From contig CAVWLW010000034.1 of the NCBI GenBank assembly GCA_963755715.1, positions 60,638 through 124,637 on the forward strand: DNA of 64,000 nucleotides. The letters are read 5' to 3'. The notes below the pieces were generated by a model. The model was given only the letters and a program-made list of their open reading frames with translations, was not told the DNA's origin and searched no databases. The translations under genes were made by a program, and so were the position numbers. Within the stretch, counting starts at the first letter, position 1; the number at the start of each line of letters is the position of its first letter. The DNA is from an uncultured delta proteobacterium. Lineage in GTDB: Bacteria; Desulfobacterota; Binatia; UBA9968. Shown here one piece after another: positions 1-64,000 of the stretch.

Positions 1-548
1 TGAATGCTCTGCCGGGCGCCGAGATCGTTCCGGCGATGGACCGGGGGCTTCTCGATGCCGCTGAGTTCAATAACGCGTCCTCCGATCGCGCTCTCGGCTT
101 TGCCGACGTCTCTAAGGTCTGCATGCTGCAGAGCTACCATCAGAACGCCGAGCAGTTCGAGATCCTATTCAACAAGACCAAGTTCGACGGCGCTGCCGGA
201 AAAGATGAGAGCGATCATCGCATATGCCGTTGACGCGGCGTCGGCGGACATGTCCTGGAAGGCCATCGACCGCTACTCGAAAGACTACATCGAGTTGCAG
301 ACCAAAGATAAGGTAAGGTTCTACCGGACGCCAGATTCGGTCCTGCAAAAGCAGCTGGAGATTTTCGACCAGGTGGAGGCGAAGAAGTCGGCCGAGCTTC
401 CCGCTTTTCAAAGAGGTCGCCGAATCGCAGCGCGCTTTTGCCGAGCGGGCGGTAAAGTGGGACCTCGACACGAACGTACCCCGCCGCATGGCCTACAACC
501 ACTATTTCGCCAAGCCAGCCGCCAAGCCGGCTGGCCAAGAAGGGCTAA
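1..548 (+). CDS. TRAP transporter substrate-binding protein (DctP/TakP-like), 5'-truncated by window edge, frameshifted
   Basis: Consecutive frames read NALPGAEIVPAMDRGLLDAAEFNN...EILFNKTKFD / ALPEKMRAII..YAVDAASADMSWK / FKEVAESQRAFAER; shifts near 190 and 400; lies upstream of DctQ and DctM; exact stop uncertain. Confidence 0.8.
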
Positions 549-623
549 ATCGCGGAAGCGATTGCGGCAATTCGCCAGTCATTCGGCAGTGACCGGATGA
601 CTGGCTTTTTTTCGAGAAAAATC

Positions 624-1332
624 ATGAACGCTCAAACGCTGCTCCGCATCATTGACCAGATCAGTTACTGGATCGGCAAAGCGTTTGCCTGGCTGATCTT
701 GGGATTGACCATGGTGGTTTCCATCGAGGTGTTCAAGCGCTACATCTTGAACGCGCCGACGTCCTGGATCTTCGATCTGAACAATATGCTCTACGGCACG
801 CTATTCATGATGTGCGGCGCCTACACCTTGGCGCTCGCCGGCCACGTGCGCGCTGACTTTGTCTATATCTATCTCAAACCGCGCGCCCAGGCCGGCACTC
901 GATCTCGCCTTGTATTTTCTGTTTTTTATCCCAGGCATCCTCGGGCTTATCTATGCGGGCTACGGCTACGCCGCCGATTCCTGGCGCATCGCGGAGCATT
1001 CGAATGTGACGGCAGAGGGTCCGCCCATCTACTACTTCAAAACAGTCATTCCGATCGCAGGAACATTTGTCATGCTTCAGGGCCTCGCTGAAATCGTCCG
1101 CTGTATTGTTTGCATTCGCACTGGCGCCTGGCCGGCGCGCTTGGACGATGTGGAAGAAATTGACGTTATCGAGACCCAACTCTCCCACAGCGAGTACGTG
1201 GACGAAGAGTCGCGCCTTGCTGCGATGGAGACGGCGCATGCCATCGACGACGCCGCGCGCCACCGCAGCGTAATGGAAGAAGGCGTGGTGCACGAGAGAG
1301 CAATCAAAGAAGACGAGCGGAACAAGCCATGA
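624..1332 (+). CDS. dctQ: TRAP transporter small permease (DctQ), frameshift near 895
   Basis: EVFKRYILNAPTSWIFD...GAYTLALAGHVRAD motif in ORF 597-1091 continues into ORF 859-1332 (4 TM segments). Confidence 0.85.
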
Positions 1333-3386
1333 GCGATCCAGTACTCGGCCTGACCATGCTGGGGCTCATTGTGGTTGCGATCATGATGGGTTTTCCCACG
1401 GCATTTACACTCATGGGCCTCGGCATGATCTTTGGTTACATCGCTTTCTGGGATCCGGCGCATCACTGGTGGCAGAGTCGGATCTTCGATCTTATGGTGC
1501 AACGGACGTACGGGGTGATGACGAATGACACCCTGCTATCGGTTCCGCTGTTTGTCTTCATGGGCTACATCATGGAGCGCGCGGCGCTCGTCGACCGCAT
1601 GTTTCATAGCGTCCAGCTTGCCTTCCGGGGCGTACCCGCCTCGCTCGCTGTGACCACCATGCTCGTGTCCGCGTTTTGGGGGATCGCCTCCGGCATCGTC
1701 GGCGCAGTGGTCGTGCTCATGGGCGTTATCGCGTTCCGACCAATGCTGAATGCCGGCTACGACGTCAAGCTCGCTTCGGGAGTCATTACCGCCGGCGGGA
1801 CGCTGGGCATCCTTATCCCACCCTCGGTGATGATTATCGTCTATGCCGCGGTGTCTGGGCAGTCGATCGTGAAGCTCTATGCCGCCGCCATGCTGCCGGG
1901 CTTCTTTCTCACCTTCCTCTATCTCGTGTACATCCTCGGCTGGGCGATCATCAATCCGAAGATCGCGCCCAAGCTGTCGGCCGACCAGTACAGGGTCACG
2001 GTCCCGGATTGGATCAAGCGGCTCGAGAGCAAACGCTCACGCAGCATCGTCCCCCGCCTCATCGCTGCCGCGTTTCGACCAAGCCTGGTGCGTGACACAA
2101 CGACGCCAGACGGCCAACCGGTAGGCTATGGCCTCATCCTGAACAACGTGCTCGCGCTCCTGGTGCCGGTGGCGCTCACAGTCGGTACTTATGGTGCAAC
2201 CTGGTGGTATGTGGTCATCTACAACGCCCCGGCGGCGCAAATTACATCCGTCGCTGCGCCTCTGGCCGGGCCCGCCGCGCCCACTCAGGCCGCTACGGAG
2301 CCGCCGGTCGCGGTGACCGCGCCCACCGCGGAAAAGCCACAGGAACTCGGAGAGGCGGAATCTGAGGTCCGAGGGACTGAGGCTCCGCGCGCGGCGGATG
2401 CGCCGCCCGAGGAAATGACGACGCTCGGGGAGTCGACGACCCAATCAATAGCGGGCAAGGTTCCGGCGCATTTTTACCAATGGTTTTGGGGGTTGGCGGC
2501 GGTCTCCGCGCTCCTGCTTGCCATCTATCTCTGGCGCATGGACGGCGAACAGTTCGAGATCTTGAAGGAGCTATCGGCATCGGTGGTCCCCCTCGGCGTC
2601 CTCACGTTCGTGGTGCTCGCGGTGATCTTGTTCGGCATCTGCACCGCAACCGAGTCGGCGGCTATCGGCGCCCTCGGCGCGATGTATCTCGCGGTGATGA
2701 CGAAATACCTGCGCGAGGTCCTATGGTGGAGTCTCGTGGGCGCGCTTATTGGCGTCGCGCTCGGCTGGTACGAGGGCGAGGACTTCGCGTCGCTGCTCGT
2801 AGCCGCCTCGATCGGAGGGACGCTCGTGGGCACCGTCGTGCCCGGGCTCTGGAATCTCAGAGCCTCGCCGGAGCTTCGGCAGAACATGAAGGAAGCGACG
2901 TTTCTCACGGCCAAAACGACTGCGATGGTGTGCTGGCTGTTCATCGGCTCGGCGCTGTTCTCCGCCGTGTTCGCGCTGCACGGCGGCCAAGGATTAATCG
3001 AACGCTGGGTGCTTGGCATGAACTTGTCGCCGTTGGGATTCTTGTTTATCTCTCAAATGATCATTTTCTTGCTTGGTTGGCCGCTCGAATGGACTGAGAT
3101 CATCGTTATCTTTTGTCCTATTTTCATTCCGCTGCTGAGTCATTTCAAGGTCGATCCGATCCTGTTCGGCACCATGGTGGCGGTGAATCTCCAGGCAGCG
3201 TTTCTGTCGCCGCCAGTGGCGATGTCGGCCTTCTATCTTAAGGGTGTGGCGCCGAAACATGTTACGCTGAATCAAATCTTCGCCGGCATGATGCCCTACA
3301 TGATCATCGTCTGCATCTGCCTCGTGTTCATGTACATCTGGCCGGGCATGACGCTTTGGTTGCCGGAGTTTTTGTATGGAAATTGA
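1329..3386 (+). CDS. dctM: TRAP transporter large permease (DctM) with internal Pro/Ala-rich insertion
   Basis: GFPTAF, GTLGILIPPS, GICTATESAAIG, AFLSPPVA motifs; ATGA overlap with dctQ. Confidence 0.92.
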   Translation: MSDPVLGLTMLGLIVVAIMMGFPTAFTLMGLGMIFGYIAFWDPAHHWWQSRIFDLMVQRTYGVMTNDTLLSVPLFVFMGYIMERAALVDRMFHSVQLAFRGVPASLAVTTMLVSAFWGIASGIVGAVVVLMGVIAFRPMLNAGYDVKLASGVITAGGTLGILIPPSVMIIVYAAVSGQSIVKLYAAAMLPGFFLTFLYLVYILGWAIINPKIAPKLSADQYRVTVPDWIKRLESKRSRSIVPRLIAAAFRPSLVRDTTTPDGQPVGYGLILNNVLALLVPVALTVGTYGATWWYVVIYNAPAAQITSVAAPLAGPAAPTQAATEPPVAVTAPTAEKPQELGEAESEVRGTEAPRAADAPPEEMTTLGESTTQSIAGKVPAHFYQWFWGLAAVSALLLAIYLWRMDGEQFEILKELSASVVPLGVLTFVVLAVILFGICTATESAAIGALGAMYLAVMTKYLREVLWWSLVGALIGVALGWYEGEDFASLLVAASIGGTLVGTVVPGLWNLRASPELRQNMKEATFLTAKTTAMVCWLFIGSALFSAVFALHGGQGLIERWVLGMNLSPLGFLFISQMIIFLLGWPLEWTEIIVIFCPIFIPLLSHFKVDPILFGTMVAVNLQAAFLSPPVAMSAFYLKGVAPKHVTLNQIFAGMMPYMIIVCICLVFMYIWPGMTLWLPEFLYGN

Positions 3387-3393
3387 TCTGCAG

Positions 3394-3421
3394 GTAGGGG
3401 CGATTCATGAATCGCCCCTAC
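3394..3421. repeat. GTAG-type REP palindrome
   Basis: Perfect 28-bp palindrome GTAGGGGCGATTCATGAATCGCCCCTAC between dctM and amidase. Confidence 0.75.
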
Positions 3422-3437
3422 GGTTCGCAATCAGACG

Positions 3438-4780
3438 ATGGGCCTAACCGATCTTCATCTGCTCTCCGCAACCGAGGCAGCCCGCCTGATCCGCGACGGA
3501 ATAATTAGCTCGGAACAATTCGTCGAAGCTTGCCTGGCGCGCATCCGTGAAATCGATCCGCAGGTTCAAGCCTGGGCGTTTCTCGACCCCGATCACGCTC
3601 TCGCGCAAGCCCGCGCGGCGGACGTGCTTCGTTTGAGCGGTCAACCGATCGGTCCGCTGCACGGTGTGCCGGTCGCGATCAAAGATATTTTCGATACCGC
3701 CGACATGCCGACCGAATATGGCTCGCCGATTTACGCCGGGCGCACGCCGTCGCGCGACGCGACGGTCGTTTCGCTGCTGCGCGCAGCCGGCGCGGTGATC
3801 ATCGGCAAAACAGTTACAACGGAGTTTGCCTACTTTTCCCCTGGCAAGACGCGCAATCCGCACAACCCCGAGCACACTCCGGGCGGCTCTTCGAGCGGTT
3901 CGGCCGCCGCGGTCGGCGCCAACATGGTGCCGCTCGCGATCGGCAGCCAAACCAACGGTTCGACGATTCGGCCTGCGGCGTATTGCGGTGTCGTCGGCTT
4001 CAAGCCAACGCACGGGCTGATCTCACGCCATCGCGCGTTCGCGCTGTCGCGCACACTCGATCATGTCGGGCTGTTCGCGCGTTCGATCGACGACATTGCG
4101 TTGCTCGCCGAGCAATTGACCGGCTATGACGAAAATGATCCCGACATGCGCCCACGGGCGCGGATTCCGTTTATTGAAGTTGCCGCCGAAGACCCGCCGC
4201 TACCGCCGATGTTTGCGTTCGTCAAAACGCCCGTCTGGGAACGCGCCGATGAAGATACCAAAGAGGGGTTTGCCGAAATCGAACGAACATCTCGGCAGCA
4301 CAGCTTGAAGAAGTCGAACTTTTTCCTTCGGCGCTCGATGCCTGGCAATTTCATCACAAGATAATGAGCTCCGAGATGGCGACGAACCTTGAGCGCGAAT
4401 GGGAAAAAAGCCGTGATCGTTTGTCGGCGCAGCTGCGACTGCAGATCGAGCGCGGCCGTGAAGTGCGCGCCGTCGAATATCAGCAAGCGCTGCGCCAGAT
4501 TGCACCGATACACGAAAGCTTCGTCGAGCTGTTCGAGCAGCGTTATGACGCGATCATAACGCCAGCGGCGCCAAGCGCCGCGCCGAAAGGGCTGGATGCC
4601 ACCGGTGACCCGTCGTTCTGCACGCTCTGGACGCTTTGCGGCATGCCATGCGTCAGCTTACCGCTGCTTCAAAGCGCGGACGGTTTACCGATCGGCGTGC
4701 AACTGGTTGGGCCGCGTGACGGAGACGCGAGGCTGCTGCGGACGGCGCGCTGGCTGGCGGCGAAGATGGCCGCGGCGTGA
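3438..4780 (+). CDS. Amidase signature family protein, frameshifted near 4280-4300
   Basis: GPLHGVPVAIKD, PGGSSSGSAAAV, GSQTNGSTIRPAAYCG; C-terminal GLPIGVQLVG in ORF 4364-4780. Confidence 0.9.
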
Positions 4781-4802
4781 ATCGTTATAACGATGAAAGA
4801 TT

Positions 4803-4827
4803 TAGGGCGACCGCCGGTCGCCCCTAC
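4803..4827. repeat. REP-like hairpin, possible bidirectional terminator
   Basis: TAGGGCGACC-GCC-GGTCGCCCCTAC between convergent genes; shares outer arms with 3394-3421. Confidence 0.6.
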
Positions 4828-4850
4828 AGATCCGCGCTTTGCCGCAAATC

Positions 4851-5216
4851 CTAATCTTTCGACAGCTCGACGCGATTTCCGTTCGGGTCGGTGATGTAAA
4901 CCGAATAGCCCGGGCCTTTGCCGTGCACGCGCGTTTCTTCGACTTTGATCCCTTTGGCTTCGAGCTCTTTGATCAATTCTTTGGAGTCGCTCGGCCCATC
5001 AATGTCGAACGTGTGATGGGGCACGCCGGTAAATTGCTTTTCCGAAGCATCGAACAGGCCGAGACCGGTTTCGCCGGCGCGTAAGCGGTTGACTTTAACC
5101 CCGGCGAGGGTCTGCTGCGCGCCTAGCTCCGCGCCCAAGGCGAGCTGATAAAAGCGCGTCATGGCGTCTAAGTTTGGCGCGTGAAAATTCCATGAACGCA
5201 GTCGCAATACTTTCAT
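4851..5216 (-). CDS. VOC/glyoxalase family protein
   Basis: NLDAMTRFY...LG, HHTF, SVYITDPNGNRVEL motif; GGAGG SD. Confidence 0.85.
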   Translation of the reverse strand: MKVLRLRSWNFHAPNLDAMTRFYQLALGAELGAQQTLAGVKVNRLRAGETGLGLFDASEKQFTGVPHHTFDIDGPSDSKELIKELEAKGIKVEETRVHGKGPGYSVYITDPNGNRVELSKD

Positions 5217-5291
5217 AACAACCTCCTAACTAAACTGTTTGTGAAAAAATATTTCTATACCGCGTGAGCACATGGTTCGCTGCATCGATAG

Positions 5292-6138
5292 CTACTTGAC
5301 CGCGCCCATGGTGAAGCCGGCGATAAACCGATCGACGAAGAAATTGTAGAGAATCGCGATCGGCACGCTGGCGATGAAGCAGCCGGCCATCAGCGAGCCC
5401 CAGAAATAGACGTCGCCGTGCACTAAGAAAGTCGGCACGCCGACGCCGACGGTCATATTGCGCACGGAAGAAATAAAAGTCACGGCATAAACAAATTCCT
5501 GCATCACGAGAGTGAAGCTGAAGATCGCCACCGTCAGTATGCCGGAAAGCGAGATCGGGACGACCACTTTGATGAACGCGCCCAAGACGGCTGCAGCCGT
5601 CGATCATGGCGGCTTCTTCGACGTCTCTTGGGATCGCTTTGAAAAAGCCCATCATCAGCCACGCGGAGAACGGCACTGTGAAGGATGGATAGACCAACAC
5701 GAGAGACCAGAGCGAATCGTCCAAATTTAAATTAACCACGACGCGCGACAACGGAATGAACAAAAGCGTCGGAGGAACCAAATAGGTGAGAAAGATGCTG
5801 ATCCCCAACTTCGCGCCCCAATTTCCCGTGAGCCGCGCCAAAGCGTAACCGGCGGGGATCGCGAGCGCGAGCGTAATCAGCACGACCAGGACACCGACGA
5901 AGACAGTATTCAGGAGCCACTGGCCGTAGAGGGTTTCGTAAAACAGCCGATGGATATGTTCGAAGGTTGGCCATTCGTAGAATAAAAACGGATTGTGCTT
6001 AAGGTCATACAAGTCGGAAGTTCGCTTGAACGTCGTGATGAGCATCCAGACAAACGGAAAAGCGAAAAAGAAGGTGAGCGTGCCGAGGATACCCCAGCGG
6101 GTCGATCGCGCGCCCCAGAGTTTGATTCGTTCGATCAT
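5292..6138 (-). CDS. Carbohydrate ABC transporter permease (MalG-like), frameshift near 5585
   Basis: IPRDVEEAAMIDG EAA loop; C-terminus in ORF 5292-5585 (FIAGFTMGAVK). Confidence 0.88.
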
Positions 6139-6142
6139 CGCT

Positions 6143-7090
6143 TTACGTGACCTCAGCGCGGTGCGCGATGATTAAGAAGCCCAACGCCACGGCGAGGAGC
6201 AAAGGAAAAAGAAATAAGGCAATCGCCGCGCCTTCGGCCAAGTCGCCGCCGGCAATGCCGGTGTAAAATGCCAGGCTGGCCAGCACCTGAGTCGTGTCGA
6301 ACGGCCCGCCGCGGGTGAGGTTATAAATGATGACCATGTCGGTGAAGGTGAAAATCAATCCGAAGAGCAGTGCAACTAAGCTGATCGGCAGAACGAGCGG
6401 CAGCGTGATTTGAAAAAAATGACGCCAAAACCCGGCGCCATCGACGGCCGCAGCATCATGAATATCCTGCGGAATCGAGCCGTAGCCGGCGAGCAAAATG
6501 ACCGTGGCAAGAGGCAACTGGCGCCAAACGTGGACGGCGATAACTGAGCCCATCGCGAGGTGCGGCAATCCCAACCACATGAAACCCTGTCCATGGATCA
6601 ATCCCGTAAGCCGCAGCATCCAATTCAATACGCTGTAGGTCGAGTCGAAGATCCACAGCCAAGCAATAGTTCCGATGGAGATCGGCGCCACCCACGGCAG
6701 AAGAATAAGAAATCGGATCAGCCGTCTGCCGGGAAATTCATGCTGCAGCGCCAACGCGAGCGCGTTACTGAGCACCAAGATCACAGCCTGAGAGATTAAG
6801 CCAAAGACAATCGTGTTCTTCAGAGCAGTCTGGAACTTGGGCGTGCCGATGACCGCGGTGAAATTGCGCAGCCCGACGAAGCCCATTGTGCCGCCGCCTG
6901 TGGTGGTGTTGCTGACGCTATAATAGAGCGCCATGAAAAACGGCACTCCGACGAGCAGAAAGATGTATAGGACCGCGGGGCCGATGAGGAGCGGCCCGAG
7001 CCAGCGCTCGCTATCAAGAATAGCAACGCCGCGCTTTTGCTCGGCAAACGAGCTTTGCGCCGCTGGCGTGATCGGAACAGGGGATTTCAT
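6143..7090 (-). CDS. Carbohydrate ABC transporter permease (MalF-like)
   Basis: FVGLRNF, IPQDIHDAAAVDGA, LTRGGP motifs. Confidence 0.9.
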   Translation of the reverse strand: MKSPVPITPAAQSSFAEQKRGVAILDSERWLGPLLIGPAVLYIFLLVGVPFFMALYYSVSNTTTGGGTMGFVGLRNFTAVIGTPKFQTALKNTIVFGLISQAVILVLSNALALALQHEFPGRRLIRFLILLPWVAPISIGTIAWLWIFDSTYSVLNWMLRLTGLIHGQGFMWLGLPHLAMGSVIAVHVWRQLPLATVILLAGYGSIPQDIHDAAAVDGAGFWRHFFQITLPLVLPISLVALLFGLIFTFTDMVIIYNLTRGGPFDTTQVLASLAFYTGIAGGDLAEGAAIALFLFPLLLAVALGFLIIAHRAEVT

Positions 7091-7098
7091 GGGCGCGC

Positions 7099-8127
7099 TC
7101 AGACCGGTCGCGGCGCGATGCGCAGCTCGGTCGCAGTGTCGAAAAATTTTAGCTCGCTTTCCGGCACGGTAAAATCATAGCTGGTTGCGGGCTCGATTTT
7201 AACCGTAACCGTGGCGGGCAAGCGGGCGATAACTTTTTGCTCTGAAAAGTCGCCTATTAAATTTCCGTAAATTAGACGATCGGCGCCGAGATACTCGACG
7301 CGGGTCACGCTGAAACGGAACGCGACGACTTTCGTGTTACCGTTCAAAATTTTAGGATGAAAATTTTCCGGCCGAAAGCCGAGAGTGTAGTCGCGATGAC
7401 GTACCAGATTCATCGGCGGCGAACCGACGAAACCGGCGACGAAAGTATCGGCCGGCTCATCGTAGATCTCTTGCGGCGTGCCGATCTGGCGCACGGTGCC
7501 GGCTTTCATCACGACGATGCGATCGCCCAGGCCCATGGCTTCGACCTGATCGTGGGTTACGTAAATCGTCGTCGTGCCGATGCGGCGCTGAAATTGTTGC
7601 AGCTCGTCGCGCGCCGAGGCGCGCAGCTGCGCGTCGAGATTGGAAAGCGGTTCGTCGAGTAGGAAAACCGAGGGCTCGCGCACCAGCGCGCGGGCGAGCG
7701 CGACCCGCTGGCGCTCCCCACCGGAAAGCTCGCGCGGCTTGCGTTGTAGCAAATGGCCGATGCCAAAAAGCGCAGCGGCCCAGTCGACCTTTTGCGGAAT
7801 CAGCGCTTTGCTCATCCGCTGCGCCTTCAATGGAAAGGCGATATTCTTAAAAACAGTCATGTGGGGATAAAGGGCGTAGCTCTGAAACACCATGGCGATT
7901 TTCCGCGCGCGCGGCGGCAAATCGTTCACTACTGTTCCGCCGATGAGCAGCTCGCCATCCGTGGGCTTTTCAAAGCCTGCGATCATGCGCAGAAGCGTGC
8001 TTTTGCCGCAGCCCGAAGGACCGAGCAGCACGAGGAATTCTCCGTCTCTGGTAAGTAGGTTAATCCCATTCACCGCGGCAATGTCGCCGAAAAATTTTCT
8101 GATTTCGCGTGTCTCGACTGTGGCCAT
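7099..8127 (-). CDS. Sugar ABC transporter ATP-binding protein (MalK/UgpC-like)
   Basis: Walker A GPSGCGKST, LSGGERQRVA, LLDEPLSNLD, HDQVEA; start placed at MATVET. Confidence 0.92.
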   Translation of the reverse strand: MATVETREIRKFFGDIAAVNGINLLTRDGEFLVLLGPSGCGKSTLLRMIAGFEKPTDGELLIGGTVVNDLPPRARKIAMVFQSYALYPHMTVFKNIAFPLKAQRMSKALIPQKVDWAAALFGIGHLLQRKPRELSGGERQRVALARALVREPSVFLLDEPLSNLDAQLRASARDELQQFQRRIGTTTIYVTHDQVEAMGLGDRIVVMKAGTVRQIGTPQEIYDEPADTFVAGFVGSPPMNLVRHRDYTLGFRPENFHPKILNGNTKVVAFRFSVTRVEYLGADRLIYGNLIGDFSEQKVIARLPATVTVKIEPATSYDFTVPESELKFFDTATELRIAPRPV

Positions 8128-8180
8128 GAGATTCTGAATCTCTACTTTGCGTTTGCCTCGTGGATTAGTTACCCATGCAA

Positions 8181-8217
8181 AGAAAAGGAGACGCCGAACT
8201 CCGGAGTCTCCTTTTCT
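8181..8217. terminator. Intra-operon hairpin after the solute-binding gene
   Basis: AGAAAAGGAGAC...GTCTCCTTTTCT 12-bp inverted repeat. Confidence 0.5.
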
Positions 8218-8264
8218 GATGAACACCGCGCGGCCCGGTGCCGCCTTCGCGGGCGACTGCGAAT

Positions 8265-9614
8265 TTAAATCAGCTTGCGCTCGCGCCACTTATCCCAGAT
8301 ACGCCTGCATTCGGACTCGGCCTCTTTAACCGCATCCTCGGGGCTCAGCACGCCCTGCGCGGCTTTAGCGAACATCACGTTGATGACCCATTTCTGATAA
8401 ACTTCGTCGATGGCGGCGTTGGCATAACCCGGGTAGCCGATGTTGGTGGCCCAACTCAGCACATCCTCCAGGACCTTGTACTTGTCAGGCGGGTTAGCCT
8501 TGCTGTCTTTGCTAAGCAGTTGCTTGAGGTCGGGGACGGTGCGTTGATAGCAGGGAAAGTTGTAAAACTCGCCGTTCAAAAACGCCTGGCGAAAGTTGCC
8601 CACGTAATCGATCAGAAATTTTTTGGCGCCGTCGATGTTCTCGGCGAACTTCCAAATTACGTAAACATCCATCACGTGTTCGAGGCCGATCCGGCGCACC
8701 GGCCCGGCAGCAGCCTTAGCCAAATGGATTTTCTCGGCAAACGCCGGGTTGTCTTTTTCTCCCGTGCGGGTGATCGAAATCGCATTCAGCGCTAATGAGA
8801 CTGTACCAGCAAGCATAGCGCGGTTGTTTGAAGACGGGTCCCAAGTAAACACTTCCGGCGTCATAGCCTCTTGAAACAACGCCTTAACGAACTTCACCGC
8901 CTCGACCGTGTTTTTCGAGTTCAAGGCCAGATAGCCGGCGGCATCCTGCTCGTGGGCGCCGAACGAATACATGATAGTGCGCATGGCCATGGCGGTATCG
9001 AGCTCCTGCGCCAAGCCAATGCCCAACGGGATGTTGTGTTTCTGTTTGATCTTGCGACCGCCGTCGAGGATTTTTTCCCAGCTATCGGGCACCACGCCGA
9101 CCTCGTCCCAGAGATCTTTACGCCAGTTGATCGGATCGGGCACAAAGGAGGGGGAGAAGCCGAAGTATTTCTTAGTTTTGGGATTGAAGGTGCTCTTGGT
9201 CGCAAGATCAATGGGCTTGCCGTATTTTTTCTCGCACTCGGCGTGGACGTCCTTCATATCAACCACTTGTTCCTCGTAGAATGGCGGCGGCCACTCAAAG
9301 AGGAAGAGATCATGGCCTTTTTGGGCCGACGCCTCGGCAGCCGCGCGAGCGGCTAATCCGGGGAGCCCGATATTGTCGACGGTCACCTCGGTGTTATTTT
9401 TCTCACCCCACTCTTTGATGTATTTCTCATTGAACCACTTGTCGTATGCGGGGACGAAGTGCACCCACTGGAGAATTTTTAAAGTCTTCTTCGCGGCGGC
9501 GCCGTGAGACCGCCCGGGCAAAATCAAAGGCGCGCCCAGCCCGGCAGTGAACGCCCCAGCTGCAGCCGTTTTGATGAAATCGCGTCGGGTGAATCGTTTT
9601 TTTGCCATTGCCAT
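8265..9614 (-). CDS. Extracellular solute-binding protein (sugar ABC, family 1) with Tat signal
   Basis: TRRDFIK twin-arginine motif; first gene of the ABC operon. Confidence 0.88.
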   Translation of the reverse strand: MAMAKKRFTRRDFIKTAAAGAFTAGLGAPLILPGRSHGAAAKKTLKILQWVHFVPAYDKWFNEKYIKEWGEKNNTEVTVDNIGLPGLAARAAAEASAQKGHDLFLFEWPPPFYEEQVVDMKDVHAECEKKYGKPIDLATKSTFNPKTKKYFGFSPSFVPDPINWRKDLWDEVGVVPDSWEKILDGGRKIKQKHNIPLGIGLAQELDTAMAMRTIMYSFGAHEQDAAGYLALNSKNTVEAVKFVKALFQEAMTPEVFTWDPSSNNRAMLAGTVSLALNAISITRTGEKDNPAFAEKIHLAKAAAGPVRRIGLEHVMDVYVIWKFAENIDGAKKFLIDYVGNFRQAFLNGEFYNFPCYQRTVPDLKQLLSKDSKANPPDKYKVLEDVLSWATNIGYPGYANAAIDEVYQKWVINVMFAKAAQGVLSPEDAVKEAESECRRIWDKWRERKLI

Positions 9615-9800
9615 GCCTCCTTTTTGTCGGAACGTTCTCACTCGAAGATTAGCGCATCGCGAATCTAGCTAAACGCCACCAGGTGGCCACGGTATTTCAC
9701 CTCCGAAACATAATAGTGCTAGTACGACGTCAATTTCAAATTCGGCTCTTCGTCCGTTCGAACGGATCCGATTTTAAAAACTAAAGCTCCGCTTGTTCGT

Positions 9801-10649
9801 TCAACCGACATGGCTCCAGGCGTGATAGGAGCTGCGCACCAATGGGCCGGACTCGACGTGACGAAAGCCCAATTGGTCGGCCGCCACTTTGAACTGCTGA
9901 AACTCTTCCGGCGTTACGTAGCGTTCGACTTTGAGCTGGCGATCAGACGGCTGCAGATATTGGCCGATGGTGACGATGTCGACGTCGTTGTTCCGCAAAT
10001 CTCGCAGCGTGGTCATGATTTCTTCGGCGGTCTCGCCGACGCCGACCATGAAACCGGATTTCGTCAGCATCCCGCTGCGCAGCTTTTTCGCTTCTTTTAA
10101 GATATTCAGCGAGCACTCGTAAGTATGGCCCGGGCGGACTTTGCCGTAAAGGCGCGGCACGGTTTCGATATTGTGATTGAGAATTTCGATGCCTGAATTG
10201 ACCACCGCTTCGAGCGCTTGCAAGTTGCCGTCGAAGTCGGGAATGAGCAGCTCCACGCGGATGCCAGGGTTGAGCGACTTGATCCAGAAAACCGTCTTGG
10301 CGAAATGCGCCGCGCCGCCGTCGGGAAGATCGTCGCGATTGACCGAAGTGACGACGATGTGATCCAAGCCGAGATCTTTGACGACGAGGCCGACGTTGCG
10401 CGGCTCTTCGGGGTCGAGCGCGAGCGGCTTGCCCTTATCGATGGCACAAAAACGGCAGCCGCGCGTGCAAGTGTCGCCGAGAATCAAAAACGTCGCTGTC
10501 TTGTTGCCCCAGCACTCACCGATGTTCGGGCAGCGCGCTTCTTCGCAAACCGTGTGCAGGTTTTTCTCGCGCATGAGCCGTTTGAGGCGAAGGTAGTTGG
10601 GATTACCCGGCGCTTTGACTTTGATCCAGTCGGGATGTCGGCGCGGCAT
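9801..10649 (-). CDS. lipA: Lipoyl synthase
   Basis: CEEARCPNIGEC, CTRGCRFC, RSSYHA motifs. Confidence 0.97.
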   Translation of the reverse strand: MPRRHPDWIKVKAPGNPNYLRLKRLMREKNLHTVCEEARCPNIGECWGNKTATFLILGDTCTRGCRFCAIDKGKPLALDPEEPRNVGLVVKDLGLDHIVVTSVNRDDLPDGGAAHFAKTVFWIKSLNPGIRVELLIPDFDGNLQALEAVVNSGIEILNHNIETVPRLYGKVRPGHTYECSLNILKEAKKLRSGMLTKSGFMVGVGETAEEIMTTLRDLRNNDVDIVTIGQYLQPSDRQLKVERYVTPEEFQQFKVAADQLGFRHVESGPLVRSSYHAWSHVG

Positions 10650-10655
10650 GGTCGT

Positions 10656-11333
10656 TCACGCAGGTCGAGGATCGTGATCCTCCATCCTCGATTCTTCATT
10701 CTCGGCCTTTTCCACGTGTGAGTAGCCAAACACTTCAGCAAAGTGGTGGAGAAACCGATTTCGAATACGCTCCATGCTCTGCTCCATGTCGAGCTCTTGT
10801 CTCATGGAAGTCACCTCGGCCCAAGTCAGACCGCAGGGAATGATGCGTTTAAAATAACTCAGATCCGGGTTCACATTCAGCGCTAAGCCGTGAAAGGTGA
10901 TACTCCGGCGCACCGCGATGCCGATGGCCGCGATCTTTTTGTCGCCAATCCAAATGCCGGTGAAGGGCGGACGGCGCGTGCCGGTAAGTCCGAAATCTTT
11001 CAAGGTGCGAATGGCGGATAATTCGAGGTTCCTCACGTAACGATGCACGTCCTTGCGCAGCTTGGAGCGCAAATCGATGATCGGATAAGCGACCAGCTGC
11101 CCCGGTCCGTGATATGTCACATCGCCGCCGCGGCTGGTGCAAATGACCGGAACTTCTTCTGGCGCGAGCACATTCGATTCCTTACCGCCGCGACCGAGAG
11201 TGTAAACATGAGGATGTTCGACGAAGAGCAGAATGTCGGCCGAGGCCTCGCGCTGCTTGGATTCGACGAGCCGTTCTTGCAACTCAAGCGCGGCGAGATA
11301 TTCCATGCGGCCGAGGTTTCTGTGAAGAAGCAT
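10656..11333 (-). CDS. lipB: Lipoyl(octanoyl) transferase
   Basis: EHPHVYTLG, RGGDVTYHGPGQLVAYP, KIAAIG, IIPCG. Confidence 0.96.
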   Translation of the reverse strand: MLLHRNLGRMEYLAALELQERLVESKQREASADILLFVEHPHVYTLGRGGKESNVLAPEEVPVICTSRGGDVTYHGPGQLVAYPIIDLRSKLRKDVHRYVRNLELSAIRTLKDFGLTGTRRPPFTGIWIGDKKIAAIGIAVRRSITFHGLALNVNPDLSYFKRIIPCGLTWAEVTSMRQELDMEQSMERIRNRFLHHFAEVFGYSHVEKAENEESRMEDHDPRPA

Positions 11334-11402
11334 GATAGTCGCTTTGTTAATTTCTATCGCCCATCCCAAGTGGATTCAAGCTCATCGCAACATGGCGGCG
11401 AT

Positions 11403-11432
11403 TTGACAGAAAAGTGGGGCGACAGCTACAGT
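11403..11432 (+). promoter_or_regulatory. Putative sigma70 promoter for NCS2 permease
   Basis: TTGACA-N18-TACAGT about 28 nt before ATG at 11460. Confidence 0.45.
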
Positions 11433-11459
11433 CGGCGAAAATTTATCGGGAGATGTTCC

Positions 11460-13004
11460 ATGCCGCAAGCGACCTTCAATCCACCCTGGTTCGTGCGTAA
11501 AGATCTCGACGGCTTTTTCGGTCTGATGATTGACAACCTGATTCAACTTATTCTGATCGTCAGTTTTTGCCGCGAGCTGATTCATCTGCCGGACGATTAC
11601 ATTTTTGGCAGGATTCTTCCCGGCGCGGCGATTTCGATTCTGGTCGGCAATTTTTTTTACGCTTGGCAGGCGCGCCGACTGGCGCGCGAAACGGGACGCG
11701 AAGACGTGACCGCGCTGCCCTACGGCATCAACACGGTCAGCCTCTTCGCTTTTGTTTTCTTTATTATGCTGCCGATTTATCTCGAGACCAAAGATCCCAT
11801 CTGGGCTTGGAAGGTCGGCTTGGTCGCCTGTTTTTTAAATGGCGTAATTGAAATCTTCGGCGCCTTTATCGCCGAGAGCGTACGCCGTGTCACGCCGCGC
11901 GCGGCGTTGCTCTCCGCATTGTCCGGCATCGCGATTACTTTCATCGCCATGGATTTTACCTTCAAGATTTTCGCCCGGCCGCTGGTCGCGCTGGTGCCGA
12001 TGGCGTTAATCTTCGTCGCCTACTTCTCCCATCAAAAATTGCCGCTCGGTTTGCCCGGCGGCATGGTGGCCATCGCCGTCGGTACTTTGCTAGGCTGGAC
12101 GCTCGGCACGATGAACCCCGGTGCAATCACCACCAGCCATTCGATCGCTCTGCCGATTTTTTCGGGCGGCGCGCTTTGGCAAGCGCTCACGGATCCGGCC
12201 TTCCTCAATTATTTCTCGGTGATTCTCCCCATGGGAATTTTCAATGTCGTCGGCTCACTGCAGAATATCGAAAGCGCCGAGGCGGCCGGCGATCGCTTTC
12301 GCACGTTCCCATCCCTGATGGCAAACGGCATCGGTTCGGTGGTCGCGGCGCTGTTCGGCAGTGTTTTCCCGACGACGATCTACATCGGTCATCCGGGCTG
12401 GAAGCGGCTCGGCGCGCGCTCCGGTTATTCCGCTTTGAACGGCATCTTGATTAGTGTTCTCTGTCTCACAGGCACGATCCAAACCGTGCTCGGCTTGATT
12501 CCGCTCGAAGCGGGCATCGGCATTCTGCTTTACATTGGTATCATCATCGTCGCTCAGGCGTTTCAAGAAACGCCGAAAGAGCATGCGCCGGCGGTCGCCC
12601 TCGGCATTGTCCCGGCGTTGGCGGGCTGGGGCTTGTTGATGGTTGAGACGGGTCTTCGGGCTGCGGGAAAATCGCTCTTCCAAGTCGGCTTAGCGAAGTT
12701 TGATAGCGCAAGTCTGGCGATTCACGGCATGATTTCCCTGGAGCGCGGCTTTATCTTTACTTCGATGATTCTCGCGGCGATCGGCGTGGCGTTGATCGAG
12801 CGCAAGTTCGCGCGCGCCGGAGCGTGGGCGCTGGCGGCCGCGCTGCTTTCGGCCATTGGCATTATTCACGCCTATGATCTCACTGACGGTGGGATTACGA
12901 GCCGTTTCGGGCTGATGGCGGCGCCGGATTTTTTTATAAGTTATCTGCTTTTGGCACTGTTGTTTTTCGCTGTTGGCTTCTGGGTAAAAAATGGTACGCC
13001 GTAA
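11460..13004 (+). CDS. NCS2/AzgA-like nucleobase permease
   Basis: DLDGFFGL..DNL, TALPYGIN, PTTIYIGHPGWK motifs; many TM helices. Confidence 0.8.
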   Translation: MPQATFNPPWFVRKDLDGFFGLMIDNLIQLILIVSFCRELIHLPDDYIFGRILPGAAISILVGNFFYAWQARRLARETGREDVTALPYGINTVSLFAFVFFIMLPIYLETKDPIWAWKVGLVACFLNGVIEIFGAFIAESVRRVTPRAALLSALSGIAITFIAMDFTFKIFARPLVALVPMALIFVAYFSHQKLPLGLPGGMVAIAVGTLLGWTLGTMNPGAITTSHSIALPIFSGGALWQALTDPAFLNYFSVILPMGIFNVVGSLQNIESAEAAGDRFRTFPSLMANGIGSVVAALFGSVFPTTIYIGHPGWKRLGARSGYSALNGILISVLCLTGTIQTVLGLIPLEAGIGILLYIGIIIVAQAFQETPKEHAPAVALGIVPALAGWGLLMVETGLRAAGKSLFQVGLAKFDSASLAIHGMISLERGFIFTSMILAAIGVALIERKFARAGAWALAAALLSAIGIIHAYDLTDGGITSRFGLMAAPDFFISYLLLALLFFAVGFWVKNGTP

Positions 13005-13017
13005 ACTTAATAGCGAT

Positions 13018-13644
13018 TTAAGAGCGAGTGACCACCGCTGCGGGCACGTATTCCCGCCCATTGACTTCGGTGAGATCCCAACCGGCGCCATCGTAGGCGA
13101 GCCTAGCAATGCCGCATGGGTCGAGGTGAAACGTCCGATATTCGTTGAGGTGGGTGCCGGTGACGCGGCAAACGATACCCAAGATTGGAAAGTTGTGGCT
13201 GACGATGACGATCCGCTCCGCCTCGGCGTGGCGCTGCACGATCTGATTGAGTCCATCCCATGCGCGCTCGGCGACATCGGCAAGTCTTTCGCCCCCGGGT
13301 ACGCAAATCTCGGCGGGTTCGCTGCGCCAGCGCACGAGAAAATCTCCATAGGTCGATTTGATTTCGTTGAAAGTCAGCCCTTCCAGCTCGCCGTGATCCA
13401 GCTCGCGCACGGCATCGTCGATCAATACCGGTAAATTGTGCGGATGGCTGATGCGCTCGGCGGTCTGGCGCGCGCGCTGAAGACCGCTGGAATAGACGGC
13501 GTCGACTCCTTCGTTGCTCAACCGCTCGGCAATCTGTTCGGCCTGGCGGATGCCGACTTCACTGAGGTTGCGATCGCTCGAGCCCTGGCAGCGGCCCTGA
13601 AGATTCCAGTCCGTCGCGCCGTGGCGCACCAAGATGATTTGCAC
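13018..13644 (-). CDS. Histidine phosphatase (GpmB/CobC-like)
   Basis: LVRHGAT RHG motif, SSGLQRARQTA, VSH. Confidence 0.88.
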   Translation of the reverse strand: MQIILVRHGATDWNLQGRCQGSSDRNLSEVGIRQAEQIAERLSNEGVDAVYSSGLQRARQTAERISHPHNLPVLIDDAVRELDHGELEGLTFNEIKSTYGDFLVRWRSEPAEICVPGGERLADVAERAWDGLNQIVQRHAEAERIVIVSHNFPILGIVCRVTGTHLNEYRTFHLDPCGIARLAYDGAGWDLTEVNGREYVPAAVVTRS

Positions 13645-13670
13645 TTCAGATGTCTCCGGCTTAAGCGCGC

Positions 13671-15581
13671 TTAACTTTCTTCGAGAAAAGAATTATTGAC
13701 CTTGACTTGCGCTTTGGCTTTCAGGCTTTCGAGAAATTTGACCAGGGCTCGTTGGCGCCCTTCGGCCAGAGCTTGTTTCATCAAAGCGTCTTTTTCCTTT
13801 TCGAATTGCTCCATGTTGGCGGCCTGGCTATCTTTGAAATCAAGCACGTAGACGGCGTCTTTCTGCGTGTAGAGCTTTTCCGGAACGGGTTTTTGCGCCG
13901 ACAGCGCGATCGGTCCCCCTTTGAGCTCAGCCAGATCGCCGATCTTTGGCAATTGCGCCGCACTGCGCTGAAACAAGCCGGTTTCCTCGACTTTCAAACC
14001 ATTCGCTTGGGCGAGCTTGGCAATATCTTTTTCTTTTTTCAGTTGCTCGAGCAGGCTGTTGCCCTTTTGCAGAGCCAATTCATAGGCCTTTGATTCTCTG
14101 AGCCCTTTTTCGATTTGTCCGCGCACGCTGTCGAGCGGCGGAATCGCCGGCTCTCGTCTCTGCTTTATGCGCAGCATGTAATAAGCGTTTCTTCCTTCGA
14201 TGAGCGGGCTGGTCTCTTTCGCGCTCAATGCAAAAGCGTTTTTATAGAATTCCTGATTGTCGCCGATTTCCGGTAAAGTCTCGCCGCTGGCAAGCCAATT
14301 CGTCACCGTGAGCTTAGCACCGCTGTCTTGCGCCAACTTGGCGAAGTCGACTCCGGCGAGCGCTTTTTCGCGGTCGCGATCGGAGACCTTGGCGGCTTCG
14401 CGTTTGGCTTTCTCGGCTTTCAACGTCTTGGTAATTTCTGCGCTCGCTTCTTTGAGGCTCTGGGTTTTTTCTTCCTTGAAATCTTCTACTTTGAAGATCT
14501 GAAGGCCCGCCGGCGTTTCTATAGGATCACTGACGGCGCCCTTTTTCAGAGCAAAGATTGCTTTTTCGATCGGCGGCGGCAATTGACCCGCAGCCACCCA
14601 GCCAAGGTCGCCGCCTTTCTCGGCGCTCGGATCATTGGATTCCAGTTTGGCCAATTGGCTAAAGTCTTTGCCGCCACGCGCTTCTTTGACGATGCCGTCG
14701 GCGCGCGCTTGAGCGGCCTTTTTCTGATTGGCATCAGTGCCGGGTGGGAGGGGAATCGAAATGTAACGCACTTTCGCTTCTTTGGGGTTATGAAATTTAT
14801 CCTCACGATGGCTTTGGTAGTAATCCTCGATTTCCTTCTCGCTCACCTGACTGGACGAGGTGAATTGCTCGAAGGGATAGCTGAGGTATTCGAGCTGGAT
14901 TTTTAGCGGCTCTTTGAGCGATTCCTTGTTACGCTCGTAATATTTATTGATGTCGTCCTCGGTGAGTTTGACTTGCGAAGTCAGATCGCTGATCGGCAGC
15001 TTGATGTAATTCAAATTGATTTTTTCCTGGTCGATCCGATAACGATCGCGCACTTCGGCTTCGGTCACATGGACGGCGTCAAGGATGATGCTGTAAAGAC
15101 GCTGGATCGTCAGTTGGTCGCGCTGGTCGGCTTCGAACTGCGCGGGCAAAATTTGATTGGCCTGAAGAATTTGCAAATAGCGCTCTTTATTAAAACGGCC
15201 GCCCACCTGAAATTCCGGCGCTTGGGTAATATTCACCGCGAGATCGTCGTCGGTCGCCGTAAGTCCAAGACTATGAGCCTCCTGCAGTACGAGCTTTTTC
15301 TGGATCAGTTCCTCGAGCAGATTGCCTTTGAGGTTCAGGCCTTTGATCATATCCGGCGTGAGCGAGCCCTTGAGGATTTGGCGATAGCGCTCCACGGCCC
15401 GTTCATAGGCTAGGGCAAATTCGCGCTGGCTGATCGTCTCGCCGTTGATTTGGGCCACTTCGGTGTTCGTTGGATCATGTAACTTGCCGGCGCCGTAGAA
15501 GACGACAAAGCTTAAAATAATCAGACCTAAAAAGAAGATAATGATCCAGTTTCTTTTACGCTTGCGTAAAAAATCGAGCAT
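13671..15581 (-). CDS. ppiD: PpiD/SurA-like membrane-anchored parvulin peptidyl-prolyl isomerase
   Basis: N-terminal TM, VAQINGETIS SurA-N region, DFSQLAKLESNDPSAEKGGDLGW parvulin motif. Confidence 0.85.
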   Translation of the reverse strand: MLDFLRKRKRNWIIIFFLGLIILSFVVFYGAGKLHDPTNTEVAQINGETISQREFALAYERAVERYRQILKGSLTPDMIKGLNLKGNLLEELIQKKLVLQEAHSLGLTATDDDLAVNITQAPEFQVGGRFNKERYLQILQANQILPAQFEADQRDQLTIQRLYSIILDAVHVTEAEVRDRYRIDQEKINLNYIKLPISDLTSQVKLTEDDINKYYERNKESLKEPLKIQLEYLSYPFEQFTSSSQVSEKEIEDYYQSHREDKFHNPKEAKVRYISIPLPPGTDANQKKAAQARADGIVKEARGGKDFSQLAKLESNDPSAEKGGDLGWVAAGQLPPPIEKAIFALKKGAVSDPIETPAGLQIFKVEDFKEEKTQSLKEASAEITKTLKAEKAKREAAKVSDRDREKALAGVDFAKLAQDSGAKLTVTNWLASGETLPEIGDNQEFYKNAFALSAKETSPLIEGRNAYYMLRIKQRREPAIPPLDSVRGQIEKGLRESKAYELALQKGNSLLEQLKKEKDIAKLAQANGLKVEETGLFQRSAAQLPKIGDLAELKGGPIALSAQKPVPEKLYTQKDAVYVLDFKDSQAANMEQFEKEKDALMKQALAEGRQRALVKFLESLKAKAQVKVNNSFLEES

Positions 15582-15630
15582 TTTAACTTGTAACCTTTCG
15601 AAAAAAGATGCGGTAAAAAACGGCCCAATT

Positions 15631-15659
15631 ATGATAAAAAATGCCTCTGCGTATTGCAA
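15631..15659 (-). promoter_or_regulatory. Putative sigma70 promoter for ppiD
   Basis: Minus strand TTGCAA-N17-TATCAT in the AT-rich divergent intergenic region. Confidence 0.45.
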
Positions 15660-15747
15660 CCTGCCAAGCGTAGTAAAACGATTTTTCTTTAAGTTTTTCA
15701 TTATCTTGCTAGATTCAGGGGAATCTGTTATTTTCTCGATGCTTTAG

Positions 15748-16815
<1,068 letters not shown>

Positions 16816-16862
16816 ACCGAGGTCCGCATGCATTCTGATTATTGGAGGCAATCGAGCCTTCC

Positions 16863-17699
16863 ATGCTCGCTTTTCTTCGTAAGAATCAAGTTCCGCTGAG
16901 CGCTTGTTTCTGTCTCCTTCTGTCGATTTACATTTTGATCGCGGCCGCGCGCGGCCAGTTGAAAAATGAGCCGCTCGGCGCTCTGTTGATGTGGATCATG
17001 CGGCCGCTGCAAATCGCTTCCCAGGGAGCGGTTAATTGGATCACCGATTTTCGGGAAAATTACGACACGCTCGCGGGATTCCGAACTGAAAATGAGAGAC
17101 TGCGGCAACGCATCCAAAACCTCGAGATCGAAAGACAGAAACTCTTAGAGGCCGAAGCGACCAATCGTCAACTGAAGCAACTGCTCGATTTCCGCAGTCA
17201 TCTGATACCGCCCGGTGCGATCACCGCGACGATCATCGCCAACAGCGCCGCGAGTTGGTTTCAAAGTTGTCAGATCGACAAAGGCAGCGCTGACGGTGTG
17301 CGCAAAGGGATGGCAGTGGTGACGCCGCTCGGTGTCGTCGGCCAGGTCGTTGCCGTCACGCCGCGCGCGGCGAAGGTCCTTTTGTTGACCGATCCCAACA
17401 GCGGCATCGACGTGCTCGTCCAACGGACCCGCAGTCGGGGCATCGTTTCCGGATCTTTAGAGAACGGGATAGTTTTGAAATACATGAAACGGAGCGAAGA
17501 CGTTCAAGAAGGCGATCGGCTGATTACGTCAGGAATGGACGGCGTATTTCCCAAAGGCTTAATGGTTGGCACCGTGATCAAGGTGCTTAAACAGCACATT
17601 GGACTGTTCCAGTTCGTCGAAGTGCTGCCGGCGGTGCAAACCCCACGCACCGAGAACGTTCTCGTGGTTACCACGGACGGCGGCGCGGTAAAAAACTAA
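16863..17699 (+). CDS. mreC: Rod shape-determining protein MreC
   Basis: TM, coiled coil, IDKGSADGV, TSGMDGVFPKG; synteny. Confidence 0.95.
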   Translation: MLAFLRKNQVPLSACFCLLLSIYILIAAARGQLKNEPLGALLMWIMRPLQIASQGAVNWITDFRENYDTLAGFRTENERLRQRIQNLEIERQKLLEAEATNRQLKQLLDFRSHLIPPGAITATIIANSAASWFQSCQIDKGSADGVRKGMAVVTPLGVVGQVVAVTPRAAKVLLLTDPNSGIDVLVQRTRSRGIVSGSLENGIVLKYMKRSEDVQEGDRLITSGMDGVFPKGLMVGTVIKVLKQHIGLFQFVEVLPAVQTPRTENVLVVTTDGGAVKN

Positions 17700-17732
17700 C
17701 CAACCGAGCCGCTAACCATAGCCATTTCTCCC

Positions 17733-18239
17733 ATGCGGTTGTTCTTGCTCTTTTTCCTAGTTGCAATTTTCGTGCTCTTGCTGCAAACAACCCTGCTTCA
17801 TTTATTACCCATCAGCCCCGTTGTTCCTGATTTGACGCTCGTGCTGTGCGTTTATTTAGGGTTGTACCATCCGACCGTGGGGGCCGCCCTGGGCGCTTTT
17901 TTGCTAGGTTACTCGATCGACATCGTCTCGAGCCGGATCATCGGTCTCAATGCCTTTGCCATGTCACTGGTCTTTTTAACAGTGTACTTGAGCTCGCGCG
18001 CAATCTGGCTGCAAAATCCGCTAGTGACGTCGTTCGTCGTGCTGCTCGCGTCGCTCGTTAAGGGCGTGGCTTTGGTGCTGGTGTCAGCGATTTTCGTGAG
18101 CATCGAAGGTTTCTGGATCGGCGCGGGTTGGTATATAATCAAAGAAGCTTTATTGGCGGCGCTGCTTGCGCCGATCGTTTTCGCGCTCTTACGACGCGGC
18201 GAGAGCTACGTCAACAGATTTCGCGCGCCGGCTCAATAA
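17733..18239 (+). CDS. mreD: Rod shape-determining protein MreD
   Basis: Hydrophobic, PDLTL motif; between mreC and mrdA. Confidence 0.9.
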   Translation: MRLFLLFFLVAIFVLLLQTTLLHLLPISPVVPDLTLVLCVYLGLYHPTVGAALGAFLLGYSIDIVSSRIIGLNAFAMSLVFLTVYLSSRAIWLQNPLVTSFVVLLASLVKGVALVLVSAIFVSIEGFWIGAGWYIIKEALLAALLAPIVFALLRRGESYVNRFRAPAQ

Positions 18240-18248
18240 TCAGGGACG

Positions 18249-20129
18249 ATGTTGGCACTTGGCGATATCAACAAGCAAGACGGTGCGCCCGAGCTGCGCC
18301 GGCGCGTCCGTCTGCTCTACGTCATTCTAACTCTGGCTTTCCTGACACTCGTCAGCCGGCTGGTGTTTCTGCAAATCATTCAAGGCGAGCGCTACACGTT
18401 TTTATCCGAGAATAACCGCATACGCATCAAGCGAGTGCCCGGCACTCGCGGCATGATCTACGACCGCGAAGGCCAATTGCTGGTCGACAGCCGGCCGTCT
18501 TTCGATCTCACCTTCGTGCCGGAGGATAGCGAAAGCCCGGAGACGACCCTGCGCTTGCTGGCGCGCTACTTACAGCGCGATGAAAGCGAACTGCTCAAAA
18601 CTTTCGAAGAGAATAAGAGCCGAGCGGCCTTCGATGAGTTGGTGATCGGCCGCGATGTCGATTGGTCAGCGGTCGTCGCCGTGGAAACCCATCAGCTCGA
18701 TTTGCCGGGCGTGACTCTGCGCGCCCGGCCGCGGCGCAGCTATGCGGATGGCCCAATGGCTGCGCATGTTCTCGGCTATTTGGGTGAAATCAATCAAAAA
18801 CAGCTCAAGATCCTAAAAGAGCAGGGATACGTCATCGGCGATGAAATTGGCCAATACGGACTCGAGCGGCGCTGGGAAGAATTGCTGCGCGGCCAAAGCG
18901 GCGGACAACAAGTCGAGGTCGATGCCCTCGGCCGGCGCGTGCGCGTGCTGCACGAGGTCACCGACGTGCCCGGCTACACGGTCCACCTGACCTTGGACCG
19001 CCAATTGCAGCTCACCGCTTACGAAGCGCTCAACGGTAAACAGGGCACCATCGTTGCGCTGGATGTTCACAACGGCGCCATACTTGCGCTGGCCAGCACT
19101 CCGGCGTTTGATCCGAATGCTTTTGCCCGCGGAATCAAATCCGAAGAATGGAACGGCCTCATTAAAGACCAGCTTCGGCCGCTCAACAATCGCGCGATTC
19201 AAGGTCAATATCCACCGGGCTCGACTTTCAAAATCATCATGGCGATCGCCGGGCTCGAAGAAGGCGTCATTCAACCGGAAAGTTCCATTCAAGATCCCGG
19301 CTTTTATACTTTCGGTAATCGCAGCTTTCGCGATTGGAAAAAAGGCGGTCACGGCACCGTCAATTTACACAAAGCGATCGTCGAGTCCTGCGACACCTAT
19401 TTTTATCAGCTCGGTCCGAAGCTCGGCGTCGACCGCATCGCCAAGTGGGCGCGCGCCTTTGGCTTGGGCGAAAAAACCGGAGTGGTCTTGGACGACGAAA
19501 AAGGCGGCACGATTCCCGATACGGAATGGAAAAGGAAACGGTTCCGTCAACCCTGGTTTCCCGGCGAAACGGTTTCCGTAGCCATCGGCCAGGGATATGT
19601 CACGGTGACGCCGTTGCAGCTCGCCAATATGATGGCCGCTGTGGCCAACGGCGGTAAGCTGTATCGTCCCTACTTGGTCAACAAGGTGGAATCCGTGGAT
19701 GGCGCGACGGTGCGCGAATATGGACCGGAGCTCATACGCAACATCGAGTTGAAACCGGACACCTTGAAGCGCGTTCACGAAGCGCTCGCCGATGTCGTCA
19801 ATGGCGCCGGCGGCACGGGTGGCGCGGCCAGATCCCAGATTGTTCGGGTCGCCGGCAAAACTGGCACCGCGCAGGTCGTCGAGATGAAGGGGGGCTATGT
19901 TAAGACGGAACAACTAGCGTATTTCAACCGCGACCACGCCTGGTTTGTTTCCTATGCGCCCGTGGACAATCCGCAAATCGCCATCGCTGTCCTGGTAGAG
20001 CATGGCGGACATGGCGGCGACGCCGCGGCGCCGATGGCAAAAAAAGTGTTTGAGAAGTTTATCGAGTTGCAAAAACAAAGCACCGACAAGCAACAGGTGC
20101 GGGTGGACGGAGAGAGCCGTGCAAATTGA
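18249..20129 (+). CDS. mrdA: Penicillin-binding protein 2
   Basis: PGSTFK (SxxK), SCD, KTGTAQ; synteny. Confidence 0.96.
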   Translation: MLALGDINKQDGAPELRRRVRLLYVILTLAFLTLVSRLVFLQIIQGERYTFLSENNRIRIKRVPGTRGMIYDREGQLLVDSRPSFDLTFVPEDSESPETTLRLLARYLQRDESELLKTFEENKSRAAFDELVIGRDVDWSAVVAVETHQLDLPGVTLRARPRRSYADGPMAAHVLGYLGEINQKQLKILKEQGYVIGDEIGQYGLERRWEELLRGQSGGQQVEVDALGRRVRVLHEVTDVPGYTVHLTLDRQLQLTAYEALNGKQGTIVALDVHNGAILALASTPAFDPNAFARGIKSEEWNGLIKDQLRPLNNRAIQGQYPPGSTFKIIMAIAGLEEGVIQPESSIQDPGFYTFGNRSFRDWKKGGHGTVNLHKAIVESCDTYFYQLGPKLGVDRIAKWARAFGLGEKTGVVLDDEKGGTIPDTEWKRKRFRQPWFPGETVSVAIGQGYVTVTPLQLANMMAAVANGGKLYRPYLVNKVESVDGATVREYGPELIRNIELKPDTLKRVHEALADVVNGAGGTGGAARSQIVRVAGKTGTAQVVEMKGGYVKTEQLAYFNRDHAWFVSYAPVDNPQIAIAVLVEHGGHGGDAAAPMAKKVFEKFIELQKQSTDKQQVRVDGESRAN

Positions 20130-21223
20130 TCGCCGCCTGATCTCGCATTTCGACTGGACTCTGCTTTTCCTCTCGCTAGCGTTCGTCGCTATCGGCGTCA
20201 CGACGATTTACAGCGCTAACTATGACATGGCAGCGGGGCACGCAGGTCCCTTGCCGATGCGCCAAGTGACTTGGTTGGGACTCGGGCTGGTCGCCATGAT
20301 GACCGGCGATAAGTTTTGACTATCACTATATCGACCGGTTGGCGTACCCCTTTTATGGCGCCATGCTGCTGCTCTTGGCGCTGGTGCTGATCGTCGGCCA
20401 CTCGGGTGGCGGCTCGCAGCGTTGGATCAATCTCGGTTTTTTCCGACTGCAACCTTCCGAGCCGGCCAAGCTCGCCATCGTGCTCGTGATGGCCAAATAT
20501 TTTCAGACCGACGAACCGCCGCGCGGCTATTTCTTGCGCGATCTTTGGGTGCCATTCGCGCTGGTTGCGCCGCTGGTGATCTTGACTCTGGTACAGCCTG
20601 ACTTGGGCACGGCGATCATTCTCGGTATCGTCTTCATCAGCATGATCTTGATGGGCGGTCTGCGGCTACGCTCCTTTGCCTACCTGGTTGGCGCCGGCTT
20701 GGCTTTCTTGCCCATCGCTTGGCATTTCTTAAAGCAATACCAGCGTAACCGCATCTTGACCTTTCTCGATCCCGATCGCGATCCGTTGGGCGCGGGCTAT
20801 CACGTCATTCAATCGCAAATCGCGATCGGCTCGGGGCGGCTTTTCGGCAAAGGCTTTCTCCACGGCACGCAAAACCGGCTCGACTTTTTGCCCGCGCAGC
20901 ACACGGATTTTATCTTTGCGGTGTTTTCCGAAGAATGGGGCTTTATCGGCTGCGCGATCTTGCTTTTTCTCTACTTCGTCATGATCGCTTACTGTCTCAG
21001 GCAGGTTCAACGAGCCAAGGACCGCTTCGGCGCGCTGCTGATTTTTGGCATGATCGCCATCGTGTTTTGGCATGTCGCTATCAACGTCGCCATGGTCGCC
21101 GGTGTGATGCCGGTCGTCGGCGTTCCTCTGCCAATGGTGAGCTATGGCGGCTCCGCTCTTGCGTCCATGATGTTCGCCATCGGCGTCATCATGAACGTGA
21201 GCATGCGGCGGTATGTGTTCTGA
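20119..21223 (+). CDS. rodA: Rod shape-determining protein RodA, frameshift near 20305
   Basis: GTG start VQIDRRLISHFDW; QPSEPAK, QPDLGT, LPAQHTDFIF, SYGGS. Confidence 0.93.
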
Positions 21224-21409
21224 TCGCGGCGATTACGAGCGACTTTCTTGACTTCGGCTTGCCGCGCGAAATTTTCCGCGACGATCCCTGCTCCTCAAAC
21301 GACCACGATTGCGGCGGGCGAAGCTAGTCGAAAATTTACGCTTCCTTTCAGCGGAGACGGAGTTCTTTACTTACAAAAGGTTAGATTGCTTGGAAAGCGT
21401 CAAGTACTT

Positions 21410-21455
21410 AAAAAAACAACGGCCGCCTGCATTCGGTACGCGATGCAGGCGGCCG
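21410..21455 (-). terminator. Rho-independent terminator after trxA
   Basis: 13-bp stem CGGCCGCCTGCAT/ATGCAGGCGGCCG followed on the minus strand by TTGTTTTTTT. Confidence 0.75.
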
Positions 21456-21482
21456 CGCTGCTATCGCAGGCGATTGATCTTC

Positions 21483-21809
21483 TTACTGCAATGCCTTCTC
21501 GATGGCGCTTACCAATTTCGCTTTCGGCACCGCGCCGACGATTTGTTCCTTCACGGCGCCGCCTTTGAGAATGATTAAATTCGGAATTCCCCGAATGCCG
21601 TAGCGCGAGGCGGTGGCGGGGTGTTCATCGACATTGAGCTTGGTCACTTTGAGTTTGCCTTCATATTCGCCGGCGATTTCTTCGACGATCGGCGCGATGG
21701 ATTTACACGGGCCGCACCAGGGCGCCCAAAAATCGACTAGCACCGGTACCGTTGACTTTAAAACTTCAGCTTCGAAATTGTTGTCGCCTACCTCGGTGAT
21801 TTTTCCCAT
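21483..21809 (-). CDS. trxA: Thioredoxin
   Basis: DFWAPWCGPCK; GGAGG SD before MGKITEV. Confidence 0.95.
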   Translation of the reverse strand: MGKITEVGDNNFEAEVLKSTVPVLVDFWAPWCGPCKSIAPIVEEIAGEYEGKLKVTKLNVDEHPATASRYGIRGIPNLIILKGGAVKEQIVGAVPKAKLVSAIEKALQ

Positions 21810-21822
21810 AACCAGGACCTCC

Positions 21823-23301
21823 TTATAATGCAGAGAGAAATTTAAGCAGAGTACGCACGCCGAATCCAGTGCCGCCCTTGGGGCAAAGCGCGTTGTCGTT
21901 TTCGGCGAACGCCGGCCCGGCGATATCCAGATGCGCCCACGGCACGTCGCCGACAAATTCTTGCAGGATCAATGCGGCTGTGATCGCCCCGCCGTGAGAT
22001 CCGCCGATGTTTTTCATGTCGGCGACGCTGCTTTTGATCATTTCTTTGTACTCTTTGACCAGCGGCAGTTGCCAAAGCTTTTCGCCGGCTTCCCCGGCGC
22101 AACGCAGCAGCGTGTCCGCGAGCGGCTGGTGGTTGCTGAAAAGGCCACCGACTTGGGTGCCCAAAGCGACCATGCAAGCGCCGGTTAAAGTCGCCAGATT
22201 GATCATGTAATCGGGATTCTGTTCGCCGCCGAGCGCGAGCGCATCGGCGAGGATCAGCCGCCCTTCGGCGTCGGTGTTGAGCACTTCGATAGTCTTGCCG
22301 TTCCTGTAGCGAATCACGTCGCCCGGTTTCTGCGCATTGTCCCCGGGTAAATTATCGGTTGTAGGCACGTAACCCGTGACGTCGATATCGAATCCAAGCT
22401 TGGGCAAGCAACTCATCGCGGCGATTACGGCGGCGCCGCCAGCCATGTCGAGTTTCATGGTTTCCATCGACTTCGATGGCTTGAGCGATAAACCGCCCGA
22501 ATCGAAAGTTATGCCTTTGCCGATCAACACGACTTTCTTTTTCGGCTTGCCCGCAGGCTTGTAATGAATTTTTATAAAGCGCGGTTCTTCATAGCTGCCG
22601 CGGTTCACCGCCAAGAGTCCGGCCAATTTCATCGACTCGATCTTTCGCTTGTCCCAAACTTCCGCAGACAATCCCCGGCCACGGCAATATTTTTTTGCCT
22701 GTTCGCCGAGGAAACGCGCGGTGGTGACCGACGGCGGTTCATTGACCAGATCGCGCGCCAGAGAGACTCCGGTGACGACGATCTGCGCGATTTCGATCGA
22801 GCGCATCAATGCCGCGGTCGGCCGCAAGCCTGAGTTAAACAGCGTGAAGGACTTGAGCTCGGCCGGCGGCTTGGAGCTCGAGCGATATTTATTAAATTGG
22901 TAGGCGGCCAATAGCGCGCCTTCGACCAGCGCGCCGCCTGCTATTGCCGAATCTTTATCGGGCGAAAAGAAAAATGCGATGTCTTCGGCGCCGAGCGCTG
23001 CGGCTTCCCTGCGCGCTCGCGCGCCGATCTTGCGCCAAGTGTCGCCGGTGATTTCCGCTCCGCCGCCGAGGCCGATCAACAGCAATTGGGCGGCCGGCAA
23101 AAGTCCGGCCGTTTGATAGATCAACGTGCCGCCTTCGGCGCCGGTGAATTTACTTTTTTGCATGCGCGCGCGCAGATTACCCCGAAGACGGCGGTCCAGG
23201 GCTCGGATTAGCGCATCGTCGAGTTTCTTTTCGCGCACCGGGATGACGAGCAGATCGGTTTTGATCCGTTCGGCGTTGCTGTCACGTACCTTGATTTCCA
23301 T
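21823..23301 (-). CDS. pepA: Leucyl aminopeptidase (M17)
   Basis: GKGITFDSGG, MKLDMAG, NTDAEGRL, HLDIAG. Confidence 0.95.
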   Translation of the reverse strand: MEIKVRDSNAERIKTDLLVIPVREKKLDDALIRALDRRLRGNLRARMQKSKFTGAEGGTLIYQTAGLLPAAQLLLIGLGGGAEITGDTWRKIGARARREAAALGAEDIAFFFSPDKDSAIAGGALVEGALLAAYQFNKYRSSSKPPAELKSFTLFNSGLRPTAALMRSIEIAQIVVTGVSLARDLVNEPPSVTTARFLGEQAKKYCRGRGLSAEVWDKRKIESMKLAGLLAVNRGSYEEPRFIKIHYKPAGKPKKKVVLIGKGITFDSGGLSLKPSKSMETMKLDMAGGAAVIAAMSCLPKLGFDIDVTGYVPTTDNLPGDNAQKPGDVIRYRNGKTIEVLNTDAEGRLILADALALGGEQNPDYMINLATLTGACMVALGTQVGGLFSNHQPLADTLLRCAGEAGEKLWQLPLVKEYKEMIKSSVADMKNIGGSHGGAITAALILQEFVGDVPWAHLDIAGPAFAENDNALCPKGGTGFGVRTLLKFLSAL

Positions 23302-23312
23302 CTGGCCTTCGA

Positions 23313-23861
23313 TCATGTCCTTTGGCGGATCAGCGTCATGAATTCGTTGCGAGTGTCCTGGCGCGTGCGAAAGGCGCCCAGCAGGCTGCTGGTGATCACG
23401 TAGGAGTTCTGCTTTTCGACGCCGCGCATGCGCATGCACAAATGCTCCGCCTCGATGACGACGGCCACGCCCAGGGCGTCCAGCTTTTCCATGATGATGG
23501 TGGCGATTTGATTGGTCATGCGCTCTTGCACTTGCAGTCGCCGCGCGTAGATGTCCACGAGTCGGGCCAGTTTTGAGATGCCGACGATTTTGTGATGCGG
23601 GATATAAGCCACGTGGGCCTTGCCAAAAAACGGCAGCAAGTGGTGCTCGCAAAGCGAGTAAAAATCGATGTCCTTTTGCACGATCATCTCTTCATAATCT
23701 TCCGTGAAGAGCGCATCGTTGATCACTTTCGCCGGGTCCATGTCATAACCGCGGGTCAAAAAAGTCAGCGCCTGAGCGACGCGCTGCGGCGTCCTCAGCA
23801 ATCCTTCGCGGTTCGGGTCTTCACCGATCGCTTGGAGTATTTGGCGAATTTGTTCTTCCAT
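23313..23861 (-). CDS. folE: GTP cyclohydrolase I
   Basis: [35 protein letters not shown]. Confidence 0.96.
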
Positions 23862-23985
23862 TGTTGCTCCATCGGGGTGCGGGCGCTTCGGCTTACGCGG
23901 CGAGGCCGGCTCTATCAGAGGCAAAGTTTAAAAAAGCTAACATTTAGCTCAATAGGCGTCAAACCGAGCGGCGAACCGGAGAGCT

Positions 23986-24723
23986 TTACAGTCGTTGCAA
24001 CAACCAGTTGGGCGTGAAGCGCAGCACGTAGGCATTGAGCAGCGTCATGTAGTCGGCAATTAAAAGAATGCCGACGATGATCAAGAGAACGCCTCCGACC
24101 ACATGGATGGTTTGAATATAATGACGCAGCCGTTGTGAAAACTGAAAGAAAGAATCGATCGCCAGCGCGCTCAAAAAAAACGGCAGAGCCAGGCCAGCCG
24201 CATAGCTTGTCAGTAACAGCGTGCCGCGGCCCACTTCACCGGCGGTGCTTGCCAGAGCCAGCGTGGCTCCCAGGATCGGTCCTACGCAAGGTGTCCAAGC
24301 CACGGCAAAAGTGATGCCGACAAGAATAGAACCGAGATAGCCCGCCGGTTTGTCCTTGAGATTGAACTGTAAGTATCGATCGAGCACAGCGATCTTGAAT
24401 AGGCCGACGAGATAGAGCCCAACCAGCAGGATAAACACGCCGCCGAGTATGCGAATCGCGTTGCGATAATCCAGGAAGAGACCGCCGAGAAAACTCGCGG
24501 AAGCGCCGAGCGAGATAAAGACTAACGAAAAGCCGATAATAAATGCTGCCGAGTTCAAAATCACGCGCCAGCGAACCCGCGCGCGCGCTTCTTCGCTGCG
24601 CATTTCATCGAGAGAAACACCCGACACAAACGAAAGATAAGATGGAATCAGGGGCAGGACACAGGGCGAGAGGAACGAGAAAACTCCGGCCGCGAAAGCA
24701 ACGAAAATGTTGACGTCGGTCAT
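23986..24723 (-). CDS. ccdA: Cytochrome c biogenesis protein CcdA (DsbD TM domain)
   Basis: SFLSPCVLP and WTPCVGPIL. Confidence 0.92.
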   Translation of the reverse strand: MTDVNIFVAFAAGVFSFLSPCVLPLIPSYLSFVSGVSLDEMRSEEARARVRWRVILNSAAFIIGFSLVFISLGASASFLGGLFLDYRNAIRILGGVFILLVGLYLVGLFKIAVLDRYLQFNLKDKPAGYLGSILVGITFAVAWTPCVGPILGATLALASTAGEVGRGTLLLTSYAAGLALPFFLSALAIDSFFQFSQRLRHYIQTIHVVGGVLLIIVGILLIADYMTLLNAYVLRFTPNWLLQRL

Positions 24724-25286
24724 CTCTTGCCGTCAGTAAGATCTTTAATGAGCTTGCGCGCGCCATTGCCGTACCATTCTGCCGGCCCCCAACCGCGCGC
24801 CAATCCTTCGCCGTTCGGACCGATGAGATAAGTCGCCGGCAACCCCCAAGCGCCGTAGAGGCTGCCCACTTGGGCTTCGGGGTCGAGGGCGATCGGATAG
24901 GTTATTTTAAGCTCCTTGACGAAGTCGACCGCGTCTTGTTTACGGTCTTTCACCGCCACGGCTAAGACGACAAAGTTTTTTTGCTTGTACTCCTGGTACA
25001 ACTTTTCCATGGCCGGCATCTCTTCCCGGCACGGCACGCACCAACTCGCCCAGAAATTTAACAGCACGACTTTGCCGCGGAAGTCCTTTAAAGAGATCTT
25101 TTTGCCGTCGGGCGTGGTTAGATTGAACTCTGGGGTCGGCGCGGTGTCCTTCATCGGCTGAAGAATCGGCACCGCTTTTTTGTAGTCGACTTTCGTTTGG
25201 CTCCATGCCGGAGCAAAACTTAGAACGATTGAGCTTCCAAAAAAGACAAATACGCGCAGGAAATCGCCGGTGATTTGCGTTTTCAT
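24720..25286 (-). CDS. TlpA/ResA-like exported thiol:disulfide oxidoreductase
   Basis: [15 protein letters not shown]; signal peptide; overlaps ccdA start. Confidence 0.9.
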
Positions 25287-25447
25287 ACAGGGTTTAACTC
25301 TAACCAACAGGCCGAGCCGACGCAATACTCGTCCCGACGCCGAATTCAGGCGCCCGGCAAAGAGAAGCTAGGAAAAAAATCGTGCTGCTGTTTACATGCG
25401 GGATGGATTTAATTTCGTGTCGAACGAATTTGAATCTAACGACGGCC

Positions 25448-25490
25448 AAAAACACAAGGCCCTCCAAGTTGTCACTGGAGGGCTCTGTGT
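25448..25490 (-). terminator. Rho-independent terminator of the small Lys-rich peptide transcript
   Basis: Minus strand ACACAGAGCCCTCCA-GTGACAACT-TGGAGGGCCTTGTGT-TTTT. Confidence 0.7.
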
Positions 25491-25570
25491 ATTAGGCAAC
25501 CAGAACGGTTACCTTGTTGCCTGAGAGTCAGGAGGGTTTAAATCACCACCACAACCCCACAACTCCGTAT

Positions 25571-25621
25571 TTACTTCTTTTTCTTTTTGGCTTTCTTCTT
25601 GGCTTTCTTTTTAGCAGCCAT
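25571..25621 (-). CDS. 16-aa Lys/Ala peptide MAAKKKAKKKAKKKKK (below ORF-track cutoff)
   Basis: AAGGAGGT SD 4 nt before ATG; mixed AAA/AAG Lys codons; TAA stop; own promoter and terminator. Confidence 0.7.
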   Translation of the reverse strand: MAAKKKAKKKAKKKKK

Positions 25622-25734
25622 AAGCACCTCCTTTTAGGATTCCACGGGCGGGCTTTTCGATTGACAGGCGTTGAAAATTGACTCAGGCAAGAGAAACGAA
25701 ACTAAAAACCCTCCCATATTTTGTAGGTGATCCA

Positions 25735-25764
25735 ATTATTAGGACACAACAGATTGTATGTCAA
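25735..25764 (-). promoter_or_regulatory. Sigma70-type promoter for the Lys-rich peptide gene
   Basis: Minus strand TTGACA-N17-TAATAAT with a T-tract upstream of -35. Confidence 0.65.
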
Positions 25765-26328
25765 GAAAAAAATATCATTTTACAAAATATTTTGACGCGT
25801 GCGCTGAAACTTTGCCGACGAGCAATTCAAACTGTGATCAAGCAATGACGGCGAACTAAGAGATAGCGATTAACAGCAGAGCGTTTTATTGCGACGTTTG
25901 ATGTCAAGGATCAAAAAAGCATGTTGAGGAAAATTTTTGGGCGTCTAAGCGAGGGGCGATCAGAATCGCAGCTGCACAGTCAAAGCACAGTGGCGCGGAG
26001 ATTACCGCGCGAACGCTCCGACTTCACTCAATCCGTAGCGCCTTGATCATTTTGGGGCAAGTGGGGGATGCAGGCGGCGAGCTTTTGCCGCAATAGGCGC
26101 TTGCGGGCGCGCTCCGATGGCGCGGATAAACCCATCGCGGAGTAAATGCGCGGCGGCGGCACAGATAGGCGGCGCTGATGACCACGAAGGCAGGTGATCT
26201 ATCGGAAGGAGATTTAGGGCTTTGCCAAGAACTGTGCGCTCGACCATACCGCAAGTGGTAATGATACGAGCGGCTTGTCGTCAAGATCTGGGGAGCAGGG
26301 TTTGTCAGGAAAACATTCTGCGTGGGTG

Positions 26329-27342
26329 CTATCGCGAGGCCGTGGCACGTGCCAATTCTTCATCGATGATCCGCGCGAAAGCTTCGAGGGGTTGAGCTCC
26401 CGTCAAGGGCCGTCCGTTGATGAAAAACGCCGGCGTGCCAGTGACTCCAAGACGCGTACCCTCGTCAATATCTTTTTGTAATGCGGTTTTGTGCACGCCG
26501 CCTGAGAGGCAGTCGTCAAACTTTTTGACATCGATCCCGGCTTGCGCGGCATAGCGCTTCAAATCATCGGGAGCCAATTTAGGCGACTCGGTAAAGAGCG
26601 TGTCGTAATATTCCCAAAACTTTCCCTGATCGTTCGCGCAACGCGCCGCCTCGGCGGCCCGCCGCGCCTGGGGATGGATACTTTCAAGCGGAAAGTCGCG
26701 ATACACGAGTTTGACTTTGCCTGCATATTTCTCAAGTAATTGCATTAAGGTCGGGTGTGCTCGCTTGCAGAACGGGCATTCAAAGTCAGAAAATTCGACT
26801 ATTGTAACTGGAGAGTTCGCCGGTCCTCTAAAAGGTGCTCCGTCCACCGATACTTCGACCCGCGCCGCCGCCGGCGGCTTTAAGTTGTCTACTATCTTGG
26901 CTTGTGAGCGGAGAGATGTGAGAAATTCTTCGCGCTTAGCCGCCAACTTTTGGTTTTGTAAGAAAGCTCTGATCTGCTCCCGAACCTGAGCCTGCTCTCC
27001 TTTGATCTGCGCTTTCTTTTCCTGATAGAATTTTTCGATCTCCTGTTCCGTGACCAGGCCGACTTTCGAGGTGATCTCAGCATCCAGTAAAGCCGGCACC
27101 GTGAGCTTGCGTTTGGCTGCTTCCTTTTCCAAAAGCTTCTCATTGATCAGCGCGTCGAGTTTCTGGCGTTTTAGATTGTAAATCTGCTCTTCGAGCTTGC
27201 TTAGCTGGCCCGCGAGACTTTTTTCGACTTCTTCCGAAGTGATCGCGGCCCCGTCCACCTCAGCCAGCGCATCGCCCGCCCCGTGAGCGTTTGTTGGAAA
27301 GCTGGATCCCAGCAAGAAAAGTAAAATCCAAAAAATCATCAT
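26329..27342 (-). CDS. DsbA-family oxidoreductase with SurA-like N-terminal domain
   Basis: Signal peptide; EFSDFECPFC, GVTGTPAFFING. Confidence 0.88.
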   Translation of the reverse strand: MMIFWILLFLLGSSFPTNAHGAGDALAEVDGAAITSEEVEKSLAGQLSKLEEQIYNLKRQKLDALINEKLLEKEAAKRKLTVPALLDAEITSKVGLVTEQEIEKFYQEKKAQIKGEQAQVREQIRAFLQNQKLAAKREEFLTSLRSQAKIVDNLKPPAAARVEVSVDGAPFRGPANSPVTIVEFSDFECPFCKRAHPTLMQLLEKYAGKVKLVYRDFPLESIHPQARRAAEAARCANDQGKFWEYYDTLFTESPKLAPDDLKRYAAQAGIDVKKFDDCLSGGVHKTALQKDIDEGTRLGVTGTPAFFINGRPLTGAQPLEAFARIIDEELARATASR

Positions 27343-27460
27343 TGGGGAAAGCGCTCCTTCGGTTCAAGCTTTATGAAAGAGAAAAAAGATATTAGCAGAA
27401 AAAAGGTCGGCAGCAAAAAGATCTCAGGAACCTTTTTGCAGCGAAAACGCTCCCTGCCTA

Positions 27461-29602
27461 TCATTTCTCCTGCATGACCACCAGAACTCCGTTTTCACCC
27501 GCCGCCAGCCGGCCAGCATGGAAGGTCGCGGGCGAGTCGGCCGGAAAATCGCGGTGCAGCGCAGCGAAAAGTTCTGCCGCTTCAGGCTCTTCCTGGCTTA
27601 GCGCGGTGTAGGCTTCGGCGTAGCGGGCCAGTAGCGCCGGCGGGTCGGCCGGAGAGACCGGCGCCAGGATAGCTACTGCATTTTTCCGGCCTTTCACGAT
27701 TATGTCACCAACAGGACGAAACGTATGGCGCGAGCACTGCGCGGCGGTCTCGCCGCTCACCGCTACATGGCTGCCGATATACTTGTTCAGCCCCTCCACG
27801 CGGGAGGCGGTGTTGAGCGTATCGCCCAGGGCGCCGTATTTCAGCTTGCCGCGGGTGCCGATATTGCCGACCAGCGCCATGCCGGTATGGACGCCGATGC
27901 GGGTATGGCCCCACTCGATGCCGCGCGCCGCAAGCCGGGCACTGAAGCGTTGGCCCGCTTCGTCCATCGCAATAGCGGCGGCCACGGCGCGGTCAGCGTG
28001 GTCCGGCTGGTGCATCGGCGCACCGAACAACACCACGAGGCCGTCGCCGATGAAGTCGTTCACCAACCCGCCATTTTGCACCACCGCATCGGTCAGCACG
28101 CCGAAATAGTCACCCAGCAGCGCGGCCACGGTGGCGGCATCCAAGTTCTCGGCCGTGGTGGTGAAGCCGGCGATGTCGGTGAAGATGGCGGTGATCTCGC
28201 GATGCTCGCCACCGAAACTGGGCAGTGTGTCGCCCTGCATCATCTGGCTGATGATGCGCGGGTCGAGGTAACTCTCGAAGCTGCGGCGCAGCTGGGCGCG
28301 TTCCCGCAGCCCCACCGAGTGCATGACGAAGTTGCAACCTGCCGCGCTCAGCACCCAGGCCAGCGCCACCGGCACGCCGGGCAGTAGCAGACCCGCGCCC
28401 GAGAACCCCCAAGCGGTGGCCCCGCCCACCAGGCCAAGGCCCAGCAGCAGTGCCAACAACACCACGATCACGCGCCAAACCAGCAGCGCTAACACTGCGC
28501 CGGCCATTGCCGCGGCCCAGATGGTGACATCGTCCATCAAGCGCGGCAGCGGCACCGGGTTGCGCGATTCGCCATTGGCTATGCGTATCAATTGGTCGGC
28601 GGTGTGCGCGTGCAGCGCAATCCCGACGAGCGGCCCCTCCCCGCCCCAGCCGGTACTCAACGGCGTAGCGAAACTATCCTTGATGGAGAGCGCAGCGGTG
28701 CCGATCAGCACAATGCGTCCGCGCAGAGTTGCCGCCAGGTCCGGCCGGCCGATGATCTCGGAGAAGCTTATCTGGCGGAAACGTCGATAGCCGCCGCGAT
28801 AGTCCAACAGCATCTGGTAGCCAGCGGCATCCAGCTTTGCGTAAGGGCCATAGGGCTGGTCGAGCAGCGGGATGCGGCCCTGGCCCAGCGCCAGGTCGTT
28901 GTCCACAATGCCCAGCCGCTGACCGGTGTATCGTTCGGCCAGGGCGACGCCCATCGCGGGCCAGTTGCGGTTAGTGCGTTCATCCGCAGCCAATAGCAGG
29001 GCCCGGCGCACCACGCTACCCGCATCCGTCACGTGGTCAGAGAGCACCTCGCGCCCGGTGCCGCGCAGCGCGGGCGGCGGCGGAACCCCGTCATTTCCTA
29101 CATCCGGCAGCTTGAAGACCCAATACAGGTTGTCGTGGGCACGCTGAATGGCTTGTAACTCCTGGTTGCCCGGCGCCATCGGCAAATCGCGGTACAAATC
29201 CACACCTACCGCCTTCGGCCCACTGGCGAAAACGGCCGCCAGCACGGCAGCAAGGTAGTTGTCGCGGATGGGGTAGTTCAAGCGGTTGATATCCTCTTCT
29301 GTGGTGACCACCAGCACCACTCGGTCGCTTTGTTGCGACCCCGCGAAGAAAGTCACCAGAGTATCAAACGCCGAAAGCTCTAGGCTTTGTAGCCAGCCGG
29401 TTTCCCGCAGCGATAGCAGCATCAACGCCACCAAGTTGGCTACTATCAGCGCCTTGACGAAACGCCGGCGCAACAGGGCGGCCAGCCAATGCCCCGTGCG
29501 TGCTGGCGCGCCTCGCGCCGACTCGACCGCGCCCCCATCAATGTACTTCAGCTTTCCCGTTCCCGTTGACGATACATCCATCTTAGGGGCCTGCTTTGCC
29601 AT
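27461..29602 (-). CDS. CHASE2-domain class III nucleotide cyclase
   Basis: TM, CHASE2 (PKAVGVDLY, VRRALL, RIVLIG, LHAH..DQL), 3 TM, FTDIAGFT, FIGDG, RIGVHTG, NTASRVEG; start uncertain. Confidence 0.9.
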   Translation of the reverse strand: MAKQAPKMDVSSTGTGKLKYIDGGAVESARGAPARTGHWLAALLRRRFVKALIVANLVALMLLSLRETGWLQSLELSAFDTLVTFFAGSQQSDRVVLVVTTEEDINRLNYPIRDNYLAAVLAAVFASGPKAVGVDLYRDLPMAPGNQELQAIQRAHDNLYWVFKLPDVGNDGVPPPPALRGTGREVLSDHVTDAGSVVRRALLLAADERTNRNWPAMGVALAERYTGQRLGIVDNDLALGQGRIPLLDQPYGPYAKLDAAGYQMLLDYRGGYRRFRQISFSEIIGRPDLAATLRGRIVLIGTAALSIKDSFATPLSTGWGGEGPLVGIALHAHTADQLIRIANGESRNPVPLPRLMDDVTIWAAAMAGAVLALLVWRVIVVLLALLLGLGLVGGATAWGFSGAGLLLPGVPVALAWVLSAAGCNFVMHSVGLRERAQLRRSFESYLDPRIISQMMQGDTLPSFGGEHREITAIFTDIAGFTTTAENLDAATVAALLGDYFGVLTDAVVQNGGLVNDFIGDGLVVLFGAPMHQPDHADRAVAAAIAMDEAGQRFSARLAARGIEWGHTRIGVHTGMALVGNIGTRGKLKYGALGDTLNTASRVEGLNKYIGSHVAVSGETAAQCSRHTFRPVGDIIVKGRKNAVAILAPVSPADPPALLARYAEAYTALSQEEPEAAELFAALHRDFPADSPATFHAGRLAAGENGVLVVMQEK

Positions 29603-30226
29603 CGCAATCTTGCTTTCTGTCCAGTCCGGCGGGTTGCGCTCTGCCTGGTTAGGCAGGCGCTTGGCCGCGGATGCAGCCACGGTTTGGCACTATCGTGTTA
29701 ACTGTCAACGCGACGATAAGTGTGTAGCAGGCAGCGCTAGCGCGCCATGGACGAACTCTCAAGCATAAAGGCAATCCAAACATTTCCATCGGATTTGTCC
29801 GTGTGCGGCTGAAATACATATCATCTTAATTCAGCCTCCAAAAGACAAACTCCCGAGACCACAGTCGCCTCGGCGCGGAACTTTTCCAGTCGCCGTATAT
29901 TACCCAACCACGATGACAAAACTATATGTAATGTCGCACAGCCTTCGCGCTCGCATTATCGAGCGAGGCTTCTGAGGCGTTTATGGAAGGAGTAGAAGCT
30001 AAAATTGAATGGCGAATCAACGAAGATTGCCTAATGGAATTCAGAACGCGACGTTCGGGCGGGTCGCACGTCGTTCGAGTTATTGTGGCGGCGGCTTTTA
30101 GTTGTCTACTATCTTGGCCTGCGACCATTCGCTCCTGGAGGGCAGGTTGGTGGAGCGTTTTCCCGGTCCTACGTATCGATGAATGACTAACGCCGGCGAA
30201 TGCCAGCGTTAATCACTACAAGCGAT

Positions 30227-30904
30227 CTATTCGTTGGTCGATGGTAGGCCAACCTGTTTCAGGAGCGCCGTACGCTCGTTGCGGAGCTCTTGGTTTTGAG
30301 GCGCAGCGTCAATTAGATCGGAGATCGACTTCAAAGCATCGTACCAGAGACCTGCCTGCGCGTAGACAAAAGGTAGCTCCTTGTCCGATGCTTTAGCCAG
30401 CTTCGTCTTGACATCTTCCTGCAGATCGACCCGCTCGATGGCCCCGCCAGCCAGGATGTCTTTCGAGCGCCGATCGGCATCGGGCACCACCGCAACAAAC
30501 CACCGATACGCTGCACCTGGCGCGAGGCGAACATTATAGTCGGCTAATCGAACCCGCTGAATTCCCGGCTTGGTAGGGGCAGGAAGCTGCGTTTCCAGGA
30601 TGGGTTTGACTCCTTGAGGATCCATCAGAGTAAGTTCAATCGGCAGGGAGGTTGGGTTGGAAATGAACCAGTAGAGCGAGGGCTGCTCGCTGGTCGTAAA
30701 TGCGCTGTGATCCGGCGCCAAGACGGACAGGACAAAGACATTTTGGCCACCGCCTCGTGTGCCGCCGCCTATGCGTCCCCCCGGAGCTCCGCGCGAAGGA
30801 GGGTTGTATACCGGCATGTTGGCATCCGCTGCAAATAACGAAACCCGCGTGCTAAGCACAAGAACCGCAATTGAAGACCAAACCATCGGTTTTAGGTACT
30901 TCAT
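30227..30904 (-). CDS. Exported DUF928-domain protein
   Basis: Signal peptide, PPSRGAPGGRIGGGTRG, TTSEQPSLYWF, YRW, YAQAGLWYDAL, LLKQVGL. Confidence 0.8.
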   Translation of the reverse strand: MKYLKPMVWSSIAVLVLSTRVSLFAADANMPVYNPPSRGAPGGRIGGGTRGGGQNVFVLSVLAPDHSAFTTSEQPSLYWFISNPTSLPIELTLMDPQGVKPILETQLPAPTKPGIQRVRLADYNVRLAPGAAYRWFVAVVPDADRRSKDILAGGAIERVDLQEDVKTKLAKASDKELPFVYAQAGLWYDALKSISDLIDAAPQNQELRNERTALLKQVGLPSTNE

Positions 30905-31257
30905 GTTCGTTCTCCTTAAATAAGGCTAGTAAGCAAGTGTTACGCCAACTTATAAGATCACAGCCACAGTGGATTAACAAACTGTTGCCCGGGTACATAC
31001 ATGGACCGGTTCTCGCCGTCAACTTCGTTTACAGCGGCTCGACATCATTGACTGCTGACCATTACCATCTTCGGATCGTCGCACCACCCGATCGATCACC
31101 ACCTTCCGCTTTACCCTTTACGTTGGGTTCTCCGACTTTTTCGGTCCGGAACTGGAGATCGAGATAAGACTGAGGGTTCCTACGGAAATCAGAACTGGGA
31201 TCCAAACACCGACGGTCAATGGAGATCATACACCGACCCCACGGCAGAAACACATCA

Positions 31258-33564
31258 TTAGAGCCAATTATTAATCATTAAAAAAGGCGACCAAAATCCC
31301 GGATGCTCATAGCGCGGATTGTTGATTAACTTTAGCTGCGCGCGCTGTAGCGCGACGGCCCTAGAAATGGAGGAATCTTTAAGCTCCCGGTAAAAATCTA
31401 TGACGAGGTCCACTGCAGCTTCATCATTGATGCTCCACAGGGTAGCCAGGGCGCTCCTGGCACCCGCTTTGATCGCCACGCCTGCCAGTCCCAACGCCGC
31501 CCGGTCATCTCCTGCGGCGGTGTCGCAAGCGCTCAAGGTGAGCAGCTCTAAAGGATCGTCGCGGAATCGGAACACGCCGATCATCTGATTGAGGCGATCC
31601 AATGATACTTTGTCATCGAAAGTGAGAAGAAAAGTATTGTCGACGTCATTACCAAACTCACCGTGCGAGGCGACGTGGACGATGCTAAATTGTTCTTCTT
31701 TCAGTTCCTTTTCAAAATTGGCCGTGAGGAATTCGCGGTCGACAAGATTCTTGCTTCCCAAAAGAGTGTGCAGCTCTTGAAGCTCCGCTGATACATTCGG
31801 CAACGCCGGAAATCCCTGAACAGCTTCCGTCACGCCAACGGCCAAGACCTTCATGCCCTCCCGTTTGATCGGCCGCGGATCGGTGAGATTCATGCTGGGG
31901 GTAATGCCCAGCGCATATTTGGCGATCAGGAATTGTTTGCCATCGTGCAGGGCTGCCATCGGAATTGTACGCAGCGCTCCGTCCGGAACGAAGATTAGGG
32001 TATCAATGGAAAACGCTGCCAAGTCCGGCTCTATAGGACGGATCAACCAGTCATAGAGTTTTTGAGCGTGAGGGAGATACTCTCGTGTTGTCCGTTTCTC
32101 CAGCTTGCGCCGGAACTCCCGCACCTCTTGCGTAATAGTCTCCATTCCTACCGGAACCGAAACTTGCTTCAGCCCGGTTGGCAAGCCGATCAGCAATTCT
32201 GTTCGATCCGGCAAAAGGATCGGATAGATGATGACGGTTGTCTTGGCCACAACGTCGAGCTTGGTAACTTTAGACAAAGCTGTGTCCACGCAGTCGTCGC
32301 GAAAATAATCCCGCAACTCGGCCGCCTTGAATAACTCCACCGTGTCGCGCGCTTCAATCAAGTATGGAGCAACCTGGTTCGGATCCCGCAGTGACTGTCC
32401 GCGTTGTAGAAGCAGATCCACCAACTCGAAGTACAGCGGTCCCATCGTTTCACGGAATGACGTTTGTGGAGCTCCGTAGCTGGCTGACAGCTCGGGTCGT
32501 ATCGACTGAAGCGAACGCACCGCGCGCCGGTATGCTCCAATAGCATCGTCGATGTTTCCTTGTTTCGTGAGCAGACGTCCGGTTTGCCATTCCCAGCGAT
32601 ACAGAGACTCGGGAGCATTTATTTGCTGGGCTGCGAACGTGGCACGACGCGTCAGCTGCAAAGCCTCGTCATACCTGCGTTCGTCTTCGTACAGCTTACC
32701 GAGATAGCCCCAGGCGTAGGATGACGTTCGCCGATCTCCTATACTATCACTGATCGTACCCGCTTCAGTAAAAGTCTGGTGCGCAAGCAGTAACAAGGAG
32801 TCCTTCAAGTCTGGAAGTCTTGACCGAAGATCATCGTAGGCCAACCCGATAGTGATCAAGCCGGAAGCTTTGTCGTGTGACGGTTCCAACGCGCGAATCT
32901 CATCCAACGCATTGTCGAGGAGCGCCTTGGCTTCCTTATATTGCTTATTTTGCATCGATGCTGTGGCTGCATTGATCAGCGCTTTTCCGGCCAGTACACG
33001 GTTATTGCGGGACTTCGCGAGGGCGGCGCTCTCGTTATACGCAGCAATCGCTTCGGGGTATTTTTTTTGCGCGGTTAGCAGGTTTCCCAAATTGTTGAGG
33101 ATCGTTGCCGAAAGATCCTGATTGTTCAGTTCCTTAGCGATTCGAAGCCCCTCGGTCAAATTTTTGAGGGCTGCGTCCTCAGGACCGGTGGCAATGTAGA
33201 GATTTCCGAGCGCACCGAGCACGGAGGCTACTTGTGTACGATCGCCGGCTTTTTCGGCCAGGCTCAGAGCTACATCAAGATTTTTTCCGGCTTCCTTGTA
33301 TCTACCCAGCGCTTGATTGGCCTGTGAGAGGTAAACCAGCGCTTCGGACTGCCGCCGGATTTCGCCTCCGCGCTCGTATAACTGAGCAGCTTCTGTCCAG
33401 CTCAAAGCAGCCTGTTCGAAGTCACCTCGTTGAAACAATTCCAGGCCGATCTTTATTTGGCGATCTGCGGGCGAGACTTCGGCAGCGAATAATGGGGAGC
33501 AAAAATCGGCAACAGCACAAAATAAGAGCCCTAATAAAAGAAAGCGAGAATGCTTAACACGCAT
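31258..33564 (-). CDS. TPR-CHAT (caspase/HetF-like) protein with signal peptide
   Basis: TPR repeats (LNNLGNL), PDGALRTIPMAAL, HVASHG (His), LSACDTA (Cys), HPGFWSPF. Confidence 0.92.
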   Translation of the reverse strand: MRVKHSRFLLLGLLFCAVADFCSPLFAAEVSPADRQIKIGLELFQRGDFEQAALSWTEAAQLYERGGEIRRQSEALVYLSQANQALGRYKEAGKNLDVALSLAEKAGDRTQVASVLGALGNLYIATGPEDAALKNLTEGLRIAKELNNQDLSATILNNLGNLLTAQKKYPEAIAAYNESAALAKSRNNRVLAGKALINAATASMQNKQYKEAKALLDNALDEIRALEPSHDKASGLITIGLAYDDLRSRLPDLKDSLLLLAHQTFTEAGTISDSIGDRRTSSYAWGYLGKLYEDERRYDEALQLTRRATFAAQQINAPESLYRWEWQTGRLLTKQGNIDDAIGAYRRAVRSLQSIRPELSASYGAPQTSFRETMGPLYFELVDLLLQRGQSLRDPNQVAPYLIEARDTVELFKAAELRDYFRDDCVDTALSKVTKLDVVAKTTVIIYPILLPDRTELLIGLPTGLKQVSVPVGMETITQEVREFRRKLEKRTTREYLPHAQKLYDWLIRPIEPDLAAFSIDTLIFVPDGALRTIPMAALHDGKQFLIAKYALGITPSMNLTDPRPIKREGMKVLAVGVTEAVQGFPALPNVSAELQELHTLLGSKNLVDREFLTANFEKELKEEQFSIVHVASHGEFGNDVDNTFLLTFDDKVSLDRLNQMIGVFRFRDDPLELLTLSACDTAAGDDRAALGLAGVAIKAGARSALATLWSINDEAAVDLVIDFYRELKDSSISRAVALQRAQLKLINNPRYEHPGFWSPFLMINNWL

Positions 33565-33576
33565 ATCTTTTCTCCG

Positions 33577-35352
33577 CTACCTACCGAAAAACTCTAGAGC
33601 GAACTGTAGATGAAACCCGTGGTCTTGGAGAGAATTCTCAGGATTCACAACTTTTCTCAGTCGATAGCCATAGTACATTTCGAACGATGGCCGGATTGGA
33701 ATAGGCCGTAAAAAGGAAAGCGCCCAACGGACGCCCCAGCCTACACTTGAGATATCCTTAGGATCAGGGGTTTTTAGGTTCACAAGCCACCCCTTCCCGT
33801 AGTCAATGAACGGGGCCAATTCCAGATAATCAGCCCAGCTCGTATTACTGATGACGGGCAGACGAATCTCGAAGGAGGCTAAAGCTGCCTTGTCTCTCAG
33901 CATCGTGTTCTCCCGGTATCCGCGCACACTATAGCGCCCTCCTATGGAAACCTGCTCGAGGGACAGAAGGGGAGAATCAGCGTATTGGAACTGCGACCGA
34001 AATATCCCATAGCTATCCAACAATCCAACATTCTTAACCCATGGATTCTGACCGAGAGGTTGGAGCCATTGCCCAAAACGTTGAACGAATTGAAATTGGC
34101 CTAGCCACGCGAAGAAAATCCCGTCCGGTAAACCATTGTGATTAACGGTCGCTCCCAATGCGTTCAGCCCGAACGAAAAACGCGATCGTGCAGCGAAAAC
34201 TTGAGACTGCGTACGATAGACGAATTCCTGGGCGGTGCGCAGAGCGGCTACCACGGATCGGCCGTGCTGAGCACCGGGCTCGAAAGAGAAGTCCTCCCCC
34301 AAGAGCTTCGTCTGTAGCCAGAGGCGCTCGCCGGTAAGCTCCAGAGCCAAATCGCTGTTGAGCGTCCGATAGACAGGCTGTCTCAACGTAAAGGTGTAAA
34401 TATCCGATTTGCTATCGACGTTCAGCGGCTCGAATGGCTGCTCGATTACGGACAATGTGTTTCTGCGATACTCGTAACTCAGAGCCGTGTCGTAGGCGTT
34501 GAACGGGAAAGAATATTTAAAATCGAGCAATGGATTGAGACCCTGCGATCGCCCGTATTGGCCAAAAAACACATCTCCGTTGCCGGTGAGGTTTTCGTGC
34601 CACAAGGTTACGAGCCCGCGGTTCTCGCCCACTGAGGGTGACTGGTAATTGTTGTATTCCGTAATGAGCCTGTAGGGCGTCCGCTCTTCGACGCGCACGT
34701 CCAAAATGCCCTCACCGGGCTTTAGCCCCGGCTTCAGCTCGGCGTTCAGCCGCTGGATGCGCGAGTCATCGAGCAGGAGTTGCAAGCGCCGCTGCAATGC
34801 ATTGACGTTCAGCGGCGGGCCGGCATCCAGTAAAAATCTTTTTTGGAAATAACTGTCGCGAAACCACCGGTTTCCTTCCACATCAACAGCACTTAACGTG
34901 CCCTCGATGATCTGATAAGTCAGCACACCTTCGGTCACTGTTTGATCTGGAAGGATCGCACCGGAATTGACGTAGCCGTTGTTGACATAGAGGAGGGTCA
35001 GGGCCACTCGAAGCGCCTCCAGATCCTCCGATGTGAGTTCCCGGTTCTTATAGGGATCGGTGACTTTGGCCAAGTCTTCAGGCGAAAATACCGTGCTGCC
35101 AACAACTCTGATCTCGCGGACAAAGGCGCGCAATCCTGGGAATGGCGTCGCTTGTGGCGGAATGGGAGTAGGAGGTAGCAGTGTCCCTGGCGGTTGTGCG
35201 GGAGCTTCAAATTGCTTGGGCAGCGGCGGTGGTTCACCCGAGCGTCCGGTTGGATCGATCTGAGAAGGAACGGCGATCGGAACAACCTGAGCACCGGCTG
35301 ATGAGCAGATTACAAAGAAGACGACCAGCGCAAATGACCGAATGACTTTCAT
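33577..35352 (-). CDS. ShlB/FhaC/HecB family two-partner secretion outer membrane transporter (TpsB)
   Basis: POTRA (IRVVGSTVFS, YVNNGYVNS), IGGRYSVRGYREN motif, beta-barrel C-terminus. Confidence 0.92.
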   Translation of the reverse strand: MKVIRSFALVVFFVICSSAGAQVVPIAVPSQIDPTGRSGEPPPLPKQFEAPAQPPGTLLPPTPIPPQATPFPGLRAFVREIRVVGSTVFSPEDLAKVTDPYKNRELTSEDLEALRVALTLLYVNNGYVNSGAILPDQTVTEGVLTYQIIEGTLSAVDVEGNRWFRDSYFQKRFLLDAGPPLNVNALQRRLQLLLDDSRIQRLNAELKPGLKPGEGILDVRVEERTPYRLITEYNNYQSPSVGENRGLVTLWHENLTGNGDVFFGQYGRSQGLNPLLDFKYSFPFNAYDTALSYEYRRNTLSVIEQPFEPLNVDSKSDIYTFTLRQPVYRTLNSDLALELTGERLWLQTKLLGEDFSFEPGAQHGRSVVAALRTAQEFVYRTQSQVFAARSRFSFGLNALGATVNHNGLPDGIFFAWLGQFQFVQRFGQWLQPLGQNPWVKNVGLLDSYGIFRSQFQYADSPLLSLEQVSIGGRYSVRGYRENTMLRDKAALASFEIRLPVISNTSWADYLELAPFIDYGKGWLVNLKTPDPKDISSVGWGVRWALSFLRPIPIRPSFEMYYGYRLRKVVNPENSLQDHGFHLQFALEFFGR

Positions 35353-35542
35353 CGCTCGATGTGAATTCGTTACGACAATAACTCTCGGCAGCGCTCACGC
35401 TCCGGCTTTGAAGCGTGTCGAAACGGGCCGAGTAAACGTGGAGGATCTAAGGTTTCGTGCCGGGCTCGGAACGGCAAGAGAAAAGCAAATACCGCAGCTC
35501 CGCGATCAGAGGGCAATTTGTTTGCCGGGCGAGAATAATCGT

Positions 35543-38500
35543 CTATGAACATTTACTGTTCGGCAGCAAAGTATACCGATCCAAACGTCGATCCCTTGAC
35601 CCAAGAAGACTCAAATCGGAAAACTGATTGTAACCGGTCGCTTTTGTCCCTGTTACGGCCGTATTCGCATCGTTTGCTACATAGAGCGGGCTCGGTAATA
35701 GATCTCCCGGCTGGAGAGGGAGACCGTCGCGCCCACCAACCACTAGACTGCTGGTCTTTCCTCCGGCGAATCTCGCTGCGCACGCTGCCCGCAGAAGTTC
35801 CGTTGCCTTGAAGCGGCGTTTCCGGTAATTGAGTCACGCTTCCTTCAACATTGGTAAACGTTGCCTCAATATTGACCGTTCCCGGGGTGCTCAGAGCCGA
35901 AGAGGCGTCGACAATTCCCGTTAGCGAGGTCGGAAATGCTCCGTTGCTATTCACCAAAAAGACATCCGCCGTGATGTTGATATTGCCACCTGGTCCACCG
36001 AAGGCGTTGGCCAAGATCCGGCTATTATCCAGGACAATGAGATCGGAATCGAGAGTAATGTTCCCACCGCTTCCTATCCCGCTCTGAACACTCGTCGTGA
36101 TATCACTGTCAGTCAGATGAACTAGCGATCCAGTGGTGGTGATCGTGATATTACCGCCATCCGCCAGAGTGGCCTGCGGTCGTGATGCTACCGTTCTGCA
36201 TGCTTGAGGTCGCTGGTGACGACGTTCACATTGCCCGCTGTGGCTGTTGCGGTTCCAGTGCTGTTCGCTGAAATAGTCGCTGCGTCTACGATCTGAACCT
36301 GCGGCGCTTGAAGATTGATATCGCCTCCGGCCCCGGTGCTTGACGCCGTGCTGAACAGCCCGGTTCCTGCGCCCGAGATCGAGGCCGAGTTAGCCGCCGC
36401 AACAACGATATCTCCTCCCAACCCACTGCCGCTCGTGCTGCTATCGACTCTAGCGCCACCCGTTTGCGTAAAGTTGGTCACGTTCAGCGCGATGTTGCCG
36501 GCATTACCCGCGCCTGAAGTCGCCACCGAGATCGTTCCGCCATCGCCCATCGTCAACGTCGGCGTGGAAACATTAATCTGTCCCGCATTGCCGGTGCCGG
36601 AGGCGGTGCTGAACAATCCGGTACCCTGACCAGATATCGAGGCCGAGCTCCGTCGCGTTGGCCGACACGCTTCCACCTTGACCTGAGCCGCTCGTGCTGC
36701 TCACAACCTGCGAGCCGCCCGTGAGGTTAAGAGCGTTCGTGTTCAGCAAAATGCTTCCTGCGCTTCCGGCTCCCAATGTCGCTACCGATATCCTCCCACC
36801 GTCAGCCATGGCCAATGTCGGCGTGGACACAGCGATCTGCCCGGCGTTCCCGGAGCCCACGAAGAACTGGCCCGCAAGCGTTCCGCCACTTTCGGAGGTA
36901 ACACCCCCACCATTCTGGACATTGACCTGATTGGCGCTCAGGGAAATATTACCCGCATTGCCATTGCCGAACGTAGTGGTCGATATGGAGCTACCTGCTC
37001 CGGTTGTTGGCGATCGGCCAGAGACAGAGATCGTGCTGGGACCGGTGGCCGTAATCGTCACGCTTCCGGCGTTGCCAGCGCCAACACTCTGTTGGCCGGT
37101 CAGGAGCACAATGCCACTGCTGCTGCGGATCGCCGCTCCGTCTTTTAAAAATAAGGAGCCAACATTGCCAAGAACGGCGCCAGCGTTGCCGTTCCAGCCG
37201 GTGGACGTTTCCATCCTTGTGTCCGCATTCATTGCCAGCAACGGCGTGGTAAACGAGACTCTACCCGCATCACCAGGTACGAAGTCCGTGACAGCTACCA
37301 AGGGATTGCCGGCCGAAGTCATCGCGTTGAGTTTGGCAAGGACCTGCATGAGATCGCCTGGGGCTGGCGCTACCCCTAGCCGCGTACGCAGCGAGGCATA
37401 GGTGAAAGTAGCGGCAGGGACCCCGAAGACGCCGGCAAATTTTTGGGCGAACGCGTCGTACTGGATATCCGGCGCCTGTAACGTTCCGCTCAAGATGCGG
37501 CTGTTTGCGCCCGTCAAGGTAATCGACTGACCCGCCGTCACGTCTACGACGCCCCCGTTTCCCGAGCCGAACGTATTCGCAGTAACCTGAAAGCCATTCT
37601 GAATATCAATATTGCCAGTGGCCGTGAGCCTTATACTACCTGACTCACCGACTAACCCGCTTTGCGCCGCGATCCGGCCAGTTTCGGCTCCCGCGCCAAC
37701 GAGAAGCATGTTCGCAGCGTTGATATTTATCGGGCCGCTACGACCAAAGGCAAAGCTATCGGTAGTTATCCGCGCATTCTCGAGAACCGTGAGGTTCCCG
37801 GTCAGATTGATTGTGACCGGAGCGCTATCGGCAAACTGAAAAAACGGCGAGAACAAAGTTGGCCCCTGGCCATACGCTGGATGAAAGTTGCCTGTCGAGC
37901 CGATGCCGGTAGTGCGCGAGCTTCCGTCCGAGGCGAGCGTCATATTGTTGCCGCTAATCGTGAGCGAGCCACCGCCGGTGGGAAAACTGCCTCCCCCGAA
38001 GGAATTCGACAAGGCTATGGACGAGCCTTTCCGCACCTCGATTGTATCCGCTTTGATCACGACATTGGAACCGTTTCCTGGCCCGAACCGATTAGCCACG
38101 ATTCCTGCTCTCCCTGACATGGAGAACGCGCCGGCTTCAATGTTAATCCCGGGCGCATCACCCACGACAGGCGTAGTACTAAACGACGCCCCGTTGAACG
38201 TAGTGATACCCGGAAGAGCAAGCGCAATAGGCGACTCGGACCCGGTGATAGTGACGGCATCGCTGACCTTAATGTTTACCTGGCCGCCAGCTGGAGCAAC
38301 TGCGCCGGGCAAGCGTACTGAGAATAAGAGGCCTGGAAATAGCGTAGCATCCGTGATCTGGAGCTGCCCACCGCGGATGTTGATTTCCCTTGCGTCGATG
38401 AGCGCACCACCCTTAATTTGGATATCGCCAAGTTTCGCAAAGGAATCGACATTGATGGCGGTGCCGATCGTGGCTTCACCGGGCGAGGCGACGCTCGCTA

Positions 38501-39242
38501 AGTTGACAACACCACCCTGACCACTCTGACCTTGCGCGAGGATAAAGCCTGCAGGAGGCTGCCCGGAGGGAGCGCCCACGCTTACCGGCCCGCCGACCAA
38601 TGAAAATGATTTTCCGTTGGGCACCTGCAGCCGAGTCGCGAACGACCCAGTGCCTGTCTGAACATCGATAGCTGCAGGATTGGACGTCAAAAAACCGAAC
38701 GCCGACGGGGGTGCTGAAGTCAAAGCACTGGCTTTTGCCGGATCGGCAAATAAAACGCCATCGGTTCCGAGCTTAACGTAGTCGGCTGTTGTGGCGTAAA
38801 ACGAGCCGCCGACATTGAGCGCCGCGGTGCGCCCGAAGATCCAACCGGCTGGATTCATCAAAAAGAGATTGGCCGCGCCGAAATTCGTCGCCGTTTGAAT
38901 AGTGCCGAAAATATTAGAAGTCTGCCCTCCGGTAACCCGGCCCACGATATTCGAAGTGGCAAGGCCGCTGTCGTTGCTAAAATTGGCGGTATTTCCTGTC
39001 GCAATATTAAACTGGCCGAAACTATGAAATAGATTTGAGCCTCTTCGATCTCCTCCGGTGATGGTGCATGTCCCACCAAGACATGGTGCACTGGTCGAAC
39101 CGTTGATCGCGGTACCCAAGCCGCTGGACGTGATGTTCGTAGTGACTTGGGCACTGACAGACGACACAGCGAGCGCGGCGAATAGCAGCACAGCCACCAT
39201 CGTCGCTCGGTAAGGACCGTGGAATGTCTGCGTCGTCACCAT
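35543..39242 (-). CDS. Filamentous-haemagglutinin-type TpsA exoprotein, split by several frameshifts (about 36645, 36200-36180, 35810)
   Basis: GGAGGAG SD, signal peptide, TPS domain NLFHSFGQFNI...NLFLMNPAG; Gly/Thr/Asn beta-helix repeats; C-terminal ANAFGGPGGNINI...GGRDGLP. Confidence 0.88.
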
Positions 39243-39343
39243 CTCCTCCTGTCCTTCGACCCAACAAATCTCGACGGCTTCGTTCCCAGGGGTGGCGAAG
39301 CATAGATCGACGCCTCGCCACCCAATTGCACCCCTAACAAATG

Positions 39344-40560
39344 TTACAAGCCCGAGACCTTCCTGGTTTCGAGATCGCCTACGACGCGCGTGCCGACGCA
39401 CACGCTCTTCCCTTCCTGCTGAACCACGGTGCCAATGCACGCCTCCATAGTTAGAGTAGCGGTCTTTTTAGCAAGATTTATTGTGTTCTCGACTACGCTA
39501 TGGCCGTTTATACACGATGGCACCTTGCATGCTAGCGTATCCGGATTTGGGAAGCTGCAGGAGTCTGGTTTGAAGACAGGAAAGTTAGGATCGTTCAGAA
39601 GCGTTCACCGTTATAGTCGCCTGATTGATCGCTTGAACTGCGATAGAATTGTTCGTGCTGTGCGGTTCTAAGTTGTTGCCAAGTATAGTTAAGTTGATGC
39701 CGCCTTGGTCTTTGCCAGGACGACAGTCCGCATTGATCGTTGTTGGACTGTACTCGGTATCAACCGTGAGGAAGTTCGCGACTGTGGCTTCCGCGGTGTT
39801 CTTAACTTGTGATCCCTTCAGGTCACAAAATGCCGCTTGCGCCGGGTTCCACGTGTCGGAATGACAGAATTTATTTCCGGTCTCTCCCATATCTATAATT
39901 TGTGCGTTTTGAGCGCATACGGCGCCCTCAAGAATCTGGCTGAACGAATAGACCACTTTCGTCGTTCCGAACGCGGCTTGGCACTGATTCTGGGTCATTG
40001 GCACAACTTTCTGTCCTTGCTTCGCACCCCAGCCAAGATTCCACGTACAACCTTTGCTGGTATTGCCGTCTGGGTCGCTGCCTGCGTAGGAGCAGAAACT
40101 TGCACCGGTACAGTCGATCGTTCCTTTTCGTTCGGGAACGGTTGCGGTCGGGCAGATACCGCTAACTGTCAGCGTGCTGCTCGCCGGGTTGGTGCCATTG
40201 TTAGCACAACTCTCGCTGAGATTGTTAACTTCGATATGAAGTTTGCAGGTGGCGGTCACCTGAAAGTCGGGAGTTCGGGCGGTATCTGTGAACGTGCATA
40301 ATACACTGCCGTCTTGAGTTACGCTGTCAGTCCCAGGGGTCGAACCGCGAGTGAGTTTGGTGGTGCCTTGGACCGCTTCGCAGTTAAGAATGGGATCCCA
40401 TCCTCCATCCCATGAGCTGGGAGGAAACGGTTCCCAACCGAACTCGAATTGCGCGGAGGCCGGTGGCGCAAACAAGGACCCGAGCGCGAGACACGCTAAC
40501 AGTGAAAATAATTTTGCCAAACGAGCGACTGCTCGACAATCGGTAGAATAGCTTTTTCAT
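39344..40560 (-). CDS. Exported cysteine-rich hypothetical protein (about 400 aa after correcting shifts near 40525 and 39605)
   Basis: SD + MKKLFY start, signal peptide ending ASA-Q; ORF 39585-40520 plus an open downstream frame LLNDPNFPVFKPDSC...KVSGL*. Confidence 0.65.
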
Positions 40561-40852
40561 TTTATCTCCCTCTTTTTTCAGCTCGTGTAAGCGACACAGA
40601 GCTGGCTGGTTTAACATGTTGATCAATTCCGAAACGACGGAAAATCCGTCCCTGTAACTAAACAATATCTAGAGCGACTCACGAAGGGTCACGTGCGTCT
40701 TGCATCCGCATAGTTCCTCCTCCGTTTCTGTGGGCTTGATCTCGCCCACACTCTGGCAACGCTTCCAATATCACCGAAGTATATTTTCGATACATGCTGC
40801 TATTCATTTATGCTCACAACCCCAGCCTTCGGATCGCCTGACTGCCCTCCGC

Positions 40853-40979
40853 TTACGCCTTGCCGCTCTCGGCGACCGCCAACTGCCCGTCCGCCGCGGC
40901 ACGGATGGCTGGCGTGGGTAGCACTAAGGTCGTAGCGATAAAGGTCCAAAGAAACGAAGATCGCTATCGTTTTCTTCAT
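40853..40979 (-). CDS. Putative 41-aa peptide, mostly signal sequence (needs one base removed near 40945)
   Basis: Corrected reading MKKTIAIFVSLTFIATTLVLPTPAIRAAADGQLAVAESGKA*; TTGACA-N18-TAGCGT upstream at 41054-41025. Confidence 0.35.
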
Positions 40980-41217
40980 GTTTAACCACCGTTCCCCAAG
41001 GCGCGAGATAGCGAGAGTGGCGGTACGCTAGTCATAGTCATTGCCTTCTGTCAAGTCCTATCAAAAGGTGTCAGATGGCCCCGAAATGAACCAACCCCTC
41101 CCTCGGCGCAAGCGAAAAACAGCGATGCATTAGGAAATGCTGTCGAACGCGAGCACAAGAACGCATGGATTATGCCATTGGGGTCGTTGCTCAACCAATA
41201 TGAAGTTTTTTACTAAA

Positions 41218-41323
41218 CAGATTGCTGAAAACCTGTTCATCTTCGAGAACCTCAGGACGAACGGAGAGGCGCTTTGAAATGACTGAGAGCTGTCGAAGCA
41301 TTCCGAACTTTTTCAGCAACCTG
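41218..41323. mobile_element. MITE-like element, 106 bp
   Basis: 14-bp terminal inverted repeats CAG(A/G)TTGCTGAAAA; internal CTTCGA..CTCAGGACGAACG / GTCGAAG repeat arms; no ORF. Confidence 0.55.
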
Positions 41324-41434
41324 CTAATCCGTTATTTCGTTCCGCACTTGGACGGATTAAATTAATCCGCTGTCAACTTGTGGTTACGTAGGCGTAAACT
41401 TTTGGATCGCAGAGTGTAAACAAACGGATTCGAT

Positions 41435-41741
41435 CTATTTCTCGTCCAGCGCAATCACGCCGTCCCATGTTTCTGGCGGCGGAGTTCTTTTGTATTCGTC
41501 GCAGAGCTTGAGGTTAAAACTGAGCCGGGCCATCGTTCTCGGAGTTTGCAATCGCCAAGTGAAATTTTTCTTTTGCTTCATCCCAAGTCTGCCGTCCGAA
41601 TGCGCCCAACGCATCGGCAAATTGCTCGGCGGACTTTTTATGTTTTTCGTCCACGTTTTCCGGTCGGCCCAATAGATGCACCACAATCGGCTGTGCCTTG
41701 CCTTTAAGCATGAATTTGCCTACTTCGCGGGCAACTAGCAT
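41435..41741 (-). pseudogene. 3' remnant of a class III adenylate/guanylate cyclase
   Basis: AREVGKFMLKGKAQP...DGPAQF / PPETWDGVIALDEK* tail; catalytic core absent. Confidence 0.7.
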
Positions 41742-41937
41742 TCTTATCTGAGCCCTGCCGATGCAATGATGTTCGTGCGCGTGCGCGATCGGTGAGCGAA
41801 CGCAAGCGCCTTCTACGCAGTGGCGATGCTAGACAGTCCATGTCGAGGGATATCGAAATTCTGCGGAGCACGCGACCCGGCTGTGTTTGCCTGGATCCGT
41901 GGAGGTTTAAGAAAAACACCCGGATGCCACGTCAGTC

Positions 41938-44599
41938 TTAGCCAATGAGTCCTAAGTATCGCCAATAGGGAATAGCGACAATCAGCGCGATGATATAGGC
42001 GATCGCATAGAAATACATTGATACGGCACATGAGCGGATACGAAAAGCCTTTGCCGTCAGTAGTCGAATAGGCGAGCATGTGCCAGTCGACCTGATAAGG
42101 AAAAAACCAAACCTCCGATGCGATCAAGATAATCATCGCGATGATCCACGGGCTCATGCCGACGTCGATGGACAACGGCAGCAAGGCGACTGACAAGGTG
42201 ACGACGGCCAAGAAGCTGGTGAAGATCAGCTTCAAGGCGTAGGTGAGCAGAGCGATGATCAAGAAAAACCACACCGGGCTGTCCATGAAGGGCAAAATTA
42301 AAGGCGACATGATGTCGACGAGCCATTGATCGATTTTTGCCTGTTTCAAAAGCGTCGGAATGGCCAGCGTCACACCCATGTGAATTAGCAACTCCCAGTC
42401 GATACCCTTGCGCAGCATGTTCCAATCGATGATGCCCGTATTCACCAGGGTCGCAAAGGCGATGATCGCGATCCAGGCACCGTCGATGCCGTGGTAGGGA
42501 GCCGTCAGCCAGCCTGTCACCGTGAACAGGAGCACGCCCAGGCTGATCCATTCTTTGTACGACAGCGGTCCAAGTATATTGAGTTGGGTCTGCACCATCG
42601 TGTAGGAGATCTTCGGTTGAGACTCGGGCCGATAAAGAAAGATCGTGCAGAGCAAAATGATGATGATCACCACGAGGGTCGGCGGCAAAGCCGCGATAAA
42701 CCAATAGCCCCAGGTAAACTGAGCGCGCACGTCGCTCGGCAACAAACCCCAGGCAATCAGGCTGGTCGTCGATCCGGTTAGGAAAAGAAATCCCAACTGG
42801 CCGAGACCGAGAAAGCTCGCGACGAACAAACCCGTCGACGCCTTCGACGGTGTTTTGTAGCCCAAGCTTTCGGAAAGGTTCACCAGCATTTGGCTGGTGA
42901 TCACCGTGCGCGCAGTTTGTTGCGGGATCAACGCCATGACGATCACGCCCATGATGCCGGTGGCGAAGATCTGCCAGTAATAACTGAGCGGAAACAGGCG
43001 CACGAGATGGAGCGAGAGCCGGTAAAATAGTCCGGAACCGGTGATCGCCGCGCCCAGCCCGAGCACGCCCAGCGTCATGAACCACGTCGTGCTGGCGAAG
43101 CCACCCATGACGGTCTCGGCCGATTCCAGCTTGGTGAGAATGATCGCCATCGCAAAGACGAGGGCGACGCCGTAGTCCGGCAGGACGCGGAAAACCCAGA
43201 AAATCAGCGTCAAAGAGATTAGACCGAGGAGCTTGACGGCCGATGAGTCGAGGCCGATATCCGGTTGGCCAAACCAGAGATAACCGCCCAATCCGAGCCC
43301 CATCAGCGCGCCTAGCCACTTACTCGAAGACGACGAACCCAACAATGAGTGCCATGACCTTATGCGAATCCGCGTGCCGACGCCGTTTTTGGCAACGGGC
43401 AGCGCGACAGTCGACCGGGAAATTTGTTGGGCGTTTTCTTGAAAGCCATCGGCGGCCGCGCTTTCCTGGCTGATTAAGTTGAGCGCGCTGCGCAAGTGAT
43501 TGATCGCTTGCTCGTATTCCGTGCGCTGCGCGAAGCTCTCCGCCATACGGCGGTAGCCCGCGATCGCGTCGGCGGCCAGCGCGCCGCTCGCCTTCTGCGC
43601 CACGGCTTCGCGGTAACATCGGTAAGCGCCCGCCATGTCGCCCAGTTGAATCAACGCGCTGCCGCGTAAAATGACGAGCCGGGGATCGGCCAAAAATTGT
43701 TCTTGCGGCAAACTTTCCAAGACATTTTTGACGAACAGCGGCGCTTGGGCGAGCAGTTGTTCGCTCCCCTCGGTCAAAAGCCTGATCAACTTCGGCCAGT
43801 TCTGCATCTGCAAAGTGTGATGAATCGCTTCCTGCAACTCGCCGATCGCCTCATAGCGGTCGGCGAAGAGCGCGTGCAAGCGCTGCTTCGTCTCCAAGCC
43901 GTCGATGGCAAGCAATTTCTCATGCAAAAAATCTTTAAAGAAGCTGTGCAGCTCGTACTTGCCGTTTTCCAAGCGCCGTATCAGCGGAAACTGACTATCG
44001 CCGAATTCGGTGATGAGACTCGTCGGCGCGTCGTTTTGAAACAGTTCGGTCAAAGTATTTTTATCGACCGCGCCGAGCAAAGACGCCTGGCGGAAAAACG
44101 ACTGTTCTTCGGCCGAGCGCGAGTTGTAAAACTCTTCCGCCAGGGAATTAAAAGCCTCGCGGCCGGTCGAATACTGCCGATCGACGTAGGAAAGCCGCTT
44201 GCTCAAAGTCGCGCAAAACTGCAGCAACCAGGTCGGGTGCTTTTCGATCAACTCATCCCAATCGTCGCGCCGCAGCCGCCAAAGGACGGTTTCTTTGACC
44301 GTACGGATGGTCGCCGAGCGAGGCTCTCCCGAAAGCAGCGCCATTTCGCCAAACCAGTCGCGCTGGCCCGAGGATCGCCACGACTTCGGATTTTCCCGCG
44401 CCGCTTTCCAGCAGCACCTGGACGGCGCCCGGCTTGGATCAAGTAGAACGCGTCGCCCTGATCGCCTTGGCGAAAAAATCGTCACCCCGGCAGGAAAAGA
44501 AATTTCTTCCATCTTGCCGAGAACCTTGGCGACGTCTTCGCGCGAAAGCCCGGAAAAAATCGGAATGCTGCGGATCGTATCGGCGAGGTGTGGCTCCAT
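41938..44599 (-). CDS. cNMP-binding domain + TPR/helical region + DASS (SLC13) transporter fusion, frameshifted
   Basis: IPIFSGLSREDV...FGEMALLSGEPRSAT; TPR-like RGSALIQLGDMAGA; GFASTTWF, FLTGSTT, FFPYQ; corrected end PYWRYLGLIG* at 41938. Confidence 0.8.
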
Positions 44600-44610
44600 G
44601 GCGGTTCCGA

Positions 44611-45585
44611 CTATCGGATGACTTTATCCGCTTTTTTCAACATGTCCGGAGAAAACTGAATGCCGATGAAATTGGCGGTCCGATAATTGAGTGTGAGATC
44701 GAATTTAGCGGCCCGCTCGATGGGCAAGGACGCCGCCGGCGCGCCCTTGATGATCCGGTCGAGCAAGCCGGCCGCGCGCCGGCCCATATCGAGATAGCTC
44801 GGGCCGTAAGCGGCGAGCGCGCCCTGAATCGCCCAGGCTTCTTCGTTAAACATCGTCGGTAATTTCTTTGCGCGCGCGGTCGCGAAAAGAAATTCCGACT
44901 CGCTCTCGAATAAATCGTCGGCGATCTGAAAAATCCCCGCGCCCGGTTCGCCACGCACGCTGCTAAGGGTGGTTTTCAATTCATCGGCCGATTTGATGCC
45001 CCAACCCGTCGCTTGCAGCCCCAATTTTTTTGCCGCGGCTTCAATAGCATCATAATTTTTGCGCGAGAAGTTATTGTTGGCGTCGTAAAAGACTAGAATT
45101 TTTTTGAGCTCCGGAATAATTTCTTTAAACAGCATCAGGCGCCGCTCGGAGGTGGCGGCGGCGTAGGCCGCCACTCCGGTCAAATTTTTCGGCTGCTCAC
45201 CGTCGCCTTTTATCAAACCGGCGACGATCGGATCGCCCGGGTAAACGAATACGATCGGAACTTCGTGCGTCGCTGCCAGTGCCGCGCGGGTCGCGCTCGT
45301 TCCGGTGGTAAAGATCGCGGTGACATTGCGTGCGAGAAGTTCGCCGGCCGCCGGCTGCAACGCCGCGCGGTTGCCTTTGACGTTGCGCGTTTCGAAAAAA
45401 AGATTTTTTCGCTCCTGATAGCCGAGCTCTTTGAGCCCCGCGCTCAGGCCTTTAAGGGCTTGCGATTGGGCGCGCTCCATCTCCTGCACCAGGATTCCCA
45501 CGCGCACCGGCGTTTGCCCCTGGGCCAGAGTGAAAAAGGCAGCGACAAAAAAAATGGTGATTAGACCGGTGAAACTTTGCAGCAT
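44611..45585 (-). CDS. ABC-type substrate-binding protein (PF04392-like)
   Basis: GLKELGYQE, VPIVF..GDP, YGPSY..MG, LPIE..KFDLTLN..TA, ADKVIR. Confidence 0.85.
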   Translation of the reverse strand: MLQSFTGLITIFFVAAFFTLAQGQTPVRVGILVQEMERAQSQALKGLSAGLKELGYQERKNLFFETRNVKGNRAALQPAAGELLARNVTAIFTTGTSATRAALAATHEVPIVFVYPGDPIVAGLIKGDGEQPKNLTGVAAYAAATSERRLMLFKEIIPELKKILVFYDANNNFSRKNYDAIEAAAKKLGLQATGWGIKSADELKTTLSSVRGEPGAGIFQIADDLFESESEFLFATARAKKLPTMFNEEAWAIQGALAAYGPSYLDMGRRAAGLLDRIIKGAPAASLPIERAAKFDLTLNYRTANFIGIQFSPDMLKKADKVIR

Positions 45586-45660
45586 GTTGGATTGGCTATT
45601 CAGATTTGCGCCGATCCCTTGGATCGGCGCGCTGTTTTGCCACGCACGACGCGAAAAATC

Positions 45661-46593
45661 TTACAGCAGACTTATTTCCATTCCTTCCCGAGCGACGACC
45701 GCGGAATGAAAAAGTGCCTTGGTCTGCTTTTCGATCTCTTTCATGGTTTTGTCGTCATGAGTCGGCTCGTGATGAAAGAGCACGAGCCGTTTGACCTCGG
45801 CTTTCTTGGCGACGTCAACGGCCATATCAATGGTGCTGTGGCCCCAGCCCTGGCGCGCCTTGGTGCGGGAAAAATACTCCTCTGGAAGATATTGAGCGTC
45901 ATGGATCAACAAATCCGCGCCGCGAGCGAACTCGATCACTTCCGGGTATCCGCCTTCTTGTTGTTCGATGTCCGTGGCATAAACGAAACTTTTATTCTGG
46001 TAATGAACGCGGTAGAGCATGACGCCGTTCAACGGATGGGCCGCGCTCTTGCAAGTGGTCACGACTAATTCCTCCCCGTCAGGACCGCTTGCCGCCCGTG
46101 CTTTTTCAATCTTAGGTCGTCTGCCTGGCGAGCCAAAGCGAATGATTTCGCCGCCGGTGAGCGAGAAAATTTCCTTTTTCCCTTTAAGCTCATCGAGCGA
46201 AACGGGAAAAAGATGACTGTTGGTCAAGTGGCGCAAACTTCGCGTCAGCGCCCCACGAGTGGCGCCGGGACCGAGAATAAACGTACGCGCTGCGGCTGTC
46301 AGCAGCGGCTCGAAAAAACATAGGCCTAAAACATGGTCGATGTGAGTATGGCTTAGAAAAACATAAGCCGCTGGCGGGGCGGTGGCGCCATTACAAAGCT
46401 CCTTGCCGAGCGGAATGATTCCCGTGCCGGCATCGAAGATCAGCCTGCGCCCGTCGACTCTGACCTCGACGCACGAAGTATTGCCACCGACGCCGAGCGT
46501 GGCCGCGTCGACCGTGGGATAGCTGCCGCGCACGCCCCAAAATTTCAGCCTGAAGTCTTGTGAACTCTTGAGGTCGGGCTGAGATCGGCTCAT
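45661..46593 (-). CDS. MBL-fold metallo-hydrolase (candidate cyclic nucleotide phosphodiesterase)
   Basis: FWGVRGS, GGNTSCVEV, DAGTG, SHTHIDH, WGHST, LFHHEP. Confidence 0.85.
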   Translation of the reverse strand: MSRSQPDLKSSQDFRLKFWGVRGSYPTVDAATLGVGGNTSCVEVRVDGRRLIFDAGTGIIPLGKELCNGATAPPAAYVFLSHTHIDHVLGLCFFEPLLTAAARTFILGPGATRGALTRSLRHLTNSHLFPVSLDELKGKKEIFSLTGGEIIRFGSPGRRPKIEKARAASGPDGEELVVTTCKSAAHPLNGVMLYRVHYQNKSFVYATDIEQQEGGYPEVIEFARGADLLIHDAQYLPEEYFSRTKARQGWGHSTIDMAVDVAKKAEVKRLVLFHHEPTHDDKTMKEIEKQTKALFHSAVVAREGMEISLL

Positions 46594-46599
46594 GAGAAT

Positions 46600-47682
46600 T
46601 TATTTGGCTCCCGTCACGTTGAACGCTAGAATCGGCCGGCTGATTCCCTTGAGGCTCAGCTCTTGAATCGATTCTGCGGCGAAGGTATTTTCCAACCGGC
46701 TCATCGTTTTTTGATCGGTAAGAATCTGTCCGCCCTTCGCCTCAGCGCACAAGCGCGCTGCCAGGTTCGGTAGATTGCCCACGGTGCCGTAGTCCATCCG
46801 TCCTTCAAAGCCCATCGTTCCCAGTGTCGCGTAGCCGGTGGCAAAGCCAACGCCCAAGTCGAGATCATAGCCTTTTTTGAGCCACGCGGCGCGTAATTCT
46901 TTAACGCGGTCACGCATATCGAGCGCCATCAGCGCGGCTTTCTGCGTGTGGTTGTCACACGGAATCGGGTCGTTGAAAATTACCACAATCCCGTCGCCCA
47001 TGAAACGTTCCAGAGTCCCCTCGTATTTGAAAACCAACTTGCCCATTTCGCCATGATAGTGACGCAAAAAATCCATTACCTCTTCCGGTTCGGCATTATC
47101 GGAAAACGCCGTGAAACCGCGCAGGTCGAGAAACACGATGGTAATTTCCCGGCGGTGGGTTTTGAACAGATCGTCATCCTGGCCGAGGATCGTTTCGGCA
47201 ATCTGCGGCGAGAGATAGCGCTTGAGGCGCGCCATGCGCTCGAGCTCTTTGACTTGCTGATTGATCTTGTCGGCGAGGGTGCGGTTCCACTCTTCGAGCG
47301 TGTCATGCATCTCTTTAAGCCGTAGCATCGCGCGCACCCGCGCCAAAAGCTCGAAGGAGTCGAACGGCTTGGTGACGTAATCGTCAGCGCCGGCGTCGAG
47401 ACCGGCGACTTTGTCCTCCTGGGTTGCTTTCGCCGTGAGCAGAATGACGGGAATCCCCTTCTGTTCCGGGTTCGCTCTCAGTTGCTTGACTACTTCGAGT
47501 CCGTTCATCCGCGGCATCATGTAGTCGAGCAAGATCACATCCGGCTTAAAGCTGGCAATTTTTTCCAGCGCCTCGACGCCGTCGCCGGCTCTTTCAAGCC
47601 GATAGTCATAATCCATGAGTTCTTGCTCGAGCAAATCGAGATTGAACGGCTCGTCGTCAACGATGAGGATTTTATTGGCCAT
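46600..47682 (-). CDS. Response regulator receiver + class III nucleotide cyclase
   Basis: ILIVDDE, LLDYMMP, KPF; FLDLRGFT, FMGDG, NLAARL. Confidence 0.92.
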   Translation of the reverse strand: MANKILIVDDEPFNLDLLEQELMDYDYRLERAGDGVEALEKIASFKPDVILLDYMMPRMNGLEVVKQLRANPEQKGIPVILLTAKATQEDKVAGLDAGADDYVTKPFDSFELLARVRAMLRLKEMHDTLEEWNRTLADKINQQVKELERMARLKRYLSPQIAETILGQDDDLFKTHRREITIVFLDLRGFTAFSDNAEPEEVMDFLRHYHGEMGKLVFKYEGTLERFMGDGIVVIFNDPIPCDNHTQKAALMALDMRDRVKELRAAWLKKGYDLDLGVGFATGYATLGTMGFEGRMDYGTVGNLPNLAARLCAEAKGGQILTDQKTMSRLENTFAAESIQELSLKGISRPILAFNVTGAK

Positions 47683-47686
47683 AAGT

Positions 47687-48052
47687 TTAACCGAGGTACT
47701 TTTTGATCTTTTGGAGCAGCGCGTCCTCGTCAATCGGCTTCGGCAGGTAATCGTCACAGCCCGCCTTGCGCGCATCGATCTCGTCACCGACCATGGCGTG
47801 GGATGTGACGGCGATAATCGGAATCTGTCTCAACGCATCATTGGCTTTGATGCGCCGGGTCGCTTCCCACCCGTCCATCACCGGCATGCCCAAATCCATC
47901 AGGATGAGATCGGGTCTTTCCTGTTCCGTTTTCATGACGCCCTCGGCGCCATCCACGGCTTGCAAAACAGCATAGTCGTCTTCGAGCAGCTGCACGAGCA
48001 AATCGCGGTTCCAGTCGGTATCGTCGACCACCAGAATCTTCTTTTTGGACAT
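47687..48052 (-). CDS. Single-domain response regulator (DivK/CheY-like)
   Basis: ILVVDD, ILMDLGMPVMDG, AVT, KP. Confidence 0.93.
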   Translation of the reverse strand: MSKKKILVVDDTDWNRDLLVQLLEDDYAVLQAVDGAEGVMKTEQERPDLILMDLGMPVMDGWEATRRIKANDALRQIPIIAVTSHAMVGDEIDARKAGCDDYLPKPIDEDALLQKIKKYLG

Positions 48053-48077
48053 GACTAATTCCTTTCCGAATAACCAC

Positions 48078-48107
48078 GTAAGGGGTAAGCCGTCAGGGGT
48101 AAGGGGT
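48078..48107. repeat. Heptamer tandem array, left flank of four-helix-bundle gene
   Basis: CGTAAGG-GGTAAGC-CGTCAGG-GGTAAGG. Confidence 0.7.
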
Positions 48108-48122
48108 GCCGGACCGCACGCT

Positions 48123-48482
48123 TCATTTTTTTGCTAAGTGACGGATTAGTCCAGTGATGGTTTTATCGATTCGGTCCATACGTGCATTGACGATTCCACG
48201 TCTATTCTCATCGATGTAACTCAGTCGCGTCGCCAACTCCACCTGCGTATCCAACTCGCTAAGGGAAGCCTGGGCAATGTGAAGATAATTCATGAATTCT
48301 TTTCTTGTGTGTCTCGCGGCGCCTTCTGCGATGTTGCTTGGGATACTGATCGCCGCCCGGCGAATCTGATCGATCAATCCATACCTTTCATGATTGGGAA
48401 ACTTGTCTGTTTCGTTGTAAATCTCGATCACCAGGTCCATCGAAAGTTTCCAGGCATCAAGTCTCTTATGCGGCTTTTCCAT
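48123..48482 (-). CDS. Four-helix-bundle protein (23S rRNA IVS / Avd-like family)
   Basis: HKRLDAWK, FPNHERYGLIDQIRRAAISIPSNIAEG, IAQASLSELDTQ. Confidence 0.9.
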   Translation of the reverse strand: MEKPHKRLDAWKLSMDLVIEIYNETDKFPNHERYGLIDQIRRAAISIPSNIAEGAARHTRKEFMNYLHIAQASLSELDTQVELATRLSYIDENRRGIVNARMDRIDKTITGLIRHLAKK

Positions 48483-48518
48483 GATTAATCCCTTTACACG
48501 TTGTTTCTGTCTTCTGCT

Positions 48519-48553
48519 TTTGACGCCTTACGCCTAACCCCTTACCCTTTACG
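48519..48553. repeat. Heptamer tandem array, right flank, inverted relative to the left
   Basis: TTTGACG-CCTTACG-CCTAACC-CCTTACC-CTTTACG. Confidence 0.7.
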
Positions 48554-50969
48554 CTCCCGGTTTCAATTCCATCGGCATGGTGATCGTGAACTTCGACCCT
48601 TTGCCTTCTTCGCTCTCGACGACGATCTCGCCGCCGAGCAGATTGATGAATCGTCGGACAATCGCCAAGCCCAGGCCCGTGCCGCCGTACCGGCGCGTGC
48701 TCGACATGTCGGCCTGGCGAAACTCTTCAAAGATCAAATCCAGCGCTTCTTTTTTCATGCCGATGCCGGTGTCGGACACGGTGAGCTTGAGTGAGCCATT
48801 GTCGCGCCACGCGGCGACTTTGATCTCGCCTTTTTCGGTGAACTTGACCGCGTTGCTCAGAAGATTGAGCACCGATTGTTTGAGCTTGTCGCGATCGGTT
48901 TTGAGCGGCGGGATGTCAGGAGCGATTTCTGTCACGAGCTTGACCCGGCCATCTTTCAGCAGCGGCTCCACCGTGGCGATCGTCATGCGCATGACTTCGT
49001 CGAGCTTAAACGACTCGACGTAGGCTTCCATCCGGCCCGCTTCGATTTTCGCCAGATCGAGCAAGCCGTTGATCAGATTGAGGAGATGTTCCGAGCTGAT
49101 CAGAACTTTTTGCAGATTATCTTTCTGCAGCTTTTCAATCTGCCCTTCGGTCTTGCGCAGCACCAAGCGAGTAAAGCCGATGATCGAATTGAGCGGCGTG
49201 CGCAGCTCGTGACTGACGTTGGCGAGAAACTGCGACTTGTGTTTGTTGGCGGCCTCGAGCTGCTCATTTTTGTCCTGGATCTCCTGGAACAGGCGAACGT
49301 TCTCAATCGCGATGACGGCCTGATCGGCGAAGGTTGTCACCAGAGCAATTTGTTTGTCGGTGAAGGCTTCGACTCTTTCGCGCCAAATCACGATGACGCC
49401 GATCGGCATGCCTTCTCTCAGCATCGGCACGCCGAGAAGCGTGCGGTAGCCGCCGGCTTTTTGGGCTTCGCTCCATTTGTAATCAGGATCGGCTAGCACG
49501 TCGGGGATGTGCACGGGGCGGCGCTCGAGCACCACCCGGCCCACAAGCGTCTCTCTGCCGGAGGCGTGGATCGGATGTTCTTTCATGAATGTTTTGAACT
49601 CATCCGAGGCGCCGTAGCTGACGGCGATGGTGTAGACGTCTCCATGAAGTCTGTGAATGTAACCTTTGTCGGCGCCGCAAAGCTTCGTGGCATTTTCGAT
49701 GAGCGTTTCAAGGACGGGCTGTAGGTCGAAAGCCGAACGGCTGATGACCTTGAGCACTTCGCTGGTCGCGGTTTGCTGGTCCAACGATTCTGTCAGCTCG
49801 CGGGTGCGGTCTTCGACCTTATGCTCCAAATTGGCGTAGGACTCTTGAAGCTGGGAAGTCATCTTGTTGAATTCGTCAGCGAGCACTTCGATCTCGTCAC
49901 CGGTCTTGAGATTCAAGCGATAGCCGAGATCGCCGGTGCCGATGCGCTCCACGCCTTCGCGCAAGATGCGCACGGGTTGAATGACGCGGCGAGCGAGGAA
50001 GTAACTGGCAAAGAGCGCCATGCCGAGACCGATCAAAGCTAACGCAGCGGTCCGTAGCATCGAGGCGTAGAGCGCCTCGTAGGCTTCTTCGACGGGGCGA
50101 TCGACGATCACGGCCCAATCGAAGTCGCGGATCAGCGCAAACGAGCTGAGCACCTCTTTGCCGTTAATGTTCGGCGCGATGACGGCATGGGCGGCGGCCG
50201 CCTCGGGCCCCTCGAAAGCGGCTTTGACAACCGCCAACTGGCGCACGTTGCGGCGCTGCAATACCAAGCTGATGTCGGGATGCGCAATCAGCTCGCCGGA
50301 TCGGCTGACCGCGTAGGCATAACCCGCCTTGCCGATGGTGATGCTTGAAACGACGTCGCCGATGTACTTGAGATTGACCTCCGCTTGCAGCACGCCGATG
50401 ACGTCGCCGGCAAAACGTTCGATGGGCACGGCGATCGTCATATAAGGTTCCGAGCCGCGCACGAAATAGACCGGACCGAAATAAGATTTTCCCCGTTGCG
50501 CCTGCTTGAACGGCACGGCGGTCGAAAGGTCCTTCTTGGCGTCGGGCAGAACGGTGCGCAAGCGCGACGCTTGCACTTGAATGACGCCATTTTCATTGAG
50601 CGCGATCGCTTCGGTGACCGCCGGCGCGATCAGCAGTAGCTTTTCCAGCTCGAAGCGAAAGTCCACTGTGAGCCCCTTGGGCGCGATATCGCGGCTCTTG
50701 GTCGCGCCTTTGAGGACGTTGTGAATCTCCTGCACGAAATGTTCGATCTTGAAGGCGGCGCCGGTGGCGATCTCTTTTTGCAAGCGCGCCAACTCCTCGC
50801 GGCTTTCCTGATAGCGAAAATAAATTTCAATCAGGCCGCTGGTGATCAAACCTCCGCCGATGAGCACCACGGAGATCAAAAAATAATCGCGCACCAGCCG
50901 CCCCCGCCGCGGCGCGCCGAAGTTTCTGAAGAAGGGGAAATTGCGGATATTTATTTTCCAGCGACTCAT
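48549..50969 (-). CDS. Sensor histidine kinase (Cache-HAMP-GAF-HisKA-HATPase)
   Basis: TM, Cache (SEPYMTIAVP, GYAYAV..G.LIAHPD), HAMP (GDEIEVLADEFN), GAF (LLGVPM, FADQAVIAIEN), SHELRTPLN, N/G1/F/G2 boxes. Confidence 0.93.
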   Translation of the reverse strand: MSRWKINIRNFPFFRNFGAPRRGRLVRDYFLISVVLIGGGLITSGLIEIYFRYQESREELARLQKEIATGAAFKIEHFVQEIHNVLKGATKSRDIAPKGLTVDFRFELEKLLLIAPAVTEAIALNENGVIQVQASRLRTVLPDAKKDLSTAVPFKQAQRGKSYFGPVYFVRGSEPYMTIAVPIERFAGDVIGVLQAEVNLKYIGDVVSSITIGKAGYAYAVSRSGELIAHPDISLVLQRRNVRQLAVVKAAFEGPEAAAAHAVIAPNINGKEVLSSFALIRDFDWAVIVDRPVEEAYEALYASMLRTAALALIGLGMALFASYFLARRVIQPVRILREGVERIGTGDLGYRLNLKTGDEIEVLADEFNKMTSQLQESYANLEHKVEDRTRELTESLDQQTATSEVLKVISRSAFDLQPVLETLIENATKLCGADKGYIHRLHGDVYTIAVSYGASDEFKTFMKEHPIHASGRETLVGRVVLERRPVHIPDVLADPDYKWSEAQKAGGYRTLLGVPMLREGMPIGVIVIWRERVEAFTDKQIALVTTFADQAVIAIENVRLFQEIQDKNEQLEAANKHKSQFLANVSHELRTPLNSIIGFTRLVLRKTEGQIEKLQKDNLQKVLISSEHLLNLINGLLDLAKIEAGRMEAYVESFKLDEVMRMTIATVEPLLKDGRVKLVTEIAPDIPPLKTDRDKLKQSVLNLLSNAVKFTEKGEIKVAAWRDNGSLKLTVSDTGIGMKKEALDLIFEEFRQADMSSTRRYGGTGLGLAIVRRFINLLGGEIVVESEEGKGSKFTITMPMELKPGA

Positions 50970-50980
50970 GTGCGGTTGGG

Positions 50981-51010
50981 CTATCTTATCACTTTATCCG
51001 CCCGGCCAAC
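50981..51010 (-). pseudogene. 3'-end fragment of a PF04392-type SBP gene
   Basis: Encodes (V)GRADKVIR*, matching the conserved C-terminus of the neighbouring paralogues. Confidence 0.55.
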
Positions 51011-51351
51011 CGCAGGGCGTCGGTCAATCGCGGAGGCACCGCTTGAATGCGGTACGACCCGTCCGTTTGTTGCACGAAAACCAGCAAGTCTGCCACCGTG
51101 GCCTTCAAGGCGTGGCGACCTCCCGCGATAGGGTAATGTGAACTTCGCGGTTATTTTTACGTCCTTAATATTTCCAACGATCATGACGGTGACGGAGACA
51201 GATTTTCTCTGTCAAGGTGACAGTATCACGGTTTATAGCTTGGGTCGTGGTTTATTCGGCTGCCAAGCATCGCCTCCGGAGAGCGATGAGCCATGGGGTA
51301 TTACTGGTTCCCTCAGTCCTCCGCACTTGTTTTACTCAATACTCCGCACTG

Positions 51352-52333
51352 TCATCGGATTACCCTGTCCGCGCGCGCCGAGCACCTTCTGCGGAATCGT
51401 CACGCCGATCTGCTTCGCCGTCTTAAGATTGATCATGAACTCGAACTTCGTCGGCTGCTCAATGGGTAGCTCGCTGGCTTTAGTGCCTTTCAAAATCTTG
51501 TCGACGTGGTGGAGGGCTATTTGCAGGTTCTCCGCCTGGCTCGGGCCGTAGGCCATGAGCCCGCCATCATCCACATAGGGTGAATTTTCGTACATCGCCG
51601 GCAACCGACTCTTTGTCGCCAATTCCAAAAGTTGCTTCCGATTGAGCTGGGTCAGTGGGTCGGTGATGACAAACAGCGCATCCGGCCGCTTGCGCATCAT
51701 CTCCGAAAAGACACCATCGAAATCTTTGAGTTCACGGACCGCCGAAGCTTGCACTGCCACCCGCAATGCCTGCGCCGCTAGCTCGATCTCCCGGAATTTA
51801 AGGGTCATGCCAAAATCCGCGGCATTCCAGAGGACCGCCACGCGGGCCAACTTGGGAAAGGCTTCCTTCAACAGCTCGAGACGTTTGCCGCTCAGCTCCG
51901 TTTCCAGGGCGCTCACTCCGGTAATGTTTCCACCTGGCCGGGCGAAGCTCGCGACGAGTCCGGTGGCCACCGGATCGCCGGCCCCCATAACGACGATGGG
52001 GATGGTCGAGGTCGCTTGCTTGGCGGCTAGAGCTGCCGGAAAGGACTGCGTCAAAATCACGTCTAGAGGGAGATGCGCGAGTTCGGCCGCGAGTTGGGGA
52101 AGGCGGTCCATCTGTCCATTCGCATACCGACGCTCAATAGCGATGTTCTGACCTTCCACGTAGCCCAATTGAAGCAAGCCTTGGTCGAACGGTGAAGGGG
52201 ATGAAGGCGGCGGGGCAGCTGCCCACGTCAACAGGGCTATCCGGAAAATTTTCTTCGGCTGCTGCGCCTTGACGACGACTCCAAGTGCCATCAACGTCAT
52301 GGCAATGATGACTAACCTCACGATGATTTTCAT
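51352..52333 (-). CDS. ABC-type substrate-binding protein (PF04392-like), shift near C-terminus
   Basis: [62 protein letters not shown]. Confidence 0.88.
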
Positions 52334-52446
52334 AACGCTCCTCTACAGTTTTCATTCTGGTATTTCGAAAGTTGGGATAGCGCCACAAACCCGAAACCGG
52401 TCTCTTAATCAGCGCCATTCTTGACTTCACTGCTCTTGTCTCTTCG

Positions 52447-53558
52447 TCATTTGATCAGCCTACTCACCCGGGCGAGTACTTCCGGCGGAATCGTGACGCC
52501 GATCTGCTTGGCCGTCTTGAGATTGATCACCAGCTCGAACTTCGTCGGCTGCTCGACCGGAAGATCGGCAGGCTTGGCTCCCTTCAGGATCTTGTCCACG
52601 TAGATATGCGACGCGCCGGTAGCTGTCCGCGAGGTCCGCGCCGTAGGACATGAGCCCACCGGCATCTACAGATTCTCTGCTGTTGTACATCGACGGTAAC
52701 CGGCTCTTTAACGCAAAGCCCACGATTCGTTTTTGGTTAGGACGCATTACCGGGCCCGCGCCGAACACATAGAGTCCATCCGGGCGCTGCTTGTTTAGCG
52801 CAGCAAAGACCTTGTCGAAATCGTCCGCAGCTCGTATCTCCCAAGGCTGAATGGTCAACTTCAGCGCACGCGCGTCGACTGGGAGAAGCTCTTTCACCTC
52901 GCGTAAACTGGGCGGATTGGCCGGATCGTAGAGAACCGCGACACGGGCAAGTTTGGGAACCGCTTCTTTGAGTAGCTCCAGCCGCTTCCCGCCTAGTTCT
53001 GCTGTTAAGGGCTGTGAGGCCGGTGACATTGCCGCCAGGACGAGCAAGGCTTTCAACGAAGCCTGCCCTAACAGGATCGGACCCAGGGCCCACCATAACG
53101 ATGGGAATCGTCTTGGTTGCATTCTTGGCCGCCCGGATCCACGTCCCCTGCCGCTACCACGATGATATCAACCTTCAGACGCACAGCTCCGCCGCAAGCT
53201 CAGGAGCCCGATCGACCTTCCCCTCCGCATATCGGTACTCGATGGCGATGTTCTGTCCTTCTATGTAGCCAAGCTCGCGCAGAGCTAGCCGAATTCCCTC
53301 GGCGCGGGCGGAGTCAGTAGCTGCATCGGTATTTGATAGATACCCTATCCGAGAGACTTTCTTCGGCTGCTGCGCCACAGCCGCTAGCCCCAGCACATGG
53401 TGAACGCGAAAACGATTAGCAAAAATCCCCGCCACCCATTTTCGATTTTGATTTTCGATTTTCGATTGTCGGAAGAGAATCCGATTAGCTGAGTACAGGT
53501 TTTCGATTTAGATTCGGAACGGGAACACGGAAGAATCGAATCGGATGATATCGTTCAT
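52447..53558 (-). CDS. ABC-type substrate-binding protein (PF04392-like), multiple frameshifts
   Basis: Family motifs spread over ORFs 53175-53435, 52737-53096, 52460-53122, 52447-52665. Confidence 0.78.
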
Positions 53559-53589
53559 GTATTTGACTTCCTGAATCCAAAATCAGAAA

Positions 53590-54590
53590 TCAACTCAGTG
53601 CGCTCTTGCTCTTGTAGAGATCATCGATAAAGCCGCTCTCGTCGAGTTCTTTGATAAAGCGCATATCGACAAAGTCCTCGGGCTTGGCAGGTCTTTGCTT
53701 TGGGATCGGTCTCTGCCAGAGGCTCCAAAATGTTTTTGATCCCTTCCAGAGTCGGATATTGTTTTGGAGGAAGTCTCTCGTCAACGCTGATGTAATCATA
53801 TCTCTTTTCCAGGATCTCCTTGTCCTGGGGACCGAGATATTTCGCCAGTACCCTTTTCGCCATCTCCCGGTCCGTCTTGATGCGGTGGACAGCCTCAATT
53901 TGCGATTTGACATACCTTCTGATGATCTCAGGACTCTCCCGAATAAACCTGCGGGTCGTAGCCACGCCGGCGCCCTGGTAGGCCTGGCTCGCAGCCGCTA
54001 GAGCGTTAAAGCCTTTTTTCTGAGCCATCAGCGCTTCCATTACACCGAGCATAGCGGCCTGAACCTTTCCCTTCTCCATGGCGCCCAGGCGCTCCGGGAC
54101 GCCGCCGATCTGGACGATTGCGACATCCTTCACCGGAGTCAATCCGATTTTTTTTAAAGCCATGCGCGCGAGAAAATCAGACGAGCCGCCAAACGTAGAG
54201 GTAGCAACGGAACCTCCTTTGAGTTGGTCAGCGGTTTTAATGTCTGGTCGCGTCACGAGCCATTGATCTGCGGTCACGATTCCTCCGGCGATCATCACCA
54301 CATCGGTGCCTCTGAGACTGGCACTCACGATTGACGGGCCAGCTACTTCACTTATCGGGGTCTCCCTCGACAGCAACGCCATCATCGCCGTCGTTCCTCC
54401 GCGAAAATAAACGAGCTGTATATCTAGACCATTGTCTCGAAATATTCCCGATTCTTTGGCCATCCAGACCGGAAAATGATTCCGCGGAAATCGAACCGTA
54501 ACCCACTGTCATTTTTGTAAGCTGGGCCGGGACGACGGAGTAAAAGGAGATCGGCAAAAACAGGCCAACTGCCAAAATTACCGTCTTCAT
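53590..54590 (-). CDS. NitT/TauT (NMT1/THI5-like) substrate-binding protein, frameshifted
   Basis: Signal MKTVILAVG; AKESGIFRDNGLDIQL, LKGGSVA, KPEDFVDMRFIKELDESGFID. Confidence 0.8.
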
Positions 54591-54671
54591 TGACTCCTCC
54601 CTTTCCAATCTAAATTCCAAGATTGCCGTGTCGCCTCACTCCTTACTTCTCACACCTCGCGCTCTATCGAA

Positions 54672-55645
54672 TCACTTTATTCGCCCGCGCCAGCACTTCG
54701 GCTGGAATTGTCAGGCCGATCTCTTCGCGGCCTTCAGGTTGATGATGAACTCAAACTTCGTTGCCTGCTGCACCGGCAAATCGGCCGGTTTGGCGCCTTT
54801 CAAGATCTTGTCGACGTAAACCGCCGCGCGCCGATAGAGATCAGGATAGTCCGCCCCGTAGGACATGAGACCGCCTGCTTCCACATATTCCTCCTGTGGG
54901 TAAATAGCAGGCAACCGGTATTTGACGGCAAGCTCGACGATCCGCTTTCTTTCGGCGAAAAAGCGGGGGTTGCTGAGTGTCATAATCGCATTTACCTGTT
55001 TCTGCTTTGCGGTTTGAAAGGCGCTCTCCAATTCCTTGGGCTCGGGTTGAGTCTCGATCTCCTCTAATTTTAGCTTCAGTGCCACAGCCGCGGGCCTGAG
55101 ATCTTTCACCTGGAGTGATATGCTTTGCTCCGGCAACCGCAAAAGTCCAACTCGGGCGAGCTTGGGAATCACATCCTTAAGTACCTCCACTCTTTTGGTG
55201 GTTAGCTCGGTCCCTAAGCCGGAGAGTCCGGTGACATTGCCTCCTGGCCGCGCGAGACTGGCAACCAAACCTGCAGCGACCGGATCCCCACACTTGTCAT
55301 CACGATTGGGAGGGTAGTAGTGGCGCGCTTGGCCGCTAACGCGACTGGCGTCCCAGAGACGACAATTAGATCAGCCTTAAGACGAACCAAGTCGGTCGCA
55401 AGCTCAGGTACGCGCTCAGACTTTTGCTCGGCAAATCGGTACTCGATGGTGATATTCTGCCCTTCAATCCACCCGAGCTTGCGCAGCTCTTGGCGGAACA
55501 CGTCGACGAGGACCGCGCTACCGGAAGGAGGCTCGCGTCCAGAAAACCTATGCGGAAGATTTTCCTGCCTGCTGCGCTTCGGCGGAACCGAAGAGCCCAG
55601 AGCAAAACGCAGCCGGGGAAGGAGTTTCAGTTTTCTTTTACTATT
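54672..55645 (-). CDS. ABC-type substrate-binding protein (PF04392-like), frameshifted, start uncertain
   Basis: [40 protein letters not shown] across three frames. Confidence 0.75.
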
Positions 55646-55693
55646 GCCAAACTGTCCTGAGACGAATCGAAGGATCGAAAATCCAAAATGTTT

Positions 55694-55730
55694 TTACTTC
55701 ATCACCCGGTCCGCCCGCGCCAGCACTCTG
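55694..55730 (-). pseudogene. 3'-end fragment of a PF04392-type SBP gene
   Basis: Encodes RVLARADRVMK*. Confidence 0.6.
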
Positions 55731-55802
55731 CAATATTGTCGGCGACGATTTGCTTCCGCTGTTTTTCTTCTCAACCGTCTGTCTGTTATCACTCCACTGT
55801 AT

Positions 55803-55831
55803 TTGACAGAACCTGCGACCTGGTCTATAAA
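55803..55831 (+). promoter_or_regulatory. Sigma70 promoter of the toxin-antitoxin operon
   Basis: TTGACA-N17-TATAAA, about 40 nt before GAGG SD and ATG at 55872. Confidence 0.7.
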
Positions 55832-55871
55832 CTTTGATTCATCCATTTCTCTGCTGGCGGCGAGGTCACTC

Positions 55872-56135
55872 ATGGCAAGAGCCATTAATGCGATGTATGA
55901 GAACGGAGTTTTTAGCCTCTCGAAAAAGTCCGTTTCAAAAATAAACAAAAGGTGAAGCTGACTGTGATCGAGAAGCCGTCGAAGCCCGTGCACGTTAAAT
56001 CGCCGGCCAAGCGTCGGCAAATTCGTAGTCGAGGCGATGTCAACTTTCATGCCGCACAGGGTATCGTCGGCCTGTTTAAAAGTGGTGCTTCACGACCTGG
56101 CTAAGAAATCACGACAAGCTACCTTCTATCAATAG
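55872..56135 (+). CDS. DUF104/AF2212-like antitoxin, frameshifted
   Basis: MARAINAMYENGVF / PLEKVRFKNKQKVKLTV matches the I.A.YENGVFKPL pattern; C-terminal GIVGLFKSG..DLA..HD.YLY. Confidence 0.7.
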
Positions 56136-56146
56136 AAGTCCAATCT

Positions 56147-56583
56147 TTGAAGGTCTTTCTGGATACCGGGTGCATTCCTTGCCCTGGCTGACGAGGACGA
56201 CGATTATCATTCCGCTGCCAACACCGGTTTACACGGACCTGCTTCAAACCAAGGCTCAACTCTTTACATCCGAATTTCATCCTATGCCGAGACCTGCACA
56301 TTGATTCGCTTCAAAGTCGGCCACCAAGCGGCTGTTGAATTTATGAAGCGTTCGCGATCAGACCGGCGATTAAGGTTCTTCGTGTGAGCGAAGCCATCGA
56401 ACACACGGCCAAGGCGATTTTCATACGATACGATGACAAAGAATTTAGCTTTGTCGATTGCACCAGCTTCGCTTTGATCGACCATCACCGACTCGATCAC
56501 GCTTTCGCTTTCGACGGCCACTTCCGTCAATACCGTTTCAAAAGGACTGTCCGATTATTTTGCCCAGTCGAGATCTTTCATAG
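56147..56583 (+). CDS. PIN-domain (VapC-like) toxin, frameshifted
   Basis: TTG start KVFLDTG(A)FLALADEDDDYH ... ET ... DKEFSFVDCTSFALI...AFAFDGHFRQ; end approximate. Confidence 0.78.
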
Positions 56584-56618
56584 GTCTTCCCCATTGCTTC
56601 ATTGCTTCACCTTTTGCC

Positions 56619-57735
56619 TCACTTGATGACTTTGTTCGCCCGCTCGAGCACGCGGCCTGGAATTGTCAGGCCGATCTGCTTTGCTGCCTTCAAGGTTAAT
56701 CACAAATTCAAACTTCGTCGCTTGCTGGACAGGCAAATCAGCCGGCTTGGCGCCTTTCAAGATCTTGTCCACGTAAACAGCCGCGCGCCGATAGAGGTCA
56801 TCGTAGTCTATCCCGTAGGACATGAGACCGCCGGCTTCCACAAATTCATCCTGTGGGTAAATAGCCGGCAACCGGTATTTGCCGGCAAGCTCGACGATCC
56901 GCTTTCTTTCGGCGAAAAAGCGGTTACCGGTGGTGGTCATTATCGCGTTGACCTGTTTCTGCTTTGCGGTTCTAAAGGCGCTCTCTAAGCCTTTGGCGTC
57001 GCGTTGAGTCGCGATCTCCTCCAATTTTAGCTTCAGTGCCGTAGCCGCAGCCCTGAGCTCTTTCAGTTGGAGGTCTCGTGCTATGCTGCCTCCCGCAATC
57101 ATTAGAAGTCCAACTCGGGTGAGCTTGGGGATCGCGTCCTTGAGTATCTCCAACCTTTTGGTGATTAGTTCGGACGCTAAACTCGAGAACCCGGTGACAT
57201 TGCCCCCCGGCCGCGCCAGACTGGCAACCAAACCTGCACCCACGGGGTCCCCAGCGTTTGTCATCACGATAGGGATGGTCGTGGTGGCGTTCTTGGCTGC
57301 TAACACCCCTGGCGTCCCTGACGCCATAATCAGATCCACCTTAAGACGAACCAAGTCCGCCGCGAGCTCAGGCAGGCGCTCAAGCTTTCCCTCCGCGAAT
57401 CGATACTCGATGGCGACGTTTTTTCCTTCAATCCAGCCAAGCTTGCTCAGCTCTTGCCGGAACGTGTCCAAGCGGACCGCGATATTGGAAGCAGTGCTAT
57501 CATCCAGGAAACCGATGCGGAAGATTTTCCCTGCCTGCTGCGCCTGAGCCACAACCCCACCGACGACGAATGTGAAGCCGATAGTGAAGATCCCCACCCA
57601 TTTTCGTCTGCGGGACCGCTTTTGGAAACTTCGACGGAGTTCATCCTGAGCGGAGTCGAAGGACTCAGTCCAGGTTTTCGATTTTAGATTATGGGATTGA
57701 GAACCGAAGAATCGAATCCGGAATGGTTTCGTCAT
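56619..57735 (-). CDS. ABC-type substrate-binding protein (PF04392-like), shift near C-terminus
   Basis: AQQAGKIFRIGFLD...[21 protein letters not shown]...[18 protein letters not shown]. Confidence 0.88.
57629..57668. repeat. Palindromic CTTCGAC...GTCGAAG repeat inserted in an SBP 5' coding region
   Basis: CTTCGACGGAGTTCATCCTGAGCGGAGTCGAAG; reverse complement resembles the 41241-41264 MITE interior. Confidence 0.55.
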
Positions 57736-57782
57736 GTATTTTTCCCTTAATCCAAAATCGGAAATCTAAAATCCAAAATTGG

Positions 57783-58776
57783 TTAACGCTTCTTGCTCTT
57801 GTAGAGATCATCGATAAAACCGCTTTCGTCGAGTTCTTTGATGAAGCGCATATCGACAAAGTCCTCGGGCTTGGCGGCTTTTGCCTTCGGGTCTGTCTCC
57901 GCCAGCGGTTCGAGAATTTTTCTGATCCCCTCCAGGGTTGGATATTGTTTTTGGGGAAGCTTGTCGTCAGTGCTGGCATCGTCATAGGACCTTTCCAGGA
58001 GATCCTTGTCCTGCAGAGAGAGGTACTTTGCCAGCGATCTCATCCCCGTCTCTCGGTCGGTTTTGATGCGGTGGACGGCCTCGACCTGCGATCTGACATA
58101 CCTTCTCACGATGTCCGGATTTTCCCGAATGAACGCGCGAGTGGTTGCTACCCCGACGCCTTGATAAGGCAGGCGCACGCTCACGAGATTATAATAGCCC
58201 GCTTTCTCGGCTCTGAAGTTGTCCGGTGAGTTGAGCATGGCGGCCTGAACTTTTCCCGTCGCCAGGGCGCTCAGGCGCTCCGGGATCGTGCCGATCTGTA
58301 CGATGGTGACATCCTTTAAAGGATTCAGTCCGAGCTGTCTGTAGCGCGATGCGAGAGAGAAAATCGGCCTGGCCGCCGAAGTTGGCGATGGCAACCGAGC
58401 CCCCTTTGAGTTGCGCGGCGGTTTTAATCTCGGGGCGACTCATGAGCCAATACTCCGAGACCACGTTGCCGCCGGCAATCATCACTGCATCGGCGCCCTT
58501 GAGGCCGGCACTCACGATCGGCGGGCCAGTCACCTGACCTATCGGCGTCTCCCGCGCGACCAGTGCCATGGCCGTTATGGTTCCTCCTCGGAAATAAACA
58601 ATCTGCACGTCAAGACCATTTTTGCGAAATATCCCGGCGTCTTTGGCGATCCAGGCGGGAAGACCGCTGCCGCTGAGTGTATTGCTGCCAATGGTCAGTT
58701 TGCTGAGCTGGGCCGAAGCGGCGGAGCAAAAGGAAAACGAGGTCAACAGACTAACTGCCAAGATTGCTGCCTTCAT
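57783..58776 (-). CDS. NitT/TauT (NMT1/THI5-like) substrate-binding protein, frameshift near 58345
   Basis: MKAAILAVSLL signal, WIAKDAGIFRKNGLDV, C-terminus nearly identical to 53590-54590. Confidence 0.85.
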
Positions 58777-58877
58777 TGGGTCCTCCTTAAGTGATCCAAA
58801 GATCAACATCGGAAATTCAAAAATTGCTCTGAATCCTTCGATAGCGATCAGGATAAACTCCTGCGAAGGATCTTACT

Positions 58878-59000
58878 TCACCGAATCACCTTATCTGCCC
58901 GCGCCAGCACGTTAGGTGGAATCGTCAGGCCGATCTGCTTGGCGGCTTTGAGATTGATCACGAACTCAAATTTAGTCGGTTGTTCGATTGGCAGTTCCGG
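58878..59000 (-). pseudogene. 3'-end fragment of a PF04392-type SBP gene
   Basis: Encodes [39 protein letters not shown] with no upstream gene body. Confidence 0.8.
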
Positions 59001-59020
59001 AATCGCGACCGTCGCGCCGA

Positions 59021-59611
59021 TCATCGCGTTCCTTTCAGTCCTGCGGGCTCAGCCAGGAGCGCTTGAATAAGAGCGCGAGCCGGTTTGGCACTCCACTCTC
59101 TTGGCCCGACTGCTAGTGCTACGGCTCGGCCGCTTCGACCGATGAGAAAAGTCGTCGGTAAACCGATGACTCCATAGGCGGAATTAATCTTCCCCGTTGG
59201 GTCCGAGATCAGGGGAAAGGTCAAGCCGAGTTCTTTGGCGTACTCACGGATTGTTGATGTTTCCTCGCGAGCGTTGATCCCTACGACGGCGAGTCCTTGA
59301 GCGGAGAACTCGCGATGCAGTCGCTCGAAGGCCGGCATCTCCGGCCGGCACTCAAGACACCAAGTAGCCCAGAAGTTTAGAAGAACAACCTTGCCTTTGA
59401 GCGAAGCCAGCGACAAATCGCTGCCATCGGCCGTGCGACCCTTAAAGTCGGGCGGCATTGTCGGGCGAGAATATGTAGTCAAATTTAGTTCATGAAGCAA
59501 ATCCGCGACCTGCGCCCAACTCGCCTCCTGAACCGTGAATGTCGCGACAGTCGCAACGACAACTCCCATGATTAGCCGCCCGGCGCGATCAATTATTTTC
59601 TTGGCTTTCAT
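59021..59611 (-). CDS. TlpA-like exported thiol:disulfide oxidoreductase
   Basis: [27 protein letters not shown]; signal/TM. Confidence 0.88.
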
Positions 59612-59669
59612 TGCTTCAGCGAAGCGGCTGGGATTTCGGAAGCGACGACCCGGCTGTGTTCCGAGGTCC

Positions 59670-60227
59670 TCAATGTTTACGGACAATTTCCGCGATATCT
59701 CGCAGGATGGTGTCGCTATAGACCACAGTCGTCGCCGGATTCTCTAGGGTCCATTTCTTGCGGATCACCCCTTGCGGGTCGATAAGAAAAAACGTCCTCA
59801 CAGCGGTCATTATTTTCTCGTTGAGGATTCCGTAAGAGCGGATTACCTTCCGTTCAACAAAGTCGCTCAGTAGCGGGAATGGCAGTTTCAGAGATTCAGC
59901 GAACGTCTGCTGAGAAAATGGATTATCGGCGCTGACCGCGAGAATCTGAATATTCAGGGCTTCGAATCGCTTGTAGTCGGCCTTCCTGGCCGCTAAGTTC
60001 GCGGCTCAGGTCGGCACAAATGCTGCGGCGAAAAACTCGAGAAAAACCCATTTCTTGCCGCGGAAATCGCTCAGCGAGATGTCAACCCCGTTCGTGCTCG
60101 GCAGCGTGAAGTCCAGCGCTTTGTCACCGACGTCAAGCGCCGACGACACGCGGACTATTCCGAGCAGGCCAAAGAGCAGCAAGCATCCAACAATCAAACT
60201 TCTTTGGCGTTTTGTTAATTTCCCCAT
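59670..60227 (-). CDS. Peroxiredoxin-like (AhpC/TSA) selenoprotein, in-frame UGA at 60008-60006
   Basis: [11 protein letters not shown]...[66 protein letters not shown]...[13 protein letters not shown], open to TGA at 59670; SECIS-like hairpin 3' of UGA. Confidence 0.82.
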
Positions 60228-60301
60228 TTCTCGGTCTCCTTGTTCCAACGAAATATTTGCACTTGGCGTTCTACCTTTCCCTTTGCGGTGATCTGGGCGG
60301 T

Positions 60302-61351
60302 TCAGCGGATCACGCGGTTAGCCCGATACAACACCTCGGGGGCGATCTTAATCCCTGCTGCCGTGGCAACCTTAAGATTAACGACAAACTCGATGTTGTT
60401 GTTTACTTCGACGGGAATGTCGCGCGGATTTGTCCCTTTTATAATCTTGTCCACCAGCCGCGCTGCCTGGCGCCCCGATTGATAGAAGTCCGGACCGTAG
60501 CTAGCAAGTCCGCCTTGTTCCACGTACCAAGGCCCAAAAAACATAGTTGGAATTCGCTTCTGAGACGTAGCCTCTATGGCGAGGCCGGGAATGTTAAAGG
60601 AAAGCGAGCGTGGTAACACGATACCTTGAATCTCATTTTTGTTGATACTGTCGAAGGTCGCCTGTGCTTCTGTTTGAGTAGCTACCGTTTTCTCGATCAG
60701 CGTGATTTTTAAGCGGCGAGCGCTTTCCCGATAGATCTTTGCCTGGGCGACCGCAAAAGCCTCGGACTGATCATACGGAAACAGGACCCGTACCAGTCCG
60801 GGTATCATCTCCTTGAAAATCTCCAAGCGCTTGCTGTCCAATTCAAGATCCAAATCAGTAACCCCGGTGATGTTGCCTCCTGGATGAGCAAAACTTTTGA
60901 CCAATCCCAAGCCGATTGGATCTCCGGTGCCATAAAAGACAATCGGGATACGGCTCGTCGCCATCTGCGCGGCTTTGGCTGGCGCGGGGTTAACTGCAAA
61001 AAGAATATCTGTCTTCTGCGCCACGAGTTCGCGCGCGGCTTGGGGAAGAGCCGCAATATTACCTTGGGTGAATCGGACCCCGATCACGAAATCCTGATTC
61101 TCACGGTAACCCCGCTCCTTGAGGCCGTCGCGGAGCCCGACCACGCCTGGCGTGGGTCCCCAGGAATCCGTCAACGCTCCGATAAGGATAGGCTTGATGC
61201 GCTCGGCGGCACTTACGTCACAGATGAGCAGCGGCTTGAGGGCACCCAGCATAAAGAGAATCAAATACCATCGGATTATTTTTCTCACTGTAGTCCACGG
61301 CCCTGACGAGTTCGGAATAGGAGGATAATCGAGAATCCAAAATTGATTCAT
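60302..61351 (-). CDS. ABC-type substrate-binding protein (PF04392-like), intact and divergent
   Basis: [51 protein letters not shown]; true start may be about 60 nt downstream. Confidence 0.88.
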
Positions 61352-62402
61352 CTAATTACCCGATCCGCTCTTGCCAGCACGTTGGGCGGAATCGTCAGGC
61401 CGATCTGCTTCGCCGCTTTCAGATTGATGATGAACTCGAACTTCTTCGGCTGCTCGCACCGGGAGTCGGCGGGCTTTGGCGCCTTTGAAGATCTTGTCCA
61501 CATAAACGGCGGCGCGCCGGTAGAGGTCGTCGTAGTCCGCCCCGTAGGACATGAGGCCGCCGTCTTCGACAAATTCTTTCTGGAAGTAAATAGCCGGCAA
61601 CCGGTATTTGCCGGCAAGGTCGACGATCCGTTTTTTTGCGGCGAAAAAAGGGCGAGTCGATGTCGTCATAATCGCGTTGACCTGTTTCTGCTTTGCGGTT
61701 TGAAAGGCGCTCTCTAACCCTTTGGCGTCGGAATGAGTCTGGATCTCTTCCAATTTCAGCTTCAGTGCCAGAGCCGCAGGCCTGAGCTCTTTCAGTTGGA
61801 GGTCTTGTCCTATGGAGGCTCCCGGCGGCAGCAGAAGTCCAACTCGGACGAGCTTGGGCACTGCGTCCTTGAGTATCTCTAGCCTTTTGGTGTTTAGCTC
61901 GGGCGATAAACTCGAGAACCCGGTGATATTGCTTCCCGGCCGCGCCAGACTGGCAACCAGGCCCGCACCCACGGGGTCCGGAATGTTTATCATCACGATG
62001 GGAATAGTTGTCGTTGCTCTCTTCGCCGCTAATGCCAACGGCATCCCTGTGACCACGATTAGATCAACTTTAAGACGAACCAGGTCCGCCGCAAGCGCAG
62101 GAAGGCGCTCATTCTTTTGCTCGCAAACCGGTACTCGATGATGATATTCTTTCCCTCGATCCAGCCAAGCTTGCTCAGCTCTTGCCGGAACGCCTCCAAG
62201 AGGACCGCGGTACCAGAAGCAGTGCTTGGATCCAGGAAACCTATGCGTGGGATTTTCGTTGGCTGCTGCGCGTCGGCCCTCGCCCCGCACATGGTGAACG
62301 CGACGACAATTGTAAAAAGCCCCGCCCATTTTCGATTTTGGATTTTGGATTTTAGATTGTCGGGAAACAGGAACCAAATCTAATACGAAATTTCCTTTGC
62401 AT
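61348..62402 (-). CDS. ABC-type substrate-binding protein (PF04392-like), frameshifted
   Basis: ATG at 62402 after GGAG; [39 protein letters not shown]. Confidence 0.82.
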
Positions 62403-62448
62403 TTGTTTTTCTCCGTAATCCAAAATCGGCAATCTAAAATCCAAAATT
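62328..62448. repeat. Inverted pair of ATTTTRG/AATCYAA heptamer arrays enclosing an SBP start codon (related copies at 53438-53590, 57675-57780, 63440-63561; single arms at 55665-55689, 61327-61344)
   Basis: ATTTTCG-ATTTTGG-ATTTTGG-ATTTTAG-ATTGTCG ... AATCCAA-AATCGGC-AATCTAA-AATCCAA. Confidence 0.8.
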
Positions 62449-63516
62449 ATTTGATCACCCTATCCGCCCGCGTTAGCACTCTCTGCGAAACCGTCACGCC
62501 GATCTGCTTCGCCGCTTTCAAATTGATCACCAGCTCGAACTTCGTCGGCTGCTCGACCGGCAGGTCGGCGGGTTTGGCACCCTTCAGGATCTTGTCGACG
62601 TACACAGCTACGCGCCGGTAGCTGTCAGCCAGAATCCGCTCCATAGTACATGAGCCCGCCGGCATCGACCGCTTCCCTCCTGCCGTACACCGACGGCAGC
62701 CGGCTCTTTAATGCAAAGTCCACGATTTGTTTTTCGATAGCCAGCATTTGCCGGCCTCCGGTAGAATAGAGTCCATCCGGGCGTGGATTGCTCATCGCGG
62801 CGAATTCCTTCTCCAAACCGTTTGCATCTCGTATCGGCCAAGGCTGAATAATCAATCCCAGCGCGCGCGCTGCAACTAGAAGAATTCTTTTAGCTCGCGC
62901 TCGTTGTTCCGATTGGCCGGGTCTTGGAGAACCGCGACACGCGCAATTTTGGGAACGGCCTCTTTGAGCAGCTCCAGCCGTTTCCCGCCCAACTTTCTGT
63001 TGAGGAGAGTAATGCCGGTGACGTTGCCGCCGGGACGGGCAAGGGTTTCAACCAAACCTGCCTCCACAGGATCGGCGCCCTCGCCCGTCAACACAATGGG
63101 AATCGTCTTGCTCGCATTCTTGGCTGCCCGGATCTGTGTGTCACCTCCCCGCTATCACGATGATATCTACGTTGAGCCGCACCAACTCGGCCGCAAGCTC
63201 TGGAAGCCCGGATCCAGCTTCCCCTCTGCATATCGGTACTCCGTGGTGATGTTCTTACCTTCTGTGTAGCCAAGCTCGCGCAGAGCCAAGCCTGAATTGC
63301 CTTGGAACGGGCGGACTCAGCGAGCTGGATTGCTATCGGGGATAGATATCCATCCGGAGGATTTTCTTCGGTTGCTGCGCCGGTGCCTCAACCCTCACCG
63401 AAGACGAACGTGAGCAACGACTAGCAAGGATCCCCGCCCATTTTCGATTTTGGATTTTAGATTTCCGATTGTCGTAGCAAGAAAGCCCAGAACCGAATTC
63501 AAAATTTCCTTTGCAT
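62447..63516 (-). CDS. ABC-type substrate-binding protein (PF04392-like), heavily frameshifted
   Basis: Fragments [52 protein letters not shown]. Confidence 0.72.
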
Positions 63517-63562
63517 TTGTTTTTCTCCGTAATCGAAAATTGGCAATCGAAAATCTAAAATG

Positions 63563-64000
63563 TTATCTGATCACTTTGTCGGCCCTCGCCAGTACGTTCG
63601 GCGGAATCGTCAATCCGATCTGCTTGGCGGCTTTGAGATTGATGACAAACTCGAACTTCGTCGGCTGCTCGACGGAAAGATCGGCCGGCTTGGCGCCTTT
63701 GAGAATCTTGTCCACATAGGTGGCGGCGCGCCGAAACAAATCGGTACTGCTCGCCGCGTAGGTCATAAGCCCCCCATCTTCCACATATTCTCCCTGTGCG
63801 TATATCGCTGGGAGCCGGTTCTTTACCGCGAGGTCTACAAGCTGTGTTCGGTGTGAAGTGAGGACGGGGGTCTGGAGCACGAGGACTGCCTCAGCACGCC
63901 CCTTGCTTGCGGCTCGAAATGCAGTCTCAAGATCCTTGGGATTTAGGACGTCTAGGTATTGAAGCTTCACTCCGAACGCCCCTGCGGCGAGTTCCGTTTC
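63563..64000 (-). CDS. ABC-type substrate-binding protein (PF04392-like), 5' part beyond window
   Basis: [36 protein letters not shown]. Confidence 0.88.
   Translation of the reverse strand, partial: ETELAAGAFGVKLQYLDVLNPKDLETAFRAASKGRAEAVLVLQTPVLTSHRTQLVDLAVKNRLPAIYAQGEYVEDGGLMTYAASSTDLFRRAATYVDKILKGAKPADLSVEQPTKFEFVINLKAAKQIGLTIPPNVLARADKVIR

Follow-up and report, generated by a model that had tools for sequence, protein, structure and literature searches.

The window, a stretch of 64,000 nt of DNA, carries on its minus strand a compact micro-gene in which a short open reading frame (ORF) for a lysine/alanine peptide is set between a promoter and an intrinsic terminator (Table 1). This polylysine mini-gene of soil-dwelling Binatia is real, conserved and transcribed. 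A preliminary description of the same segment had proposed a stand-alone transcription unit overlooked by gene callers, with a TTGACA promoter, a Shine-Dalgarno (SD) sequence, a 51-nt Lys/Ala ORF using both Lys codons, a hairpin and an intrinsic terminator; the unit is of this kind and each of these features is present, all of them on the minus strand, which the description had left unstated. Its promoter, given as N17 followed by TAATAAT, differs only in being read from one base earlier, and its leader of ~105 nt agrees with the ~107 nt counted from a predicted transcription start site near 25728.

Table 1. Features of the micro-gene and its transcript, in window coordinates
Feature	Position	Strand	Remarks
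Whole unit	25764 -> ~25448	minus	~280-nt transcript, monocistronic, single-copy
A/T-rich upstream tract and -35 TTGACA	25759..25781 (-35 at 25764-25759)	minus	block ATTTTTTTCTTGACATAC
-10 hexamer AATAAT	25740-25735	minus	18-nt spacer from -35; 11/12 consensus matches
Leader block B, GGGAGGGUUU (SD-like)	25706..25715	minus	complement of 3' UTR block B'
Putative helix P1, 5' strand (U+GCCUGAG)	25682..25689	minus	7 invariant pairs and 1 covarying
SD-pairing leader pyrimidine segments	25637..25650	minus	CGCC 25650-25647, UCC 25639-25637
Shine-Dalgarno AAGGAGGTG (AAGGAGGUG)	25625..25633	minus	9-nt perfect complement of own 16S 3' tail
sORF, MAAKKKAKKKAKKKKK	25571..25621	minus	ATG 25621; TAA 25573-25571; 16 aa
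G/U-rich post-stop spacer	25541..25570	minus	GUGGUGGUG core conserved
3' UTR block B', AAACCCUCC (AAACCCTCC in DNA)	25531..25539	minus	anti-SD-like
Putative helix P1, 3' strand (CUCAGGC+A)	25518..25525	minus	CTCAGGC 25525-25519
Hairpin H3	25494..25514	minus	8-bp stem, loop GUUCU
Intrinsic terminator	25448..25490	minus	stem 25483-25459, extendable to 25490-25452, then U-run

Three bases (CTT) separate the SD sequence from the start codon, and the ORF reads ATG GCT GCT AAA AAG AAA GCC AAG AAG AAA GCC AAA AAG AAA AAG AAG TAA, so that its 16 codons comprise 11 Lys (five AAA and six AAG), four Ala and one Met, a composition of 69% Lys. The peptide of 16 aa has a net charge of ~+11; the Met is probably removed, which would leave ~15 residues carrying about 11 positive charges. 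A scan of 2.3 kb found one promoter-like site near the unit where 1.6 would be expected by chance, a count not above chance; the 18-nt promoter block has no second copy in its genome, block ATTTTTTTCTTGACATAC is invariant in every BLAST-found locus that includes the promoter (26 of 27), and many relatives have TATAAT or TATACT as the -10 hexamer. Twelve ORFs of 8-45 codons with at least 45% Lys occur in the 7.4-Mb genome, and the sORF is the sole one preceded by an SD sequence; the 9-mer SD itself occurs 32 times in that genome, 12 times ahead of a start codon.

Conservation, distribution and expression of the unit

The reading frame and the SD sequence, which the preliminary description had singled out for comparison among relatives, are conserved there, with changes that are almost all synonymous. 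All 32 distinct units compared have an open ORF and share both its start codon and the SD core ahead of it; this core (AAGGAGG) and the ATG are invariant, variation being found at two of the nine SD positions. ORF lengths are multiples of three in every case, insertions measuring 6 or 12 nt, and the stop codon is TAA in 24 units and TAG in eight. Codon positions were counted in 21 units with 15 or 16 codons, taken from 26 units found by BLAST and hence free of search-pattern bias: nine of the ten variable ORF columns fall at third codon positions (hypergeometric P ~5e-5). Pairwise codon differences within the same 21 units number 598 synonymous versus 20 non-synonymous, figures that overstate the pattern because related sequences are not independent, whereas the column count does not overstate it. 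Ala codons are kept as Ala, with synonymous change.

The peptides so encoded are 12-19 aa in length and retain their charge and composition, with exact length and placement of Ala variable. Family members comprise MAAKKKAKKKAKKKK(K), MATKKKAKKKAKKKK(K), MAVKKKAKKKAKKKKK, MAAKKKAKKKAAKKKKK, MAAKKKAKKKAKKKTKK, MAAKKKAK(A/T)KKKAKKKR, MAAKKKAKAKPKKKAKKKK, MATKKKAAKKKAKKKKK, MAAKKKAKKKKK(K/R), MAKKKAKKKKKR and MAKKAKKAKKKKK. Ala recurs at every fourth residue (an AKKK period) in 23 of the 32 units, that of the window included, a spacing that would place the Ala residues along one side of a helix and that is absent from shorter forms.

When the 351-nt unit was used as a BLAST query, its own genome returned one copy, and of 123 genomes from its order, 81 gave full-length matches of 67-96% identity. 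By family, matches were present in 75/89 genomes of the family to which the window belongs (f1), 5/5 of a second (f2) and 0/28 of a third (f3). Within f1 they cover 24 of 25 genera, the window's own genus among them, and the 14 genomes without a match are mostly incomplete MAGs (60-98% complete). Four unpublished genomes (G005, G481, G484 and G498) contribute to these counts; excluding them gives 71/85 for f1 and leaves the conclusions unchanged. Matching public contigs bear the title Candidatus Binatia or, in some cases, those of Deltaproteobacteria, Chloroflexota or Syntrophobacter MAGs. A phylum-wide BLAST search of 401 genomes yielded, outside the window's own family, low-complexity matches only. 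In f3, an SD followed by MxxKKKxKK was found in none of five complete genomes, and no K/R-rich sORF was found within 1.5 kb upstream of ccdA.

In the window's genus (g1), ORFs resembling TlpA (thioredoxin-fold), CcdA and FolE, so labelled by eye, follow the unit on the same strand, and the upstream neighbour varies. At the one f2 locus inspected (L021), a 277-aa ORF that looks alpha/beta-hydrolase-like by eye stands between the unit and ccdA, and in other f1 genera, among six loci whose sORF was identified by a sequence pattern, tlpA starts ~1.1-1.3 kb past the sORF at five and ~0.4 kb past it at one. The chromosomal position is thus inherited, yet because the downstream gene varies, the unit is not the dedicated leader of one gene. 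The preliminary description had judged a Lys-sensing leader the less likely possibility, a judgement borne out by this variation of the following gene among genera and families and by a search that found no antiterminator. The unit is a genuine, vertically inherited micro-gene of two Binatia families.

A transcript exists, as contigs assembled from the metatranscriptomes of four studies cover the unit. In 14 DNA runs from soil and sediment, ~0.9 of the words sampled from a 601-nt stretch were recovered, and in six metatranscriptome runs 0.34-0.45 of them, roughly the length of the unit. With one run taken per study, RNA contigs cover 25385-25677 (X15), 25458-25716 (X16; 259 nt, no mismatch), 25491-25709 (X18) and 25497-25710 (X20); among the contigs of these four runs, none lies over 25300-25384 or 25720-25900. 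Such contigs indicate the presence of a transcript rather than its strand, ends or level; their extent agrees with the predicted transcript from 25728 to 25450, and the bare flanks hint weakly at its ends. Contig X15 extends ~60 nt beyond the terminator.

Structure of the transcript

Beyond what the preliminary description had covered, the untranslated regions (UTRs) are structured and conserved like the ORF, and similar micro-genes occur in many other lineages, as detailed in the next section. Mean pairwise identity is 0.65 in the 5' UTR, 0.81 in the ORF and 0.69 in the 3' UTR, and several UTR blocks are invariant; by these sequence measures, the UTRs are constrained as strongly as the ORF. 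Structure was assessed with RNAalifold and pair counts on an alignment of 32 sequences (A1, in which row L008 derives from G005) and by ensemble folds of the 32 RNAs. Folding of the whole transcript was somewhat better than that of shuffled sequences, with a z of -2.36 and three of 200 shuffles equally good.

Near the 3' end, the terminator stem covaries in A1, and the H3 stem shows compensatory changes at seven of its eight pairs, with its loop GUUCU conserved. The SD sequence is the target of a second predicted hairpin, in which the leader segments CGCC and UCC face GGAGGUG. Here 97% of alignment cells are paired, with 40 one-sided changes that keep the pair (A/G opposite U, C/U opposite G), one double change and seven unpaired cells; across the 32 ensemble folds, the SD sequence is paired with a mean probability of 0.75, mostly to upstream bases (0.53). 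These comparative analyses show a leader hairpin that occludes the SD sequence, and a covarying hairpin that together with the terminator caps the 3' end. Mimicry of rRNA by H3 was also considered, given a 13/14 match to the h44/h45 junction of the genome's own 16S rRNA, and was rejected: 29 of 300 shuffles matched as well, placing it within chance. None of the other UTR blocks was found in the 16S gene, and the rest of the 10.5-kb rRNA region gave matches to two 7-mers.

Two further interactions would connect the leader with the 3' UTR. In P1, GCCUGAG and CUCAGGC form seven invariant pairs, and the pair flanking them is C-G in 25 sequences, U-A in three, U-G in three and unpaired in one. Both core sequences are unchanged in 88 distinct units, 56 of which came from a metagenome scan that selected them without requiring the P1 blocks; in this larger set, one clade shows an A.G mismatch at the flanking pair. 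Invariance of this kind is neither proof nor disproof of pairing, and P1 is best described as a putative 5'-3' UTR helix. Pairing of B with B' (GGGAGGGUUU:AAACCCUCC) is satisfied in 92% of cells and is unproven because only one-sided changes occur; from the order B, P1-5', B', P1-3', this candidate helix would either form a pseudoknot with P1 or take its place. B' could instead pair with the SD sequence: both B:B' and SD:B' are compatible with the 88 sequences, among which no double changes occur, and nested ensemble folding of the 32 RNAs never paired the SD sequence with B'. Alignment and pair analysis of the units found no pairing partner for the G/U-rich spacer. Rfam gave no match at gathering score in the window, and none at E<=10 on 25350-25850.

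Similar micro-genes in other lineages

Scanning species genomes for an SD sequence followed by MAxKKKA retrieved at least 119 loci, at least 61 of them closed ORFs of no more than 30 aa, of which at least 16 represent the Binatia unit. By title, the other short ORFs listed belong to Acidobacteriota/Terriglobia, Dormibacterota, Bdellovibrionota, and Gamma- and Alphaproteobacteria, with Eisenbacteria, Moranbacteria, a Woesearchaeota MAG and others also among the matches listed. Promoters, leaders and terminators of the non-Binatia units listed are unrelated to those of the Binatia unit, and the neighbours of the analogous units listed have nothing in common. A terminator-like site lies within 200 nt downstream in 30 of the 45 analogous units listed, versus 6 of 45 reversed controls. 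One Dormibacterota genome has three copies, two of them in tandem, and one acidobacterial genome has two. When 20 analogous loci were compared with Rfam, no family lay over the units, the only matches being tRNA and two sub-threshold chance matches.

A metagenome scan with the pattern M-A-x-KKK-A-KKK-A-KKK gave at least 120 loci, at least 62 of them with full Binatia blocks. The metagenome matches also include at least four other (AKKK)n families with different UTRs, exemplified by MATKKKAKKKAKKK, which has its own TTGACT/TATACA promoter, and by MAAKKKAKKKAKKKAKKK, which is situated directly after a gene end. Short ORFs of other phyla with AAKK- or PAKK-like repeats, and long K/A-rich proteins that start with MAxKKKA, are among the matches listed from the species genomes. 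Both scan patterns fix N-terminal residues and so bias frequencies; the early stop, the SD sequence, the terminators and the recurrence are not forced by them. Counts by codon position in the other (AKKK)n families have no evidential value, positions 1 and 2 having been set by the search pattern.

Proposed function of the peptide and competing explanations

Searches of Pfam and NCBIfam at E<=10 with ten related peptides of 20-51 aa returned no families, and a PDB sequence search with a 24-aa relative returned no match. Literature searches by sequence strings and by topic, with most subscription journals outside their scope, retrieved no description of such peptides; two surveys of sORF candidates from the Breaker laboratory name no lysine-rich ones in their main text, and their supplements might list such motifs. 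The gene belongs to no named family, and in kind it falls among small basic sORF-encoded proteins or Lys/Ala-rich binders of polyanions.

Two groups of known proteins invite comparison. Ribosomal micro-proteins of the bS22, eL41, mS38, bL37 and bTHX type measure 24-33 aa and have specific, non-repetitive sequences, whereas the Binatia peptide is a low-complexity (A)KKK form of 12-19 aa and variable length. By analogy, bS22, with its analogues eL41 and mS38 and also bL37 and bTHX, resembles it in being very short, mostly Lys/Arg, probably helical and strongly expressed from unannotated sORFs; the traits that the peptide shares with such proteins are its small size, a Lys/Arg content above one half (69% Lys) and signs of strong expression, namely the 9-nt perfect SD and RNA contigs in four studies. 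The bS22 protein of Borrelia is a tiny, previously unannotated basic ribosomal protein of ~30 aa with 61% Lys/Arg, whose presence in more species was thought likely by those who reported it (PMC10618245). In six-frame searches, PF08213 (COX24_C, the bS22 family) gave no hit over its cut-off in the window's own genome or in any of 41 genomes of the order, so that families carrying the unit and those lacking it gave the same result; as the model matched only one of 14 control genomes at that threshold, the absence of hits is uninformative. The other group consists of H1-like Lys/Ala(/Pro)-rich proteins or tails (AlgP, Hc2, PhaF, and the PAKKA repeats of Ku, HupB and TopA), for which charge-based binding to DNA, to polyphosphate granules or to RNA is reported (PMC9239181, PMC2848022, PMC12818456, PMC3553676, PMC5714199). 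These have the same composition and the same style of short-period Lys/Ala repeat (AKKK in the commonest Binatia forms); they extend over tens to hundreds of residues or form tails of folded proteins, unlike the Binatia peptide, which is a free 12-19-mer expressed through a structured mRNA under a promoter and a terminator of its own.

On the evidence assembled here, we consider it likely that the gene specifies a translated polycationic micro-protein that binds cellular polyanions by charge and whose translation is gated by its own mRNA. Alternatives place the function elsewhere in the unit. One would make the transcript a dual-function or mainly regulatory RNA, whose CCCUCCU, GGGAGGG and GUUCU loop act in trans on mRNAs, the 30S subunit or an RNA-binding protein, the ORF being secondary or serving to control the RNA. 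We regard this as unlikely, and retain it because the UTR blocks are more invariant than the length of the peptide: GCCUGAG and CUCAGGC are unchanged in 88 units while the peptide spans 12 to 19 aa, and the loop sequence of H3 is kept while its stem covaries. SR1, RNAIII and SgrS exemplify dual-function sRNAs with a small peptide as second product, and the unit resembles them in its stable, structured transcript of ~280 nt, its tiny ORF and its conserved unpaired C-rich or G-rich motifs; it differs in that its class of peptide recurs elsewhere without the RNA elements, the unrelated units of other lineages sharing the type of peptide and not the UTRs. The ORF, moreover, has a clear protein-coding pattern of substitution, the candidate seed B' has a partner in cis, and Rfam is without a match even at E<=10, all of which weigh against an RNA function despite the precedent of staphylococcal sRNAs, whose C-rich motifs are reported to target SD sequences (PMC2790875). 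Variable peptide length and Ala placement combined with invariant UTR blocks fit a loose, charge-based role and equally one centred on the RNA.

Quite improbable, in our estimation, is a sensor ORF acting in cis, in which the speed of ribosomes on Lys codons, reflecting how Lys-tRNA is charged or modified or a stress on translation, would govern read-through or stability and through them the tlpA-ccdA-folE region. Eleven of the 16 codons are Lys, a same-strand gene lies past the terminator at every locus examined, one RNA contig runs through the terminator to 25385, and no second promoter-like site was found ahead of tlpA; as in leader-peptide attenuators, codons of one family are strung together in a short ORF, behind which come a terminator and then a gene on the same strand. 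Yet that next gene is not constant (tlpA in g1, the hydrolase-like ORF at L021, and tlpA ~1.1-1.3 kb away at five of six other f1 loci), and no gene downstream has a connection with Lys. The stop codon is 80 nt ahead of the terminator stem, and the intervening spacer, B', P1 and independently covarying H3 separate the two in a way that attenuators do not; neither the consensus fold nor the 32 ensemble folds contain an alternative pairing that involves the ORF, and no antiterminator was found. Conservation of Ala codons as Ala under synonymous change, and the unrelated neighbourhoods of analogous units elsewhere, also argue against a sensor. Hardly credible at all is that the real gene is an antisense ORF of 55 codons on the plus strand (25514-25681; Leu/Phe-rich and hydrophobic) or a leader ORF from the ATG at 25717. 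Both frames are open in the window, but neither is conserved in the 32 units, and both were rejected: the antisense frame ranges from 21 to 95 codons from stop to stop and lacks a start codon in 11 of 32 units, and the leader ORF ranges from 1 to 47 codons in shifting frames, its ATG missing in one of 32. The promoter and terminator are, in addition, on the minus strand, and the variable sites would sit at first codon positions of the antisense ORF. A type I toxin-antitoxin system was likewise rejected, the peptide being polycationic without a hydrophobic stretch and the antisense frame not being conserved.

For the polycationic micro-protein that we prefer, the following sequence of events can be envisaged. 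The near-consensus sigma-70-type promoter and its A/T-rich tract would drive synthesis of an mRNA of ~280 nt ending at the intrinsic terminator, and the 9-nt perfect SD would direct translation of a Lys/Ala peptide of 12-19 residues. Selection would act on the peptide itself, not merely on its translation; that the peptide is the selected product is suggested by its being what the unrelated units share. As a free peptide with ~11 positive charges it would bind polyanions, and the variation in its length speaks for a role based on charge over one that needs a tight fit. Pairing between the two UTRs, perhaps in alternation with GGGAGGGUUU:AAACCCUCC, would hold the tiny ORF in a closed loop and bring the stop near the start; these elements plausibly protect both ends of the mRNA and keep the SD partly closed, and could govern the stability of a potentially harmful product and the rate at which it is translated. 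More speculatively, the peptide might feed back on the helices of its own RNA.

As to the target, RNA or ribosomes are the choice we favour slightly, because the very strong translation signals and elaborate mRNA recall the autogenous control of RNA-binding proteins; DNA or the nucleoid is a rather unlikely target, and polyphosphate or something else an improbable one, DNA and polyphosphate being suggested by a resemblance to Lys/Ala repeats of the H1-like kind and by the long K/A-rich proteins with the same N-terminus. A role as a polyamine substitute was rejected, as 41 of 41 genomes encode spermidine-synthase-like domains whether they carry the unit or not, leaving no complementary pattern.

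A wider reading, plausible and more tentative than that of the Binatia gene, is that many phyla possess unrecognised stand-alone and strongly expressed genes for free oligolysine peptides (12-27 aa, rich in Lys and Ala, some of them (AKKK)n) that act on ribosomes and RNA or on the nucleoid, the Binatia mRNA being a closed-loop, SD-occluded and self-tuned example. On the same reading, the class would have arisen or persisted with entirely different promoters, leaders and terminators in each lineage, and the invariant UTR blocks would let the peptide or the ribosome tune synthesis of the peptide. In its boldest form, which rests on analogy, the peptide would be a minimal filler of an rRNA pocket, of the eL41/bS22 type. 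An abundant class of cellular polycation could have been missed, since gene callers do not see peptides of 12-19 residues and trypsin destroys lysine-only peptides; the Binatia mini-gene may mark such an overlooked kind. Were it to bind ribosomes, lineage-specific micro r-proteins would extend to uncultured phyla, and were it to bind DNA or polyphosphate, no smaller nucleoid or granule protein would be known. With invariant 5'-3' UTR blocks around an ORF of 51 nt, the Binatia mRNA would offer a compact model for the dosing of a potentially toxic polycation.

Lysine/alanine micro-gene families

A genome of the Dormibacterota encodes three Lys/Ala micro-ORFs of 22, 24 and 24 aa (loci L151, G443:C4:56324-59366, and L155), two of which form a tandem pair at a spacing of 400 nt, and an acidobacterial genome (G444; loci L148 and L153) carries two, MATKKKAAKKKKKK and MATKKKGGKKKGGKKK; Lys/Ala micro-genes are therefore present as small families in certain lineages. 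The Binatia unit was itself retrieved, with identical scores, from two contigs of a same-genus MAG (G003:C25:188367-188705 and G003:C26:27874-28212), representing either a true duplication or a redundant assembly.

Among the matches listed from the scan of species genomes (L028-L146), those from Moranbacteria (candidate-phyla-radiation) MAGs and Bdellovibrionales included proteins of 35-59 aa that consist of pure (V/A/T)KK repeats and begin, as do the micro-ORFs, with MAAKKKA. These proteins occupy a middle position, with the micro-ORFs on one side and long H1-like proteins on the other.

Sequences downstream of the stop codon

The composition of a G/U-rich spacer is kept in all units, and a search for its pairing partner found none.

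Features in and upstream of the unit (window positions)
Feature	Position	Strand	Remark
G/U-rich spacer, core GUGGUGGUG	25541-25570	minus	directly after stop codon
Hairpin H3 region, 5' half compared with 16S rRNA	25494-25518	minus	3' UTR
End of match to RNA contig	25677	minus	leader, 4 nt past GCCUGAG
Gap without long ORF	25765-26328		~560 nt, separating the promoter of the unit from the minus-strand gene that comes next

The 5' half of H3 matches the h44/h45 junction of the genome's own 16S rRNA (G000:C75:35710-37267) at 13 of 14 bases, a region that in other ribosomes forms the pocket of the tiny basic proteins bS22/eL41. We treat this likeness as chance, because shuffled transcripts matched 16S equally well in 29 of 300 cases and because the H3 stem covaries freely.

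Leader and upstream region

Past the end of its match to the window, the metatranscriptomic contig (run X15) carries 17 dissimilar letters that resemble a sequencing adapter. This end, in an A/U-rich stretch just downstream of the 5' strand of the long-range helix P1, may be that of a fragment or a processed 5' end, a single contig to which we give no weight yet.

The minus-strand gene beyond the upstream gap encodes 337 aa and is DsbA-like by eye; at a relative's locus (L009) the corresponding gap spans only ~160 nt. Upstream of the 16S gene, on G000:C75, the rRNA operon promoter likewise has an A/T-rich upstream tract, together with TTGACAT and, as its -10 element, TATAAC; it matches the micro-gene promoter of this genome in style.

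Follow-up and report, generated by a model that had tools for sequence, protein, structure and literature searches.

A conserved five-gene module of two-partner secretion, TPR-CHAT, DUF928 and CHASE2 receptor proteins that probably relays cell-surface events into the cell

Introduction

Several described systems share parts with the locus analyzed here. Two-partner-secreted filaments comparable with its TpsA protein include CdrA of Pseudomonas and FhaB of Bordetella, the prodomain of which is processed. In the available part of the CdrA report, the C-terminal end of this filament, which is secreted with CdrB, is accessible to the periplasmic cysteine protease LapG, which cleaves CdrA from the surface in a circuit that includes a nucleotide second messenger (PMC4694147). 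However, LapG is not a CHAT protein, and information in the LapD/LapG system flows inside-out, from c-di-GMP to LapD to LapG, whereas in the present locus a periplasmic sensor domain has the cyclase as its output.

The TPR-CHAT protein DdvA has a canonical His-Cys dyad, resides in the periplasm, controls a CBASS-CRISPR island and signals from the envelope to the cytoplasm, this last a role that we propose for the TPR-CHAT protein of this locus as well. The DdvA study proposes that a signal induces the CHAT domain to cleave a flexible segment nearby. DdvA is narrowly distributed (Myxococcota and one Comamonas) and carries its own transmembrane helix as a tether and a zinc anti-sigma domain, with an ECF sigma factor as output. 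In contrast, the CHAT protein described below is free and exported, or forms the C-terminal domain of TpsA in relatives; it is widespread and is accompanied by TpsA/TpsB, DUF928 and CHASE2 proteins. Csx29 of Craspase (type III-E CRISPR) and separase have the same TPR plus CHAT architecture and fold, but they are cytoplasmic, are activated by RNA-bound Cas7-11 or cell-cycle cues, and have no signal peptide, TPS partner or second conserved Cys.

MtxA of Magnetospirillum gryphiswaldense (PDB 4z29) has a signal peptide and a two-domain fold, Ig-like and TPR-like, preceded by an extra N-terminal domain. According to the available part of its description, mtxA precedes a CHASE2-adenylate cyclase gene with which it was described as a pair, its function is not known and its deletion gave no phenotype in the conditions tested; that part does not mention TpsA, TpsB or CHAT partners (PMC4439547).

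We found no paper describing a module of these five genes in the literature. Here, we characterize one copy in a 64,000-nucleotide stretch of DNA from an uncultured delta proteobacterium (hereafter the window). All the evidence is computational, and the direction and order of the mechanistic events are inferred from it.

Results

Organization of the locus

Six co-directional genes lie on the minus strand, with the Pfam domains that the initial annotation had claimed for them, although its upper bound (40979) overshot the start of the Cys-rich gene at 40520 by about 460 bases. Signal peptides were called from an N-terminal hydrophobic segment followed by an Ala-x-Ala-like site.

39347..40520, minus strand: Cys-rich exported protein; frame change near 39590, ORF 39585-40520, true end 39347
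35546..39242, minus strand: TpsA, about 1230 aa, with signal peptide, TPS domain, Gly/Asn-rich beta-helix repeats and conserved C-terminal tail
35687..35797, minus strand: TpsA tail motif, LLRAACAARFAGGKTSSLVVGGRDGLPLQPGDLLPSP, with one conserved Cys, then G-R-(D/G/E)-G-(L/V/I)-P
33577..35352, minus strand: TpsB outer-membrane transporter, with signal peptide, POTRA and ShlB/FhaC barrel
31258..33564, minus strand: exported TPR-CHAT putative cysteine protease, with signal peptide, solenoid of about 18 helices and CHAT domain (Pfam CHAT, E 3e-58)
32290-32292, minus strand: second invariant Cys of the TPR-CHAT protein, Cys425
31663-31665, minus strand: predicted catalytic His634 (HVASHG), invariant
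31525-31527, minus strand: predicted catalytic Cys680 (LSAC), invariant
30227..30904, minus strand: DUF928 protein, with signal peptide, N-terminal motif, Fn3/Ig-like sandwich (residues 59-158) and TPR-like helical bundle (residues 163-224)
30752-30808, minus strand: N-terminal Arg/Gly/Pro motif of the DUF928 protein, YNPPSRGAPGGRIGGGTRG, conserved in alignments A1 and A3
27461..29680, minus strand: CHASE2 receptor with class III nucleotide cyclase (Pfam CHASE2, E 2e-42; Guanylate_cyc, E 9e-20); start codon uncertain

A cNMP-binding transporter gene is located immediately upstream of this set.

TpsA starts with an ATG at 39242 preceded by AGGAGG, and its TPS domain is found in the ORF 36573-39440 (Pfam TPS, E 8.5e-34; NCBIfam TIGR01901, E 2e-19). 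Its reading frame, traced by tblastn with the intact relatives of loci L014, L006 and L003, is broken at least three times (near 36645-36705, 36175-36205 and 35810), and the tail and the TPS domain are read in different frames in this assembly. The broken pieces nevertheless align over the full length of intact relatives, with 52-85% identity. In the window, rodA (near 20300) and an amidase gene (at 4364) are also frame-broken, and a cNMP-binding domain is garbled as well. Since housekeeping genes are affected too, the broken frames of TpsA and of the Cys-rich gene stem more probably from assembly indels than from decay. TpsB (ShlB, E 9e-25; POTRA_2, E 1e-19) begins 194 bases past the stop of TpsA. 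By their domains, TpsA and TpsB qualify as a two-partner (type Vb) secretion pair, with export of TpsA through TpsB predicted.

Five of the six genes form a conserved module

To assess the conservation of the gene set, 79 DUF928 loci were taken from the best 80 of 580 relatives that one peptide pattern had retrieved, a sample rather than a census. The same partners surround DUF928 at most of these independent loci: CHASE2 at 58, a cyclase at 59, CHAT at 54, a TpsB homologue at 53 and the TpsA tail at 39. Among the 33 loci flanked by at least 9 kb on each side, the corresponding counts were 31, 30, 29, 27 and 22; all four partners were present at 19 of the 33, CHAT was absent from four and TpsB from six, and at none were all partners missing. 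Control queries with a DsbA-like protein and with the transporter each matched at only 2 of the 79 loci. The arrangement is far beyond chance.

Complete gene sets span seven phylum labels, and the module is found in cyanobacteria, also on plasmids, in agreement with the co-occurrence that the initial annotation had put forward as a check. All-against-all clustering of the loci returned only these module families as conserved. TpsA, TpsB, the TPR-CHAT protein, the CHASE2 receptor and DUF928 are a conserved five-gene module inherited together across phyla.

The Cys-rich gene, initially counted as a member of the set, was found at 0 of the 79 loci. Searches of its ORF against Pfam and NCBIfam gave no family match, and an Atlas search gave no lead; it belongs to an orphan family with 30 homologues, mostly of about 400 aa. 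This gene is a lineage-specific neighbour outside the conserved module.

The TpsA tail is the junction of TpsA-TPR-CHAT fusions

The GRDGLP tail to which a role had been assigned is present in the window, and the tail motif was detected in 41 ORFs from 39 of the 79 loci, as well as in cyanobacterial TpsAs. The "Cys...GRDGLP" tail is a family-wide motif, which is new here. Both TPS and CHAT were present in 113 of the best 120 longer CHAT relatives, and the tail HMM matched 98 of these 120 exactly at the junction between beta-helix and TPR; no signal-like segment follows the motif in these 98 fused proteins. In many relatives, the tail motif is the junction of a single TpsA-TPR-CHAT polypeptide, also new here. 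The Cys of the tail (97/98) and the equivalent of Cys425 (98/98) are co-conserved in the fused forms. In the split forms, the tail Cys is present by eye in all 42 rows and Cys425 in 40 of 40 proteins. The fusions strongly support the initial suggestion that the TpsA tail and CHAT are linked.

A motif between beta-helix and TPR-CHAT is also where a self-processing site would be expected. TPR-CHAT could be a periplasmic TpsA-processing protease that cuts the tail or the fused junction for adhesin maturation or release, as LapG does for the TpsA-type adhesin CdrA in the available part of that report (PMC4694147), with DUF928 and CHASE2 as a separate sensor pair regulating only operon expression. 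Two loci, L060 and L072, fit such a separation, with DUF928 and CHASE2 and no CHAT or TpsB within 10 kb, as does the pair of MtxA and a CHASE2-cyclase in the part of its report available (PMC4439547). However, the CHAT and CHASE2 genes adjoin at most loci, with close or overlapping ORF ends, and at L053 TPR-CHAT, CHASE2 and cyclase form one ORF. In Acaryochloris, DUF928 adjoins a fused TpsA-CHAT gene, and the genes listed for that stretch include no CHASE2. Physical linkage this constant across phyla would not be required of a pure regulator of expression. We consider this processing role unlikely, although it deserves weight. The LapD/LapG adhesin-release system itself was rejected for the window, where no LapG-type protease or c-di-GMP-binding LapD domain was detected in any ORF scanned.

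The TPR-CHAT protein resembles caspase-fold proteases

The predicted catalytic His and Cys of CHAT, pointed out from the start, are kept in 52 of 52 alignment rows and in all 98 fused forms. CHAT looks exported, as had been proposed: an N-terminal segment that is hydrophobic or lipobox-like was seen in 39 of 40 homologues, and the L053 ORF joins CHAT to the periplasmic part of CHASE2, the CHASE2 match beginning after the first transmembrane helix. In the AlphaFold2 model (pLDDT 86), the best Foldseek matches were the TPR-CHAT protein Csx29, DdvA and separase (top matches 7xsr, 7y8t and 8d9f, E about 1e-12, TM 0.56-0.60), while none of the matches in a PDB sequence search covered the CHAT part. 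Dyad and modelled fold place the protein in the CHAT/caspase-fold (clan CD) family, with cleavage activity predicted. A DdvA-type anti-sigma factor was considered and rejected: the N-terminus is signal-peptide-like and is followed by TPR, and the zinc anti-sigma domain and transmembrane helix are absent.

The likeness to DdvA, with its control of a CBASS-CRISPR island, could suggest an envelope or phage alarm in which TPR-CHAT detects an invader- or damage-derived protein, the filament serves as bait and the nucleotide triggers defence or dormancy. The match of the cyclase to Pycsar models, although generic, and the cNMP-binding transporter gene directly upstream point the same way. However, PADLOC gave only generic matches, to the cyclase (PycC), TPR and cNMP-domain, which reflect homology common to class III cyclases and cNMP domains; DUF928, TpsA and TpsB matched no PADLOC defence model. 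Clustering of the loci found no effector gene conserved with the module, and the transporter is present at only 2 of 79 loci. We regard an alarm function as very unlikely.

DUF928 is predicted to fold like MtxA

The DUF928 protein is a clear member of PF06051 (E 2e-39, 132.7 bits against a cut-off of 26), a family with 5120 representative clusters at E up to 1e-3. Its signal peptide, claimed before, is supported by an N-terminal hydrophobic segment in all 35 evaluable homologues (10 of 45 were not evaluable). Elsewhere, DUF928 is fused with PG_binding_1, and with an anti-sigma-like zinc finger and a transmembrane segment. The stretch PPSRGAPGGRIGGGTRG, presented initially as an exposed linker, is indeed in the sequence; it is not a loose linker but the most conserved motif of the DUF928 family. 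A profile comparison did not support similarity between this motif and the TpsA tail (probability 1.3%).

The AlphaFold2 model (pLDDT 89) had as its top Foldseek match the C-terminal domain of MtxA (4z29, E 1.4e-5, 176 aligned columns). From this model, DUF928 is predicted to fold like MtxA, a likeness new here. Membership of an MtxA family by sequence was rejected, the match being one of fold alone: a search of all PDB sequences with the DUF928 profile A1 gave no match up to E 1.

The window carries a displaced CHASE2 receptor

The receptor has a predicted periplasmic CHASE2 domain (about 93-395), transmembrane segments (395-449) and a cytoplasmic cyclase (492-668); a simple hydropathy scan gave hydrophobic segments at 73-91 (TM1), 395-413 and 431-449. 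Class III adenylate cyclases use two metal-binding Asp and a transition-state Asn and Arg, and a Lys/Asp pair specifies adenine. The metal-binding Asp502 and Asp546, together with Asn623 and Arg627, are each present in 42 of 42 rows. At the specificity positions, the window protein has Asp542 and Gly616, without the adenine-specifying Lys. Over the 42 rows, the first position is D in 18, K in 9, Q in 8 and other residues in 7, and the second T in 25, A in 7, V in 5, G in 3 and N in 2. Because Asp and Gly replace the usual Lys and Asp, we refer to the product only as a cyclic nucleotide. By sequence, the cyclase domain best matched the cyanobacterial chains 2w01 (E 1e-32) and 6fht (E 3e-31), both labelled "adenylate cyclase" in the search output; 2w01 we take to be Cya2 of Synechocystis, a guanylyl cyclase. 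Both share Gly at the second specificity position, but they lack CHASE2 and differ at the first, with Glu in 2w01 and Lys in 6fht.

The domains and catalytic residues of the initially described CHASE2 cyclase were thus confirmed; its place as the regular receptor of the module was not. The window protein and its three closest relatives are about 31% identical to the canonical module receptors, which are about 50% identical among themselves, whereas the DUF928 and CHAT proteins are 64-82% identical to those of L003, L004 and L006. The cyclase gene is placed after DUF928 beyond a 546-base gap, a non-canonical order compared with other module loci. The window cyclase is a displaced, outlier paralogue that has replaced the canonical receptor, and its tight co-adaptation with DUF928 is doubtful. 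A receptor swapped in the clade of the window with CHAT and DUF928 little changed would also fit the processing role considered above for TPR-CHAT. Receptor output varies more widely: a cyclase in the window, a histidine kinase in Pseudanabaena and a CHAT-like (caspase-like) domain in Nostoc flagelliforme. The cytoplasmic output domain of the receptor is interchangeable, which is new here.

Gene order and outlier receptor, along with the frame changes (at least three in TpsA and one in the Cys-rich gene), could instead mark a decaying remnant, in which these changes are real, the cyclase is a mere neighbour and the system is nonfunctional in this organism. We regard decay as very unlikely: breaks in rodA, the amidase gene and the cNMP-binding domain point to assembly indels, the broken pieces align full length to intact relatives, the CHAT, DUF928, TpsB and cyclase genes are intact with every catalytic residue kept, and the same type of CHASE2-cyclase goes with the module in L001, L002 and L005.

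Discussion

The conserved module probably relays cell-surface events into the cell, and the evidence for a relay from surface to cytoplasm is good. In our preferred but tentative reading, which may well be correct, the window holds a copy of an envelope signalling module that has five components, is widespread and works as follows. The TpsA beta-helix would be exported to the cell surface by TpsB, leaving the conserved C-terminal tail in the periplasm. There, TPR-CHAT would hold the tail, possibly with the tail Cys joined to Cys425 by a disulfide. When the surface filament is engaged, pulled or lost, or its export fails, tail occupancy would be altered and would switch the protease, which would then cut an Arg-Gly-type site, suggested by the conserved motifs, in the tail or in the DUF928 N-terminal motif. 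DUF928, as a periplasmic adaptor of the MtxA type with Fn3 and TPR-like domains, would hand the change to the CHASE2 domain, and the cytoplasmic cyclase would make a cyclic nucleotide. The order of the steps from filament event to DUF928 is the weakest part of this mechanism.

A more specific version, which we consider improbable, has the module act as a tethered mechanosensor, or as an integrity sensor, of the cell surface. TpsA, threaded through TpsB, would have its tail locked on the protease as a pseudo-substrate by the disulfide between tail Cys and Cys425; force on the filament, or its loss, would withdraw the Arg-Gly motif from the active site or draw it in, the protease, once freed, would clip the look-alike N-terminal motif of DUF928, and clipped DUF928 would be the ligand of CHASE2. 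If true, this would provide the first defined input for CHASE2 receptors, whether their output is a cyclase, a kinase or a caspase. Clipped DUF928 would then be the long-sought protein ligand of CHASE2, and the bacterial periplasm would contain a relay based on a caspase-fold protease.

Conservation of the gene cluster

The genes of the cluster are all encoded on the minus strand of the window, and Pfam assigned them as follows:

27461-29680, minus strand, CHASE2 domain and class III cyclase
30227-30904, minus strand, DUF928
31258-33564, minus strand, TPR repeats and CHAT
33577-35352, minus strand, POTRA_2 and ShlB barrel (TpsB)
ORF 36573-39440, minus strand, TPS secretion domain (TpsA)
39585-40520, minus strand, Cys-rich ORF without a Pfam family

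NCBIfam added only the TIGR01901 hemagglutinin N-terminal domain on TpsA, with no curated name for the other cluster proteins. Mapping against intact relatives showed that the TpsA frame changes near 36645-36705, 36175-36205 and 35810; the gene starts with an ATG at 39242, preceded by AGGAGG, and stops at 35546. The "Cys...GRDGLP tail" mentioned in the initial annotation does exist, at 35687-35797, in a frame different from that of the TPS domain. The Cys-rich gene, too, shifts frame, near 39590, and its true end is at 39347 (relatives are about 400 aa long). Unrelated genes of the window are also broken: rodA (20130-21223) has a frame shift near 20300, an amidase gene (3438-4780) is split at 4364, and the cNMP-binding domain encoded in 41813-44599 is garbled, its middle being out of frame. 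The assembly of the window therefore seems indel-prone, and we take the breaks in TpsA and in the Cys-rich gene as assembly indels rather than decay, a reading that is unproven here. Similar gene splits are present in the MAG relatives L002, L004 and L005. An Rfam search of positions 26000-45000 gave no match, and promoter and terminator scans showed no excess over shuffled sequence.

The DUF928 family comprises 5120 representative clusters at E-values up to 1e-3. One genome per species was scanned with the DUF928 alignment, giving 79 loci; these correspond to the 80 top-ranking of 580 confirmed relatives, retrieved with a single peptide pattern, and so form a sample rather than a census. Window proteins were searched against the stop-to-stop ORFs of these loci, including the conserved C-terminal one-Cys motif of TpsA (the tail).

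Partners found around DUF928 in all 79 loci, and in the 33 loci with at least 9 kb on each side
CHASE2: 58/79; 31/33
Cyclase: 59/79; 30/33
CHAT: 54/79; 29/33
TpsB: 53/79; 27/33
TpsA tail: 39/79; 22/33
All four partners: 31/79; 19/33
No partner: 9/79; 0/33

Control queries (a DsbA-like protein and a transporter) each matched 2 of the 79 loci. All-against-all clustering of the ORFs placed the TpsA family in 51 loci and revealed no additional conserved gene; the remaining large clusters are shadow frames of the five families. The commonest order is TpsA-TpsB-CHAT-CHASE2/cyclase-DUF928, with ORF ends close or overlapping; alternatively, CHAT-CHASE2/cyclase-DUF928 faces TpsB and TpsA. Complete sets span seven phylum labels as given in the records, some of the MAG labels looking wrong. 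The five families travel together, and the co-occurrence that the initial annotation had proposed to check is kept around DUF928. The Cys-rich protein, which had been included in the system, was rejected as a member: it was found in 0 of the 79 loci, even in relatives with sequence upstream of TpsA, and an Atlas search with it gave no usable match. In a Candidatus Scalindua MAG (L023:11537-17976), two tail-bearing TpsA genes in tandem and TpsB come after DUF928, and neither CHAT nor CHASE2 is present within 10 kb.

The initial annotation had also pointed to similar neighbourhoods in cyanobacteria, which is borne out on plasmids. CHAT homologues were found in 140 records of cyanobacterial plasmids, six of which were inspected for gene order. 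The order is TpsB-CHASE2-TpsA-CHAT-DUF928 in Pseudanabaena sp. ABRG5-3 and CHASE2-DUF928-CHAT, with TpsA on the opposite strand, in Nostoc flagelliforme; CHASE2, TpsA-CHAT and DUF928 lie inside 17 kb in Nostoc punctiforme, and DUF928 adjoins a fused TpsA-CHAT gene in Acaryochloris marina. On the two remaining plasmids, CHAT is accompanied only by TpsA or TpsB. The available part of an earlier study (PMC5587647) mentions adjacent CHASE2 and DUF928 genes in N. punctiforme.

A conserved joint between TpsA and TPR-CHAT

The tail has the consensus LLR..C.AR, then SS(L/F)VV.GR(D/G/E)G.P..PG..LPS. It was detected in 41 ORFs, and none of the 42 aligned rows lacks its Cys, as judged by eye. Among the 13 of these 41 ORFs that were tested, 12 carry the Pfam TPS domain. 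We also looked at longer relatives of the CHAT domain, examining the best 120 of 306 proteins. TPS and CHAT occur together on 113 of these 120 (precomputed Pfam assignments), the LSAC catalytic motif is found in 117 (about 90 residues from the C-terminus at the positions listed), and the tail HMM matches 98 (domain E-values just under 0.001 for three of them and 0.0019 for one, P0347). TpsA and TPR-CHAT thus form a single chain in many relatives. The match lies about 680-880 residues before the C-terminus, at the junction of beta-helix and TPR-CHAT, in 91 of the 98 proteins, and 514-621 residues before it in the remaining seven. In 93 of the 98, the 120 residues after the tail are free of signal-like hydrophobic segments (mean hydropathy of at least 2.0 over 10 residues). 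Judged from these alignments, the tail is the conserved joint between TpsA and TPR-CHAT. The separate genes of the window are therefore the product of a fission, or the other form that of a fusion, of one polypeptide.

The fused forms have exactly three conserved Cys: that of the tail (97/98), the equivalent of Cys425 of the window TPR-CHAT (98/98) and the catalytic one (98/98). All 40 rows of split forms have Cys425 and the catalytic Cys680, and the cyanobacterial proteins keep the same pattern. We infer from this pattern a putative disulfide between the tail Cys and Cys425.

The fused proteins (P0301-P0420; L084:6821-12091) make up a large class of TpsA, of 1350-3270 aa, with a C-terminal TPR-CHAT behind the one-Cys motif. 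They are mostly annotated as "filamentous hemagglutinin family protein" or "CHAT domain-containing protein". The one case in which the gene context of a fused form was seen, A. marina pREB1, is the one adjoining DUF928. A new class of TpsA thus emerges, in which many proteins bear a C-terminal TPR-CHAT on a conserved one-Cys motif.

Export, catalytic residues and fold

The N-termini of CHAT, DUF928, TpsB, TpsA and the Cys-rich protein show, by eye, a basic stretch followed by a hydrophobic core and then an Ala-x-Ala-like site. Such a core was picked up by a hydropathy screen in 39 of 40 CHAT homologues, several with a Cys placed as in lipoproteins, and upstream of the domain in all 35 evaluable DUF928 homologues (10 of the 45 rows were not evaluable). 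The periplasmic parts of the module look exported, in agreement with the signal peptides first proposed for CHAT and DUF928. The His/Cys dyad reported in the same annotation also holds: all 52 aligned rows keep His634 and Cys680 (the window and 51 of 56 CHAT-match ORFs, those long enough to align). In the cyclase alignment of 42 rows (the window and 41 of 63 cyclase-match ORFs), every row has both metal-binding Asp as well as the Asn and Arg. As the alignments show, protease and cyclase retain their catalytic residues. Adenylate cyclases typically have a Lys/Asp pair at the base-specifying positions, whereas the window cyclase has Asp542 and Gly616. Of its best PDB matches, 2w01 has Glu and 6fht Lys at the first of these positions, and both have Gly at the second.

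The AF2 model of TPR-CHAT (pLDDT 86) matches best Csx29 of Craspase (E about 1e-12, TM up to 0.60), DdvA and separase; a PDB sequence search returned TPR proteins only. DdvA, whose fold is thus matched, is a periplasmic TPR-CHAT anti-sigma factor. According to the portion of PMC11506125 available, no other characterised anti-sigma factor has a periplasmic TPR-CHAT, the signal of DdvA is not known, and its CHAT may cut a flexible linker nearby. The idea that CHASE2 is itself a caspase-like domain related to CHAT was rejected (hhalign of A2 against A4, probability 0.5%).

The DUF928 protein

The stretch of DUF928 that the initial annotation had labelled an "exposed linker" turned out to be a family motif, and outside the fold no part of the family is better conserved. 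Over 45 rows, Gly47 and Arg50 are invariant, and Tyr33, Pro35, Pro36, Gly39, Ala40, Pro41, Arg44 and Gly51 are at least 90% conserved; a recognisable version is found in cyanobacteria. A motif common to this region and the TpsA tail was considered; it lacks statistical support and is speculation only (hhalign probability 1.3%, P 0.039).

In the AF2 model of DUF928 (pLDDT 89), a signal helix and the motif, which is less ordered, are followed by an Fn3/Ig sandwich and a bundle of TPR-like helices. Among PDB structures, the model best matches the C-terminal domain of MtxA (4z29; E 1.4e-5 over 176 columns); the DUF928 profile found no PDB sequence. In the available part of PMC4439547, MtxA is described as bearing a signal peptide, a CHASE2-adenylate cyclase gene as directly following mtxA, and mtxA deletion as giving no phenotype under standard conditions.

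DUF928 also occurs in other architectures, and these fusions are in line with the above. A 906-aa protein, which may be a read-through gene call, consists of CHASE2-cyclase, a signal-like segment and DUF928, and PG_binding_1-DUF928 proteins occur. In the protein P0236 (493 aa), an anti-sigma-like zinc finger at the N-terminus and a single TM segment precede a long spacer rich in Pro and Ala, and the C-terminal part is a periplasmic DUF928 with the N-terminal motif. This suggests that a sigma-factor pathway can use DUF928 itself as its periplasmic sensor.

The CHASE2 receptor

CHASE2 is a common extracytoplasmic sensor domain, for which we know of no established ligand. The hydrophobic segments of the receptor (73-91, 395-413 and 431-449) flank the CHASE2 domain, which places the cyclase in the cytoplasm. 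In locus L053, TPR-CHAT, CHASE2 and cyclase form a single 1417-aa ORF, the only CHAT-CHASE2 fusion seen, with none among the best 120 of 306 longer CHAT relatives. The CHASE2 match of this ORF begins at model position 56, past the first TM helix, which is consistent with CHAT and CHASE2 both being periplasmic. A complex prediction for the CHASE2 periplasmic domain (residues 93-395) with DUF928 (residues 26-225), using 45-row alignments of each, gave scores of 0.07 and 0.01 against a mark of 0.32 and speaks neither way.

The receptor output varies with lineage: 58 loci have a cyclase, Pseudanabaena a HATPase_c kinase and N. flagelliforme a CHAT-like domain. A swappable output combined with a constant periplasmic set is what would be expected of an outside-in relay. 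On the Nostoc plasmids (L082:5520-7895; L082:4576-5493; L080:120-2380), an N-terminal CHAT-like domain replaces the cyclase of the CHASE2 protein, a DUF1822 gene adjoins the cluster on both plasmids, and in PCC 7120 a sigma-70 gene lies alongside; this hints at yet another output route. A metacaspase-CHASE2 fusion is mentioned for Trichodesmium in the accessible text of PMC2853523.

The CHASE2-cyclases of the window and of loci L001, L002 and L005 form an outlier group. Their CHASE2 periplasmic domain shares 29-36% identity with those of canonical modules (39% with that of L060), whereas canonical ones share about 50% with each other. Compared with L003, L004 and L006, the window DUF928 is 64-76% and CHAT 80-82% identical. 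The window CHASE2-cyclase gene comes after DUF928, across a gap of 546 bases. On this comparison, the receptor of the window has evidently been swapped for a distant paralogue of the same architecture. Such a replacement can be argued to mean that the module needs a receptor of this kind; it also argues against a tight co-adaptation of DUF928 with the CHASE2 surface.

Neighbouring genes in the window

Directly upstream of the cluster, one gene (41813-44599, minus strand) combines a cNMP-binding domain, TPR and a Na/sulfate-symporter-type transporter. Locally, this gene could act as an effector responding to the cyclase product; as a conserved effector it was rejected, homologues occurring near the module only in L006 and L020 (2/79 loci). 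Downstream (23986-27342, minus strand) are genes for a DsbD-type membrane protein, an AhpC/TSA-like thioredoxin and a DsbA-like protein with a SurA-like N-terminus, whose nearest NCBIfam is the Rcas_1661 thioredoxin-like lipoprotein. These thiol-disulfide genes are of interest beside the proposed tail/CHAT Cys pair and the Cys-rich protein. They were not retained as members: the DsbA-like gene is restricted to L002 and L005 (2/79 loci), which indicates lineage synteny.

Periplasmic binding proteins of the ABC_sub_bind family (PF04392) account for at least eight genes, paralogous or fragmentary, that fill the last 19 kb of the window (44611-63970, minus strand). Among them lie a REC-cyclase (46600-47787), a dCache-HAMP-GAF histidine kinase (48549-50969) and a 23S rRNA intervening-sequence protein gene (48123-48482). 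On the plus strand, a 653-aa ORF (11043-13004) between lipoyl synthase and histidine phosphatase genes has no Pfam family at E-values up to 1e-5.

A putative protease relay

By analogy with FhaB and with CdrA/LapG, as far as the latter is described in the available part of PMC4694147, we infer the following mechanism. The TpsA filament would lie outside the cell and its tail inside, bound to TPR-CHAT. A change at the surface would alter protease activity, leading to cleavage of the tail, of DUF928 or of both at an Arg-Gly-type site; CHASE2 could read this cut, and the relay would end with a cyclic nucleotide made by the receptor cyclase. Cleavage of DUF928 by CHAT, the step originally proposed, is possible but unsupported. 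In the searchable literature, we found no relevant report joining DUF928 or CHASE2 with CHAT or TPS terms.

The periplasmic TPR-CHAT theme, characterised so far in DdvA alone according to the accessible portion of PMC11506125, is extended by this module to many phyla. Culturable carriers, with the module on plasmids, are Pseudanabaena sp. ABRG5-3, N. punctiforme and A. marina. Both DUF928, a family of thousands of clusters whose function is not known, and CHASE2 are tied to a conserved module whose other parts are a two-partner-secreted filament and an exported protease of the caspase fold. The module thereby offers concrete protein partners for CHASE2 and DUF928, instead of a search for small-molecule ligands.
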